Virus record (IMG/VR): IMGVR_UViG_3300044448_003259
Strand: one strand, 5' to 3'
Length of the DNA: 31,321 bases
DNA from: a virus
The translations under genes were made by a program, and so were the position numbers. Positions within the stretch are counted from its first letter, which is position 1. Each line of letters begins with the position of its first letter. The notes beneath the pieces were generated by a model, which saw only the letters and a list, made by a program, of their open reading frames with translations, did not search any database and was not told the origin of the DNA. Below, piece after piece: positions 1 to 31,321 of this stretch.

Positions 1-96
1 TGTCATATTAAAGCTGAAATGGACAAAGAGTTTAATCAGCAATTAAAAGAACAAAATTTAATTAAACACAATCAATATGAAGAAAATAAGTATTAA
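1..96 (+). CDS. HNH endonuclease, 3' fragment (duplicate of 31195..31290, created by the terminal overlap)
   Basis: Reads ...CHIKAEMDKEFNQQLKEQNLIKHNQYEENKY* in the same frame as ORF 31015..31290. Stop TAA at 94-96. Confidence 0.85.
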   Translation, partial: CHIKAEMDKEFNQQLKEQNLIKHNQYEENKY

Positions 97-127
97 TAAA
101 GTTAAGCCTAATAAAGAAAACCCAAGA
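1..127. repeat. Terminal direct repeat, copy 1 (identical to 31195..31321). Assembly overlap indicating a closed circular contig with a 31,194 bp unit.
   Basis: Compared by eye: tgtcatattaaagctgaaatgg...aaagaaaacccaaga occurs at both ends. 127 nt is also a commonly used maximum assembler k-mer length. Confidence 0.95.
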
Positions 128-655
128 ATAATAAAGGGAGATAAGTTTAAAAAATTAGTAAAAAGTATTAAGGAGTTTCCTGAAATGCTAAAAATAAGAC
201 CTATTGTGGTTAATAAAGATTGTGTAGTGTTGGGTGGCAATATGAGATTAAGAGCTTGTATTGACGCTGGATTGAAAGAGGTTTATATAAAAGAGGTAGA
301 TTTATCAGAAGAAAAGCAGAAAGAGTTTATAATTAAAGATAACAACAGCTTTGGGGAGTGGGATTGGGACTTATTAGCTAATGATTGGAACAGCAAAGAG
401 CTAAACGAGTGGGGTATTGATGTTTGGGTTAATGAAATTGAAGATGACGAAAAAGAAATTGACGAAGATGCTTTTGCTTCACAAATAGATACCTATATAA
501 ACGCACAAATAAAGCAGATAGTATTGTATTATAATAGCGAGGAGTACGAAAACGCACTATTAAATTTTGAAAAGGTTAGAGAAAAAGAAAACCTAAACGA
601 CAATACAGAAGTGTTTGACTTTTTAATAAACAAATATTTTAAAAATGAATTATAA
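77..655 (+). CDS. ParB N-terminal domain (ParB/Srx-like nuclease/NTPase fold) protein
   Basis: KPNKENPRII...KLVKSIKEFPEMLKIRPIVV...VVLGGNMRLRAC matches the ParB N-terminal pattern (NPR box, GG-x-R-x-x-A). GEWDWDLL...ELNEWGID is a tail common in phage ParB-like proteins. Overlaps the HNH stop and the next gene. Confidence 0.75.
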   Translation: MKKISINKVKPNKENPRIIKGDKFKKLVKSIKEFPEMLKIRPIVVNKDCVVLGGNMRLRACIDAGLKEVYIKEVDLSEEKQKEFIIKDNNSFGEWDWDLLANDWNSKELNEWGIDVWVNEIEDDEKEIDEDAFASQIDTYINAQIKQIVLYYNSEEYENALLNFEKVREKENLNDNTEVFDFLINKYFKNEL

Positions 656-1391
656 AATAGCAATACCCTCATATAAAAGACCTGAAACTATAAAAAGAAA
701 AACATTAAAAATAATAGATGAGCATAATATTAATATTGATAGGGTTACAATATTTGTTGCAGATAAAGAAGAAGAACAAGAATACATAAATAGTTTAGGA
801 AGCAAATATAAAATAGTAGTGGGTGTTCCAACAATAGGAGAGCAAAGAAACTTTATAGAAAAATATTATAAAGAGGGAGAAAAGGTTTTAATGTTTGATG
901 ATGATATTGACGGAGTGTTTGTAAAAGACGGAAGCAAAATAAAGCCTATTGAAAATTTAGAAGAAGAATTTATAATAAAAGGATTTAATGAGTGCGAAAA
1001 AACAAACGCTAAATTTTTTGGATTGTATGCAGCAGCTAATGGTTATTTTATGAAACATAGAATATACAACAAGCTATGCTATATTTGTGGTGGTGTTTTT
1101 GGTGTAATAATACAGCACGATCCTTTTTTAAACAGAAGAACAAATCACGGAGAAGATTACGAATATAGTATAAGGCAGTATATAAAAAACAAGATTGTTG
1201 TAAGATTTGATTATATAACTATTAAATCTAAATTTTTTAAAGAGGAGGGTGGGCTACAAACAATAAGAACAAAAAAATACATATTTGATAGTATAAACAA
1301 GATTTATAGTATGTTTCCTAGCTATTGCACAATGTATATAAGAAAAAGTTCAGGTAACGCTGAATTAAGATTAAGAGATAAAAGCTTATGA
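645..1391 (+). CDS. GT-A fold glycosyltransferase, TET-associated glycosyltransferase (TAGT)-like
   Basis: N-terminal IAIPSYKRPE strand and a DxD motif (LMFDDDIDG). ATGA-coupled to the TET/JBP gene directly downstream. Confidence 0.6.
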   Translation: MNYKIAIPSYKRPETIKRKTLKIIDEHNINIDRVTIFVADKEEEQEYINSLGSKYKIVVGVPTIGEQRNFIEKYYKEGEKVLMFDDDIDGVFVKDGSKIKPIENLEEEFIIKGFNECEKTNAKFFGLYAAANGYFMKHRIYNKLCYICGGVFGVIIQHDPFLNRRTNHGEDYEYSIRQYIKNKIVVRFDYITIKSKFFKEEGGLQTIRTKKYIFDSINKIYSMFPSYCTMYIRKSSGNAELRLRDKSL

Positions 1392-2260
1392 AAAAAATAA
1401 AAGTAACAAGAAAAGAAATAAATAAGAAAGATTTTGTTAGAAGAACAGCACACCTATCTGATGTAACAAGACATATTAAGGAAGATTGTATTATTTGCAT
1501 AGATGATAAGCCTATATTACTATATAAAACATTAGAAGAAAAACCAAACAAAATAAGAAAAGCAGTTCAAAATGTTAAATACGGAGTAGGTAAAAGAGTA
1601 CACGGTTTAAAAAGTCAAAGTGCAGTATTCGGATATAAACCAAGACAAGAGAATAGGCAAGATTATTGTAGTGCTTCTGCTATGGGAAAAAACCACCCAA
1701 AAGAACACTACCTAATAAGCCAATATGCACAAGAAATAGAAAAACATTATAAAGAACATTTTCCTGAAACATACGATAACCACCAAAAAGAAGTAAAGGA
1801 AAGAGTAAAAGAGGAGTGGGTAATAAAAGATACGGTATTTACAAGTGGAATAGTAAACAAAAACAATCAGCTTAATTATCACTTTGATAGTGGAAACTTT
1901 AAAAATGTATATAGCAATATGCTGGTATTTAAAGGTAATGTAAAGGGTGGTCATTTAGTTATACCTGAAATAGATATATCATTAGAAGTAGCAGATAGTT
2001 CCGTAACAATATTTGACGGACAAGATTTACTACACGGAGTTAGTCCTATAAAATATGTACACAAAGATTCTTATAGGTATTCAATAGTGTATTACTCATT
2101 ACAAAGAATGTGGCAGTGCCTTGAGATTAATGAAGAAATAGGTAGAATAAGAAAGGTTAAAATGGAAAGAGAAAAGAAAAGAATAGACCCTAAACACTTA
2201 GACGAATTAAATAAGAGGTATGTTGAAGCTAAAAATTATAAAAAAGATATAGAAAAATGA
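1388..2260 (+). CDS. TET/JBP-family 2-oxoglutarate/Fe(II) dioxygenase (predicted 5-methylcytosine oxidase)
   Basis: HxD (LNYHFDSGNF), distal His (DLLHGVSPI) and a 2OG-binding Arg in YRYSIVYYS, in the order and spacing of the double-stranded beta-helix. The R-x-S-x-V-x-Y stretch resembles the TET/JBP signature. Confidence 0.8.
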   Translation: MKKIKVTRKEINKKDFVRRTAHLSDVTRHIKEDCIICIDDKPILLYKTLEEKPNKIRKAVQNVKYGVGKRVHGLKSQSAVFGYKPRQENRQDYCSASAMGKNHPKEHYLISQYAQEIEKHYKEHFPETYDNHQKEVKERVKEEWVIKDTVFTSGIVNKNNQLNYHFDSGNFKNVYSNMLVFKGNVKGGHLVIPEIDISLEVADSSVTIFDGQDLLHGVSPIKYVHKDSYRYSIVYYSLQRMWQCLEINEEIGRIRKVKMEREKKRIDPKHLDELNKRYVEAKNYKKDIEK

Positions 2261-2634
2261 ACAAAACCGAACACACTAAAAAAGCACTATTAGACGCTTT
2301 AGAAAAATCATTAGGAATAGTAACTACTGCTTGTAAGAAAGTAGGAATAGGTAGAACAACTTATTATGATTGGTATAACAACGATCCTGATTTTAAAGAA
2401 AAGGTTGATGACCTTAAAAATGTTGCGTTAGATTTTGCAGAAAGCCAATTACATAAACAAATACAAGATAACTCTACCTCTGCAACTATATTCTACTTAA
2501 AAACACAGGGTAAAAAAAGGGGGTATATAGAAAGGCAAGAGGTAGATTTGTCTAGTGGTAACGAACAAATTAATAAAATAGAAATTGAAATCGTTGAATC
2601 TAAAGGGAACGGTAGTTCTACAAAAGAATCTTAA
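2257..2634 (+). CDS. terS: Terminase small subunit (HTH type)
   Basis: ALLDALEKSLGIVTTACKKVGIGRTTYYDWYNNDPDFKEKV...ATIFYLKTQGKKRGY is the typical N-terminal HTH small-terminase pattern. Lies immediately upstream of terL and overlaps it. Confidence 0.75.
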   Translation: MNKTEHTKKALLDALEKSLGIVTTACKKVGIGRTTYYDWYNNDPDFKEKVDDLKNVALDFAESQLHKQIQDNSTSATIFYLKTQGKKRGYIERQEVDLSSGNEQINKIEIEIVESKGNGSSTKES

Positions 2635-3754
2635 TGCTGGTACAAGAGTTGTAGTTAATCAAGGGGGAACAAGAAGCAGTAAAACATATTCATTAGCTCA
2701 ATTAATAATACTTAAAGCATTACAATCAAAGGGAAAGGTATATACCATTTGTCGTAAAACCCTACCTGCCTTAAAGGGTACCGCCTATCGTGATGTAATG
2801 TCTATATTAGAGGATCTTAATTTATACAATCCTGACAATCATAACAAGTCAGAATTAACATACACCTTAAATAATAATGAAATTGAGTTTATTTCAGTAG
2901 ATCAACCACAAAAAATTAGAGGTAGAAAGCGTAATGTGTTATGGCTTAATGAAGCAAATGAGTTTAGCTTTGAGGACTGGGTACAGCTCTCATTAAGAAC
3001 AACGGAAAATATCTATTTAGATTTTAACCCCTCAGATCCTTATTCGTGGATTTATGATAATGTAATAAATAGAGAAGATTGCACCTTTATTAAATCAACC
3101 TATTTAGACAATCCCTTTCTTCCACAAGAAACAATTAAAGAAATAGAAAGGTTAAAGGATTTAGATAGTAATTATTGGCAGATATATGGACTAGGAGATA
3201 TGGCTCAACCTACCGAAACTATATTTAGGCAGTTTAATCTATGCAATAATATACCAGCGGAATCAACGCTAATAGCTTTGGGTATGGACTTTGGCTATTC
3301 TAATGATCCTACCGCAATAGCAGAAGTATATAAGCTAAATGATAATTTGTATATAAATGAATTGGTATATAGCAAGGGATTGACAAATCAAGATATAGCA
3401 CAAAAATTAAGAGAGCTCAATATAACAAGACAAACAGAAATAATAGCAGATAGTGCTGAGCCTAAATCAATAGAAGAAATACATAGATTAGGGTTTAATA
3501 TAAAGGGAGCCAAGAAAGGGGCAGATAGTATTAATATGGGTATTGATGTATTAAGAAGATATAAGCTACATATTACAAAAAATAGCACAAATACCGTTAA
3601 TGAGTTTAAGTATTATAAGTGGCTTGTAGATAAGAATGGTAGGGTAATAAACAAACCTGCTACAAACCAATTAGACCACCTTATAGACGCTATTAGGTAT
3701 GTGGCTTTAAATAAGCTTACTACTAATTATAGTGGTAAATATTATATATTATGA
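2585..3754 (+). CDS. terL: Terminase large subunit
   Basis: Walker A-like NQGGTRSSKTYS and Walker B-like VLWLNEANEF. Nuclease motifs MDFGYSNDPTA and LDHLIDAIRYV. The frame opens only at 2582 and has no in-frame ATG, so the start must be TTG (2585 or 2594), overlapping terS by about 50 nt. Confidence 0.85.
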   Translation: MKSLNLKGTVVLQKNLNAGTRVVVNQGGTRSSKTYSLAQLIILKALQSKGKVYTICRKTLPALKGTAYRDVMSILEDLNLYNPDNHNKSELTYTLNNNEIEFISVDQPQKIRGRKRNVLWLNEANEFSFEDWVQLSLRTTENIYLDFNPSDPYSWIYDNVINREDCTFIKSTYLDNPFLPQETIKEIERLKDLDSNYWQIYGLGDMAQPTETIFRQFNLCNNIPAESTLIALGMDFGYSNDPTAIAEVYKLNDNLYINELVYSKGLTNQDIAQKLRELNITRQTEIIADSAEPKSIEEIHRLGFNIKGAKKGADSINMGIDVLRRYKLHITKNSTNTVNEFKYYKWLVDKNGRVINKPATNQLDHLIDAIRYVALNKLTTNYSGKYYIL

Positions 3755-3781
3755 ACAAAAACACTAAAACTATATTTATAT
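3750..3781 (+). promoter_or_regulatory. Bipartite promoter-like motif, copy C: TATGAACAAAA-N11-ATATTTATAT
   Basis: Same two boxes and the same 11-nt spacer as at 12719, 13770 and 16325. Ends 3 nt before the ATG at 3785. Confidence 0.5.
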
Positions 3782-3784
3782 AAA

Positions 3785-4411
3785 ATGAAGTACGAAGAAA
3801 TAGAATTAAAGATACCTACCAGCTGGAATGATATAACAATAGGAATGTATCAGCAATTTGTTAAGATTAACAAAAAGAAGTTTGATACTGATGAAGAAAG
3901 AACAGCAGAATTAATTTGTGCCTTATGTGAAGTAAAGCCAAGTCAATTAGAAAGATTTAAGTATAAGGATCTTAAATACATAGTAAAGAAAATATCTAAA
4001 TTAATGGATAGCGAGATAGATGATAAAACGCTAGTAAAGAAAGTAGATTTTAAAGGAAATAAATTAGGCTTAATACCAAACTTTAGCTCTATTACTTTAG
4101 GTGAGTTTGTTGATATAGAAAGCTATTGTAAAGATTCTTATAAAAACCTACACAAATTGATGAGTGTAATATATAGACCTATTGTAAAAGAAAAAGGGGA
4201 AAAGTATAATATTGAAGAATACAAGCCTGATGAGTTTAAAGCAGATGAGTATTTAGATTTTCCAATAGTAGCGTCAATGAGTTCATTGAGTTTTTTTTTT
4301 CGTTTAGGGAAACAACTCAAACTCGCTTTGCTCAAATATTCGAGCAGGGAAGTGGAGAGGAAGATCAAAAAGCTGAAAAGATTACAGAGAAGTGGGGTTG
4401 GTATAATGTGA
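3785..4411 (+). CDS. Hypothetical morphogenesis protein, 0-frame product. Candidate frameshift gene (tail-assembly-chaperone-like architecture).
   Basis: 208-aa ORF. A T10 run at 4291-4300 lies 37 codons before its stop. See the -1 frame extension feature. Confidence 0.6.
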   Translation: MKYEEIELKIPTSWNDITIGMYQQFVKINKKKFDTDEERTAELICALCEVKPSQLERFKYKDLKYIVKKISKLMDSEIDDKTLVKKVDFKGNKLGLIPNFSSITLGEFVDIESYCKDSYKNLHKLMSVIYRPIVKEKGEKYNIEEYKPDEFKADEYLDFPIVASMSSLSFFFRLGKQLKLALLKYSSREVERKIKKLKRLQRSGVGIM

Positions 4412-4551
4412 TATTTGCTTTGTGTAATGAGAATATTTTGAATGTAGAGCAAGTAACAAGATTAGAATTATATTTAGTTTTAACTTATATGTGCTATAAA
4501 CAAGATATGCAAAGCCAACAAAATAATAATTATAGTAAATACAAAGAATGA
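4291..4551 (+). other. T10 slippery run (4291-4300) plus an open -1 frame extension (4300..4551) that ends in an ATGA overlap with the next gene
   Basis: My translation of the -1 frame: FFFSFRETTQTRFAQIFEQGSGEEDQKAEKITEKWGWYNVIFALCNENILNVEQVTRLELYLVLTYMCYKQDMQSQQNNNYSKYKE*. No stops from 4249 to 4551. TGA at 4549-4551 overlaps the ATG at 4548. Confidence 0.6.
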
Positions 4552-5060
4552 TAACATACAAAAACATATCAGATATATTTCAGGATATAGCCACAAATCA
4601 TTATTTAATAAACTCCTATCATAATGGTTTTTTAGACGAGGTTGATGTAGATAAGATGAATGAAAGTAACTTTCCTATACTATATGTAGAGCCCTCAACA
4701 TCAACAATAGATCAAGGTGTGCTAACCTATTCTTGTAATGTTTATGTATTAAATTTATTAAAAGAAGATTTAAGCAATAGGGAGATAGTTTGGTCTAGTA
4801 CATTAGAAATAACGCAAGACATAATTGCAGAGTTTAAACAAAATCTATCACTACAAACATCAGGCGGTGATAGTGGTAAAAAATATAGCTATGCAGAAAA
4901 CGAAATAGTATTAGAGCTTCCAATAAGCACGGATCCTATTACTGCAAGATTTGCTAATATATTAACAGGCTGGGTTTCAGGAATCTCATTACAGGTTAAT
5001 AACGCTAATTCACTTTGCAACGCTCCTATTGAGCCAAGCGACAAAGACGCTAATACATAA
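4548..5060 (+). CDS. Hypothetical virion (neck/tail) protein
   Basis: 170-aa ORF, translationally coupled on both sides within the structural block. No motif recognised. Confidence 0.55.
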   Translation: MITYKNISDIFQDIATNHYLINSYHNGFLDEVDVDKMNESNFPILYVEPSTSTIDQGVLTYSCNVYVLNLLKEDLSNREIVWSSTLEITQDIIAEFKQNLSLQTSGGDSGKKYSYAENEIVLELPISTDPITARFANILTGWVSGISLQVNNANSLCNAPIEPSDKDANT

Positions 5061-5668
5061 TGCAGATAAAAATTAGAAACGCAAGAACAGGTAAATATAG
5101 TAAAGGACCAACTACTAATTCAATAAAAGCCTTTAAGGATTTTGGTACAGAAATAGTAACAAAGGGTAAAAAAATATTAAAGAAAAGTGAAAAGAAAGGA
5201 TCAGGAACATTAATAAATGACTATAAATATAAGTTTAAAAAGACAGGTAGCTCAATGGAGTTAACTTTTGAATTTGGTGGAGCTAAAGATTATTGGAAGT
5301 TTATAGATCAAGGTGTTGTTGGGGTAGGTGGCTATAAAGGAAGTGGTAATGCAAGGGGTAGAGGAAGTAAATATAAATTCAAATATGACAACCCAGCTGG
5401 AAAGTTAGTTGAAGCTTTAGAGGGTTGGATAAGTAGTAGGAGTATTCCTTTAAAAAATAAAATGACCATAACTCAAACAGCTTTTGCTATGGGTTATTCA
5501 ATTAAAAGGAGAGGTTTAGAAAGAACTTTATTTTTTACTAAACCAATGGATAAAATGTATAAGAAAATGCAAAAAAAGGTATTAAAAGCCTATGAGAAAG
5601 ATTTTCAAAAGGTTGTTGATAAAATGGATTCAGTAATAGCAGTATTAAAAGATAAATCAGAACTTTAA
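5060..5668 (+). CDS. Hypothetical virion protein, possibly HK97 gp10-like neck/tail-completion protein
   Basis: GSGTLINDYKYKFKKTGSSMELTFEFGGAKDYWKFIDQGVVG loosely resembles the TG-x-L...YA-x-fvE-x-G pattern of gp10-family proteins. Confidence 0.35.
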   Translation: MQIKIRNARTGKYSKGPTTNSIKAFKDFGTEIVTKGKKILKKSEKKGSGTLINDYKYKFKKTGSSMELTFEFGGAKDYWKFIDQGVVGVGGYKGSGNARGRGSKYKFKYDNPAGKLVEALEGWISSRSIPLKNKMTITQTAFAMGYSIKRRGLERTLFFTKPMDKMYKKMQKKVLKAYEKDFQKVVDKMDSVIAVLKDKSEL

Positions 5669-5671
5669 AAA

Positions 5672-7114
5672 ATGGCGTATACAATAGAACAAAAACCAAA
5701 CCAATTAGCAGGAGCAAATAGCCCTATGGTTTATGTATTAAAAGAAAGTGACGGAGCAATAACAGGAGCTAGTAAATTTAGATATATAGCACAAGTATAT
5801 ATAAGCACAACAGATGAAAGCACTTGGGTGGAAAAGGCTAAAATAAAAATATATAAAAATGCAGCAGGTGTTGGTATAGTAGATATACATAAAATAGTAA
5901 GAACATTTTTAGAAACACAAACACAAGTATCAATAGAGGATCCGTCAGGCACATTTACTGAATCAACAGGAATAACAGGTAATATACACTGTGCAGGTAT
6001 AGCTGTTGCCGATAGTCCCTTTTCATCTAATACAAGTCAATTAGTAGGAGTTAAATTAGTTGGTGGTTATGAAAAATCTACAAGTGCCACAGCAGCTCCA
6101 ACAGAAACATTAAATCAAGCCAATACAATAATATACTCAATACCTGCAACTACTCCATTTACATCAACAGCTTCTAATGTAGGGGGCTTAGATAAAGATG
6201 GAACTAACAATCCTTTAACTAATTATATTCCTAGTAGTAGCTCAAAGAAGTTTTTAACTAATTCTCCTACCGTTCAATTTGTGAGGGGTGGAGATGACGC
6301 AGCAGATAATGTAGACCACGCTACTGTTGGCTTTATACAAGATGGTAATAGTGTTTTAATAACTGACGGAGATCCTATTGTTAGAATATATGTACAATAC
6401 CACCAAGCAGATGGAACAAGTATAGGTTTGCACCATTTTGTTAATGAGCTAAATGGTGGTGGAATAGCTACTGCTGATGATGTGAGAAATAGCTTGTTAT
6501 ACTTTGGTTGTGGTACTAAAAATTTAGAAACCCAAAGTGATGTTACAGCAGCAAGACCTAGTAATAATGACGGTTGGGTTTATTATAGAGTGTGGGGAGC
6601 AAATGGAGATAATTCACAACAAGAAACAACCTATTATTATTTTTATAAATATGGAGCTAATGCTGGTGTAAACAATAGACACCAAAGTTGCACAAGATAT
6701 AACAACATTAGATTAGCTTGGGTAAATAGATTAGGCTGTTGGGACTATATGAATTTTAGAGGAAAGTCAGTTGAGGGTGTTGATATTAAAAGAAGCGAAA
6801 TGGAAAGTGTGCCCGGAACTTGGAATAATGCAACCTTTGCTTATGAAAATCAAGAGGGGGGAAGAAAGATTTTATTTACAGAAGCTAAAAGAAAATTAAA
6901 TATTAACTCTGATTGGCTAAATGAAGATGAGGCAGTATGGTTAGAGGAATTATTTACCTCTACTCAAGTACATCAAATACAAGACGATAGTGTTGTTTAT
7001 CCTGTTATAGTAACAAACAAATCATATACTAAAAAAACCAGCGTAAACAATAAGATTAAAATACAATACAAAATAACATTAGAATACGCAAACAAAGTAA
7101 GAACTAATAGCTGA
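5672..7114 (+). CDS. Tail structural protein (distal-tail/baseplate candidate)
   Basis: 480-aa ORF directly upstream of, and coupled (TGATG) to, the 1140-aa tail protein. No catalytic motif. Confidence 0.45.
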   Translation: MAYTIEQKPNQLAGANSPMVYVLKESDGAITGASKFRYIAQVYISTTDESTWVEKAKIKIYKNAAGVGIVDIHKIVRTFLETQTQVSIEDPSGTFTESTGITGNIHCAGIAVADSPFSSNTSQLVGVKLVGGYEKSTSATAAPTETLNQANTIIYSIPATTPFTSTASNVGGLDKDGTNNPLTNYIPSSSSKKFLTNSPTVQFVRGGDDAADNVDHATVGFIQDGNSVLITDGDPIVRIYVQYHQADGTSIGLHHFVNELNGGGIATADDVRNSLLYFGCGTKNLETQSDVTAARPSNNDGWVYYRVWGANGDNSQQETTYYYFYKYGANAGVNNRHQSCTRYNNIRLAWVNRLGCWDYMNFRGKSVEGVDIKRSEMESVPGTWNNATFAYENQEGGRKILFTEAKRKLNINSDWLNEDEAVWLEELFTSTQVHQIQDDSVVYPVIVTNKSYTKKTSVNNKIKIQYKITLEYANKVRTNS

Positions 7115-10100
7115 TGGATATAAGATTGTTGGCATATAGAAGAAACACAACCTCAGAGGGAACTTATGATTTAACTCAATTTGAATTAGATTTACAAAAA
7201 GCCCCTAATGTAGTAGCTAATTATAATTGGATAAATTTAAAGGAGCCTGATAAAAGAAAATCTAGTTTTAGTCAAACACTTAAACTGCCTTTTTCCAATA
7301 GAAACAATAAGTTTTTTGAAAATTACTTTGATGTTAATTTAGATACTTTAGTATATAATGCTAAAATAAAATTTAACGCTATTCTTTATGTGGATAGTGT
7401 TCCTCAATTAAAAGGCTTTATACAGCTTAAAGCTGTTTATTTAAACGCTAGGGTTTATCAGGTTGTTTTATTTGGAGCAACAGCAGACTTTTTTACTGAT
7501 ATTAAGTCAGCTAAATTAAAGGACGCTTTTAAAACTACTAGCAACACGGATCCTGATGTTCAATTAATAGACGGACAGCTAGACCATTTTTTAACTCCTG
7601 CTAATATAGTTAAAAGCTGGACATCAGGGGTAACATTAGCAGGTGGTGGTAGTGATGATGACATACTATACCCTATTATAGATTATGGACATACTTCTGT
7701 TCCTTATTCAAGTGCTATGTTTTGGACTCCTGATGATTTATACCCTACAGGAATAGGTGCCCCTACAGATAGTGCAGATTTTTATGGAGCTGTTAGGGCA
7801 GGAGATTTAAAACCTGCAATAAGAATACAAAGATTAGTTCATATAATAGCACAAAAAGCAGGCTATCAAATTAAAAGTGCTTTTATGGGTATTGATGATA
7901 CAGCAGAAACTCCAATAACAGACACTCAATTCTTTAGTAGGTTGTTTATGACCTTAGCTAATCAATTTCAAAGAGTTCAAACCTTATTTAATTCTGTTGA
8001 GGGTAGTCAAGTTCCTTTTGTTGGATTTAGCACTTCTTTAAGTGTGTTTACCTATCCTACTTCTATGCCTTGTGTTTTGTTAGCAAATGATCCACCGTTT
8101 CCTGACAATCTTCCTTATACTAACTTTAATGAATTGTGCTACCCTAATTTAGCAACATTTACTACTGCCTATGATCCTAATAATTTATTTACAGTAGCAA
8201 CAAATGATCCTGCTGATTCTTTTGGTCCACTTGGTTATCGACCTAGAGTTACTTTTCCTGCAGATTTTGACGGAGATGATGTTACGCTAAGTGAGGGTGA
8301 CTTTCCTGTAAAAGTAACAGCAACAATACAAATACCTGAGCAAACTGTTCAAGGAACTGATTTAGGTTTTTGTTATGTTATGATAGGCTGGGACGAGGGT
8401 GGAATTGCTAGTGGTTATGGAAACACAGATTATCAAGATTTTCTTTTAAACCCAGGCACTCATACTGTAGAATGGACTTATAATATGAATTGCACACCTA
8501 ACAATATCTATGAAATGTTTATAGAGCTTGAAGCTAATGACACAAACCAATCTAGTGTTCCTGATAACAATACTTGGCAGCCTAGGGTTACAGCTTTAAG
8601 TATAGAATCGGTAAATGGTGGGGTAAATACTTTAATGGGTGGTGGTGAAAATGGTTTAGTTTCGATTCATCACAATTTACCTGATATGACACAATCTGAT
8701 TTTATAAGAGATTTAGTAAACAGGTTTAATTTAGTTATTCAAACAGACGCAGACAATGAAAAGTTATTACTAATAGAGCCTTATCAAGATTTTATAGACG
8801 CTGGGAGTATTCAGTATTGGACAGATAAATTAGATATTTCTAAAGAGGTGGTTATAAAGTCCACTAACGAATTACAATCTAAAACTTTAAAATTTAGTGA
8901 TTTGTTAGACAAAGATATTTTAAACGAAAGATATAATAAGCTCTATGATGTGGTTTATGGACAATATGAAAAGCTACAATTATCAGATTTTGCAAAAAAG
9001 GACTTTAAAAACTTTAGTGTGTTTTCTCCTTTTATTGCACAAGGAATACCCTATTGGACTAATGGTGGAATAAATGGAGCTATACCCTCTGCTGATGTTG
9101 CGTTAGCTTATTTATTTAAAGCAGAAGTAGGGCAACAAGCTACAGCTACAGACCTTAAGCCTAAAATGTTTTATTATAGTGGAACTCCTATAAATGTGCA
9201 AGGATCAAACCCTAACACAAGTAATAATTATAGCTTTCATATATACTCAAATGGATATTTAACAAATAATGACGCACACCCCTCAGATGACAACAACGGA
9301 TCTGCAAATAAGTTTCCTTTATGTACACAATACAATTTAGACAATTTATCTACAGGAGTAACATCAGCAACAAAGGTTTTAAATTGGACTTATTACGGAA
9401 ACAATTTTACTACAGGATTTACTTTTAATTTCTTTGGAGATGTTTATACAGACCACGGTTTTTATCACGACTATTGGGCTCAATATATAAATGAGATATA
9501 TAGTGATGAGGCTAGAATAATGGAGTGCTATTTGAATTTAACACCTGAAGATATAAGGACTTTTTCAGGTAATGGCTTTCAAAATACATACTTTATTAAA
9601 AATACTTTGTGGAGAATTATTAGTATAAGTAATTATGCTGTTGGTAAAAACAAATCAACAAAAGTAGTTTTATTAAAGGTGTTGCAAAAGTTAAGTAATG
9701 ATTGTGGTAATATTCCTACTATTAGTCAAACAGGACAAATAACTTGGGTTGACGCTGGTACAGGTGCCTCGGTTGCAAGTGTTACTAATTCTTGTTGTGA
9801 GGAGCAAAACGAAAATTGGACTTTTGTTCAAACTAATGCGACTACAGGTGTAGGACAATGTTATGCTATTGGTGGGGATAGTGGAGATACAACTTTAGTA
9901 GATTTAGTTTCTACAGAGGGGGAGATTATAATAGGCACAGATGAAACATTTACAGGTGGCGATGGTAATGGAGATACATCAGGTATGAATATGTCTATGC
10001 TGCCGACAATACAAAACAATTTCGGAATACAAACATCTCAAGGACAAGGTAAATCTTTAACTTATTTTTGTGAATGTACTACCTATGATAATTCTACACC

Positions 10101-10536
10101 AGTTAAAGTTTCTTTTAAAGGATATGATTCTAATATTTTAACCTTTCCGTCTTTTACTATGAACTATATCACTGTAAAATTATATGGTACTGTGATGTCA
10201 GGAGCTAATAATAGAGATGTTGGTTATTTTGAGTATGATACAATTATAACAAAAAGAGGCGACACTAATGATTATGTAGGAAGTTCAGGGGGAACATTTT
10301 TAAAGCAAAATAAAGATACAAGCTTTAGTGCCCCAACGGTAGATATAACAAATTTTGACGGACAGAATTGGTCGCCTATTATAAGGGGTGGGGCTGACGA
10401 GGACGTTTTTTGGGTAGCAGAAGTTAAAATTACTAGCACACCTGTAAATATACCAACTTTAAGAAGAAGGGCAGCTATTTATCAAAACGCAGATGATATA
10501 TTAACGCAGGATCTAAATTATTTATTATGGAATTAG
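7114..10536 (+). CDS. Large tail protein (tail tip / host-recognition candidate)
   Basis: Largest ORF (1140 aa), Gly/Thr/Asn-rich, with a Cys-containing C-terminal third. Its size and position among tail genes suggest the role. Confidence 0.5.
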   Translation: MDIRLLAYRRNTTSEGTYDLTQFELDLQKAPNVVANYNWINLKEPDKRKSSFSQTLKLPFSNRNNKFFENYFDVNLDTLVYNAKIKFNAILYVDSVPQLKGFIQLKAVYLNARVYQVVLFGATADFFTDIKSAKLKDAFKTTSNTDPDVQLIDGQLDHFLTPANIVKSWTSGVTLAGGGSDDDILYPIIDYGHTSVPYSSAMFWTPDDLYPTGIGAPTDSADFYGAVRAGDLKPAIRIQRLVHIIAQKAGYQIKSAFMGIDDTAETPITDTQFFSRLFMTLANQFQRVQTLFNSVEGSQVPFVGFSTSLSVFTYPTSMPCVLLANDPPFPDNLPYTNFNELCYPNLATFTTAYDPNNLFTVATNDPADSFGPLGYRPRVTFPADFDGDDVTLSEGDFPVKVTATIQIPEQTVQGTDLGFCYVMIGWDEGGIASGYGNTDYQDFLLNPGTHTVEWTYNMNCTPNNIYEMFIELEANDTNQSSVPDNNTWQPRVTALSIESVNGGVNTLMGGGENGLVSIHHNLPDMTQSDFIRDLVNRFNLVIQTDADNEKLLLIEPYQDFIDAGSIQYWTDKLDISKEVVIKSTNELQSKTLKFSDLLDKDILNERYNKLYDVVYGQYEKLQLSDFAKKDFKNFSVFSPFIAQGIPYWTNGGINGAIPSADVALAYLFKAEVGQQATATDLKPKMFYYSGTPINVQGSNPNTSNNYSFHIYSNGYLTNNDAHPSDDNNGSANKFPLCTQYNLDNLSTGVTSATKVLNWTYYGNNFTTGFTFNFFGDVYTDHGFYHDYWAQYINEIYSDEARIMECYLNLTPEDIRTFSGNGFQNTYFIKNTLWRIISISNYAVGKNKSTKVVLLKVLQKLSNDCGNIPTISQTGQITWVDAGTGASVASVTNSCCEEQNENWTFVQTNATTGVGQCYAIGGDSGDTTLVDLVSTEGEIIIGTDETFTGGDGNGDTSGMNMSMLPTIQNNFGIQTSQGQGKSLTYFCECTTYDNSTPVKVSFKGYDSNILTFPSFTMNYITVKLYGTVMSGANNRDVGYFEYDTIITKRGDTNDYVGSSGGTFLKQNKDTSFSAPTVDITNFDGQNWSPIIRGGADEDVFWVAEVKITSTPVNIPTLRRRAAIYQNADDILTQDLNYLLWN

Positions 10537-10709
10537 AATATAAAATAAAAATATTAGGCTATTTTTTTTCAACAGTTTTAACAGAAGTAACTGATAAAGA
10601 ATTTAAAGAAAAAGAGTGGGATTTTGTTTATGGAGAAAACGAATTAACTAAAGATTATAAAAAGGTTATAAAACAATTTAAGAGATATGTCAGACACAAA
10701 GAAATTTAA
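10527..10709 (+). CDS. Small hypothetical protein
   Basis: 60-aa ORF bridging two large genes, overlapping both ends. Plausible composition, no motif. Confidence 0.4.
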   Translation: MELEYKIKILGYFFSTVLTEVTDKEFKEKEWDFVYGENELTKDYKKVIKQFKRYVRHKEI

Positions 10710-12723
10710 AATAGTTGTAGATTCTAAAGGAGCTGAAAAGGGTTTAAAGAAAACCTCAAAAGGTCTTAAAGATGTAGGTAAATCTAGTAAGGCTTCATCT
10801 AAAGGTTTTAAGATGATGGGTACTGCTATGAAAGCTATGGGTATAGGGTTAATTATTGCAGTGGTTGCGAAATTGACAGAAATGATGATGAAAAACCAAA
10901 AAGTTCAAGATCTAGTGGCTAGGGTAATGGACACTCTTGGGAAAGTGATGAATGTTGTAATTGACATAATGTTTGAAGCCCTAAAGGTTATAGATAAGCT
11001 AACTTTTGGTATGCTTAATTTATCAGGTGAAGCAGATGGAGCCACTAAATCACTTCAAAAACAAAGAAATGAATACGAGTTACTTGAAGCTGGTATGGAG
11101 AAAATTAAACTCCAATATGAAACTCAAATTGAAAAGCTACGACAAATAAGGGACAATGAAAGCTTGACAATGGAAGAAAGGATCGCTGCCTCTGACGCAA
11201 TAGCCAAAACCCTAGATCAGCAATACGCTACAGAAAGAGCAAGGATTTTAGAGATGATTCAGGTTAAAAAGAATCTTTTAAAAGCAGATAGACATAATAT
11301 AGAACTAAAGAAAGAGTTGTTAGCAGTTGAAACAATGCTGGCAGAACTTGACAATAGAATAACAAGCCAAAGATCAGAACAATTACAATCTTTTAATTCA
11401 CTAAAAAGCTCACAAGTAAAATTATCCACAAGCTCAAGTAAGGCTATTAAAGAAGAAGTAAAGAGTGTTGAGGCTATGATCCTAGCTTTAGATAAATATG
11501 GTGGTAAGATAGTTTTATCAGAAGAAGAAAAACACAAGGAAACTCTTGTCAATATGGAAAAAGAGTTTTGGGATAATATATTAGCAATAAGAGAAAACCA
11601 ATCTAAAGCAGACAAAAAGAAACAAAAAACAGAATTTGATAGAGATTTAAAAAACGAAAAAAAGACATTAAACAAGCAAAAGGAAAGTTTAGAAGAATGG
11701 TATAGATATTTAAAAAATGCTAGAAATGAGGAAGATCAAGCTACTGCTAGAGATAATATAAGAAAATACAAACAAACTATTGAAGCACAAGAGGAAGTAG
11801 TAAGGATTCTTCGTGAAGCAAGAGAAACTACTATTAGAAACAATAGTGCTTATAGTGAAGATGAGGTAAATTTAATTGAAGCCTATAATAAAAAGAAAGA
11901 GCAAATAATAAAAGACTATAACGATAAGGTTAAAGCTGATGCTGAAAAAGAACAACAACGAATAAATGATATAAATAAACAGGCTTTAAATATAGCCGAA
12001 GAAGATTTACGAAGTGCAAAAAGTAAAGAGCTTCAAGCTATACAAGATAAATACCAAAAGATATTAGCACAAGAAGAATTAGGGGAAATAGAAAGATTTG
12101 AAATACAAGAAAGGTGGAAAAGAGATAAGGCAGCCTTGGATCAAAAATATAAGGATATAGAGGAAGCAAAAGAAAAAGAAAAAAGAGATTTCTTTATAGA
12201 TAGTGCTGTTCAATTAGCACAAAGTTTAACTCAAATTTCAGCAGCAAGAGCAAACAATCAAATAGCTAATTTAGAAAAAGAGTTTAAAGAGGGTATAATA
12301 TCAGAAGAACAATTTAATAAGCGTAAAAATAAAATTGAAGAACAACAAGCTAAAAAAGAAAAGGCAGCAGCTTTGTTACAAATTGGAGTAGATACTGCAA
12401 GGGGTATTTCAGCAGCAGTACAGGCAGGGGCAGGTATTCCTTTTCCAGGTAATTTAGCAGCAATAGCGACAGGGGTTTTAGCAGTTGTAGGTGGTATTGC
12501 TCAAGCTTCTGCAATATTAGGGCAAACACCTGAAGGAATTGATACTGATACAGAAGAAGCAGGATTCGATGATGAGTTTGAGGGGGGACAAGCACAAGTG
12601 CCCTCTGTTACCTTTGGGGCAGCAGGGGCAGACGCTCCACCTGTTCAGGCTTTTGTAGTTGAAAGTGATGTTAGTGGTAGTCAGGCTTTAGCAGAAGATT
12701 TAGAGCTACAAGCAACCTTATAA
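10687..12723 (+). CDS. Tape-measure-like protein
   Basis: N-terminal basic segment followed by a hydrophobic helix (GIGLIIAVVAKL). Long K/E-rich predicted coiled coil. C-terminal Gly/Ala-rich hydrophobic stretch (GISAAVQAGAGIPFPGNLAAIATGVLAVVGGIAQASAILG). Confidence 0.55.
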   Translation: MSDTKKFKIVVDSKGAEKGLKKTSKGLKDVGKSSKASSKGFKMMGTAMKAMGIGLIIAVVAKLTEMMMKNQKVQDLVARVMDTLGKVMNVVIDIMFEALKVIDKLTFGMLNLSGEADGATKSLQKQRNEYELLEAGMEKIKLQYETQIEKLRQIRDNESLTMEERIAASDAIAKTLDQQYATERARILEMIQVKKNLLKADRHNIELKKELLAVETMLAELDNRITSQRSEQLQSFNSLKSSQVKLSTSSSKAIKEEVKSVEAMILALDKYGGKIVLSEEEKHKETLVNMEKEFWDNILAIRENQSKADKKKQKTEFDRDLKNEKKTLNKQKESLEEWYRYLKNARNEEDQATARDNIRKYKQTIEAQEEVVRILREARETTIRNNSAYSEDEVNLIEAYNKKKEQIIKDYNDKVKADAEKEQQRINDINKQALNIAEEDLRSAKSKELQAIQDKYQKILAQEELGEIERFEIQERWKRDKAALDQKYKDIEEAKEKEKRDFFIDSAVQLAQSLTQISAARANNQIANLEKEFKEGIISEEQFNKRKNKIEEQQAKKEKAAALLQIGVDTARGISAAVQAGAGIPFPGNLAAIATGVLAVVGGIAQASAILGQTPEGIDTDTEEAGFDDEFEGGQAQVPSVTFGAAGADAPPVQAFVVESDVSGSQALAEDLELQATL

Positions 12724-12750
12724 ACAAATTTTAATTAATTATATTTATTA
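12719..12750 (+). promoter_or_regulatory. Bipartite promoter-like motif, copy D: TATAAACAAAT-N11-ATATTTATTA
   Basis: Same spacing as the other copies, more degenerate upstream box (AACAA core kept). Ends 2 nt before the ATG at 12753. Confidence 0.4.
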
Positions 12751-12752
12751 GT

Positions 12753-13766
12753 ATGGGAAAAGAAAAAATTAAAAAAGTAGAACTAATAATAGATGAAGAA
12801 GAAGAAAGATTTGGTGTAGAAGCTATTAGTTTAGTAGAGTTTCCAGCAATAGAAGAAAATTGGGTTTTCTTTAATAAGGATCAATTTTTAACTTTAGCTA
12901 AATTAGATGAAGAACAAAAAACATTAGTAGGAGCAGTATTAATTCCTAATAAAGAGATTCCTAGATACGATCAAGAAAAAGATGAGAAGTTTGTAGTATT
13001 CTTTACAGAAGATACTATTAAACAAGCACAAGAGCTATTTATGTCAAGTTTAAGAAACAATAACGCTACCTATGAACACAAGGTGCCTGTAGAGGGTATT
13101 ACGGTTGTAGAAAGTTGGATAAAGGAAGATAAGAAAAACGACAAATCTAATTCTTTTGGTTTTAATAAACTACCTATTGGAACTTGGTTTGTAAAAATGA
13201 AAGTTAATAATGACGATATATGGAATAGTGTAAAAGAGGGTAAGGTAAGAGGATTTAGTATTGAGGGGTATTTTACAGACAAATTAATCGAAGCTTCAAA
13301 ACCTAAAGATATTATAGATTTAGCAGAAGATTGTATTGATTGTCCTGATGAGGTTACATTAGGAAAAATTAGAGATTTAATACTAGAAAATGAATTAGCT
13401 GTTGTGGGGGCTTTAGACGGAGAGCCTTTATTTGCTACTAAAGAAGAAGCTAAAATTTATGCAGAAATGTTTAAGGGTTGCGAGGGCTTTCATACTCATA
13501 ATGTAGATGGAGTAATTAGGTATATGGCTTGTGAAACACACGAAGCTGGAACAAAAAAAGAGTATATTGAAGATGAATTTGGTAAAAAGAAAAAGAAATA
13601 TACTAGAAAACATAAGTATATTGAGTATGTTAGCTTTGCTAATAGACAAGCTTTAGCTAAATATCCTTGGGAACAATGTATTAAGGATATGGTAAAAGAA
13701 TATGGCAACAAAGAAACTGCTGCAAAAGTATGTTCAGCCATTAAAAATAGGACAGCAAAACGCTGA
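12753..13766 (+). CDS. Putative prohead protease (XkdF-like) / head maturation protein
   Basis: EAISLVEFPAIEENWVFF...GAVLIPNKEIPRYD...FVVFFTEDTIKQAQELFM...YEHK resembles the XkdF-type domain. Lies directly upstream of the scaffold and capsid genes. Confidence 0.5.
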   Translation: MGKEKIKKVELIIDEEEERFGVEAISLVEFPAIEENWVFFNKDQFLTLAKLDEEQKTLVGAVLIPNKEIPRYDQEKDEKFVVFFTEDTIKQAQELFMSSLRNNNATYEHKVPVEGITVVESWIKEDKKNDKSNSFGFNKLPIGTWFVKMKVNNDDIWNSVKEGKVRGFSIEGYFTDKLIEASKPKDIIDLAEDCIDCPDEVTLGKIRDLILENELAVVGALDGEPLFATKEEAKIYAEMFKGCEGFHTHNVDGVIRYMACETHEAGTKKEYIEDEFGKKKKKYTRKHKYIEYVSFANRQALAKYPWEQCIKDMVKEYGNKETAAKVCSAIKNRTAKR

Positions 13767-13769
13767 GCC

Positions 13770-13801
13770 TGTGAACAATAATTTAAGTTTAATATTTATA
13801 A
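13770..13801 (+). promoter_or_regulatory. Bipartite promoter-like motif, copy A: TGTGAACAATA-N11-ATATTTATAA
   Basis: Both boxes identical to copy B (16325). Lies in the intergenic gap before the scaffold/capsid genes. Confidence 0.55.
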
Positions 13802-13816
13802 AAAAAGAATAACACA

Positions 13817-14524
13817 ATGGCAAGTACACTAGAAAAAATCAAAACGCTTTTATCAAAAAGCAAAGAAACAAAAATGTATGCTGAAATGATACTAGATGAC
13901 GGTAGGGTATTGGCAACCGAAGATGAGCAGTTTATGATAGGCTCTGTTGTAATGGTTGTTGGTGATGACGGAGCAACAGAAAAATTACCAGCAGGATCCT
14001 ACACAATGTCTGACGGAGCTAAAATAACAATAGATGAAAATTCTAAAATTGTTGATTTAGGAGAAGAAAAAGAAGCAGAGGGTGTAGAAAAACCTGAAGA
14101 AATGCAAGAAGAAGATGAGGAGAAAGAAGAAGAAACAAAAGCAGAGGAAGAAGAAATAGATGAAGAAAAATTAGCTAAAGCAATAGATGAAGCTACTCCT
14201 GATAGTGTAGATAAAAAGAAAGCTAAAGATATGGCTAAAAGAGTAAAGGAATATGCCGAAGAAGAAGAAAAAGAAGAAGAAAAGGTAGAAGCAAGTAAAG
14301 AAGAAGAAAAAGATAAAGAGGAAGTAGTAGAAATGTCTAAAGATTTAATTACAAGTTTAGTTGAAGAAGTAGAACACTTAAAATCTAAAGTTGTTGAGCT
14401 AGAAAAAGTACCAGGATCAAAAGGCTTTACTCACAACCCTGAAAACAATACTAAATCGGAAAAACCGAATTTAGCTAATATGACAGCACAAGAAAGAGCT
14501 GCATTTTACATTAACAATAAATAA
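13817..14524 (+). CDS. Scaffolding protein
   Basis: Extremely acidic E/K-rich helical low-complexity centre. Lies immediately upstream of the major capsid gene. Confidence 0.6.
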   Translation: MASTLEKIKTLLSKSKETKMYAEMILDDGRVLATEDEQFMIGSVVMVVGDDGATEKLPAGSYTMSDGAKITIDENSKIVDLGEEKEAEGVEKPEEMQEEDEEKEEETKAEEEEIDEEKLAKAIDEATPDSVDKKKAKDMAKRVKEYAEEEEKEEEKVEASKEEEKDKEEVVEMSKDLITSLVEEVEHLKSKVVELEKVPGSKGFTHNPENNTKSEKPNLANMTAQERAAFYINNK

Positions 14525-14532
14525 TTTTAAAA

Positions 14533-15522
14533 ATGGCAAACAAAATTCAATTATCAAAATATCACGAATTTGATATTACAGTAAATAGTGATACCTATGC
14601 AGGTGTTCACGCCCTGCCTTATGTAACGGCTGCTTTAAGAAGTCCTGATACAATAGCTAAAGGGTATGTTAGAACAATAGACGGTTTAAACAAATCAGCA
14701 GTAATTAGTAATGTTGCAGCTTCAAACTTAATTGTAGCAGCAGATGAATGTGGCTTCGTTTCAGGTGGTAACACTTCAACATCAGAGCAAATTCTAACGC
14801 TTACTGATTTAAAAGTAAACGAAGAAATATGTCGTCAAACTGTATTTCCAACGTGGATGGGACAGGGAATGGACAGAAACGGAAATTTACCTCAATCTTT
14901 TGGAGATTTCTTATTACAAGTTGTTGCAGCAAAAGCAGCAGCTCAATTAGAAATAGGAATTTGGCAAGGTAACTCTCCTTTTGGAACAGGCTTCTTATCT
15001 AATGACGGAACGCAAGATGAAGCAGGAGCAGACGCAAGTGCTTGTAAAGATTTTACAGAAGTAACTTTTGCTAACCCTTTAGATAACGGAGATATATTAG
15101 CAGGTATGAACGCTGTTTATGACGCTGCAGCTTCTGATATTTCAGGAATATTAACTAAGCCAGGTGTTGGATTCTATATGAACAATAAAACTTACGGTTT
15201 CTATATTCAGGCTCTAGCAGCAGCAGGATCTAATCAAGGTCAAATTTCAGGTTTAGGTTTTGACGCAAAATCTGATACTGCTACATTTTTCGGTTATCCG
15301 ATTTACAGATGTCCGGGAATGATGAATGATGTAATATTATTTACTTATCCTGATAATCTAGTATTTGGAACTAACGCAGCTACGGATTGGACTGAAGCAA
15401 GATTAATTCCAGCTTATGAGTATACAGGGGGAGATGAAGTTCGTATCGCTATGAACTTTGCTGTAGGAGTACAAACTGCTGTAGCAACTGATGGTGTTTA
15501 CGGAAGCACTGTTTGGACATAG
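14533..15522 (+). CDS. Major capsid protein
   Basis: 329 aa, Ala/Gly/Thr-rich. Follows the protease and scaffold genes and is followed by the strongest intrinsic terminator in the window. Confidence 0.7.
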   Translation: MANKIQLSKYHEFDITVNSDTYAGVHALPYVTAALRSPDTIAKGYVRTIDGLNKSAVISNVAASNLIVAADECGFVSGGNTSTSEQILTLTDLKVNEEICRQTVFPTWMGQGMDRNGNLPQSFGDFLLQVVAAKAAAQLEIGIWQGNSPFGTGFLSNDGTQDEAGADASACKDFTEVTFANPLDNGDILAGMNAVYDAAASDISGILTKPGVGFYMNNKTYGFYIQALAAAGSNQGQISGLGFDAKSDTATFFGYPIYRCPGMMNDVILFTYPDNLVFGTNAATDWTEARLIPAYEYTGGDEVRIAMNFAVGVQTAVATDGVYGSTVWT

Positions 15523-15536
15523 TAGATAGATAAATT

Positions 15537-15565
15537 AGGGGTGTGAAATACCACCCCTTTTTTTT
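15537..15565 (+). terminator. Rho-independent terminator after the capsid gene
   Basis: AGGGGTG (15537-15543) pairs with CACCCCT (15552-15558) around an 8-nt loop, followed by a run of T. Confidence 0.85.
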
Positions 15566-15598
15566 AAAAGGAAATATTAATATATAAAATAAAAAAAA

Positions 15599-16210
15599 AT
15601 GGCTTGTACTTTAACAAAAGGACTAACGGTTGATTGTAAGGATCAGATAGGTGGCTTGAAAGCAATATTTATAGTTTCTACATACTCTCCTGAAATCCGT
15701 AGTGCTGCTACCTTTAATGGTACTGATGTACTACAAATGGACACAGCAGGTTTCACAGGTTGGTCGGCTTATGGAACACCAACATCTTCAACGGTTACGG
15801 TTTTCAAATATGCTTTAAGACCTAATTTATCTTCTATGACGGTAAATATAAACTCTGATCCTGCGACAGGAACAACTTGGTTTGAACAAACTTTATCTTT
15901 ACAATTACAAAAACTAACTGTAGCTCAAACTAATGAGCTTAAATTAATTTCTTACAATAGAAGTCAGGTTTTTGTTCAAGATGTAAATGACAATGTGTTC
16001 TTATTAGGAATGGATAATGGAGTTGATGTTTCAGGTGGTACTGCTGTAACAGGAGCAGCCAAATCTGATATGACAGGATATACTTTAGAAATGAGAGCAG
16101 AAGAAAAAGACCCTATGATTTGGATAAAAGCAACTTCAGGTGGTGGAACTGATTATCCGTTTGACCAGCTGGGCGACGCAGACGCAGATTTAACTATTGT
16201 AGCTTCTTAA
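15599..16210 (+). CDS. Putative major tail (tube) protein
   Basis: 203 aa, Thr/Gly-rich, bracketed by two terminators (high-expression unit). QVFVQDVNDNVFLLGMDNGVDVSGGTAVTGAAKSDMTGYTLEM resembles siphovirus tail-tube patterns. Confidence 0.5.
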   Translation: MACTLTKGLTVDCKDQIGGLKAIFIVSTYSPEIRSAATFNGTDVLQMDTAGFTGWSAYGTPTSSTVTVFKYALRPNLSSMTVNINSDPATGTTWFEQTLSLQLQKLTVAQTNELKLISYNRSQVFVQDVNDNVFLLGMDNGVDVSGGTAVTGAAKSDMTGYTLEMRAEEKDPMIWIKATSGGGTDYPFDQLGDADADLTIVAS

Positions 16211-16234
16211 TCAATAATCGTTACTCAATACTAA

Positions 16235-16265
16235 AAGGGTTATCTTAATGGATAGCCCTTTTTTA
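16235..16265 (+). terminator. Rho-independent terminator
   Basis: AAGGGTTATC (16235-16244) pairs with GATAGCCCTT (16251-16260), with one G-U pair and a 6-nt loop, followed by a T-run. Confidence 0.75.
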
Positions 16266-16324
16266 TTAAATAAACTTTACAATTATTATGCTATTATAAA
16301 AAAAACTTTATAAAGCGTACAAGT

Positions 16325-16356
16325 TGTGAACAATATTACTATTTTTATATTTATAA
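16325..16356 (+). promoter_or_regulatory. Bipartite promoter-like motif, copy B: TGTGAACAATA-N11-ATATTTATAA
   Basis: Lies in the intergenic gap downstream of the terminator, 12 nt before the ATG at 16369. Confidence 0.55.
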
Positions 16357-16368
16357 TAAACTAGAACT

Positions 16369-16587
16369 ATGGCTTGGAAAGTTAAAAAAGAATACGAGGG
16401 AAAAACAGTACCTAATTTTAGAATACCTTTAAATGAATTATCACAAAAGCTTATTGAGGGATTGTCAGAAAGTGTTAGAAATGGTTATTTTGAGCAAGAT
16501 ACCCCTAAACCAAAAAAGAAAGTAAAAACAAAAGAAGTTAATATTGAAGAAGATTTAGATTTTATAGGGGGTAACAATGGCGAGTAA
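16369..16587 (+). CDS. Small hypothetical protein
   Basis: 72-aa ORF that follows promoter-like motif B. Confidence 0.5.
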   Translation: MAWKVKKEYEGKTVPNFRIPLNELSQKLIEGLSESVRNGYFEQDTPKPKKKVKTKEVNIEEDLDFIGGNNGE

Positions 16588-16723
16588 TAAAAAAGGTATA
16601 GAGCCAAATATGGAGCTTCTTAAAGAATTTAACGAAAAGTACGATAAGGCTGAAAGCACAGAAGATAAATTAAAGCTAGAAGAAGAATATTTAAAACAAA
16701 TTTATAAATATGGGAGTATATAA
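16577..16723 (+). CDS. Small hypothetical protein (48 aa, below the ORF-track cutoff)
   Basis: My translation: MASNKKGIEPNMELLKEFNEKYDKAESTEDKLKLEEEYLKQIYKYGSI*. It fills the gap and overlaps both neighbours. Confidence 0.4.
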   Translation: MASNKKGIEPNMELLKEFNEKYDKAESTEDKLKLEEEYLKQIYKYGSI

Positions 16724-17390
16724 TTTACAGTGGGATTCATCTTTAGGTACTGCTACCGTATTGGCAACTACATTTAGGGAAAATATTAGTAGCTATGTAG
16801 ATCCTTTGTTGATTGATGACGGAACAGAGGGGAGTGGAAAAAAAACATTAATAGGCTTAGCAAGAGGCAGAAAAACTAATTTTATTAGGGCTTTTACTTT
16901 TATGTCGACAATAGATTCAGGTACTTATCAGCCTGAGTATATTCACAATGATAGATATTGGGAGTTTAAATTACAAATTTGGTACCCTTTAGCTTCTACT
17001 ATAAGTAGTGCTGACACAGGTAATAATCGTATGCTAGGAAATTTTGTAGCCCCTGTTGGAGATACTTACGATATTACAATGTACTACGGTGTAAGAGATT
17101 TAAGGCTTTCTACTAAAACATTAATACCTAATGTTAATATAGTTTTAAATGTGTCAGCAGATGAAACATACCAAAAATTAGAAGCAAACGATCCTATTTC
17201 TTATTATAATGAATACACCAATAACGACCAAGTAGCTTTATTGACAGCAGGTTATTGTGTTTCAAGACCAAACATACAAGGGCTCCCAGCCTCTGACGCA
17301 GTAACTGCCTCACCTTGTGATAACACAATAGACATTAATAAAGATGTAGAATACGGAGTACAAACTTGGACACCAACATACGAAACATAA
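16710..17390 (+). CDS. Hypothetical virion protein
   Basis: 226-aa ORF coupled (TAATG) to the portal gene. No motif recognised. Confidence 0.5.
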   Translation: MGVYNLQWDSSLGTATVLATTFRENISSYVDPLLIDDGTEGSGKKTLIGLARGRKTNFIRAFTFMSTIDSGTYQPEYIHNDRYWEFKLQIWYPLASTISSADTGNNRMLGNFVAPVGDTYDITMYYGVRDLRLSTKTLIPNVNIVLNVSADETYQKLEANDPISYYNEYTNNDQVALLTAGYCVSRPNIQGLPASDAVTASPCDNTIDINKDVEYGVQTWTPTYET

Positions 17391-19255
17391 TGAAGAAAAA
17401 AGATAACATATCAGTAATACATTTAGCAGAATATAATCTGCCTACTATTACTGAACAAAATAATAAGGATTGGATTCAGTTTGGAGATGATAATTTATAC
17501 CCTCAATACTTATTAGAGCTATATAATGGTAGCAGTATAAACAACGCAATAGTAAAAGGTGTTAGCTCTATGATCTATGGAGAGGGTTTAGACGCTACGG
17601 ACAGAGAAGAAAGTGAAGCCAAAAAAGAGAGTTGGTTAGCCTTAAATGGCTTGTTGCATAATTCGTCAAAAGATACTTTAAAATGCTTGGCTTTTGACTT
17701 AAAGCTATTTGGTATGTGTTATGTAAATACTATATGGAATAAACCTAGAACAAAAATAGTAGAATTAAGGCACATACCAGCGCAATATATAAGAAGTGGA
17801 AAACAAGACGCACACGGTAACATAAAAGAATATTACTATAGTGCTGATTGGGAGAACACTAGAAAGCACAAGCCTAGATATTACAGAGCCTTTGATTCAA
17901 AAGATAGATCAGACGCTAACCAAGTATTATGTATAAAAGATTATAGTCCGGGAAGTCATTATTACGCTACACCTGATTATCAAGGATCTACTAGCTATAT
18001 TCAGTTAGATATGGAGATAGCACAATTTCACTTGTCAAATATAAAGAGTGGTATGTTTCCAAGTATGGCTATTAATATGGCTAACGGAATACCAACAAGA
18101 GAAGAAAGAAGAACAATAGAAAGACAAATAAACGCTAAATTTGGTGGTAGTGGAAATGCTGGTAAAATATTGTTAACTTTTAATGATGGAAAAGATACTG
18201 CCCCTGAAATAGTACCAATCAATGCTAATGACAATTCAGAAAGTTATCAGTTTTTATCTACTGAAACAACTAGAAAGGTTTTAACAGGTCATAGGGTAAC
18301 AAGTCCTTTGTTATTTGGTGTAAAGGGAGATGGTAGTGGTTTTGGTAATAATGCAGACGAACTTCGTGATTCTTACTCGCTATTTAACAATACAGTTATA
18401 AAACCCTTCCAAAACACACTTTTAAGCGGTTTAGAGCCAATATTACACGCAAACGATATAAACCTCGATTTATACTTTAAAACGCTTAAACCTGCTGATT
18501 TTATTGATTTAGAAAATACAGGAAAATTAGACGAAGATGAACAAGAAAAAGAGGGAATAGATACAGGAGATGAAATAAAGAAAGAATTTGGAAAAAAACA
18601 TAGTTGTAAAGCTGATATGCCTGTAGATGACGAGCAGGGTTATATAGAATACTTTACAGAAAATGCAATTAAGCTTGATGATGATTGGGAGGAATTAAGA
18701 GTAGATAGGGCAGCAGAAAATGAAGAAGATGAAGAAAAGTTTTACAAATTTGCTACTGATGTGCCAGGGGGAGATACAGCAGGTAATTTATTAAGAGAAG
18801 CAACTAAAATAGGGTTGTTTAAATTATACTATAGGTATTCTTCTAACATATCTTCAAAAAGTAGAGATTTTTGTAGAATAATGGTTGCTTTGAGAAAGGC
18901 TAGAAATGTTTATACAAGAAAATCTATAATAAATGCAGGAAGCAGGGCTGTAAATCCAGGGTTTGGTAAAAATGGATCTAATACTTATTCAATTTGGAAG
19001 TTTAAAGGTGGTGCCTATTGTCATCATTTTTGGGAACGCGTTTGGTATTTTAGAAAAAGAGTTCCAGCTGGAGAGCAAATAGAAATAGACGGAAAAACAT
19101 ATAAAGGTGGACAAGTGCTACCTGATACAACGATTAGAAATTATAGAAAAGTTAGTAATGCTTTTGCAGAGGGCTTAGGAGCAAATATGCCTTTTGATGA
19201 TACATTAGCAAGAACAAAACCAATAGACACTCCAACAAGAGGTAAATACAGTTAA
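17390..19255 (+). CDS. Portal protein with a C-terminal Cys/His-containing extension (possible MuF/SPP1 gp7-like head-morphogenesis domain)
   Basis: MFPSMAINMANGIPTREERRTIERQINAKFGGSGNAGKILLTFNDGKD...RVTSPLLFGV matches the portal core pattern. I prefer the ATG at 17390 (TAATG overlap) to the upstream non-ATG start at 17366. C-terminal part: SRDFCRIM...FKGGAYCHHFWERVWYF. Confidence 0.75.
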   Translation: MKKKDNISVIHLAEYNLPTITEQNNKDWIQFGDDNLYPQYLLELYNGSSINNAIVKGVSSMIYGEGLDATDREESEAKKESWLALNGLLHNSSKDTLKCLAFDLKLFGMCYVNTIWNKPRTKIVELRHIPAQYIRSGKQDAHGNIKEYYYSADWENTRKHKPRYYRAFDSKDRSDANQVLCIKDYSPGSHYYATPDYQGSTSYIQLDMEIAQFHLSNIKSGMFPSMAINMANGIPTREERRTIERQINAKFGGSGNAGKILLTFNDGKDTAPEIVPINANDNSESYQFLSTETTRKVLTGHRVTSPLLFGVKGDGSGFGNNADELRDSYSLFNNTVIKPFQNTLLSGLEPILHANDINLDLYFKTLKPADFIDLENTGKLDEDEQEKEGIDTGDEIKKEFGKKHSCKADMPVDDEQGYIEYFTENAIKLDDDWEELRVDRAAENEEDEEKFYKFATDVPGGDTAGNLLREATKIGLFKLYYRYSSNISSKSRDFCRIMVALRKARNVYTRKSIINAGSRAVNPGFGKNGSNTYSIWKFKGGAYCHHFWERVWYFRKRVPAGEQIEIDGKTYKGGQVLPDTTIRNYRKVSNAFAEGLGANMPFDDTLARTKPIDTPTRGKYS

Positions 19256-19260
19256 AAATT

Positions 19261-19839
19261 ATGGCAATACAACACACATTATTTATAAGCACAGATAGAT
19301 TAAAAAAGGATTCAGCTTTAGGTGGTAGCGTTGACGACAATCTTTTACTGCCCTATATACTTATGGCTCAAGATAGACACATACTTCCGTATTTGGGAAC
19401 GGATTTATACAATAAAATTATTAGTGATGTCAATGGTAGTAGCTTAACAGGAAACTATTTAACGCTTTTACAAACATATATACAACCTGCTTTAGTTCAG
19501 TTTGCTTTTGCTACCGTTCTTCCTTTTTTGCGTTTAAGAATGGTTAATAATAGTATTGTAACAATGAGTAGCGAAAATGGAACAAGTGTAACTCATCAAG
19601 ATTTAAAGCCTTTAATTTCTGCAAGTATGGATCAAGGAGAGTTTTACAGAGAAAGGTTAATTGATTATTTAAGAGGTAACTTAACTAACTTTCCTGAATA
19701 CTCTACAAATCAAAGTAGCGAGGGAGATTTAAGCCCTACTACACAAAATTATTACGCTGGATTGAATCTTGATGTAGCTCCAATGAGCAATAAGGTAAAG
19801 AATTTTGTTCAAGCAGCAGGAATAACTATTTGTTGTTAA
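19261..19839 (+). CDS. Hypothetical head-tail connector/adaptor candidate
   Basis: DDNLLLPYILMAQDRHILPYLGTDLYNKI loosely resembles gp6-like connector N-termini. Lies directly after the portal. Confidence 0.3.
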   Translation: MAIQHTLFISTDRLKKDSALGGSVDDNLLLPYILMAQDRHILPYLGTDLYNKIISDVNGSSLTGNYLTLLQTYIQPALVQFAFATVLPFLRLRMVNNSIVTMSSENGTSVTHQDLKPLISASMDQGEFYRERLIDYLRGNLTNFPEYSTNQSSEGDLSPTTQNYYAGLNLDVAPMSNKVKNFVQAAGITICC

Positions 19840-19910
19840 TATGATAACAAAGCAAAAGGTCAAAGAAAGACAAAAAAATATAACTAAATTAAAAACTTAT
19901 TTAAAGCAAA

Positions 19911-20441
19911 ATGGCAGGACAAAGATTAACAGACAAAACAGCTCTAGAAGAACAAACAGGTAGTGGTGACTTATTTATGGTTGTTGATTCATCTGACACT
20001 ACAGGATCGGCAGCAGGAACGAGTAAAAAAATAGATTCTAAATTTGTAATACAAACTGATAAAATTTCAGTTACTAATACAGAGGTTGTAAATCTACATA
20101 GCACACCAAGAACATTAGTAGGGGCTTTAAGTGGCTATATGATTACAGTGCTTAATGTTAATGTATTAGTGACTTATGCTTCATCAACAGAAGCGTCAAG
20201 TAATGACTTGTATTTTGGCTATGATGATTCTAGTAACTCTTACTATTGGAAGTATTTAAGAGATTTTATGAACTTAAAAACAGATGATTTAAGTTATTCT
20301 CTACAAGCAGACACAGCAGCAGGTGGTACTTTTAACGCTTCAATTTTAAACAAGCCTTTTATAATGTGGTCTAATGCAGCCTTTACAGGTGGTTGGTCAG
20401 CAGAGGTTTATGTTACTTACGCTTATACTAAAATATTATAA
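19911..20441 (+). CDS. Hypothetical virion protein
   Basis: 176-aa ORF. N-terminal LTDKTALEEQTGSGDLFMVVDSSD...GTSKKID is a pattern I have seen at the N-termini of phage fibre/structural proteins. Confidence 0.35.
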   Translation: MAGQRLTDKTALEEQTGSGDLFMVVDSSDTTGSAAGTSKKIDSKFVIQTDKISVTNTEVVNLHSTPRTLVGALSGYMITVLNVNVLVTYASSTEASSNDLYFGYDDSSNSYYWKYLRDFMNLKTDDLSYSLQADTAAGGTFNASILNKPFIMWSNAAFTGGWSAEVYVTYAYTKIL

Positions 20442-21469
20442 TGGACACTACTAAATATATATACGCTTTACTAATAATAGTAGTATTTGGTTTGGCTACT
20501 TGTAATGCTCAATTTTTTAAATACGCTACTTTCTATACTTCTATGAGTATGAATACCAGTATGTTAGAGGATCAGGATTTTATAGCAATAAATAAAGGAT
20601 ATGAAGAAACTACGCAAATTAACCCATACGATTACAACTTCACTATTGGAATACGCAAAATTGCTAGGTTTGATTTTGAGCAAAAAGTTAAAACTTGGTA
20701 CTATGGTAATGAGCAAAGCTATAGCGATAACACTACTATTGGTAATAATAGTGGGTGGGAGTATTTACTTAATTATTCTTTTATACGCAATAGGTCTGAA
20801 AAATTTACTAACCAAGATTTTTGGGTTAGATATTTAGGCTCTAAATTTGTTACTAAATTGCAGTTAAAAAATGATGAAGCAAGAGATTTAAGTTATAGCT
20901 CTTTAGATACTAGATTTAGAATAAATAAAGGTCGTTGGGATTTTACTCTTGGAATGGTTGCTAGAAACCACAGCGTTTACCACATCAATCCAATAGAGGA
21001 TTTTTGGGTTAGTGGGGAAAGTTCTTTTCAGGAATTAGCAGAAGATTTTGGGTATTCTACTCAATTTGTTAACGGTCAATTTCATTGGTTTAAAAATGGA
21101 GAATTATTAGCAACTTCAAATGATGAGTTTTTTAAGCACTATTTTGGATCGGCAATAGCAGAGTATAACCAAGAGCAATTAAGTGCACTAGGAAGCGTTA
21201 CAGAGCTTTCTGCGGTGCTTGGAGTTTCCTATTACAAGTACAGTAATGACTTTTGGTTGCTGGGTTGGGTTAATTTACTGCCCTATCACTATGGTTTAGA
21301 TAAATATTCTTTTGAGTATGAGGGCTCTCCAATAGATTTAGATTTAGGGCTTGTAACAGGTTGGAAAATAACCAAGTCGTTAGGGATATTTGTAGAGGGT
21401 ACTTATTTAAGGTATTGGGAGAAGCCAATATATGAGTGCAAATTAGGGTTTAATTATTTAATATTTTAG
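20441..21469 (+). CDS. Secreted outer-membrane beta-barrel-like protein
   Basis: Signal peptide (YIYALLIIVVFGLATCNA/Q), repeated amphipathic aromatic-rich strands, and a C-terminal ...KLGFNYLIF ending in Phe, as in OMP beta-barrels. Confidence 0.55.
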   Translation: MDTTKYIYALLIIVVFGLATCNAQFFKYATFYTSMSMNTSMLEDQDFIAINKGYEETTQINPYDYNFTIGIRKIARFDFEQKVKTWYYGNEQSYSDNTTIGNNSGWEYLLNYSFIRNRSEKFTNQDFWVRYLGSKFVTKLQLKNDEARDLSYSSLDTRFRINKGRWDFTLGMVARNHSVYHINPIEDFWVSGESSFQELAEDFGYSTQFVNGQFHWFKNGELLATSNDEFFKHYFGSAIAEYNQEQLSALGSVTELSAVLGVSYYKYSNDFWLLGWVNLLPYHYGLDKYSFEYEGSPIDLDLGLVTGWKITKSLGIFVEGTYLRYWEKPIYECKLGFNYLIF

Positions 21470-21471
21470 GT

Positions 21472-21957
21472 ATGAAAAAATTATTGTTGTTTTTTGTGTT
21501 TAGTTTTGGCTTTAGTCAAACAAATTGTGAGCTTTGCGTTGAGCAAAATGGCTTTTATTGTGGAGATGATGAGAGTAATTGGACGCAGTATTCTCCTAAT
21601 GGTTGTGTTCCTAATGGTTTAAACAACTTATTTTATCTTAATGACGGCTGGCTTGATTGTGTTGATGGATCTGATGAGGAAGAAGCAGTACCTACTACTT
21701 TAGCTGAATGTGATATATACAATGCTGGAGATACTATATTTATAACTGACACTCTTTATATTAATGTTACTGATACGCTTACAATAACAGAGTATATAGA
21801 TTGTCAAACAGGTTTGCCTTGTGAAAACATAGGTATAATTGAGATACTTAATAAATCTCAAAACGAAAATAAAATATATAATCTTGATGGAAAGGAAATT
21901 TACAGAAGAAAAGGGTTATATATAGAGAATGGAAAAATTAACTTTAAATTAAAATAA
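21472..21957 (+). CDS. Secreted protein with an LDL-receptor class A-like acidic calcium-binding motif and a T9SS-type C-terminal sorting tail
   Basis: Signal peptide MKKLLLFFVFSFGFS/Q. NDGWLDCVDGSDEEE fits DG-x-x-DC-x-DGSDE. The C-terminus KIYNLDGKEIYRRKGLYIENGKINFKLK resembles the iY-x-l-x-G-x-x-v...kGiYIvNGkKv-x-vK tails of Bacteroidota T9SS cargo. Confidence 0.5.
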   Translation: MKKLLLFFVFSFGFSQTNCELCVEQNGFYCGDDESNWTQYSPNGCVPNGLNNLFYLNDGWLDCVDGSDEEEAVPTTLAECDIYNAGDTIFITDTLYINVTDTLTITEYIDCQTGLPCENIGIIEILNKSQNENKIYNLDGKEIYRRKGLYIENGKINFKLK

Positions 21958-21958
21958 T

Positions 21959-22147
21959 ATGAAAGAAGTAATAATGAAAATGGTAAACAGTAGAAAGTTT
22001 TGGTATGGATTTTCTATACTAATGGTTATAATGTTTTCTCAAGATTTAGGTATTAGTGAAACAAAAATGAATAGCCTTTTGGTTGTTGGTGTGGCTCTAA
22101 TTATAGGTCAAGGACTAGCAGATAAGTCCTGTAATATGAAAAAATAA
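21959..22147 (+). CDS. Small two-TM membrane protein (holin/antiholin candidate)
   Basis: 62 aa with two hydrophobic helices (FWYGFSILMVIMF; LLVVGVALIIGQGLA) and a charged C-terminus. First gene of the lysis block. Confidence 0.45.
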   Translation: MKEVIMKMVNSRKFWYGFSILMVIMFSQDLGISETKMNSLLVVGVALIIGQGLADKSCNMKK

Positions 22148-22422
22148 TGGCAACGGAAGTCTCAGAATCAAGTAAATTTACTCTATCGCTAAAAAGTATT
22201 ATAGCTATAGTTGTTTTAGTTAGTAGCTTTGTAGGACAATATTATGTTTTAAGTAATGAAATAGATTTAGCAAAGCGTTTGCCTGAAAGTGAAATATCAC
22301 GATCAGAGCTTGACTTAAAGCTAGAATTAATTAGTAAAACGGTTATGTCTAACGCTGAAAAACTAGAAAAAGTAGAAACAAGTATGGAGAAAATAGAGGA
22401 AAGAGTTTACGAGCTTAAATGA
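22147..22422 (+). CDS. N-terminally anchored coiled-coil protein (i-spanin-like)
   Basis: One TM helix (IIAIVVLVSSFVGQYYVL) followed by a charged helical region. ATGA-coupled to the next gene. Confidence 0.4.
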   Translation: MATEVSESSKFTLSLKSIIAIVVLVSSFVGQYYVLSNEIDLAKRLPESEISRSELDLKLELISKTVMSNAEKLEKVETSMEKIEERVYELK

Positions 22423-22769
22423 AATTTCTAACATACATACTATTATTGTTGGTAGGGGGCTATTGTTTCGGTCAAGATATTGGAAAGTCCAATGGAATAT
22501 TAGTCGTAGAATTTTACGCTGATTGGAACAAACATAATTCTTGTAAATATTTAAACGAACTTGCCGAGTGTAAAACACTTATGGTTAATATAGATAGAAG
22601 AAAAGATTTACAAGAAAAATATAATATAGAAGTTCTACCAACTTTAATAGTTTTTAACAACTCTGTTGAAATATGTCGATTTACAGGTAACTTACTTTTC
22701 CAGCTAAATGTTAAAAAGAAAGAAGTACAAGCAAAAATAGATAGTATAATAATTAGTAAATTTGAGTAA
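22419..22769 (+). CDS. Exported thioredoxin-fold protein lacking the CxxC active site
   Basis: Signal or lipoprotein-like leader MKFLTYILLLLVGGYCFGQ. ILVVEFYADWNKHNSCKYL...EVLPTLIVFNN parallels the thioredoxin pattern vv-x-FwA-x-WCgpCk...PTl-x-x-f, but WCGPC is replaced by WNKHNSC. Confidence 0.5.
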   Translation: MKFLTYILLLLVGGYCFGQDIGKSNGILVVEFYADWNKHNSCKYLNELAECKTLMVNIDRRKDLQEKYNIEVLPTLIVFNNSVEICRFTGNLLFQLNVKKKEVQAKIDSIIISKFE

Positions 22770-23386
22770 TGAAATTAACAAAAGAACTTATTGAAGAAAC
22801 ATTAAAAGATAGGGGTTATGCTTGGTTTGAAAACGGAGATTATAACCTTAATATAGTGGGTGTTAGAAATAGTAATACAGGAGATGAGGTTACAAATGTA
22901 TTTGATGACAAAATAACTCTATCTTATAAAGTAAATGGAGAATGGGAGTTTTATAGCTTTGACGCTACTACGGATCCTGGCAGATATTGGGTAGAAAATA
23001 TTATGAGAGTAGAGGGTGTGGCTTGTATGAAAGAGGGGCAATATAGAGGAGCGTATAGAATAGACAAGCACAGAGGAAATTATGACGCTTTGTGTCAAAG
23101 AAACGGAGAGGTTACAGTATATAGAGATAGTAATAAAGACGGTTGCTATGATTTAGATGATGACAATACACAAACAGGTTATTTTGGTATAAATATACAC
23201 AGGGCTACAGCTAGAGAGGGTAAAAAATCTACACAAGTAGATAAATGGTCGGCAGGGTGTCAAGTAATAGCTTCTAATAATGATTGGAATGAGTTTATAT
23301 TTGCTTGTTATAAGGCTAGACAAATTTGGGGAAACAGCTTTACCTATACATTAATTAAAAGCGAAAACATCTATGGGGATATTTAA
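22769..23386 (+). CDS. Putative peptidoglycan hydrolase (endolysin candidate) with a His...Cys motif
   Basis: FDATTDPG, VYRDSNKDG, GINIHRA and DKWSAGCQV. The H...SxGC arrangement is reminiscent of YkuD/L,D-transpeptidase-fold enzymes. Lies between holin-like genes. Confidence 0.45.
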   Translation: MKLTKELIEETLKDRGYAWFENGDYNLNIVGVRNSNTGDEVTNVFDDKITLSYKVNGEWEFYSFDATTDPGRYWVENIMRVEGVACMKEGQYRGAYRIDKHRGNYDALCQRNGEVTVYRDSNKDGCYDLDDDNTQTGYFGINIHRATAREGKKSTQVDKWSAGCQVIASNNDWNEFIFACYKARQIWGNSFTYTLIKSENIYGDI

Positions 23387-23759
23387 AAACATATTAGGAA
23401 CAGAAAAAATTGTAGATAGCGTTGGTAAAATAATAGACGGTGTTGTAACAAACAAAGAAGAAAAGATAAACGCTAAAGCAAAGCTTAAAGAAATAATGAA
23501 CTCCTATAAAATAGAGGTTGAAAAAAATATTACTTCACGCTGGGAAGCAGATACAAATGGTAATATACTTACAAGATCCGTAAGACCTTTAGTATTAATA
23601 TTCCTAATAGTTTGTACTATGCTACTTGTATTTATTGATAGTGGTAGTATAGCCTTTCAAGTTGAAGATAAATGGACAGATTTATTACAGCTTACTTTAA
23701 TAACGGTGATAGGTGCCTATTTTGGTGGGCGTAGCGTTGAAAAATTTAAAAAGAAATAA
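23373..23759 (+). CDS. Holin candidate (GTA-type 3-TM holin-like)
   Basis: The N-terminal soluble helix, then TRSVRPLVLIFLIVCTMLLVFI plus further hydrophobic segments, matches my memory of that family. Overlaps the end of the endolysin candidate. Confidence 0.45.
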   Translation: MGIFKNILGTEKIVDSVGKIIDGVVTNKEEKINAKAKLKEIMNSYKIEVEKNITSRWEADTNGNILTRSVRPLVLIFLIVCTMLLVFIDSGSIAFQVEDKWTDLLQLTLITVIGAYFGGRSVEKFKKK

Positions 23760-23839
23760 AAAAAGATTACCGACTTCGTTTAACAAAAGTTGAACACGAT
23801 CTAATAAAAAGCAAAAGAAACAAGGGCGAAAACAATGTT

Positions 23840-24478
23840 TTGGTTATTGGAGATTTGCACGAGCCCTTTTGTTTAGAAAACTATTTATATTTTTGCGTAG
23901 AGCAATATCATAAATATAACTGCAATGAGGTTGTTTTTATTGGAGATATAATAGACAATCACTACGCTAGTTATCACGAAACATCAGCAGACGGTATGGG
24001 TGGCTCTGATGAGCTTGAGCTTTCTATAGAGTGTATAGCTAGGTGGTATTTAGCGTTTCCAAAGGCAACTGTAATTATAGGAAATCACGACAGAATGATA
24101 ATGAGAAAAGCACAAACCTCTGCTATTCCTAGTAAATGGATCAAAAGCTATAAAGATGTTTTAGAGGTACCCAGCTGGAATTTTGTAGAAAGATACGAAA
24201 AGGATAATGTTCAATATTTACACGGAGAGGGTGGAACAGCAAGAACAAAGTGCAGAGCAGATATGCAGAATACAGTACAAGGACATTTACATACTCAAGC
24301 TTATTGTGAACATTATGTAGGTCAAAATTTTAGAGTGTTTGGTTTACAAGTAGGTTGTGGGATTGACCACGAAAGTTACGCTATGGCTTATGCTAAATAC
24401 GGAAAGAAACCAGCTATTGGTTGTGCGGTTGTTTTAAATAATGGAAAGCAGCCTATTAATATTTTAATGGAGCTATAA
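23840..24478 (+). CDS. Calcineurin-like metallophosphoesterase
   Basis: VIGDLHEP (DxH), VFIGDIIDN (GDxxD) and IIGNHD (GNHD), in the canonical order. Non-ATG (TTG) start. The frame is open upstream to 23750 with no ATG. Confidence 0.75.
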   Translation: MVIGDLHEPFCLENYLYFCVEQYHKYNCNEVVFIGDIIDNHYASYHETSADGMGGSDELELSIECIARWYLAFPKATVIIGNHDRMIMRKAQTSAIPSKWIKSYKDVLEVPSWNFVERYEKDNVQYLHGEGGTARTKCRADMQNTVQGHLHTQAYCEHYVGQNFRVFGLQVGCGIDHESYAMAYAKYGKKPAIGCAVVLNNGKQPINILMEL

Positions 24479-24513
24479 AAAAATAAGGGTAAAAATATTA
24501 GAATGTTATCCCT
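24477..24513 (-). terminator. Possible intrinsic terminator for the minus-strand operon (convergent gap)
   Basis: On the minus strand, AGGGATAA...TTACCCT (one bulged base) is followed by TATTTTTT. Confidence 0.35.
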
Positions 24514-24566
24514 ACTAATATAATTACCCCTATTCCGAGCAGTAAAAGTAATGAAAGAAAACTGCC

Positions 24567-24857
24567 CTATAATGTTACATTTTTTAACACTGTCCTTTCT
24601 CTTTCAAACTGAACAAAGTCCATTTCACTTTGTATTAAATAATATCTCTTAAAGGTTTTTTTATCTCCGTACATATTTTTTCTAGTTATAAAAAAGGATT
24701 CTATTCTATGTCCGTCTTGTTTTAAATCTCTTATAGTGCCTTGTAGATCCAAAATTAAAAGCTTTTGCATACACTCCAGCGTGGTTATGCTAAAATCTTC
24801 TTCCTGAAAGTATTTTAATAGTTGTTCTTTTTGTGTCATAATTTTTTTTATTACCAA
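24567..24857 (-). CDS. Winged-helix/HTH DNA-binding protein (HTH_39-like), last gene of the early minus-strand operon
   Basis: FSITTLECMQKLLILDLQGTIRDLKQDGHRIESFFITRKNMYGDKKTFKRYYL fits the pattern it-x-x-ea...RI-x-dLk-x-x-G-x-x-I...+Y-x-L. Confidence 0.55.
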   Translation of the reverse strand: MVIKKIMTQKEQLLKYFQEEDFSITTLECMQKLLILDLQGTIRDLKQDGHRIESFFITRKNMYGDKKTFKRYYLIQSEMDFVQFERERTVLKNVTL

Positions 24858-25039
24858 GATTTAACTTCATTATAAACTTTGTCAAATTGACTTATCATAT
24901 CCTTTGACAAATCTTCTTTATATTGTCCTTGTATAAAATTTTTATTTGTTTTATACATAACTCCCTTTAAAGACATTAATATTTTATTATTATAAATAAA
25001 ATAAGTGGCAATGTCACTTTTATAAATTCCGTTTTTCAT
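24851..25039 (-). CDS. Small hypothetical protein
   Basis: 62-aa ORF within the operon; its 3' end overlaps the start of 24567..24857. Confidence 0.5.
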   Translation of the reverse strand: MKNGIYKSDIATYFIYNNKILMSLKGVMYKTNKNFIQGQYKEDLSKDMISQFDKVYNEVKSW

Positions 25040-25048
25040 ATTTTTTTT

Positions 25049-25414
25049 TTAATTATTATTACTTAATATTTCTTCTATTTCGTCATAAAACTCATAAAAA
25101 GATTCTCTAATTTTTTCACTCGCTAAAAGGCTTGCTAACATTTCTGAATTTAGATTTAATGTATTATAACCCATATTTCCTGCTATTGTTAAACTATCTG
25201 ATAAGCTGGGATCGTGTTCTTTTAAGTATTCAATAGCTCTAGCGTAATAAATTATTTCAACATCAAAAAAACCTTGTTCTTCTAGTTCTTCGTATAAATC
25301 ATCATAGCTAGACATTTCTAAAATATCTTCCATATTAACATAGTCAGTTACAGATTCGTCAGTTTCTTTTTCTATATATTCAAATATATTTTCTAATTTT
25401 TTTTCTTTATTCAT
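25049..25414 (-). CDS. Strongly acidic hypothetical protein
   Basis: 121 aa, roughly a quarter Asp+Glu and very few Lys/Arg (counted by eye). Confidence 0.55.
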   Translation of the reverse strand: MNKEKKLENIFEYIEKETDESVTDYVNMEDILEMSSYDDLYEELEEQGFFDVEIIYYARAIEYLKEHDPSLSDSLTIAGNMGYNTLNLNSEMLASLLASEKIRESFYEFYDEIEEILSNNN

Positions 25415-25664
25415 TTTCTTTATTTTTAAAAATACTATTTACTATTACATCTTGAGAAGCGTTTTTATATTTATAGCCATCTTTATTTTTTAAAAGAAAT
25501 TGAGCTAACTCCTCTCTAACTTGATCTGTTTTGATCCAATTAATTAATTCATAGGCGTCAATGCTTAATGAAAAGTCCTCTCCATTTTCATCAACTCCTA
25601 CTATTGTTACATCACCCTCAAAAAAGTGATATGTATTAATGTCGTTTATTCTTTTTCTATTCAT
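25407..25664 (-). CDS. Small hypothetical protein (start revised to the internal ATG)
   Basis: The ATG at 25664 forms an ATGA overlap with the stop of the upstream 38-aa ORF. The track start at 25709 would overlap that ORF by about 50 nt. Confidence 0.5.
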   Translation of the reverse strand: MNRKRINDINTYHFFEGDVTIVGVDENGEDFSLSIDAYELINWIKTDQVREELAQFLLKNKDGYKYKNASQDVIVNSIFKNKENE

Positions 25665-25777
25665 TTTTCTTGTTTTATTGGCTCGCAAATTTCTCCACAC
25701 TCTGAACACCTTTGGCTATCTGAATTGCTGGGAGCGTTACAGCAATCTGAGTATATATCTATTATTTGTTTTTCCAT
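25661..25777 (-). CDS. 38-aa Cys-rich (zinc-ribbon-like) protein
   Basis: My translation: MEKQIIDIYSDCCNAPSNSDSQRCSECGEICEPIKQEK*. It has two Cys pairs (CC...CxxC...C). Confidence 0.45.
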   Translation of the reverse strand: MEKQIIDIYSDCCNAPSNSDSQRCSECGEICEPIKQEK

Positions 25778-25779
25778 TA

Positions 25780-25851
25780 TTAAAATAAATTAAAAATTAT
25801 ACTTCCTATTATAAATCCTATTAAAATAAATATTATAGTTATCTTATCCAT
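25780..25851 (-). CDS. 23-aa hydrophobic micro-ORF
   Basis: My translation: MDKITIIFILIGFIIGSIIFNLF*. It overlaps the stop of the upstream ORF. Confidence 0.3.
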   Translation of the reverse strand: MDKITIIFILIGFIIGSIIFNLF

Positions 25852-25990
25852 TTTTTAAGGCTTTTTTAATGTTTATTAGTAAACTTATATCTAATTCTTG
25901 AAGATCCATAGCAAACCAATATAACTCTTTAGCAGTCATATCATCTTTTAAAGCTATAATTTCTTCTATTAATCTTTGTTTTGTGTTCAT
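25844..25990 (-). CDS. 48-aa hypothetical protein
   Basis: My translation: MNTKQRLIEEIIALKDDMTAKELYWFAMDLQELDISLLINIKKALKNG*. Confidence 0.4.
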   Translation of the reverse strand: MNTKQRLIEEIIALKDDMTAKELYWFAMDLQELDISLLINIKKALKNG

Positions 25991-25994
25991 TACT

Positions 25995-26186
25995 TTATAT
26001 ATTTTTAATTATTAGTGCTTGTAAATTAGTATAAATGCTTTGTACTTCTAATATTCTATTTTGTATATTAGAATAAAGCGTGTAGTTATCTTCATCTTGA
26101 TATTTTTTTTGTTCTTTTTCTAATTCTTCTAATCTTTTATCTAAAAAAGATCTAAATTCCTCTAATAATATTATGTCTTTTTTCAT
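25995..26186 (-). CDS. Small coiled-coil hypothetical protein
   Basis: 63-aa ORF with a heptad-like charged pattern. Confidence 0.5.
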   Translation of the reverse strand: MKKDIILLEEFRSFLDKRLEELEKEQKKYQDEDNYTLYSNIQNRILEVQSIYTNLQALIIKNI

Positions 26187-26302
26187 TTCTTTATTTTTTT
26201 TATTTGTATTGGTTTTCTTATAAAATATTCGTTGTTTTGGATTTTGTCTATGTTTTCCAAAATATTATTAATATTTCTCTCCCATATTTTATTTTTTTTC
26301 AT
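26183..26302 (-). CDS. 39-aa hypothetical protein
   Basis: My translation: MKKNKIWERNINNILENIDKIQNNEYFIRKPIQIKKIKK*. ATGA overlap with the ORF starting at 26186. Confidence 0.35.
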   Translation of the reverse strand: MKKNKIWERNINNILENIDKIQNNEYFIRKPIQIKKIKK

Positions 26303-26462
26303 TTAACATAATTTTTAATTCCAATAATTGCTTATAAGAAAAATTATTTAAACTTCTTTTCATTTTTGGGTTGCTTGTGACTATAGGGAAATTTTCAATA
26401 ATATATTTTTTTATATTATGTTTCTCAATAGCCTTTTCATAAGGTAAAATTTCTGATTTCAT
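26289..26462 (-). CDS. 57-aa hypothetical protein, first gene of the minus-strand operon
   Basis: My translation: MKSEILPYEKAIEKHNIKKYIIENFPIVTSNPKMKRSLNNFSYKQLLELKIMLNEKK*. Confidence 0.4.
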   Translation of the reverse strand: MKSEILPYEKAIEKHNIKKYIIENFPIVTSNPKMKRSLNNFSYKQLLELKIMLNEKK

Positions 26463-26591
26463 TACTTTTTATTTATTGATTATACAGCTAATATATAAAA
26501 TATTTTTAATAACACAAAAAAAAATTAAATAATAATAAAAAAATTTTTATATAAAAAGAAAATAACTTATATTAGCTAAAATTAAATACTT
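26463..26591. promoter_or_regulatory. Divergent early control region with a 10-bp inverted repeat
   Basis: 129-bp, very AT-rich gap between divergent operons. AGCTAATATA (26486-26495) and its exact reverse complement TATATTAGCT (26568-26577). On the minus strand, TGTATAAT (26479-26486) is an extended -10-like element. Confidence 0.5.
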
Positions 26592-26816
26592 ATGAGATTT
26601 AAACAATTTAATACTCAGGATCAAGTAAAAGAAACCTTGATGCTGGAAATGATGAAAAACAAAGTAAAGAAAAATCATTTAGCAAAAGAGCTAGGGCTGT
26701 CTTACCCAACAATGTTGGCGAAATTAGATAGTCCTTTTAGCTTTAAAGTAAGTGAGCTTTTATTATTATGCGAAGTAATCAATATGGATCTAAACGAATT
26801 ATTAATTAAATACTAA
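26592..26816 (+). CDS. XRE/Cro-type HTH transcriptional regulator
   Basis: KKNHLAKELGLSYPTMLAKLDSP is an HTH. 74 aa, first gene of the rightward operon. Confidence 0.6.
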   Translation: MRFKQFNTQDQVKETLMLEMMKNKVKKNHLAKELGLSYPTMLAKLDSPFSFKVSELLLLCEVINMDLNELLIKY

Positions 26817-26821
26817 ACAAA

Positions 26822-27223
26822 ATGGAAATTAAAAAATCAAAAATTGAAGAATTAAATTTACAAGCAGATAAATTTAACGATATGTTTATTTTTACTATAT
26901 CTTTTGAAAATGGAGATATAGGAAAGTTATATAAGAAAAAGGAAAAAATCTTTGAAAAAGTAGGAGATGAAGTAGAATATACTTTAAGTCCTAAAGGAAC
27001 TGTTAAAATAATTTTTAAAGGAGATACTCAATTTAGTCAAAAATCTCCCAGCTATTCAAATACTAAAACTGATGTAAATACAGAAATAAGATTTAGTGTA
27101 GCTTTTAAAGGGGCTATTGAATTAGCTGCAGGTGGAAAAATAGGTATTGATGAGGTTGAGAAGTTTACAGTAATGTATGATGAATTTCTTAAAGACAAAA
27201 CATCAGTTGAAATGCCTTTTTAA
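26822..27223 (+). CDS. Hypothetical protein
   Basis: 133-aa ORF, no motif recognised. Confidence 0.5.
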   Translation: MEIKKSKIEELNLQADKFNDMFIFTISFENGDIGKLYKKKEKIFEKVGDEVEYTLSPKGTVKIIFKGDTQFSQKSPSYSNTKTDVNTEIRFSVAFKGAIELAAGGKIGIDEVEKFTVMYDEFLKDKTSVEMPF

Positions 27224-27292
27224 CAATCAATTATTAATAACTTTTTTTTTAATATTTTTTGAATATTAAAAATTATTTATATTTTTAAAATT

Positions 27293-28054
27293 ATGAAATC
27301 AATATTAGCGTCAAGTTCTTTCTTTATTATTAATAAAAACCTGTTATATTTTGTTGGGCTTGACGCAAGTATTGTTTTATCAGATCTTGTACAAAAGAGG
27401 GCATACTTTAAACAAACCCACCAATTAAACGGTGGGTTTTTTTATAACACCTCTGAATCAATTAGCTGTAGTACTTCGCTTTCTTATTATCAAATTAAAC
27501 AAGCTTTGTCAATCTTACAAAGAAACGATTTTGTAGAGGTTAAGTTAAAAGGAATACCGGCAAAAAACCATTTTAAAATATTTGATGACAAAATATTAAA
27601 ATACCTAAATACCTGTAATGAAAAAATTGTAATACAGGAATGCGAAAATTTTAAATTAAATAATAATAAAGAAATAAGAATAAAAAATAATAACAAGAGT
27701 AGCTCTCGCAAAGAAAGGTTTTTAAATGATTTAAAAGAATTAGAGCCTAGAGATTATATAGAGGACTTTGTTGATTATTGGACAGAAGAAAACAATTCAG
27801 GTAAACAAAGGTGGGAATTAGAAAAAACTTGGAATACCAGCTTAAGATATAAGCGTTGGTGTAGAAATCAAAAGAATTTTAGCAACGGAAGTAGTGCAAA
27901 TAATATGCCTGACTTTTTAGATAGTGCATACTTAAATAGAATTAGAGAGGATCAATCACAAGTAAACAAGTTTTACAAACACCTTGTAGATAATTGTCAG
28001 TATGAAAAAATAGAAACTTTAACAGGCCACATTAAATACAGAAAGAAAAGATGA
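27293..28054 (+). CDS. Putative replication organiser / DNA-binding protein (N-terminal winged-helix-like)
   Basis: FFIINKNLLYFVGLDASIVLSDLVQKRAYF...SESISCSTSLSYYQIKQALSILQRNDFVEV resembles the N-terminal wHTH of DnaD/phage replication initiator-like proteins. Weak call. Confidence 0.3.
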   Translation: MKSILASSSFFIINKNLLYFVGLDASIVLSDLVQKRAYFKQTHQLNGGFFYNTSESISCSTSLSYYQIKQALSILQRNDFVEVKLKGIPAKNHFKIFDDKILKYLNTCNEKIVIQECENFKLNNNKEIRIKNNNKSSSRKERFLNDLKELEPRDYIEDFVDYWTEENNSGKQRWELEKTWNTSLRYKRWCRNQKNFSNGSSANNMPDFLDSAYLNRIREDQSQVNKFYKHLVDNCQYEKIETLTGHIKYRKKR

Positions 28055-28650
28055 AAAATTGGTTAAATAATAGAAATAAAAACACAGTTTATACAACACT
28101 AGGGGCAAGTAGTCATAGTAAAGATGATAGGGAACAATATGATTATTATGCAACAAACCCTAAATGTGTAGAAGATCTATTTGAAAGGGAAGTTTTTAGT
28201 GGAAATATTTGGGAGTGTGCTTGTGGGGAGGGTCACTTATCTAAAAGAATGTTAAAAATTGGTAGTCACTATGGAATAAATGTTTATAGCTCGGATATAA
28301 TAGATCGTGGCTATGGTGATGTGTTAGATTTTTTATCTATAGATGTGCAAGAGTGGTTAGGTGATATAGTAACCAATCCACCTTATAAATACGCACAGGA
28401 TTTTGTAGAAAAATCATTAAAAATAATACCTAATGGAAATAAGGTTGCTATGTTTTTAAAGCTAACATTTTTAGAGGGGCAAAAAAGAAAATTATTATTT
28501 AAACACAACCCTCCCAAAATAGTATATGTTTATAGTAAAAGACAAGAATGTGCTAAAAATGGAGAATTTAAAGGAACAAGTGCTGTTGCATATTGTTGGT
28601 ATATTTGGGAAAAAGGCTTTAATGGTGACACAATTATTAAGTGGATATGA
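28051..28650 (+). CDS. SAM-dependent DNA amino-methyltransferase (NPPY; N6-adenine or N4-cytosine)
   Basis: YYATNP, motif I-like WECACGEGHLS and motif IV DIVTNPPY. Confidence 0.7.
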   Translation: MKNWLNNRNKNTVYTTLGASSHSKDDREQYDYYATNPKCVEDLFEREVFSGNIWECACGEGHLSKRMLKIGSHYGINVYSSDIIDRGYGDVLDFLSIDVQEWLGDIVTNPPYKYAQDFVEKSLKIIPNGNKVAMFLKLTFLEGQKRKLLFKHNPPKIVYVYSKRQECAKNGEFKGTSAVAYCWYIWEKGFNGDTIIKWI

Positions 28651-28787
28651 TATTTATAAGTTTTATAAAGAATGGTTTGTTGCTTGGGGTTAGACATTTT
28701 GAGCCTGATGAAATAAGAAAGTATTGGGAGATCCATATACTATTATTAGTATTTCAAATTAATATATTTATACATACAGAAAAATGA
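28647..28787 (+). CDS. 46-aa hypothetical protein (below the track cutoff)
   Basis: My translation: MIFISFIKNGLLLGVRHFEPDEIRKYWEIHILLLVFQINIFIHTEK*. ATGA overlaps at both ends link the two methyltransferase genes. Confidence 0.4.
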   Translation: MIFISFIKNGLLLGVRHFEPDEIRKYWEIHILLLVFQINIFIHTEK

Positions 28788-28885
28788 TAGAGGTTTCATT
28801 AATAAGTTTTTTAACAGGGTTGGCTATGGGTTTGTATGTTTCCAGCTGGCTAATTAAGTGGATAGATAAAAAAACAAAAAAATGA
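28784..28885 (+). CDS. 33-aa single-TM micro-protein
   Basis: My translation: MIEVSLISFLTGLAMGLYVSSWLIKWIDKKTKK*. ATGA overlaps at both ends. Confidence 0.4.
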   Translation: MIEVSLISFLTGLAMGLYVSSWLIKWIDKKTKK

Positions 28886-29523
28886 AAATACTTAATTTAT
28901 ACGCTTGTCTAGGTGGAAATAGATACAAATGGAATGAAGTAAAAGATGATATAGAAGTTACTGCTGTTGAAAAAGATTTAGAATTAGCTAAATTATATAA
29001 ACAAAGGTTTCCTAATGATAAAGTTGTATTAGGTGACGCTCACGAATACTTACTACATAATTATAAAAACTTTGATTTTATTTGGAGTAGCCCTCCTTGT
29101 CCTACTCATAGTAGAGCAAGATTTGCTAGGAGAAATACAACCACTTCATTATATCCTGATATGACATTATACCAAGAAATAATACTTTTAAAACACTATT
29201 TTAAAGGTAAATATTGTGTTGAAAATGTAATGCCTTTTTATGATAGTTTAATTCCAGGAAAGCAAAGAGGCAGACACTTGTATTGGACAAATTTTAGGCT
29301 ACCAAGTGATTTAAAAGAAAGAAAATGCTCTATAATGAAAGGTAAAAATGAAGTTAAAAGGTGGTCAGAATTTCACGAATACGACTTTAATAAATATAAA
29401 GGAAAACAAAGGTTAGATAAAATAGCTAGAAATTTAGTAGATTATGAAGCTGGAAAAGCAATATTTCAAACGCTAATAGACATTAAACAAAACAAAGTAG
29501 AACAAATAGGACTTTTTAAATGA
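28882..29523 (+). CDS. DNA (cytosine-5) methyltransferase, minimal form with an almost absent target-recognition domain
   Basis: Motif I LNLYACLGGN, motif IV SSPPCPTHS (catalytic Pro-Cys), motif VI CVENV and motif VIII QRGRHLYW. Only about 85 aa follow motif VIII. Confidence 0.75.
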   Translation: MKILNLYACLGGNRYKWNEVKDDIEVTAVEKDLELAKLYKQRFPNDKVVLGDAHEYLLHNYKNFDFIWSSPPCPTHSRARFARRNTTTSLYPDMTLYQEIILLKHYFKGKYCVENVMPFYDSLIPGKQRGRHLYWTNFRLPSDLKERKCSIMKGKNEVKRWSEFHEYDFNKYKGKQRLDKIARNLVDYEAGKAIFQTLIDIKQNKVEQIGLFK

Positions 29524-29864
29524 AAGAACAAGATTTACACAATAGCGTAGTAGCTTTATTAAATTGCTACCCTTTTATTTTATATACCTCAACTTTAGGG
29601 GGAGTTTATTTAGGAAAGGGAAACTATAAACAAAAGGCTTTAGTTAAAAGACACTACAAAAAAGGAGTGCCTGATATTTTAATATTTGAGCCTAATAAAG
29701 ATTACAAAGGTCTTATGGTAGAACTAAAGGTAGGCTACAATAAACCAAGTATTTATCAGAAAAAATGGATAGATAATTTAAACGCAAGGGGTTATAAAGC
29801 TGTAGTATGCTATTCATTAGAAGAATTTGCAGAAGTATTTACTAAATATATAAAAACGATATGA
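29520..29864 (+). CDS. VRR-NUC domain nuclease (PD-(D/E)xK)
   Basis: KGVPDILIF...GLMVELKVG...QKKWIDNLNARGY matches the VRR-NUC pattern D...E-x-K...Q...G. Confidence 0.7.
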   Translation: MKEQDLHNSVVALLNCYPFILYTSTLGGVYLGKGNYKQKALVKRHYKKGVPDILIFEPNKDYKGLMVELKVGYNKPSIYQKKWIDNLNARGYKAVVCYSLEEFAEVFTKYIKTI

Positions 29865-30151
29865 GAAAAAAACACGATTCTTTTAAGAATATTAGAACAA
29901 AAGACGGTAGAGAAAATTTTAGATATTTTTTATTTGAGGTAGATAGAGGGGTTACAAATGATGTTTATATACACAAAGAAACGCAGGTAATTTTTGATGA
30001 AGATGAGTATATACTAAATAAAATAGATTTTATTCAGGATCAATACACCCCTCAAATGATAGCAGTAGAGATAAGTCCGCTGGGAAAATGGGAGTACAAT
30101 GCTTTAAAAAATTCAGGAGTTAATTTATTTGTTGAGCTGTGCAAGAACTAA
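29861..30151 (+). CDS. Hypothetical protein
   Basis: 96-aa ORF, ATGA-coupled to the VRR-NUC gene. Confidence 0.5.
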   Translation: MRKKHDSFKNIRTKDGRENFRYFLFEVDRGVTNDVYIHKETQVIFDEDEYILNKIDFIQDQYTPQMIAVEISPLGKWEYNALKNSGVNLFVELCKN

Positions 30152-30666
30152 ATATATATTTAGAAAAAAGCTACAGCAAGTTGTTAGAAATTAGTAAAAG
30201 AATAACTAGCAACAGGCACCCTGATTGTGAGGATTTATTACACGAAACAATATTAGCGTTATATAACTCAAATCAAGAAAAAATTAAAGATATTATTCAG
30301 CAAAAAAAACTAACTTTTTATATAGTTAGAATAATGATGAATCAGTATCAAAGCAATACAAGTCCTTATCATAAAAAGTATAGAAAGCAATACAACGAAA
30401 AACAATTAAAACAATTTTATATTTATACTAAAGAGCCATTAACAAAAGAAAAGCTAAATGAATTTGAAGAAAGAGAAAAAAGGCTACAATGGATAGATAA
30501 AAAACTAGAGGGCTTGGGGTGGTTTGATGTTTCTGTTTTTAAATTGTATTATAAAGAGAATTTTAGTTTAAATAGTATGAGCAGGGCAACAAAGATAAAT
30601 AGAAGTACATTAGGAAAATCAATTAGGTTTATTAAAAATTTTTTAAAAAATGAAAAACAAAAGTAA
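30139..30666 (+). CDS. ECF-like sigma-70 family sigma factor (regions 2 and 4 only)
   Basis: Region 2-like CEDLLHETILALY...FYIVRIMMNQYQS. Region 4-like FDVSVFKLYYKENFSLNSMSRATKINRSTLGKSIRFIKNFLK. GTG start. Confidence 0.6.
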   Translation: MQELNIYLEKSYSKLLEISKRITSNRHPDCEDLLHETILALYNSNQEKIKDIIQQKKLTFYIVRIMMNQYQSNTSPYHKKYRKQYNEKQLKQFYIYTKEPLTKEKLNEFEEREKRLQWIDKKLEGLGWFDVSVFKLYYKENFSLNSMSRATKINRSTLGKSIRFIKNFLKNEKQK

Positions 30667-31018
30667 AGGACTAGGAGATAGTATAGCTAAAATAACTAAA
30701 GCAACAGGAATAGATAAAATAGCTAAAAAAGTATTAGGAGATGATTGTGGTTGTGAAGAACGCAGAAAGAAACTAAATCAAATGTTTCCGTATGTTTCTT
30801 CAATTAGACAATTTACAGAAGATGAAATAAAAATCTATGAAGAAATAGTACCAATAATAGAAAAAAACCAAAGGCTAAATGCAGAAGAAAAAACTATAAT
30901 AAACGCTTTATATAAGTCAGTGTTTGGTAGTAACCCAGCGTGGAAAAGTTGCTCTCCTTGTAATAAAAAAATAATGGACAATCTAAAAAAGGTATATGAT
31001 AAAAGCTGTAAAATATGA
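30650..31018 (+). CDS. Hypothetical Cys-containing protein
   Basis: 122-aa ORF. GLGDSIAKITKATGIDKIAKKVLGDDCGCEERRKKLNQMFPY, plus a later CSPC. Confidence 0.5.
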   Translation: MKNKSKGLGDSIAKITKATGIDKIAKKVLGDDCGCEERRKKLNQMFPYVSSIRQFTEDEIKIYEEIVPIIEKNQRLNAEEKTIINALYKSVFGSNPAWKSCSPCNKKIMDNLKKVYDKSCKI

Positions 31019-31290
31019 AAAAGCACACTAAAATATATATGGACTTTCACGATTATTGTAAAGAGGACTTTATACCCTGTGAATATTGTGGAACAACTGC
31101 TGTTGATATTCACCACATTTCACCAAGAGGAATAGGTGGGGATCCGTTAGGGCATAAGAATCAGATAGAAAATTTAATAGCTCTATGTAGAAGCTGTCAT
31201 ATTAAAGCTGAAATGGACAAAGAGTTTAATCAGCAATTAAAAGAACAAAATTTAATTAAACACAATCAATATGAAGAAAATAAGTATTAA
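31015..31290 (+). CDS. HNH endonuclease
   Basis: CEYCG...DIHHISPRG...NLIALCRSCHIKAE is a classic HNH (CxxC...HH...N...CxxCH). Confidence 0.85.
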   Translation: MKKHTKIYMDFHDYCKEDFIPCEYCGTTAVDIHHISPRGIGGDPLGHKNQIENLIALCRSCHIKAEMDKEFNQQLKEQNLIKHNQYEENKY

Positions 31291-31321
31291 TAAAGTTAAG
31301 CCTAATAAAGAAAACCCAAGA
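31195..31321. repeat. Terminal direct repeat, copy 2 (identical to 1..127)
   Basis: See copy 1. It also re-presents the first 51 nt of the ParB-like gene (31271..31321). Confidence 0.95.

What the first reader, a model, noticed from the sequence alone, without database searches (positions are those of the whole stretch)
77..2260. ParB-like / glycosyltransferase / TET-JBP dioxygenase cassette between HNH and terminase: predicted 5mC -> 5hmC -> glycosyl-5hmC DNA hypermodification
Seen in sequence: three genes (77..655, 645..1391, 1388..2260) run into terS with start-stop overlaps, two of them ATGA.
- 1388..2260 carries a 2OG/Fe(II) triad in TET/JBP style: LNYHFDSGNF (HxD), DLLHGVSPI (distal His) and YRYSIVYYS (Arg-x-Ser on the last strand).
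- 645..1391 has GT-A hallmarks (IAIPSYKRPE, LMFDDDIDG).
- A C5 cytosine methyltransferase that would make the 5mC substrate lies at 28882..29523, only about 3 kb upstream once the circle is closed.

Established knowledge: TET/JBP enzymes oxidise 5-methylpyrimidines in DNA. Comparative genomics has linked phage TET/JBP genes to C5-MTases and a dedicated glycosyltransferase family, and phage TETs have been shown to act on 5mC.

Inference: this phage decorates its cytosines after replication (MTase, then TET, then sugar transfer) to evade restriction or CRISPR.

Unexplained parts:
- the ParB-like protein as the first, translationally coupled member;
- the cassette sitting between the HNH and terS, so it would be expressed with packaging;
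- the physical split from the methyltransferase;
- the identity of the sugar.
Basis: partly seen in the sequence, partly recalled or inferred. Interest (0 to 1): 0.85.

Follow-up and report, generated by a model that had tools for sequence, protein, structure and literature searches.

The report
ParB-activated thymine hydroxylase plus glycosyltransferase cassette
A marine phage carries, fused to its DNA-packaging genes, a three-gene module (ParB-like activator, sugar transferase, TET/JBP dioxygenase) of a recently described kind that most likely hydroxylates and then glycosylates thymine, not methyl-cytosine as first proposed, to disguise the phage DNA.

Summary
ORFs 77-655, 645-1391 and 1388-2260 are ParB_N, TAGT (PF20691) and Tet_JBP (PF12851) proteins, each above Pfam's curated cut-off, and they run into terS/terL through overlapping start and stop codons. 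A 127-bp terminal repeat closes the circle.

It is a post-replicative DNA hypermodification cassette, but the substrate is most likely thymine (T to 5hmU to glycosyl-5hmU, a base-J-like product), not 5mC.

- The 'unexplained' ParB matches the ParB-dependent T-dioxygenase subclass of O'Toole et al. (PNAS 2026). It has an NTP-binding domain, a linker and a C-terminal domain but no DNA-binding domain, and its closest folds are M. xanthus and C. crescentus ParB.
- ParB lies directly upstream of the dioxygenase in 36-37 of 37 evaluable related loci.
- The 213-aa C5-methyltransferase-like gene is in 0 of 39 related loci.
- Sister phages show a double dissociation: some have the cassette without the methyltransferase, others the methyltransferase without the cassette.
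- Cultured mycobacteriophages carry ParB-dioxygenase-TAGT next to the terminase, with no annotated methyltransferase in the one genome checked in full.

Substrate, sugar and ParB dependence are inferred, not shown. I file it as a new member of a known kind, of moderate interest.

The parts
31015..31290 (+). HNH endonuclease (91 aa). Its last 20 nt overlap the ParB start once the terminal repeat is collapsed. It is the upstream boundary of the slot that holds the cassette.
   Evidence: Pfam HNH 1.2e-8. Overlap read from the sequence. Same HNH-ParB adjacency in L003, L004 and L006.
77..655 (+). ParB-like protein (192 aa), the predicted activator of the dioxygenase. NTP-binding domain about 1-90 (N15, R17, S30, GGNMR 53-57), helix-helix 97-111, acidic low-confidence linker about 112-150, C-terminal helical hairpin 154-188. 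No HTH DNA-binding domain.
   Evidence: Pfam ParB_N. ParB-like PHROGs 1e-19 to 1e-24. Conservation in 57 homologues. AF2 pLDDT 83. Foldseek top hits MxParB 7BNR/7BNK and CcParB 7BM8. The C-terminal domain is found only in loci with the dioxygenase.
645..1391 (+). TET-associated glycosyltransferase (TAGT, GT-A type, 248 aa) with N-terminal PSxxR motif (S9, R12) and DxD (D85-D86). Predicted to put a sugar on the hydroxymethyl base.
   Evidence: PF20691 3.4e-13 over model positions 1-205 of 205. phrog_25200 5e-32 and phrog_842 3e-17. Conserved residues. 31% identical to gp3 of mycobacteriophage Indlovu.
1388..2260 (+). TET/JBP-family 5-methylpyrimidine dioxygenase (290 aa). Fe(II) ligands H165, D167 and H216; 2OG-binding R230; conserved C244 followed by a conserved two-helix C-terminal extension (247-289).
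   Evidence: PF12851 2.3e-14. Invariant residues. AF2 pLDDT 92.9, pTM 0.85. Foldseek top 26 hits are NgTET1, CcTet, CMD1 and hTET2, E 4e-12 to 1e-9.
2257..2634 (+). Terminase small subunit, start overlapping the dioxygenase stop (ATGA).
   Evidence: phrog_309 1.5e-11 and other terS PHROGs. Junction read.
2585..3754 (+). Terminase large subunit. The start codon is uncertain (TTG 2585 or the next in-frame start codon at 2594).
   Evidence: Terminase_3 3e-30 and Terminase_3C 2.9e-18. Candidate starts.
28882..29523 (+). Compact C5-cytosine-methyltransferase-like protein (213 aa). Probably NOT part of the cassette; an accessory gene in an independent variable slot. Motifs I (GGNR), IV (SPPCPTHS, Cys73), VI (ENV), VIII-like (RGRHLYW) and X-like (RNLV), with only about 40 residues where a target-recognition domain should be.
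   Evidence: PF00145 1.5e-9 but only model positions 1-95 of 324. Conserved family of about 212 aa on 120 viral contigs. Its profile matches DNMT2 over motifs I-VI only. Absent from all related dioxygenase loci.
28051..28650 (+). Amino-methyltransferase (NPPY motif, N6-A or N4-C type, 199 aa). It lies in the same variable slot as the C5-MT-like gene and is likewise absent from cassette-bearing relatives.
   Evidence: phrog_799 6e-66. NPPY read. Slot empty in L004, L006 and L106-L109.
1..127 (.). 127-bp terminal direct repeat (identical to 31195-31321). It shows the window is a circular or terminally redundant assembly.
   Evidence: Exact match found.

Best explanation
The cassette is a ParB-dependent thymine hypermodification module.

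Proposed mechanism:
1. [quoted passage not shown]
2. It does so only, or mainly, when activated by the co-translated ParB-like protein. ParB's N-terminal NTP-binding fold and dioxygenase-specific C-terminal domain hold or position the enzyme on duplex DNA.
3. The GT-A glycosyltransferase (TAGT) then transfers a sugar from a host nucleotide-sugar onto the new hydroxyl, giving a base-J-like glycosyl-5hmU at a subset of T sites.
4. Expression is coupled to terS/terL through overlapping start and stop codons, so the DNA is decorated as it is being packaged.
5. The likely benefit is protection from restriction and CRISPR nucleases in the next host.

The C5-MT-like gene 1.7 kb upstream of ParB is an independent accessory gene, probably ordinary anti-restriction methylation, and is not the supplier of the substrate.

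Shown here: gene identities, folds, catalytic residues, operon structure, linkage statistics.
Inferred: thymine as substrate, ParB dependence, direct glycosylation of the base, identity of the sugar, biological role.
For: Family membership: Pfam hits above curated cut-offs. Invariant HxD/H/R. Confident TET fold.

ParB matches the activator described in PMC13229309:
- It has NBD, helix-helix, disordered linker and CTD, with no DNA-binding domain.
- Its best structural matches are MxParB and CcParB, as in that paper.
- Conserved N15, R17, S30 and R57 sit one residue off the ParB176 residues N14, R16, S29 and R56.
- The dioxygenase has a conserved C-terminal extension after the last conserved Cys, a feature the paper reports only for ParB-dependent enzymes.

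Linkage:
- ParB lies directly upstream of the dioxygenase in 21/21 evaluable IMG/VR loci, 4/4 near-complete relatives and 11-12/12 loci from cellular genomes of many phyla.
- The window-type ParB C-terminal domain is in 0/78 loci without the dioxygenase, although 13 of those carry a close N-terminal-domain homologue.

No C5-MT requirement:
- 0/39 related loci have the MTase-like family, and no C5-MT motifs were found in 151 neighbouring genes.
- Cassette and MTase doubly dissociate on one phage backbone.
- Mycobacteriophage Indlovu has ParB-dioxygenase-TAGT-deacetylase-kinase-terminase and no annotated methyltransferase in 95 genes.
- Phage Prince has ParB-'thymidine hydroxylase'-AADT-like glycosylase-kinase-terminase, which is thymidine-hypermodification machinery.

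Other support:
- The window has no thymidylate-synthase-like hydroxymethylase, so there is no pre-replicative route.
- Published surveys conclude that most phage 5mYOX pathways lack a C5-MT and probably make 5hmU.
Against: - No biochemical evidence exists for this protein or its close relatives.
- I could not place it in the published clades because no reference sequences were available.
- The window itself does encode a C5-MT-like protein with an intact catalytic Cys only about 3 kb upstream of the dioxygenase. Characterised phage T-dioxygenases can also oxidise 5mC in vitro, so some 5hmC cannot be excluded in this particular phage.
- O'Toole et al. link ParB-dependent enzymes mainly to kinases, AADTs and GATases, and link GTs mainly to the ParB-independent clade.
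- The only biochemically characterised PF20691 member adds a second glucose to glucosyl-5hmC. Solitary TAGTs are uncharacterised.
- Glycosyl-5hmU made by a phage dioxygenase plus GT is not reported in the searched literature.
- Many related loci are near-duplicates, so the linkage counts overstate the number of independent observations.
Confidence: 0.65

Rival explanations
1. First reader's model. The 213-aa C5-MT-like enzyme methylates cytosines, the dioxygenase converts 5mC to 5hmC, and the TAGT glycosylates 5hmC, as in the clade A/B phage TET pathways of Burke et al. 2021.
For: - A C5-MT-like gene with motifs I, IV (catalytic Cys), VI, VIII-like and X-like lies about 3 kb upstream on the closed circle.
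- Phage TETs acting on 5mC and GTs acting on 5hmC are experimentally established.
- The characterised PF20691 enzyme works in a 5hmC pathway.
Against: - The MTase-like family is absent from 39/39 related dioxygenase loci. The closest relatives keep the cassette with an empty MTase slot.
- 78 of 80 MTase-family loci have no dioxygenase.
- Seven genes separate the MTase-like gene from the dioxygenase, against at most 5 in Burke's criterion.
- The MTase-like protein lacks a recognisable TRD and matches only the first third of PF00145. Burke et al. found C5-MTs with disrupted motifs VIII-X to be inactive or nearly so, and their partner TETs inactive on 5mC.
- This model leaves ParB unexplained.
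Confidence: 0.12
2. Dual-substrate variant. In this particular phage the ParB-activated dioxygenase oxidises both T and the 5mC laid down by the accessory C5-MT-like enzyme, so both pyrimidines end up glycosylated.
For: - 5mYOX97 and 5mYOX176 oxidise both T and 5mC in vitro, and TET89 showed dual activity in vivo.
- The window is one of the few genomes that combine both modules.
Against: - Activity of the compact MTase-like protein is unknown, and it has no evident target-recognition domain.
- The co-occurrence looks like chance assortment of two independent variable slots.
Confidence: 0.13
3. ParB is not an enzyme activator but a packaging or partition factor (a pac-site-binding or nuclease-type 'ParB-like nuclease domain' protein working with HNH and terminase), and merely sits next to a self-sufficient dioxygenase/GT pair.
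For: - Sister phages without the dioxygenase still keep a ParB-N protein immediately upstream of terS.
- PHROG labels include 'nuclease'.
- ParB-independent phage T-dioxygenases exist.
Against: - The window-type C-terminal domain co-occurs strictly with the dioxygenase. It remains detectable when the N-terminal domain has diverged beyond recognition.
- There is no HTH domain and no ParA partner.
- ParB dependence has been shown experimentally for this architecture.
- In sister phages the ParB-N module is fused to a DNA methyltransferase, which points to DNA modification rather than packaging.
Confidence: 0.05
4. The pathway stops at, or diverges after, 5hmU. The TAGT acts on another acceptor (for example a sugar added by a host enzyme, or a non-DNA target), or the dioxygenase oxidises further to 5fU/5caU.
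For: - The only characterised TAGT extends an existing sugar.
- Phage T-dioxygenases oxidise iteratively in vitro.
- In relative L108 the TAGT reading frame is split while ParB and the dioxygenase stay intact.
Against: - The TAGT is translationally coupled between ParB and the dioxygenase and is conserved at 77-92% identity in the close relatives.
- A TAGT-like gene adjoins the dioxygenase in 27 of 39 related loci, often with further sugar-tailoring enzymes such as UDP-glucose dehydrogenase, PIG-L deacetylase or a second GT.
- No other GT is present in the window.
Confidence: 0.05

Closest known systems
ParB-dependent phage thymine dioxygenases (5mYOX176/ParB176, 5mYOX185/ParB185; clade C1, called 'clade E' in the preprint; O'Toole et al., PNAS 2026, PMC13229309)
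   Same: - A TET/JBP-fold dioxygenase of about 290-300 aa with a C-terminal extension.
- It is encoded next to a roughly 200-aa ParB homologue that has an NTP-binding domain, a linker and a C-terminal domain but no DNA-binding domain.
- MxParB and CcParB are the closest folds.
- The NTP-site residues are conserved.
- It is frequently adjacent to the terminase.
- Its relatives have no obligatory C5-MT.
   Different: - Membership in the published clade could not be tested, because no reference sequences were available.
- The tailoring enzyme here is a TAGT glycosyltransferase inserted between ParB and the dioxygenase. The paper links this subclass to kinases, AADTs and GATases, and it did not use PF20691 to label GTs.
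- Activity here is untested.
Mycobacteriophage cluster B left-arm modules (Indlovu, Acadian and Baee: ParB-like / dioxygenase / TAGT-type GT / deacetylase / kinase / terminase; Prince and Nigel: ParB-like / 'thymidine hydroxylase' / AADT-like glycosylase / kinase / terminase)
   Same: - The same ParB-dioxygenase(-TAGT) set sits directly upstream of the terminase.
- The dioxygenase is 35-36% identical and the GT 30-32% identical.
- Indlovu has no annotated methyltransferase.
   Different: - Gene order differs: the GT comes after the dioxygenase, not between ParB and it.
- Extra deacetylase and kinase genes are present.
- The host is a high-GC actinobacterium.
- The ParB is too divergent to match the window-family profile.
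- I found no report of the DNA modification of these phages.
Phage C5-MT/TET/GT pathways making glycosylated 5hmC (clades A/B; Burke et al. 2021, PMC8256090; Pyle et al. 2023/2024)
   Same: Post-replicative order of reactions (oxidise a 5-methylpyrimidine, then glycosylate), TET/JBP fold, associated GTs, and occasional ParB and terminase neighbours.
   Different: - Those systems have a full-length C5-MT within five genes that co-evolves with the TET.
- Here the MTase-like gene is compact, lies seven genes away, sits in a separate variable slot, and is missing from all relatives.
Base J biosynthesis in kinetoplastids (JBP1/JBP2 thymidine hydroxylases plus the base-J glucosyltransferase)
   Same: The predicted chemistry matches: T in DNA to 5hmU to glucosyl-5hmU, by a TET/JBP dioxygenase followed by a glycosyltransferase.
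   Different: - JBPs carry their own DNA-binding or SWI2/SNF2 domains and need no ParB.
- The eukaryotic glucosyltransferase was not compared with this TAGT here.
- The eukaryotic role is transcription control and epigenetics rather than evasion of host nucleases.
T2/T6 beta-glucosyl-HMC-alpha-glucosyltransferase (the characterised member of PF20691)
   Same: Same Pfam family, GT-A fold and DxD motif. It acts on modified phage DNA.
   Different: The T-even enzyme adds a second glucose to a glucose already on 5hmC, which is itself made before replication. Here the TAGT is solitary and must act directly on the hydroxymethyl base.
Phage ParB-CTPase-fold fusions to N6/N4 DNA methyltransferases (PMC12704722)
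   Same: The same ParB N-terminal module (up to 66% identical over residues 1-119) is fused to a methyltransferase in sister phages, in L025 in the very same HNH-terS slot.
   Different: In the window the ParB module is a separate protein with a dioxygenase-specific C-terminal domain rather than a covalent fusion.

Membership tests
TET/JBP 5-methylpyrimidine dioxygenases (PF12851) | Profile match above the curated threshold | tested here: met
   53.4 bits against a cut-off of 34.9, residues 88-237.
TET/JBP 5-methylpyrimidine dioxygenases (PF12851) | HxD...H iron triad and Arg that binds 2-oxoglutarate, conserved in the family | tested here: met
   H165, D167, H216 and R230 are invariant in 56 sequences. 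They lie on strands 162-165, 216-218 and 229-236 of the model. Inter-residue distances could not be measured because coordinates are not returned.
TET/JBP 5-methylpyrimidine dioxygenases (PF12851) | Double-stranded beta-helix fold closest to solved TET structures | tested here: met
   pLDDT 92.9. The top 26 Foldseek hits are NgTET1, CcTet, CMD1 and hTET2 (E 3.7e-12 to 1.3e-9), ahead of AlkB and FTO.
TET/JBP 5-methylpyrimidine dioxygenases (PF12851) | Oxidation of a 5-methylpyrimidine in DNA | not testable with these tools
   Needs enzymology or nucleoside mass spectrometry.
ParB-dependent T-dioxygenase subclass (PMC13229309) | Co-localised ParB homologue | tested here: met
   ParB is the first gene of the overlapping operon. 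It lies directly upstream of the dioxygenase in 36-37 of 37 evaluable related loci.
ParB-dependent T-dioxygenase subclass (PMC13229309) | ParB with an N-terminal NTP-binding domain and a C-terminal domain but no DNA-binding domain, with MxParB and CcParB as the closest folds | tested here: met
   AF2 model, Foldseek, only ParB_N in Pfam, and TIGR00180 at 22 bits against a cut-off of 58.
ParB-dependent T-dioxygenase subclass (PMC13229309) | Conserved NTP-site residues (ParB176 N14, R16, S29, R56) | tested here: met
   N15, R17 and S30 are invariant and R57 at least 90% conserved. The correspondence rests on position and motif, not on an alignment with ParB176.
ParB-dependent T-dioxygenase subclass (PMC13229309) | C-terminal extension of the dioxygenase beyond the last residue conserved in both subclasses (a Cys) | tested here: met
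   C244 is invariant and is followed by conserved residues E250, R253, R255, K258, E262 and R265 and helices 247-265 and 268-289. Equivalence of C244 to C280 of 5mYOX176 is inferred.
ParB-dependent T-dioxygenase subclass (PMC13229309) | No immediately neighbouring C5-MT | tested here: inconclusive
   No C5-MT in 39 related loci. The window itself has a C5-MT-like gene seven genes upstream of the dioxygenase.
ParB-dependent T-dioxygenase subclass (PMC13229309) | Phylogenetic placement in clade C1 together with the reference enzymes | not testable with these tools
   Reference sequences are not held in the papers' text or supplements.
ParB-dependent T-dioxygenase subclass (PMC13229309) | T to 5hmU activity on dsDNA that requires the cognate ParB | not testable with these tools
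   Needs co-expression or in vitro assays.
Phage C5-MT/TET 5mC-dioxygenase pathway (Burke 2021, clades A/B) | [quoted passage not shown] | tested here: not met
   Seven genes intervene: VRR-NUC, orf29861, orf30139, orf30650, HNH, ParB and GT.
Phage C5-MT/TET 5mC-dioxygenase pathway (Burke 2021, clades A/B) | C5-MT/TET pairing conserved among relatives (co-phylogeny) | tested here: not met
   0/39 dioxygenase loci have the MTase family, and 2/80 MTase loci have a (distant) dioxygenase. Sister phages show a double dissociation.
Phage C5-MT/TET 5mC-dioxygenase pathway (Burke 2021, clades A/B) | C5-MT with complete motifs I-X and a target-recognition domain | tested here: inconclusive
   Motifs I, IV, VI, VIII-like and X-like are conserved, but only about 40 residues separate VIII and X. 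Pfam and PDB profiles align motifs I-VI only.
TET-associated glycosyltransferase (PF20691) | Profile match above the curated threshold, full length | tested here: met
   50.5 bits against a cut-off of 27.5, model positions 1-205 of 205.
TET-associated glycosyltransferase (PF20691) | GT-A DxD motif conserved | tested here: met
   D86 invariant and D85 nearly invariant, plus S9, R12 and D171, across homologues of 17-92% identity.
TET-associated glycosyltransferase (PF20691) | Acceptor (base or sugar) and donor sugar | not testable with these tools
   The only characterised member uses glucosyl-5hmC as acceptor.
Canonical chromosome or plasmid partition ParB | HTH DNA-binding domain, a ParA partner and a parS site | tested here: not met
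   No HTH in Pfam or in the model. TIGR00180 is far below its cut-off. No ParA-type ATPase among the window ORFs scanned. parS was not searched for.

The most novel reading that the evidence does not exclude
A marine Bacteroidota (probably Flavobacteriales) phage makes a true bacterial-virus counterpart of base J: glycosyl-5hmU, laid down after replication by a ParB-activated thymine dioxygenase and a solitary TAGT that glycosylates the base directly. That would be a new acceptor specificity for PF20691.

In addition, the ParB N-terminal NTPase module would be a general, exchangeable 'loader' encoded at the terminase-proximal slot. Through interchangeable C-terminal domains or fusions (the dioxygenase-specific CTD here, an N4/N6 methyltransferase in sister phages), it would couple different DNA-modifying enzymes to phage DNA at the time of packaging.
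Probability: 0.3. Interest if true: 0.65.

Novelty: new member of a known kind. Interest (0 to 1): 0.4.

Why it matters
If the prediction holds, this compact 31-kb phage and its many marine relatives offer a minimal three-gene route to glycosylated thymine in DNA. Such a base-J-like modification has not been reported for any phage in the literature I could search, although comparative work since 2013 has anticipated it.

It would show that ParB-dependent thymine dioxygenases feed glycosylation as well as the amino-acid and polyamine pathways so far linked to them. It would also give the uncharacterised 'solitary' TAGT enzymes a function. The strict co-occurrence of a particular ParB C-terminal domain with the dioxygenase offers a concrete handle on how ParB activates the enzyme.

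In practical terms, such DNA would resist many restriction enzymes and may distort sequencing and metagenomic recovery of an abundant marine phage group. The correction also matters for annotation:
- A nearby C5-methyltransferase should not be taken as proof of a 5mC pathway.
- Many database records still label this dioxygenase 'queuine tRNA-ribosyltransferase'.

Tried and rejected
- **Nucleotide match to cultured phages.** Megablast of window 1-8000 found nothing. terL is only 37-40% identical to Bacteroides and Flavobacterium phages.
- **Direct comparison with published reference enzymes** (5mYOX43, 89, 97, 176, 185; ParB176). No sequences are held for either PNAS paper or the preprint; the supplements contain only activity and Foldseek tables. 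Clade placement therefore rests on features and context.
- **Using fold to tell T from 5mC specificity.** Rejected. The only solved relatives are 5mC enzymes, the published T-dioxygenases hit the same structures, and the papers state that selectivity determinants are unknown.
- **PDB sequence searches.** For the dioxygenase, only CMD1 at E 0.13. For the GT, nothing meaningful.
- **Promoter and terminator scan of 1-4000.** 21 promoter-like sites against 21.8 expected, and 1 terminator against 1.0 expected. Uninformative, so operon structure rests on the overlapping codons.
- **A possible third methyltransferase (phrog_1530).** It turned out to be the prohead protease 12753-13766, a family-label artefact.
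- **The PHROG label 'queuine tRNA-ribosyltransferase' for the dioxygenase (phrog_6059).** Rejected as a legacy misannotation. Pfam, fold and catalytic residues all say TET/JBP.
- **A pre-replicative pathway** (dUMP or dCMP hydroxymethylase). No such gene among the window's ORFs.
- **Canonical partition ParB.** Rejected: no HTH and no ParA.
- **My own early label 'portal?' for 5672-7114 was wrong.** The portal is 17366-19255.

Full report
**1. The observation**

They are followed by terS (2257-2634) and terL (2585-3754).

The junctions are as described. ParB and the GT overlap by 11 nt. GT/dioxygenase and dioxygenase/terS are ATGA overlaps.

The quoted motifs are present. In the dioxygenase they start at residues 162, 213 and 229, and in the GT at residues 5 and 82.

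Profile searches confirm all three assignments above Pfam's curated thresholds:

| Protein | Pfam family | Score | Cut-off |
|---|---|---|---|
| 77-655 | ParB_N | 28.0 bits | 26.3 |
| 645-1391 | TAGT (PF20691) | 50.5 bits | 27.5 |
| 1388-2260 | Tet_JBP (PF12851) | 53.4 bits | 34.9 |

The TAGT match covers the whole model. PHROGs agree, apart from a legacy label, 'queuine tRNA-ribosyltransferase', on the dioxygenase family.

The window's first 127 bases are identical to its last 127. It is therefore a circular or terminally redundant assembly of 31,194 unique bp. On the closed circle:
- The HNH gene overlaps the ParB start by 20 nt.
- The C5-MT-like gene ends 1.7 kb before ParB and 3.1 kb before the dioxygenase.

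**2. What the proteins are**

*Dioxygenase.* H165, D167, H216 and R230 are invariant in 56 homologues of 47-87% identity. So is C244, and a conserved basic/acidic tail follows it. The AlphaFold2 model is confident (pLDDT 92.9, pTM 0.85). It shows a jelly-roll core followed by two long C-terminal helices, 247-265 and 268-289. Its 26 best structural matches in the PDB are all TET-family enzymes: NgTET1, CcTet, CMD1 and human TET2, with E from 4e-12 to 1e-9. AlkB and FTO come next.

*ParB-like protein.* It has a confident N-terminal domain (1-90) and a short helix-helix element (97-111). A low-confidence acidic linker (about 112-150) leads to a confident C-terminal helical hairpin (154-188). No helix-turn-helix domain is present. 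Its best structural matches are M. xanthus ParB (7BNR, 7BNK) and C. crescentus ParB (7BM8). N15, P16, R17, S30 and the GGNM of the GGNMR box (53-57) are invariant, and R57 nearly so, in 57 homologues.

*Glycosyltransferase.* It keeps an N-terminal S9/R12 motif, the D85-D86 DxD motif, D171 and G202-G203 in homologues down to 17% identity.

**3. The literature explains the ParB**

O'Toole et al. [quoted passage not shown] One subclass requires a co-encoded ParB homologue. That ParB retains the NTP-binding domain and a C-terminal domain but lacks a DNA-binding domain.

- 5mYOX176 converts about 1% of T alone and about 35% with ParB176.
- ParB is needed specifically on duplex DNA.
- Their ParBs have MxParB and CcParB as closest folds. 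The architecture is NBD, a roughly 20-aa structured segment, a roughly 50-aa disordered linker, then the CTD. The model obtained here has the same architecture.
- The residues they mutated (N14, R16, S29, R56) sit one position off the conserved N15, R17, S30 and R57 here.
- They report a C-terminal extension only in ParB-dependent dioxygenases, beginning after a conserved Cys. The window protein has such an extension after C244.

I could not align against their proteins. No sequences are held for either paper or the preprint.

**4. Is the substrate 5mC or T? Evidence from relatives**

I collected three sets of related loci:
- 22 dioxygenase loci from IMG/VR, 40-90% identical.
- 4 near-complete relatives with precomputed Pfam annotation.
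- 13 loci from cellular genome assemblies of many phyla.

Local profile HMMs gave the following:

| Set | ParB directly upstream of dioxygenase | TAGT-like GT nearby | 212-aa MTase-like family |
|---|---|---|---|
| IMG/VR | 21/21 evaluable | 16/22 | 0/22 |
| Near-complete relatives | 4/4 | 4/4 | 0/4 |
| Cellular genomes | 11-12/12 evaluable | 7/13 | 0/13 |

Two controls looked for any other kind of C5-MT. A motif search over 151 neighbouring genes, and a relaxed profile search, found none. A Pfam census of 150 of those genes listed no DNA_methylase, but it shows only 25 of 56 families.

In the reverse direction, the MTase-like protein belongs to a conserved family on 120 viral contigs. Only 2 of the 80 fetched loci also hold a dioxygenase, and that one is distant at 23% identity.

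The clearest evidence is synteny on the same phage backbone:
- The slot between the orf27293 homologue and VRR-NUC is empty in L004, L006 and L106-L109. These carry ParB-GT-dioxygenase at 65-92% identity.
- That slot holds the MTase-like gene in L024, L025, L026 and L033.
- The HNH-terS slot of L025, L026, L027 and L033 has no GT or dioxygenase.
- In the four near-complete relatives no gene in about 19-21 kb has any DNA-methylase Pfam hit.

This is a double dissociation. The window happens to combine two independent accessory modules.

*Cultured phages tell the same story.*
- Mycobacteriophage Indlovu has ParB-like, dioxygenase, TAGT-type GT, deacetylase, kinase, terminase. None of its 95 genes is annotated as a methyltransferase.
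- Phage Prince has ParB-like, 'thymidine hydroxylase', AADT-like 'DNA glycosylase', kinase, terminase. That is thymidine-hypermodification machinery.

*Other points.*
- The window encodes no thymidylate-synthase-like hydroxymethylase, so the hydroxymethyl group must be made on the polymer.
- Published surveys reach the same general conclusion. Only about 6% of 5mYOX pathways co-occur with a C5-MT, and only 20-30% of GT+5mYOX contigs have a methyltransferase nearby.

**5. The MTase-like protein**

It conserves motif I (GGNR), motif IV (SPPCPxHS with the catalytic Cys), motif VI (ENV), a motif-VIII-like RGRHLYW and a motif-X-like RNLV. Only about 40 residues lie between VIII and X.

Pfam covers only model positions 1-95 of 324. 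A family profile aligns with DNMT2 structures over motifs I-VI only.

Burke et al. found that C5-MTs with disrupted motifs VIII-X were inactive or weak, and that their partner TETs did not oxidise 5mC. I cannot say whether this family is the same as theirs, or whether it is active.

Its neighbour 28051-28650 is an NPPY amino-methyltransferase. The simplest reading is that both are ordinary anti-restriction methylases.

**6. ParB modularity**

The N-terminal ParB module recurs in sister phages, up to 66% identical over residues 1-119, with different C-termini. It is fused to an N4/N6 methyltransferase in L025 (in the same HNH-terS slot) and in L037. It carries other small domains in L026, L027, L043 and L045. 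Such fusions are a known phage theme (PMC12704722).

The window-type C-terminal domain is found only next to the dioxygenase:
- It is in 21/21 evaluable IMG/VR loci.
- It is in 0/78 loci without a dioxygenase, although 13 of those have a close N-terminal homologue.
- It stays detectable where the N-terminal domain has diverged out of reach.

This fits the published need for the CTD and the cognate specificity of ParB-dioxygenase pairs. It argues against ParB being a mere packaging neighbour.

**7. Most likely mechanism**

Late in infection the HNH-ParB-GT-dioxygenase-terS-terL chain is translated as one overlapping unit.
1. ParB enables the dioxygenase to work on duplex phage DNA.
2. Selected thymines become 5hmU.
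3. The TAGT adds a sugar from a host nucleotide-sugar pool.
4. The decorated DNA is packaged.

Shown here: protein families, catalytic residues, folds, operon structure and linkage statistics. Inferred: thymine as substrate, ParB dependence, direct base glycosylation, the sugar, and the protective role.

Caveats:
- The only characterised PF20691 enzyme extends a sugar on 5hmC, and solitary TAGTs are uncharacterised.
- The published T-dioxygenases can also oxidise 5mC in vitro. Mixed modification in this particular phage cannot be excluded if the MTase-like enzyme is active.
- Many loci are near-duplicates, so the counts overstate independence. They do, however, span identities from 90% to 30% and hosts from several phyla.

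**8. Comparison with the known, and novelty**

This is a new member of the ParB-associated phage 5mYOX systems. TET/JBP-TAGT linkage was predicted by comparative genomics, and the family name records it. ParB and terminase neighbours were noted in 2021 and 2023. ParB dependence was demonstrated in 2025-2026.

Two aspects are less well covered:
- *The ParB + TAGT + dioxygenase trio.* O'Toole et al. tie the ParB-dependent subclass to kinases, AADTs and GATases, and tie GTs to the ParB-independent clade. Their GT annotation set did not include PF20691. Here a TAGT-like gene accompanies the ParB-linked dioxygenase in 27 of 39 loci.
- *The product.* I found no report of a glycosylated 5hmU made this way in a phage.

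The host is probably a marine member of the Bacteroidota:
- terL is nearest to Bacteroides and Flavobacterium phages.
- The best cellular-genome hit is on a Flavobacteriales MAG contig.
- Homologues are common in Tara Oceans data.

**9. Verdict**

- Observation: confirmed.
- Interpretation: partly supported. The kind of system is right, the base is probably wrong, and ParB is now explained.
- Confidence that this is a ParB/5mYOX/GT DNA hypermodification module: about 0.9.
- Confidence in the full statement with thymine as the native substrate: about 0.65.
- Interest: moderate (0.4). A specialist would recognise the system at once, but it is a compact and testable candidate for a phage base-J analogue.

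Noticed in passing
window 1-127 and 31195-31321: Exact 127-bp terminal direct repeat. The window is a circular or terminally redundant assembly of 31,194 unique bp. HNH (31015-31290) overlaps the ParB start by 20 nt across the junction.
   Followed up: yes
L025:6033-7178; L037:5460-6368; L026:11030-11509; L027:1115-1603; L043:2302-2892; L045:3922-4428: In sister phages without GT and dioxygenase, a ParB-N protein can still sit just upstream of terS (L025, L026, L027). In L025 (Pfam) and L037 (SPPY motif) it is fused to an N4/N6 DNA methyltransferase; in the others it carries other small C-terminal domains. The ParB N-terminal module looks like an exchangeable adaptor for DNA-modifying functions.
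   Followed up: partly
L108:9307-10004: In a relative whose dioxygenase is 87% identical, the TAGT reading frame is split into 34-aa and 188-aa ORFs, while ParB and the dioxygenase are intact. It is either a frameshifted pseudogene or an assembly error. The sister contig L109 has the intact 248-aa gene.
   Followed up: no
window 28051-29523: The NPPY amino-methyltransferase and the compact C5-MT-like gene form an accessory pair in a slot that holds only a 45-47-aa ORF in the closest relatives (L106-L109). The C5-MT-like family (about 212 aa, minimal or no target-recognition domain) is on 120 viral contigs, and its activity is unknown.
   Followed up: partly
window 12753-13766: The prohead protease (Peptidase_S78_2) also matches phrog_1530, which is labelled 'DNA methyltransferase'. 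This is a family-label artefact that could mislead automatic annotation.
   Followed up: yes
window 1388-2260 and many GenBank mycobacteriophage records: The dioxygenase family (phrog_6059) carries the label 'queuine tRNA-ribosyltransferase', and many mycobacteriophage gene-2 products are annotated that way, or as 'oxidoreductase' or 'hypothetical'. Only recent records say 'thymidine hydroxylase'.
   Followed up: partly
window 7114-10536: A 1,140-aa ORF in the structural region has no Pfam hit (E up to 0.001) and no PHROG hit (E up to 1e-5). The portal gene (17366-19255) lies unusually far downstream of the terminase.
   Followed up: no
window 24567-26816: A low-GC (0.23-0.28) block of small minus-strand ORFs, including a winged-helix HTH_39 protein, faces a plus-strand repressor-like gene (26592-26816, phrog_4583). 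It looks like a divergent early control region.
   Followed up: no
window 30139-30666: A 175-aa protein with a weak Sigma70_r2 match (E 0.06), conserved in the sister phages. It may be a phage sigma-like factor upstream of the late operon.
   Followed up: no
L059:1068-5982 and L060: One lineage combines the C5-MT-like gene, an N4/N6 MTase, a ParB with a different C-terminal domain, an FkbM-type methyltransferase and a distant dioxygenase (23% identical) just before terS. This is a different tailoring chemistry in the same position.
   Followed up: partly
L113 (Siphonobacter sp. BAB-5405, 102-kb contig) and L112: ParB-dioxygenase pairs 46-48% identical to the window's occur inside long contigs of Bacteroidota genomes, presumably in prophages. 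L113 comes from a cultured isolate in which the modification could be tested.
   Followed up: no

Follow-up and report, generated by a model that had tools for sequence, protein, structure and literature searches.

A well-known phage strategy for switching on late genes is to redirect the RNA polymerase of the host. In SPO1 (gp28, gp33/34) and T4 (gp55/gp33), the host sigma is displaced by one that the phage encodes, which gives a temporal switch, and the late promoters are numerous, short, and conserved. In the defective prophage PBSX of B. subtilis, the late morphogenesis/lysis operon is switched on by Xpf ("positive control sigma-like factor"), an ECF-like sigma. Classical ECF promoters, such as those of B. 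subtilis sigmaW and sigmaX and of E. coli sigmaE, have the form AAC-N16/17 to the -10 element; the E. coli sigmaE promoter is GGAACTT-N16-TCAAA and the B. subtilis sigmaW promoter TGAAAC-N16-CGTA. Phage ECF sigmas are not captured by the published ECF classification (PMC7826278). In phages of Gram-positive bacteria, late transcription is controlled by RinA/ArpU (Ltr) proteins, encoded immediately upstream of HNH/terS/terL, and for RinA the target is a single promoter, located upstream of terS (PMC3152322).

Here we describe what is probably a case of this strategy in an unstudied, uncultured group of phages. The window, a stretch of 31,321 nt (IMG/VR record IMGVR_UViG_3300044448_003259), is the complete genome, roughly 31 kb and circular or terminally redundant, of a small marine phage. 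This phage probably infects a marine member of the Bacteroidota, since the best hits of TerL and portal are to Bacteroides, Flavobacterium, and Nonlabens phages and the ECF model hits of its sigma protein are Bacteroidota-type. A rightward block (26592..30666) carries a Cro-like repressor, a replication protein, DNA methyltransferases, a resolvase, and, as its last gene, the sigma, directly upstream of the packaging module.

A bipartite motif in the window

The first-pass annotation had reported four copies of a bipartite motif with an identical 11-nt spacing between boxes. Reading the window sequence directly, we found all four in place, letter for letter, each on the + strand and each a candidate late promoter: site C (3750..3781; TATGAACAAAA-N11-ATATTTATAT), site D (12719..12750; TATAAACAAAT-N11-ATATTTATTA), site A (13770..13801; TGTGAACAATA-N11-ATATTTATAA), and site B (16325..16356; TGTGAACAATA-N11-ATATTTATAA). 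No further intergenic copy exists, as had been stated. All four sites are conserved, but the conserved set numbers five: an additional + strand candidate promoter, site E (30397..30428; GAAAAACAATT-N11-ATATTTATAC), is intragenic and lies within the linker-coding part of the sigma gene. With AACAA at 30401 and ATATTTAT at 30419-30426, it is an exact match to the core.

The motif itself is real, although its upstream box, first given as T-n-T-n-AACAA, has AAC(A/G)A as its invariant core in alignments of relatives. The full + strand motif, with five copies in the window, is T-R-T-R-AAC-R-A / N12-13 / (T)ATATTTAT. It is asymmetric, non-palindromic, and bipartite, with a promoter-like geometry in which the AT-rich box lies 16 nt downstream of the AAC (AAC-N16-TATTTAT), a distance equal to that in classical ECF promoters.

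These counts are not an effect of base composition. The exact core AACAA-N13-ATATTTAT occurs six times on the two strands of the window, against 0.03 expected (mean of dinucleotide-preserving shuffles; maximum, 1), and the relaxed pattern RAACRA-N11-13-WATATWTA occurs five times on the + strand and once on the - strand, against 0.16 expected. E. coli-type sigma70 promoter matches show no such enrichment in the genome (95 vs. 88.8 expected). The sixth exact core match, on the - strand (23910..23935, inside ORF 23840..24478), is outside the system: It is kept in no orthologous sequence, minus-strand matches are absent from 1.9 Mb of relatives' sequence, and we regard it as a chance occurrence.

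Position of the sites relative to genes

Only four of the 45 genes have the motif directly before them, and the fifth site is inside the sigma gene. At site C, the -35-like box TATGAACAA shares sequence with the TGA stop codon of TerL (3752-3754), and the -10-like box ATATTTAT (3772-3779) is followed 5 nt later by the ATG of ORF 3785..4411. Site D has the same layout: ORF 10687..12723 ends in a TAA stop codon (12721-12723) that the box TATAAACAA overlaps, and ATATTTAT (12741-12748) is followed 4 nt later by the ATG of the protease gene at 12753. Measured from the wider boxes drawn in the first-pass annotation, the gaps are 3 nt (to 3785) and 2 nt (to 12753), in agreement with the 2-3 nt given there. 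Since the start codon stands where the first transcribed nucleotide is expected, mRNAs from candidate promoters C and D would be leaderless. Such mRNAs would be tolerable here because the genome has almost no Shine-Dalgarno sequences (a Shine-Dalgarno-like 4-mer precedes only 3 of 45 genes).

Site A, which precedes the scaffold-like and major capsid genes, begins 4 nt past the stop of the protease gene and leaves 15 nt between its end and the ATG at 13817. The major capsid gene is followed by an intrinsic terminator on the + strand (15537..15566), a hairpin with a T8 tract (-12.8 kcal/mol, z = -2.9) that is conserved in relatives. A second + strand intrinsic terminator (16233..16268; 13-bp stem, -16.7 kcal/mol, z = -5.1, then a U tract), whose stem shows compensatory changes in relatives, follows ORF 15599..16210, which had been labelled "tail tube" but belongs to a PHROG family of unknown function. 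Site B lies immediately downstream, 60 nt beyond this terminator, with 12 nt left between its end and the ATG at 16369. Neither gene 15599..16210 nor the lysis genes have a motif site of their own. Site E lies 220 nt upstream of the next gene start, that of the first packaging-module gene.

Conservation in related phages

On the gene strand of related marine viral contigs, which total 1.9 Mb, the core has 246 exact matches, against none on the opposite strand (393 and 4, respectively, for the relaxed pattern). Without exception, the matches occupy the same five orthologous places, immediately in front of the same genes. Spacer sequences vary but those of the boxes do not, the pattern of a phylogenetic footprint, and the box-to-box spacing is constant to within 1 nt. 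At site D, an alignment of 48 unique orthologous sequences shows no change in the boxes inside either clade but great variability in the 11-nt spacer; at site B the boxes are likewise kept and the spacer varies. Site A is conserved in 35 unique orthologous sequences, site C has an orthologue in all relatives, and site E is nucleotide-invariant in 20 relatives. The last has the lowest synonymous diversity in the sigma gene (0.033, vs. a gene mean of 0.242), and in one relative (L163) the motif is kept despite a differing peptide.

A more distant clade 2 (protease identity about 60%, sigma identity 50%-55%) keeps AAC(A/G)A, and its downstream box is instead (T)ATATATAC/A at all four intergenic sites. 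Site A there reads TGTAAACAA-N-TATATATAC/A, site B TG(C/A)AAACGA-N-TATATATAC, and site C TATAAACGA-N-TATATATAC; site E follows the intergenic sites, changing to ATATATTT/ATATATTA. Between the clades, the helix-turn-helix is the best conserved part of the sigma protein (66%), and a loop region of sigma2 differs by clade, SNTSPYH in one and SSTSPF(Y/F) in the other. This co-variation amounts to a single evolutionary event, which counts against reading the sites as promoters of the phage sigma. At the one locus available from a still more distant syntenic relative (L174; sigma 37% identical), we found no such motif, and a single locus is too small a sample to reveal a motif of its own.

The sigma-like protein

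The gene at 30139..30666 (+ strand) encodes 175 aa with sigma2 and sigma4 domains, and several measures based on sequence and on the predicted structure identify the product as an ECF-type sigma, in accordance with its first description as a two-domain sigma-like protein. The NCBIfam model TIGR02937 (sigma70-ECF) matches residues 8-171 (E = 9.5e-10; 38.4 bits, just under the curated cut-off of 42.9) and is matched by 48 of the 53 family members. A profile of the family finds ECF sigmas in the PDB (9n9q_C, RpoE, at 2.8e-4). The AlphaFold model (pLDDT 93.2) has two helical domains joined by a low-confidence linker, and in Foldseek it matches ECF sigmas best; JGI annotates some relatives as sigma-24 or sigma-70 family. 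TIGR02937 matches over the full length, but Pfam Sigma70_r2 stays below threshold (E = 0.06; 13.6 bits, cut-off 24), and the protein reaches the curated cut-off of neither Pfam nor NCBIfam.

Proposed late transcription and alternative readings

We consider it likely, from the sequence evidence above, that the five + strand sites serve as late promoters for the ECF-type sigma that the phage encodes. The early-to-late switch proposed in the first-pass annotation is supported, and none of the computational checks refuted it; we infer the start of transcription at these sites, their recognition by this sigma, and the timing of expression. Host RNA polymerase would transcribe the block 26592..30666 first, its last gene yielding the sigma, which would bind the host core polymerase. 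The sigma4 helix-turn-helix would read the AAC box as a -35 element and the AT-rich box, which follows AAC at 16 nt, would be read as the -10 element and melted by sigma2, with transcription starting a few nucleotides beyond it. Promoter E, inside the sigma gene, would serve 30650..31018, HNH, the ParB-like/TAGT/TET genes, TerS, and TerL across the circular junction; promoter C, the structural genes 3785..12723; promoter D, the protease gene; and promoter A, the scaffold-like and capsid genes. The strong terminator at 15537..15566 would close these tandem C/D/A units, and since no terminators separate the three promoters, transcription would build up towards the capsid gene. Promoter B, after the second terminator, would drive the portal gene and the remaining structural and lysis genes. 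The AT-rich -10-like box, unlike the CGT-type -10 of most characterized ECF promoters, counts against this assignment, as do the sub-threshold profile scores of the protein, the result for L174, and the lack of a separate site for gene 15599..16210 and the lysis genes.

The -10-like box is also where the best-surviving alternative begins. The sites could be late promoters whose -10 box is read by a host sigma (the primary sigma, with its TAnnTTTG -7 consensus, or a host ECF), the phage protein either having no part or acting only as a DNA-binding activator, bound to the AAC box where a -33 element would otherwise stand. The clade-1 downstream box, TAtaTTTA at three of the four intergenic sites, is one base (the last G) from TAnnTTTG; the phage protein is under the curated sigma thresholds; and other phages have sigma-like late activators whose genes immediately precede terS (RinA and ArpU families; PMC3152322). 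Against this, the ECF model match spans both domains, including sigma2, and the fold matches complete ECF sigmas. The clade-2 -10 box TATATATAC is further from TAnnTTTG and changed together with the phage sigma2 region, the genome shows no preferential use of TAnnTTTG anywhere (40 matches vs. 53 expected), and rigid spacing between the boxes is what one reader with two domains would typically give. We judge a host-sigma promoter unlikely.

Much less probable still is a non-promoter site for another phage DNA-binding protein (a Cro-like operator, a ParB-like/packaging site, or a DNA-modification target). The phage does encode, besides the Cro-like repressor, a ParB_N-domain protein and TET, glycosyltransferase, and methyltransferase enzymes, but the asymmetric layout described above, strict placement on the coding strand, and a position always just upstream of late gene starts or 220 nt before the first packaging-module gene all speak against such a site, and the repressor's likely operators are in the divergent early region. 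Least probable of all is a signal acting as RNA (translation [re-]initiation, processing, or a structured element): The motif is strand-specific, near start codons, and overlaps the preceding stop at C and D, in a genome without Shine-Dalgarno sequences, but the sites have no predicted stable structure (z from -0.3 to +1.4) and no Rfam match, the box-ATG distance varies (2, 3, 12, and 15 nt at the intergenic sites, >220 nt at site E), few genes carry the motif, and two conserved boxes around a free spacer of fixed length are a protein-DNA pattern, not one of base-pairing.

Comparison with known systems

Read as promoters of the phage sigma, the sites resemble those of ECF (group 4) sigmas: The protein has the same sigma2 and sigma4 architecture at about 175 aa, and the -35-like box is centered on an invariant AAC at a rigid distance of about 16 nt from the -10. 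They differ in that the -10 box is AT-rich (ATATTTAT or ATATATAC) rather than CGT-like, the phage sigma is very divergent, and no anti-sigma factor gene was recognized. The best solved-structure match by both profile and fold, chain C of PDB 9n9q, is an ECF sigma of the presumed host phylum, the Bacteroidota sigmaE of a dCas12f-sigmaE-RNAP complex; that protein is cellular, 261 aa long, and recruited by an RNA-guided protein (bioRxiv 10.1101/2025.06.10.658880), identity is only about 20%, and the match does not imply a functional link.

Among phage regulators, Xpf of PBSX is approached through the family, nine of whose 53 members weakly match the NCBIfam model of the same name (PRK06930); the window protein itself does not match it, and PBSX has one late operon promoter, against five dispersed here, with a different host phylum and promoter sequence. 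RinA/ArpU genes share the position before the packaging module, but here the equivalent site is embedded in the regulator gene, four more sites follow along the late region, and the NCBIfam matches of the window protein are to sigma-70/ECF models only. With SPO1 and T4, whose sigma proteins have no detected sequence relationship to the window protein, the phage has in common a phage-encoded sigma, in the role proposed here, and short conserved promoters before late genes. T4 late promoters consist of a -10 box only (TATAAATA) and gp55 is without sigma4, whereas this phage has both an AAC -35-like box and a sigma4 domain.

Occurrence and conservation of the two-box motif

The first-pass annotation had described four intergenic copies of a bipartite motif on the (+) strand and read them as promoters for a phage-encoded ECF-like sigma factor, forming an early-to-late transcription switch. 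We found all four copies where they had been placed and with the sequence given for them (site A, 13770-13801; site B, 16325-16356; site C, 3750-3781; site D, 12719-12750). Their core, AACAA-N13-ATATTTAT, specifies 13 bases and has six exact matches over both strands of the 31.3-kb window (31% GC), compared with 0.03 on average, and one at most, in dinucleotide-preserving shuffles. The relaxed, box-only pattern RAACRA-N11-13-WATATWTA occurs five times on the (+) strand and once on the (-) strand, against 0.16 expected. The two additional core matches both fall within coding sequence, so the earlier statement that there is no further intergenic copy is correct. One of them (30401-30426, +) lies inside the sigma-like ORF and is referred to here as site E. 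The other (23910-23935, -), in the phosphoesterase gene, is attributed to chance, being absent from every orthologous sequence and unique to this genome. A position-weight matrix built from the four sites was overfitted on the spacers and scored site E at 13.9, which is not distinguishable from random maxima (mean 13.2, maximum 18.6); it was set aside and box-only patterns were used instead.

Searches of IMG/VR with the protease, sigma, and TerL proteins supplied 172 related loci (1.9 Mb); relatives occur in Tara, JGI, and ENA marine metagenomes, on many contigs of 28-32 kb. Across these loci the exact core is found 246 times on the gene strand and not once on the opposite strand, and the relaxed pattern 393 times versus four. 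Alignments anchored on the flanking genes rather than on the motif show a classic footprint in the related phages, with the boxes kept and the spacers free. At site D, T(A/G)TAAACAA and the downstream box are kept in 48 unique sequences, with a highly diverse 11-nt spacer between them, and sites A, B, and C behave in the same way. None of the five window sites departs from AAC, and neither does either clade of relatives: clade 1 comprises the window and its near relatives, clade 2 more distant relatives with an altered downstream box. Of the upstream box, originally written as T-n-T-n-AACAA, the core AAC(A/G)A does not vary, and the T-n-T positions are softer.

The AACAA/ATATTTAT motif was not found in two distant sigma-bearing loci, L095 (32% sigma identity) and the syntenic L174 (37%), and motifs of their own could not be found from these single loci. 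In L174 (a JGI DelMOSum2010 contig, 4355-8011; 39% GC), the order of sigma, small ORF, ParB_N, TET, TerS, and TerL is that of the window; ParB_N and TET/JBP occupy the same position, without a recognizable glycosyltransferase. Since the motif is absent there, the cognate promoter of L174 is presumably different.

Genome organization and probable host

The window begins and ends with the same ~110-120 nt (1-120 and 31202-31321), which indicates a complete genome, either as a circular assembly or terminally redundant. At the left, genes for a ParB_N-domain protein (77-655), a TET-associated glycosyltransferase (PF20691; 645-1391), and a TET/JBP dioxygenase (PF12851; 1388-2260) adjoin the terminase genes TerS (2257-2634) and TerL (2585-3754). 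The content of this DNA hypermodification module (77-2260) suggests glycosylated 5-hydroxymethylcytosine DNA. Site C precedes the structural genes (3785-12723), site D the gene for an S78-type protease (12753-13766), and site A the scaffold-like and capsid genes (13817-15522). ORF 3785-4411 contains ten consecutive T (4291-4300), a candidate site of programmed -1 frameshifting: the -1 frame is open to about 4547, filling an apparent 136-nt gap, in agreement with the earlier label of "frameshift gene."

Two terminators, one after the capsid gene (15537-15566) and one before site B (16233-16268), enclose an ORF of unknown function (15599-16210), which has no AAC/ATATTTAT site in the gap ahead of it (15523-15598); in clade-2 relatives, a lone TATAAACAA box without a downstream box lies upstream of this gene. 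Site B is followed by the portal gene (17366-19255), several genes of unknown function (19261-22769), and genes for an endolysin (22769-23386), a holin (23373-23759), and a phosphoesterase (23840-24478). A block of small leftward genes (24567-26462) and a divergent early region (26463-26591) lead to the genes for a Cro-like repressor (start 26592), a replication protein (start 27293), two DNA methyltransferases (starts 28051 and 28882; together 28051-29523 in the early block), and a resolvase (start 29520). The sigma-like ORF (30139-30666, +), a small ORF (start 30650), and an HNH endonuclease gene (start 31015) complete the map, which then runs across the junction back to 77. We found no tRNA genes in the window.

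Early, host-dependent promoters were identified neither by a standard sigma70 promoter scan of the window, which gave no enrichment, nor by a scan for the Bacteroidota -7 element TAnnTTTG, found 40 times against 53 expected. A perfect 10-nt inverted repeat, AGCTAATATA/TATATTAGCT, flanks the divergent early region (26486-26577), and all relatives share a conserved element, GCCTTTTTAAC...TGTTAATAAC (27215-27292 in the window), ahead of the replication gene; either could serve as an early promoter or operator.

The closest relatives in culture are remote: TerL shares <40% identity with its counterparts in Bacteroides and Flavobacterium phages, the portal shares 36% with that of Nonlabens phages, and nucleotides 12000-19900 have no match among cultured phage genomes. 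A Shine-Dalgarno-like 4-mer precedes only three out of 45 genes, and gene upstream regions are 53% A. The TerL and portal relatives, the scarcity of Shine-Dalgarno sequences, and matches of the sigma family to a Bacteroidota-type ECF model point to marine Bacteroidota as the probable host. Within that phylum, the closeness of the portal to Nonlabens phages makes marine Flavobacteriaceae candidates.

A putative, divergent ECF-type sigma factor

The 175-aa product of ORF 30139-30666 comprises sigma2 and sigma4 only, without region 1.1 or region 3. The sigma-70 family membership on which the earlier interpretation depends is supported by NCBIfam TIGR02937 (sigma70-ECF), which aligns end to end (residues 8-171 to profile positions 7-163 of 165) with E = 9.5e-10 and 38.4 bits, short of the curated cut-off of 42.9. 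Pfam Sigma70_r2 reaches 13.6 bits against a cut-off of 24 (E = 0.06), and single-sequence searches of Pfam, PHROGs, and PDB gave nothing significant. An exhaustive search returned 568 relatives, mostly of 160-190 aa. The numbers of matches among 53 diverse members of this family are 48 for TIGR02937, 30 for the Bacteroidota ECF model TIGR02985 (Sig70_bacteroi1), 14 for Pfam Sigma70_r4_2, and five for Sigma70_r2. The best PDB match of the family profile, covering both domains, is the RpoE chain 9n9q_C of a Bacteroidota dCas12f-sigmaE-RNAP complex (E = 2.8e-4), followed by M. tuberculosis SigH and S. coelicolor SigR region 2.

The AlphaFold2 model (pLDDT 93.2) has two helical domains joined by a low-confidence linker (residues 89-102). 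Its top Foldseek matches are nearly all full-length ECF sigmas (9n9q_C, SigE, SigL, SigH, SigW, E. coli sigmaE, AlgU). Global TM-scores are low, ~0.3, and domain-level matches, such as that of the sigma4 part to sigmaE region 4 on -35 DNA (2h27; target-normalized TM 0.74), suggest that this reflects a different relative orientation of the domains. Judged by sequence profile and predicted fold, the protein is a divergent ECF-type sigma. A tblastn search with it found no match in cultured phages, and screening representative bacterial and archaeal genomes with the sigma alignment gave 88 pattern matches, none of them confirmed, and thus no host or prophage link.

Geometry of the candidate promoters

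All five window sites have the arrangement AAC-N16-TATTTAT, and in relatives the spacing from AAC to the downstream box varies by at most 1 nt. In classical ECF promoters (those of sigmaW, sigmaX, and sigmaE), AAC and -10 are likewise about 16-17 nt apart. The sites thus share with ECF-type promoters an AAC-containing -35 element and rigid spacing. Their downstream box, which reads ATATTTAT in clade 1 and ATATATAC/A in clade 2, is not a CGT- or GTC-type -10. This combination indicates candidate promoters that are ECF-like in their working, with an unusual -10 box.

That box raises the alternative that a host sigma reads the sites and the phage protein is an activator, since TAtaTTTA resembles the Bacteroidota -7 box. 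Promoters of the Bacteroidota primary sigma have a -33 TTTG about 19-21 nt upstream of a -7 TAnnTTTG. Here the -33 position has no TTTG, conservation in the upstream box is of AAC(A/G)A, and the downstream box lacks the final G of TAnnTTTG, the clade-2 version being TATATATAC. A host sigma assisted by an activator sits less well with the full-length sigma architecture of the phage protein, with the clade-2 box, and with the rigid spacing, and we consider it the poorer fit compared with recognition by the phage's own sigma.

The -35 boxes of sites C and D each include the stop codon of the gene before. ECF-dependent transcription usually starts ~5-9 nt downstream of the -10, and a start 6-8 nt past it would lie at or adjacent to the ATG at 3785 (site C) and at 12753 (site D), giving leaderless mRNAs; leaders of about 8-12 nt are predicted at sites A and B. 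No terminator separates the tandem candidate sites C, D, and A, and transcription from them would run on to the strong terminator that follows the capsid gene. Site B lies beyond the second terminator, in whose stem relatives carry compensatory changes.

A conserved site within the sigma gene

Site E lies in the stretch of the sigma gene that codes for the interdomain linker. Synonymous diversity, compared along the gene in 20 unique clade-1 sequences, is lowest at codons 86-98 (mean heterozygosity 0.033 versus 0.242 gene-wide). TTT-TAT-ATT-TAT is invariant at the site, and TAT/TAC varies at nearby tyrosine codons. In one relative, L163, the peptide differs (NELMNNMDGINIYS), yet TGAACAA-N14-ATATTTAT is kept. 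The low synonymous diversity and the retention of the motif over a different peptide indicate selection on the DNA itself. A start at this candidate promoter would yield a transcript of the 30650 ORF and the HNH, DNA-modification, and terminase genes; late activators of many other phages act at the equivalent position. We rejected a separate sigma4-only product from site E, since there is no conserved in-frame start codon downstream.

An operator, partition, or packaging site is unlikely, as the motif is asymmetric, strand-specific, and placed ahead of genes. A signal acting at the RNA level is likewise unlikely, with neither predicted RNA structure nor an Rfam match at the sites and a distance from box to ATG that varies, exceeding 220 nt at site E.

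Covariation of the downstream box with the sigma

Clade 2 is ~60% identical to the window in the protease and 50-55% in the sigma. All four intergenic sites retain the AAC box in this clade, with spacing equal to within 1 nt, and have (T)ATATATAC or (T)ATATATAA in place of ATATTTAT. The site in the sigma gene is switched likewise, from TAT-ATT-TAT in clade 1 to TAT-ATA-TT(T/A) in clade 2. The helix-turn-helix, ATKINR(S/N)TLGKSIR, is the part of the sigma best conserved between the clades (66%), which fits the constancy of the AAC box, and the predicted sigma2 loop region differs by clade (SNTSPYH versus SSTSPF(Y/F)). This joint change agrees with the candidate sigma reading both boxes, as a single evolutionary event that does not amount to proof.

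Two clade-2 loci (L117:3822 and L110:3733) have a sixth full-consensus site, TAAACAA-N13-ATATATAT, before the Cro-like gene, the first gene of an operon that ends with the sigma gene. The site is absent from the window; in clade 2 it could provide positive autoregulation of the sigma operon.

A phage sigma and its proposed promoter code

The in silico evidence supports late promoters read by the phage's own sigma, in line with the first-pass annotation. On balance, we lean toward a wider joint reading, in which abundant uncultured marine phages, probably infecting Bacteroidota, use a previously uncharacterized family of phage ECF sigmas with its own promoter code, AAC-N16-TATTTAT. The -10 would have a lineage-specific variant that changes with the sigma2 domain, one promoter would lie in the linker-coding part of the sigma gene, two late mRNAs would be leaderless with -35 boxes over the preceding stop codons, and the sister-clade site before the sigma operon would give positive autoregulation. 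If so, this would be the first defined pair of promoter and sigma for late transcription in Bacteroidota phages and a natural pair of orthogonal sigma/promoter variants.

What is likely to be new is a concrete, testable promoter consensus, together with its likely reader, for a marine phage group that is both widespread and uncultured. The motif can be used to annotate late transcription units in these genomes, and from it leaderless late mRNAs are expected in hosts that lack Shine-Dalgarno sequences; the two naturally diverged sigma/promoter pairs could be tried as orthogonal expression parts for Bacteroidota.

Comparison with known systems

The ECF classification states that phage ECF sigmas are not captured (PMC7826278). 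We found no published description of a comparable promoter and sigma pair in Bacteroidota phages, which, with incomplete literature coverage, is absence of evidence. The principle itself is not new, phage-encoded sigmas that turn on late genes being textbook knowledge from SPO1, T4, and PBSX. The likeness to PBSX Xpf, SPO1 gp28 and gp34, and T4 gp55 is that of a phage sigma cascade. T4 late promoters consist of a -10 box only (TATAAATA), without a -35 box, and gp55 has no sigma4; the window differs in having a conserved upstream box at fixed spacing and a sigma4 helix-turn-helix. With RinA/ArpU, the window's sigma shares only its gene position directly upstream of the packaging module, and its NCBIfam matches at E<=0.01 are to three models, all of them sigma-70 or ECF and none RinA or ArpU. 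By sequence, the protein falls in the ECF sigma superfamily rather than in the Xpf, gp28/gp34, gp55, or RinA/ArpU families.

What the first reader, a model, noticed from the sequence alone, without database searches (positions are those of the whole stretch)
21472..21957. Small secreted protein combining an LDL-receptor class A-like DG-x-x-DC-x-DGSDE motif with a T9SS-type C-terminal tail
Seen: signal peptide MKKLLLFFVFSFGFS/Q. A Cys-rich N-terminal half contains NDGWLDCVDGSDEEE. The C-terminus is KIYNLDGKEIYRRKGLYIENGKINFKLK.

Established: the D-C-x-D-G-S-D-E acidic cluster is the calcium cage of LDLa modules, which are overwhelmingly eukaryotic. Bacteroidota T9SS cargo proteins end in a beta-sandwich CTD whose last strands commonly read like iY-x-l-x-G-x-x-v…kGiYIvNGkKv-x-vK.

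Inference: the phage makes a protein that is exported and possibly surface-attached by the host type IX secretion system. Phage exploitation of T9SS for a non-virion protein, carrying a calcium-binding receptor-type module, would be unusual. It may act with the adjacent barrel protein.
Basis: partly seen in the sequence, partly recalled or inferred. Interest (0 to 1): 0.7.

Follow-up and report, generated by a model that had tools for sequence, protein, structure and literature searches.

The report
Phage secreted protein built from host modules
An abundant group of uncultured marine phages encodes a small exported protein that joins a calcium-binding LDL-receptor-type module to a C-terminal tail copied from their flavobacterial hosts' secreted proteins; the tail is not a recognisable type IX secretion signal, and the gene always travels with an unknown outer-membrane barrel-like gene beside the lysis genes.

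Summary
The ORF (21472-21957, 161 aa) is real and belongs to a family of more than 1,150 protein clusters from marine metagenomes.

**LDLa reading: supported.** The N-terminal module is a divergent bacterial LDLa-type module. All calcium-cage residues are invariant. It is 55% identical (E 4e-19) to a module that passes Pfam's Ldl_recept_a cutoff in a bacterial protein. It has lost one disulfide pair.

**T9SS-CTD reading: not supported as membership.** No type A or type B model hits the phage protein, 10 host carriers or 58 diverse tails, and the positive controls worked. The AF2 tail model is a helix plus a four-strand meander with no PDB fold match. Only one hairpin (vYNLxGqxV) resembles type A CTDs above chance.

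**What the tail is.** It is an undescribed C-terminal module of about 55 aa. It ends signal-peptide-bearing proteins of uncultured marine Flavobacteriales that carry trypsin, LamG, SprB-repeat and LRR cargo. One such genome also encodes a canonical type A CTD protein.

**Context.** An orphan barrel-like gene lies upstream in 80/80 viral loci, within a conserved envelope/lysis cassette.

**Best reading:** a host-mimicking, surface-targeted protein. The export route is plausibly T9SS but unproven.

The parts
21472..21516 (+). Sec (SPase I-type) signal peptide, residues 1-15, MKKLLLFFVFSFGFS|Q
   Evidence: Read from the sequence. K-K n-region, hydrophobic core, G-F-S at positions -3 to -1. Conserved as M-K-K-hydrophobic...(S/A)Q in homologs. 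Resembles the host-lineage signal peptide MKKLLLLLIIPFLSFGQ.
21517..21711 (+). Divergent bacterial LDLa-type Cys module, residues 16-80 (C19, C22, C30, C45, C63, C80). The calcium cage Y55-x-N57-D58-G-W60-x-D62-C63-x-D65-x-S-D68-E69 lies at 21634-21678.
   Evidence: Pfam Ldl_recept_a 13.1 bits, E 0.12, residues 58-71. Other phage homologs score 14-19 bits. BLASTP 55% identity, E 4e-19, to the P0213 module that passes the Pfam cutoff; N57 aligns to the 4th Cys and A72 to the 6th Cys. PDB profile hits are only LDLa modules, including VLDLR and glucosidase II beta. Mean pairwise identity 86.9% and cage residues 100% conserved.
21712..21789 (+). Beta-rich repeat spacer, residues 81-106, (I/V)-D-T-(L/I)-Y-(I/V) units; length is hypervariable between homologs
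   Evidence: Linker length is 32-120 aa in 76 phage homologs and about 190 aa in L086. The same repeat type precedes the tail in host proteins. AF2 predicts a low-confidence beta-hairpin.
21790..21957 (+). C-terminal tail module, residues 107-161, plus stop codon: TEYIDC-x-TGLPC loop, helix at about 122-132, then two beta-hairpins (KIYNLDGKEIYRR / GLYIENGKINFKLK)
   Evidence: Behaves as an independent module that is always C-terminal in other proteins. The motif core ends 5-9 residues from the C-terminus in 43/43 representatives. AF2 pLDDT is 83-90 over the last ~37 residues. No Pfam, NCBIfam, PHROG or PDB match.
20441..21469 (+). Adjacent 342-aa predicted outer-membrane barrel-like protein (signal peptide; conserved first strand FFKY(A/S)T(F/I)Y; C-terminal ...GFNYLIF). 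Orphan family found only in phage-type loci.
   Evidence: Upstream of the small gene in 80/80 IMG/VR loci, immediately adjacent in 79. Present in 46/82 tail loci from metagenomes, all phage-type; none of the longer cellular loci has it. No Pfam, NCBIfam or PDB sequence match, including the T9SS barrel families. The barrel fold itself was not verified.
21959..22147 (+). 62-aa small membrane protein with two hydrophobic segments; weak holin-like
   Evidence: phrog_9987 holin, E 0.043. Detected in 57/80 loci.
22147..22422 (+). 91-aa protein with an N-terminal TM segment and a coiled coil; i-spanin-like
   Evidence: phrog_739 Rz-like spanin, E 0.014, weak. Detected in 75/80 loci. Sequences shown.
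22419..22769 (+). 116-aa secreted thioredoxin-fold protein without a CxxC active site
   Evidence: Pfam Thioredoxin 4.4e-09. Signal peptide and a W-N-x-x-N-x-C pattern in place of CxxC across the loci examined; detected in 75/80 loci.
22769..23386 (+). Endolysin-like protein
   Evidence: phrog_3000 1.6e-34 and phrog_33083 endolysin 1.4e-17. A homolog is found in only 26/80 loci, so it has been replaced in many.
23373..23759 (+). Holin
   Evidence: phrog_3427 holin 1.6e-24 and Pfam GTA_holin_3TM 6.9e-05. Detected in 65/80 loci.

Best explanation
The gene encodes a Sec-exported, acidic (pI about 4), disulfide-rich protein of 146 mature residues. It is built from modules the phage shares with its host lineage, uncultured marine Flavobacteriales. 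The three parts are a bacterial LDLa-type calcium-cage module that has lost one of its three disulfides, a beta-rich DTxYV spacer of variable length, and a C-terminal module of about 55 aa.

In the host lineage that C-terminal module terminates many signal-peptide-bearing proteins that carry surface or secreted cargo domains. The most likely mechanism is as follows. After Sec export, the tail is handled by the same host outer-membrane sorting or anchoring route that serves host proteins with this tail. That route is most plausibly the T9SS, with the tail acting as a non-canonical, undescribed CTD. The strongly constrained calcium-binding module is then displayed on a stalk at the surface of the infected cell.

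The protein is made from the same tightly packed operon as a phage-specific outer-membrane barrel-like protein and probably works with it. Both belong to a late envelope/lysis cassette.

Shown: export signal, modular homology, LDLa kinship, strict C-terminal position of the tail, host-lineage origin, and invariant synteny. Inferred: surface display, T9SS dependence, partnership with the barrel, and the biological role. That role is late remodelling or occupation of the cell surface, for example masking receptors or anchor sites against superinfection or progeny loss, or assisting the outer-membrane step of lysis.
For: Both halves behave as independent modules in an exhaustive profile search.

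LDLa module: homologous copies pass Pfam's Ldl_recept_a cutoff in P0143, P0145 and P0213, which also carry Por_Secre_tail. Identity to the P0213 copy is 55%, E 4e-19. Cage residues are invariant and the module is 86.9% conserved, against 62% for the tail.

Tail: always at the extreme C-terminus (43/43). Carriers have trypsin, Laminin_G_3, SprB repeats, DUF285/PARCEL, LRR or thyroglobulin-1 cargo and MKK...FGQ signal peptides. It is encoded in housekeeping chromosomal contexts in a Flavobacteriales MAG and a Bacteroidetes SAG. In the MAG the neighbouring gene encodes a canonical type A CTD protein (27 bits, E 2.3e-07 against an HMM of Pfam-verified CTDs), which implies T9SS cargo in that lineage. 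The vYNLxGqxV hairpin similarity to type A CTDs exceeds 60/60 column-shuffled nulls.

Synteny: barrel 80/80, p91 75/80, Trx-like 75/80, across different phage backbones.

The cargo-plus-adjacent-shuttle logic has a precedent in type B CTD/PorP-SprF pairs (PMC12618676). Flavobacterium phage resistance maps to gliding and T9SS genes.
Against: No T9SS CTD profile (type A or type B) matches the phage protein, 10 host tail proteins or 58 diverse tails.

At about 55 aa, with a helix plus a four-strand meander in the AF2 model, the tail is unlike the roughly 100-aa seven-strand Ig fold of type A. It has no PDB fold match. hhalign probability is only 9.6%, and the last-hairpin similarity is not above null.

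The barrel shows no similarity to PorP/SprF, PorV or any known family. It is absent next to host tail genes, so it is not a generic partner of the tail.

Placement in the lysis cassette fits a lysis role as well as a surface-display role. Nothing here shows outer-membrane translocation. The host assignment is indirect.
Confidence: 0.45

Rival explanations
1. One reading: the tail is a bona fide T9SS type A CTD (an Ig-like beta-sandwich recognised by PorV, cleaved by PorU and attached to anionic LPS).
For: Sec signal peptide plus an extreme C-terminal conserved domain. Motifs are collinear with type A CTDs (LPC~PNP, vYNLxGqxV, GxYI, and a basic end) in the relaxed hhalign alignment. The local score of 18.8 is above 60/60 shuffles. 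Host carriers have classic T9SS-cargo domains.
Against: PF18962 and TIGR04183 are negative in every test although positive controls score about 1e-10. The tail is about half the length of a type A CTD. The AF2 model contains a helix and only four short strands, with no PDB match to solved CTDs. hhalign probability is 9.6%. The last hairpin is not above null.
Confidence: 0.1
2. An autonomous phage two-partner system. The tail is recognised by the phage's own barrel, working like a type B CTD with its cognate PorP/SprF shuttle, or like a plug-and-barrel complex. The pair would assemble in the outer membrane without relying on the route that handles host tail proteins.
For: Barrel synteny in 80/80 viral loci, adjacent in 79, with 2-nt spacing in the window. 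The barrel occurs only in phage loci. Type B cargo needs a shuttle encoded by the adjacent gene in stoichiometric amounts, and type B CTDs are predicted as a four-strand sheet plus a less ordered region (PMC12618676), which resembles the AF2 tail model.
Against: TIGR04131 does not hit the tail, and no PorP/SprF-type family hits the barrel. Host tail proteins have no adjacent barrel homolog, so the tail evidently works without it in cells. The barrel lies upstream of the cargo gene, not downstream as in the described type B pairs. The barrel fold is unverified.
Confidence: 0.2
3. A lysis accessory. The barrel and the small protein act in the envelope at the end of infection to help breach or destabilise the outer membrane, complementing or replacing spanins, and surface display is not the point.
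For: The pair is embedded in a conserved cassette with a holin, an endolysin, an i-spanin-like TM/coiled-coil protein and a secreted Trx-like protein. The cassette moves as a unit between phage backbones. In L086 an o-spanin-like proline-rich lipoprotein lies between the barrel and the small gene.
Against: No similarity to any known lysis protein. The near-invariant LDLa-type binding module and the variable-length stalk look like a ligand-binding display protein, not a membrane disruptor. The tail is shared with ordinary host surface proteins. One calcium site per molecule could not chelate outer-membrane cations to any useful extent (inference).
Confidence: 0.15
4. A purely periplasmic protein. 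The tail is a folding, oligomerisation or retention domain, and the protein, perhaps together with the catalytically dead Trx-like protein, binds a periplasmic target.
For: Nothing shows outer-membrane translocation. A secreted Trx-fold protein co-occurs in 75/80 loci and the protein has eight cysteines.
Against: In host proteins the tail follows adhesin- or enzyme-type extracellular cargo (SprB repeats, LRR, LamG, trypsin) at the position normally held by a surface-sorting domain. A hypervariable stalk length is typical of surface-projected proteins (inference).
Confidence: 0.1

Closest known systems
LDL-receptor class A module (Pfam PF00057), including the glucosidase II beta / PRKCSH-type variant
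   Same: The calcium-cage residues are all present and invariant (aromatic-x-[C/N]-D-G-x-x-D-C-x-D-x-S-D-E). Cys spacing fits C1, C2, C3 and C5. Homologous bacterial copies pass the Pfam cutoff. Like the glucosidase II beta variant, it has N-D in place of C-D before the cage.
   Different: The C4-C6 disulfide is lost (N57 and A72). The C2-C3 loop is 14 residues long (GDDESNWTQYSPNG). There is a 5-residue insertion before the cage and extra cysteines at C19 and C80. It scores below the Pfam threshold (13-19 bits). It occurs in a phage protein and in bacterial surface proteins, not in a eukaryotic receptor.
T9SS type A C-terminal domain (TIGR04183 / PF18962)
   Same: Sec signal peptide plus a conserved extreme C-terminal domain on otherwise unrelated secreted or surface proteins of Bacteroidota. 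Shares the vYNLxGqxV hairpin and a GxYI...K-x-K ending. Occurs in a genome that also encodes a canonical type A CTD protein.
   Different: About 55 aa rather than about 100. No PNP motif. The predicted fold is a helix plus a four-strand meander, not a seven-strand Ig sandwich. No profile or fold match. It is preceded by a disulfide loop (DCxTGLPC) and a repeat stalk.
T9SS type B CTD with a cognate PorP/SprF shuttle (TIGR04131; PMC12618676)
   Same: The cargo gene is physically linked to a gene for an outer-membrane protein. The small beta-sheet-type prediction for the signal is similar. Cargo is adhesin-like.
   Different: No TIGR04131 hit, and no PorP/SprF-type hit for the barrel. The barrel is upstream and occurs only in phage loci. 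Host tail proteins lack an adjacent barrel.
Phage-encoded envelope proteins such as lambda Lom (OM barrel) and Bor (lipoprotein beside the lysis genes) and T5 Llp (receptor-blocking lipoprotein); comparison drawn from my own knowledge
   Same: Non-virion, signal-peptide-bearing phage proteins targeted to the host envelope, and encoded near late or lysis genes.
   Different: No sequence relationship. Here the protein is a mosaic of host surface-protein modules, with a host-type C-terminal module in place of a lipobox or a barrel of its own. The pair is universally conserved in the phage group, not an optional moron.

Membership tests
LDLa (Pfam PF00057 Ldl_recept_a) | Profile score at or above the Pfam gathering threshold (24.1 bits) | tested here: not met
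   13.1 bits, E 0.12, for the window protein. Four of five other phage homologs tested score 14-19 bits; the fifth has no hit.
LDLa (Pfam PF00057 Ldl_recept_a) | Homology to modules that are bona fide LDLa by profile | tested here: met
   Family profile hits P0143, P0145 and P0213 at 1e-20 to 1e-11. Those proteins score 44.2, 26.1 and 30.4 bits for Ldl_recept_a, and in P0213 the LDLa-scoring stretch (371-394) lies inside the region matched by the family profile (346-416). BLASTP to P0213: 55% identity, E 4e-19.
LDLa (Pfam PF00057 Ldl_recept_a) | Calcium-cage acidic residues (D-x-x-x-D...D-E) and the preceding aromatic residue | tested here: met
   Y55, D58, W60, D62, D68 and E69 are present; D58, W60, D62, D68 and E69 are 100% conserved in 76 homologs. 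Calcium binding itself was not measured.
LDLa (Pfam PF00057 Ldl_recept_a) | Six cysteines forming three disulfides (C1-C3, C2-C5, C4-C6) | tested here: not met
   C4 is replaced by N57 and C6 by A72 in the alignment to P0213. That is one complete pair lost, with C19 and C80 as extra cysteines.
T9SS type A CTD (TIGR04183 / PF18962) | Match to the type A CTD profiles | tested here: not met
   No hit at E<=10 for the phage protein, at E<=1 in 10 host tail proteins, or at E<=10 in 58 tails. Positive control: PF18962 at about 1e-10 in P0143, P0145, P0203 and P0213.
T9SS type A CTD (TIGR04183 / PF18962) | About 100 aa with a seven-strand Ig-like beta-sandwich (PMC12618676) | tested here: not met
   AF2 tail model (mean pLDDT 74.5; 83-90 over the last ~37 residues) shows a helix plus four short strands. 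Foldseek against PDB gives a best E of 1.9 and no CTD match. The model's confidence is moderate.
T9SS type A CTD (TIGR04183 / PF18962) | N-terminal Sec signal plus the domain at the extreme C-terminus of diverse cargo | tested here: met
   43/43 tails end 5-9 residues after the core motif.
T9SS type A CTD (TIGR04183 / PF18962) | Remote homology by profile-profile comparison | tested here: inconclusive
   hhalign probability 9.6%, and only the KIYNLDGKEI~QVYNLVGQIV hairpin aligns. Its score of 18.8 exceeds 60/60 column shuffles, but the last hairpin does not exceed null. The canonical CTD alignment had only 8 sequences.
T9SS type A CTD (TIGR04183 / PF18962) | Secretion depends on T9SS/PorV; CTD cleaved by PorU | not testable with these tools
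   Needs secretion assays in wild-type versus T9SS mutants.
T9SS type B CTD with PorP/SprF shuttle (TIGR04131) | Match to the TIGR04131 profile | tested here: not met
   No hit.
T9SS type B CTD with PorP/SprF shuttle (TIGR04131) | Adjacent gene encodes a PorP/SprF-family outer-membrane shuttle | tested here: not met
   Adjacency holds (80/80 upstream, 79 immediately adjacent). However, the barrel matches no PorP/SprF-type or other family in Pfam, NCBIfam or PDB sequences, and it lies upstream, not downstream.
Spanin (i-/o-spanin) lysis proteins | Type II membrane protein with a coiled coil, or a small OM lipoprotein | tested here: not met
   The small protein has an SPase I-type signal, no lipobox, and no TM segment beyond the signal peptide. 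No PHROG hit. The neighbouring p91 is the i-spanin-like gene.

The most novel reading that the evidence does not exclude
The tail is a third, undescribed class of outer-membrane translocation or anchoring signal used by streamlined marine Flavobacteriales. It would be either a minimal T9SS CTD or a signal for another route. An abundant group of marine phages has captured it, together with a phage-specific outer-membrane barrel acting as a private shuttle or anchor. The phages use the pair to display a calcium-dependent, receptor-type binding module on infected cells late in infection. This would be the first case of a phage hijacking a Bacteroidota surface-protein sorting pathway for a non-virion protein.
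Probability: 0.3. Interest if true: 0.8.

Novelty: new variant of a known kind. Interest (0 to 1): 0.6.

Why it matters
The gene pair is widespread in ocean viromes: more than 1,150 protein clusters for the small protein, many from TARA samples, and conserved across several phage backbones. Yet it has no annotation in any library.

If the tail is a secretion or anchoring signal, three things follow:
- It defines a C-terminal sorting domain that current T9SS cargo predictors (TIGR04183, TIGR04131) miss in uncultured marine Flavobacteriales, so their surface proteomes are being under-called.
- It gives a compact tag of about 55 aa that can be tested directly with reporter fusions.
- It would show phages borrowing a host surface-sorting route, with consequences for superinfection exclusion, receptor masking and lysis in a phylum where the outer-membrane step of lysis is poorly understood.

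The result also shows that LDLa-type calcium modules are an ordinary building block of marine bacterial surface proteins and are not a eukaryotic curiosity.

Tried and rejected
1. Full-length AF2 model with an 18-sequence alignment: mean pLDDT 41.7, unusable. I replaced it with a tail-only model.
2. tblastn of the small protein and the barrel against 50,697 GenBank phage records: no match. BFVD returned only an unnamed homolog, A0A516M511.
3. Tail-profile search of the 5.8-billion-protein database: it returned mostly short fragments. P0253 starts like a Por_Secre_tail domain and ends identically to the phage tail, so it looked like a bridging sequence. I rejected it as evidence because it sits on one 892-bp contig, and sibling hits (P0192, thymidylate synthase plus tail; P0183, barrel N-terminus plus tail; P0314, Trx N-terminus plus tail) show that chimeras or recombinants are common among these fragments.
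4. Barrel as PorP/SprF, PorV or PorQ: no support from Pfam, NCBIfam or PDB sequence profiles.
5. Barrel as a generic partner of host tail proteins: rejected, because it is absent from the cellular loci.
6. Trx-like protein as the missing o-spanin: rejected, because there is no consistent lipobox across homologs.
7. Post hoc test of the last hairpin against the final type A CTD strands: not above null, 4/60 shuffles reach it.
8. Calcium chelation from LPS as a lysis mechanism: considered and rejected on stoichiometry (inference).
9. Virion decoration protein: rejected because of the signal peptide.
10. Temperate lifestyle or moron logic: no integrase or repressor among the ORFs scanned, but not every ORF was scanned.
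Full report
**Observation.** ORF 21472-21957 (+) is exactly as described: 161 aa, signal peptide MKKLLLFFVFSFGFS|Q, eight cysteines, NDGWLDCVDGSDEEE at residues 57-71, and a C-terminus of KIYNLDGKEIYRRKGLYIENGKINFKLK. It starts 2 nt after the stop of a 342-aa ORF and is followed 2 nt later by the next ORF, so it sits in a tightly packed operon.

The window is a tailed-phage genome. It has a large terminase, a portal (phrog_33693, 1e-82) and a prohead protease-like gene. Downstream lie an endolysin-like gene and a holin. A metallophosphoesterase gene resembles those of Cellulophaga, Nonlabens, Tenacibaculum and Flavobacterium phages, which points to a flavobacterial host.

The protein is not a chance ORF. 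One search found 1150 proteins with E<=0.01, many from TARA metagenomes and several on contigs of about 30 kb. One search found 143 relatives in IMG/VR.

**Anatomy.** Alignments of 18 and then 81 homologs show a constant plan:
- a signal peptide;
- a Cys-rich N-module (residues 16-80);
- a beta-rich spacer of (I/V)DT(L/I)Y(I/V) units, 32-120 aa long in 76 homologs and about 190 aa in L086;
- a tail of about 55 aa (residues 107-161), beginning TEYIDCxTGLPC.

Mean pairwise identity is 86.9% for the N-module, 52.8% for the spacer and 62.0% for the tail. In those 76 homologs C19, C22, C30, C45, C63, N57, D58, W60, D62, D68 and E69 are 100% conserved; C80, C111 and C117 are invariant in the 18-sequence alignment. 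The mature protein has a pI of about 4, and the tail alone about 8.

**The N-module is a divergent bacterial LDLa-type module.** Pfam gives only a sub-threshold half-module hit for the window protein (13.1 bits, cutoff 24.1). Four of five other phage homologs tested score 14-19 bits, and Ldl_recept_a is the only family above noise. A family profile searched against PDB sequences hits only LDLa-type modules: VLDLR at E 0.026, plus glucosidase II beta, enteropeptidase and LDLR.

The exhaustive profile search was decisive. The module recurs inside large bacterial proteins at E 1e-20 to 1e-9. In P0143, P0145 and P0213 the protein passes Pfam's Ldl_recept_a threshold (44.2, 26.1 and 30.4 bits); P0203 scores 22.4, just under it. 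In P0213 the LDLa-scoring stretch lies within the region the family profile matches.

BLASTP of the phage module against P0213 gives 55% identity, E 4e-19. It aligns N57 with the 4th Cys and A72 with the 6th Cys, with a 5-residue insertion. So the phage version keeps the whole calcium cage but has lost exactly one disulfide pair (C4-C6). The same derived form (YYLND...DGSDE..A(L/V)PT..C) occurs in proteins that share the host-lineage signal peptide, such as P0154, and in P0129 and P0147. The LDLa reading is therefore supported, with the correction that such modules are normal components of marine bacterial surface proteins.

**The tail is a real C-terminal module, but not a recognisable T9SS CTD.** In the representative search, profile positions ~85-164 match the end of otherwise unrelated proteins. 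The core motif ends 5-9 residues from the C-terminus in 43/43 representatives. Carriers have MKKLLLLLIIPFLSFGQ-type signal peptides (18 of 28 cargo-bearing proteins by eye; most others look 5'-truncated). Their cargo includes trypsin, Laminin_G_3, SprB repeats, DUF285/PARCEL, LRR and thyroglobulin-1.

Two species-representative genomes encode such proteins in housekeeping contexts: a Flavobacteriales MAG and a Bacteroidetes SAG, the latter with lysyl-tRNA synthetase, Dxr and RseP as neighbours. In the MAG the neighbouring 1,341-aa protein ends in a canonical type A CTD. It scores 27 bits, E 2.3e-07, against an HMM built only from Pfam-verified CTDs. That lineage therefore encodes canonical T9SS cargo and uses both kinds of C-terminus.

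Tests of CTD membership gave these results:
- PF18962, TIGR04183 and TIGR04131 hit nothing in the phage protein, in 10 host carriers or in 58 diverse tails.
- The positive control worked: PF18962 scored about 1e-10 in P0143, P0145, P0203 and P0213.
- The tail-only AF2 model (mean pLDDT 74.5; 83-90 over the last ~37 residues) shows a helix followed by two short hairpins, not a seven-strand sandwich.
- Foldseek finds nothing in the PDB (best E 1.9). In BFVD it finds only an unnamed homolog.
- hhalign against eight canonical CTDs aligns only KIYNLDGKEI with QVYNLVGQIV, at 9.6% probability. That local score exceeds 60/60 column-shuffled nulls, but the last hairpin does not exceed its null.

Membership of type A or type B is therefore not met. 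A distant or convergent relationship to the type A hairpin remains possible.

**Context.** The 342-aa upstream protein has a signal peptide, a conserved first strand and a ...GFNYLIF C-terminus. It lies upstream of the small gene in 80/80 IMG/VR loci, immediately upstream in 79. The 91-aa TM/coiled-coil protein and a secreted thioredoxin-fold protein without CxxC are detected downstream in 75/80, and the holin in 65/80. A homolog of the endolysin is found in only 26/80, so it has been exchanged in many loci.

The cassette also occurs in different backbones: a 58.8-kb scaffold and an 88.8-kb phage with DNA polymerase A and a P22-type portal. In the latter, a proline-rich lipoprotein lies between the barrel and a 302-aa homolog of the small protein.

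The barrel is an orphan, with no Pfam, NCBIfam or PDB sequence match for 17 diverse members. Among 82 tail-bearing metagenomic and genomic loci it is present in 46, all phage-type. The tail ORFs I examined in those loci all carry the N-module. None of the longer cellular loci has a barrel homolog. So the barrel is phage-specific and is not a general partner of host tail proteins.

**Interpretation.** The phage protein is a minimal mosaic of host-lineage surface-protein parts: signal peptide, LDLa-type binding module, stalk and C-terminal module. The best-supported mechanism is Sec export followed by handling of the tail by whatever host route serves the host's own tail-bearing proteins.

T9SS is the leading candidate for that route, because of the phylum, the cargo types, the coexisting canonical CTD and the shared hairpin. 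It is unproven, and the formal CTD tests failed.

The invariant linkage to a phage-specific barrel resembles the type B CTD/PorP-SprF cargo-shuttle arrangement described in PMC12618676, but without any detectable homology. The position inside the lysis cassette keeps a lysis-accessory role open. Flavobacterium phage resistance repeatedly maps to gliding and T9SS genes. That makes a late-expressed mimic of T9SS-type surface proteins a plausible tool for receptor or anchor masking, though this is inference.

**Novelty.** I found no paper on phage-encoded T9SS cargo, on LDLa modules in phages, or on such a cassette, and no GenBank phage record with either gene. I rate it a new variant of known kinds: C-terminal sorting domains, and phage-encoded envelope proteins.

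**Limits.**
- The tail model has moderate confidence.
- The canonical CTD alignment was small.
- The barrel fold is unverified.
- The host is inferred.
- No experiment bears on localisation.

Noticed in passing
window 22419-22769: A secreted thioredoxin-fold protein (Pfam Thioredoxin 4.4e-09) whose CxxC site is replaced by W-N-x-x-N-x-C. It is conserved downstream of the small Cys-rich protein in 75/80 phage loci. It might be a chaperone or partner for the eight-cysteine protein, or an unrelated envelope factor.
   Followed up: partly
L086 11050-11229 and 12140-12481: In an 88.8-kb phage, a 59-aa proline-rich lipoprotein (lipobox LATG|C, o-spanin-like) lies between the barrel and the small-protein homolog. 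A 113-aa TM plus coiled-coil protein (i-spanin-like) follows. This suggests the barrel/small pair is interleaved with a spanin pair.
   Followed up: partly
L002 4663-6174: A host LRR protein carries a run of near-identical DTLYVDNFIYETLW tandem repeats (on the order of a dozen) before the tail. This implies rapid expansion and contraction of the stalk, matching the length variation seen in the phage proteins.
   Followed up: no
L001 4267-6171 and 7996-12021; also P0144, P0158, P0173, P0204: Host-lineage secreted proteins are packed with a Cys repeat of about 26 aa, GC(T/M)Dxx(A)CNY(N/D)xxAxxDDGSCxY. No Pfam or NCBIfam model matched it in the proteins scanned.
   Followed up: no
P0135 and P0154 (C-termini): Proteins with the same host-type signal peptide that contain the LDLa-like module end in a different short tail (...KKVIQVIDILGKTTNTKGFRLIIYDDGVIDKKYLIK). 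Pfam's CTD model also missed it. It may be a second unrecognised C-terminal signal in this lineage.
   Followed up: no
window 22769-23386 versus L029-L084: A homolog of the endolysin gene is found in only 26/80 related loci, while the flanking barrel, small, p91, Trx-like and holin genes stay in place. This looks like modular swapping of the muralytic enzyme.
   Followed up: partly
P0183, P0314, P0253, P0192 (short metagenomic ORFs): These are in-frame fusions of the tail with the barrel N-terminus, the Trx-like N-terminus, the start of a canonical type A CTD, or thymidylate synthase. They are either assembly chimeras or natural recombinants at short shared motifs such as KIYNLNGK.
   Followed up: no
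window 77-2260 and 28051-29523: There is a ParB-like nuclease (phrog_940), a glucosyltransferase-like protein, a queuine tRNA-ribosyltransferase/DpdA-like protein (phrog_6059, 1.3e-46) and at least two DNA methyltransferases. The phage probably modifies its DNA heavily.
   Followed up: no
window 5672-10536: Two large ORFs (480 aa and 1,140 aa) in the structural region have no PHROG match at all.
   Followed up: no
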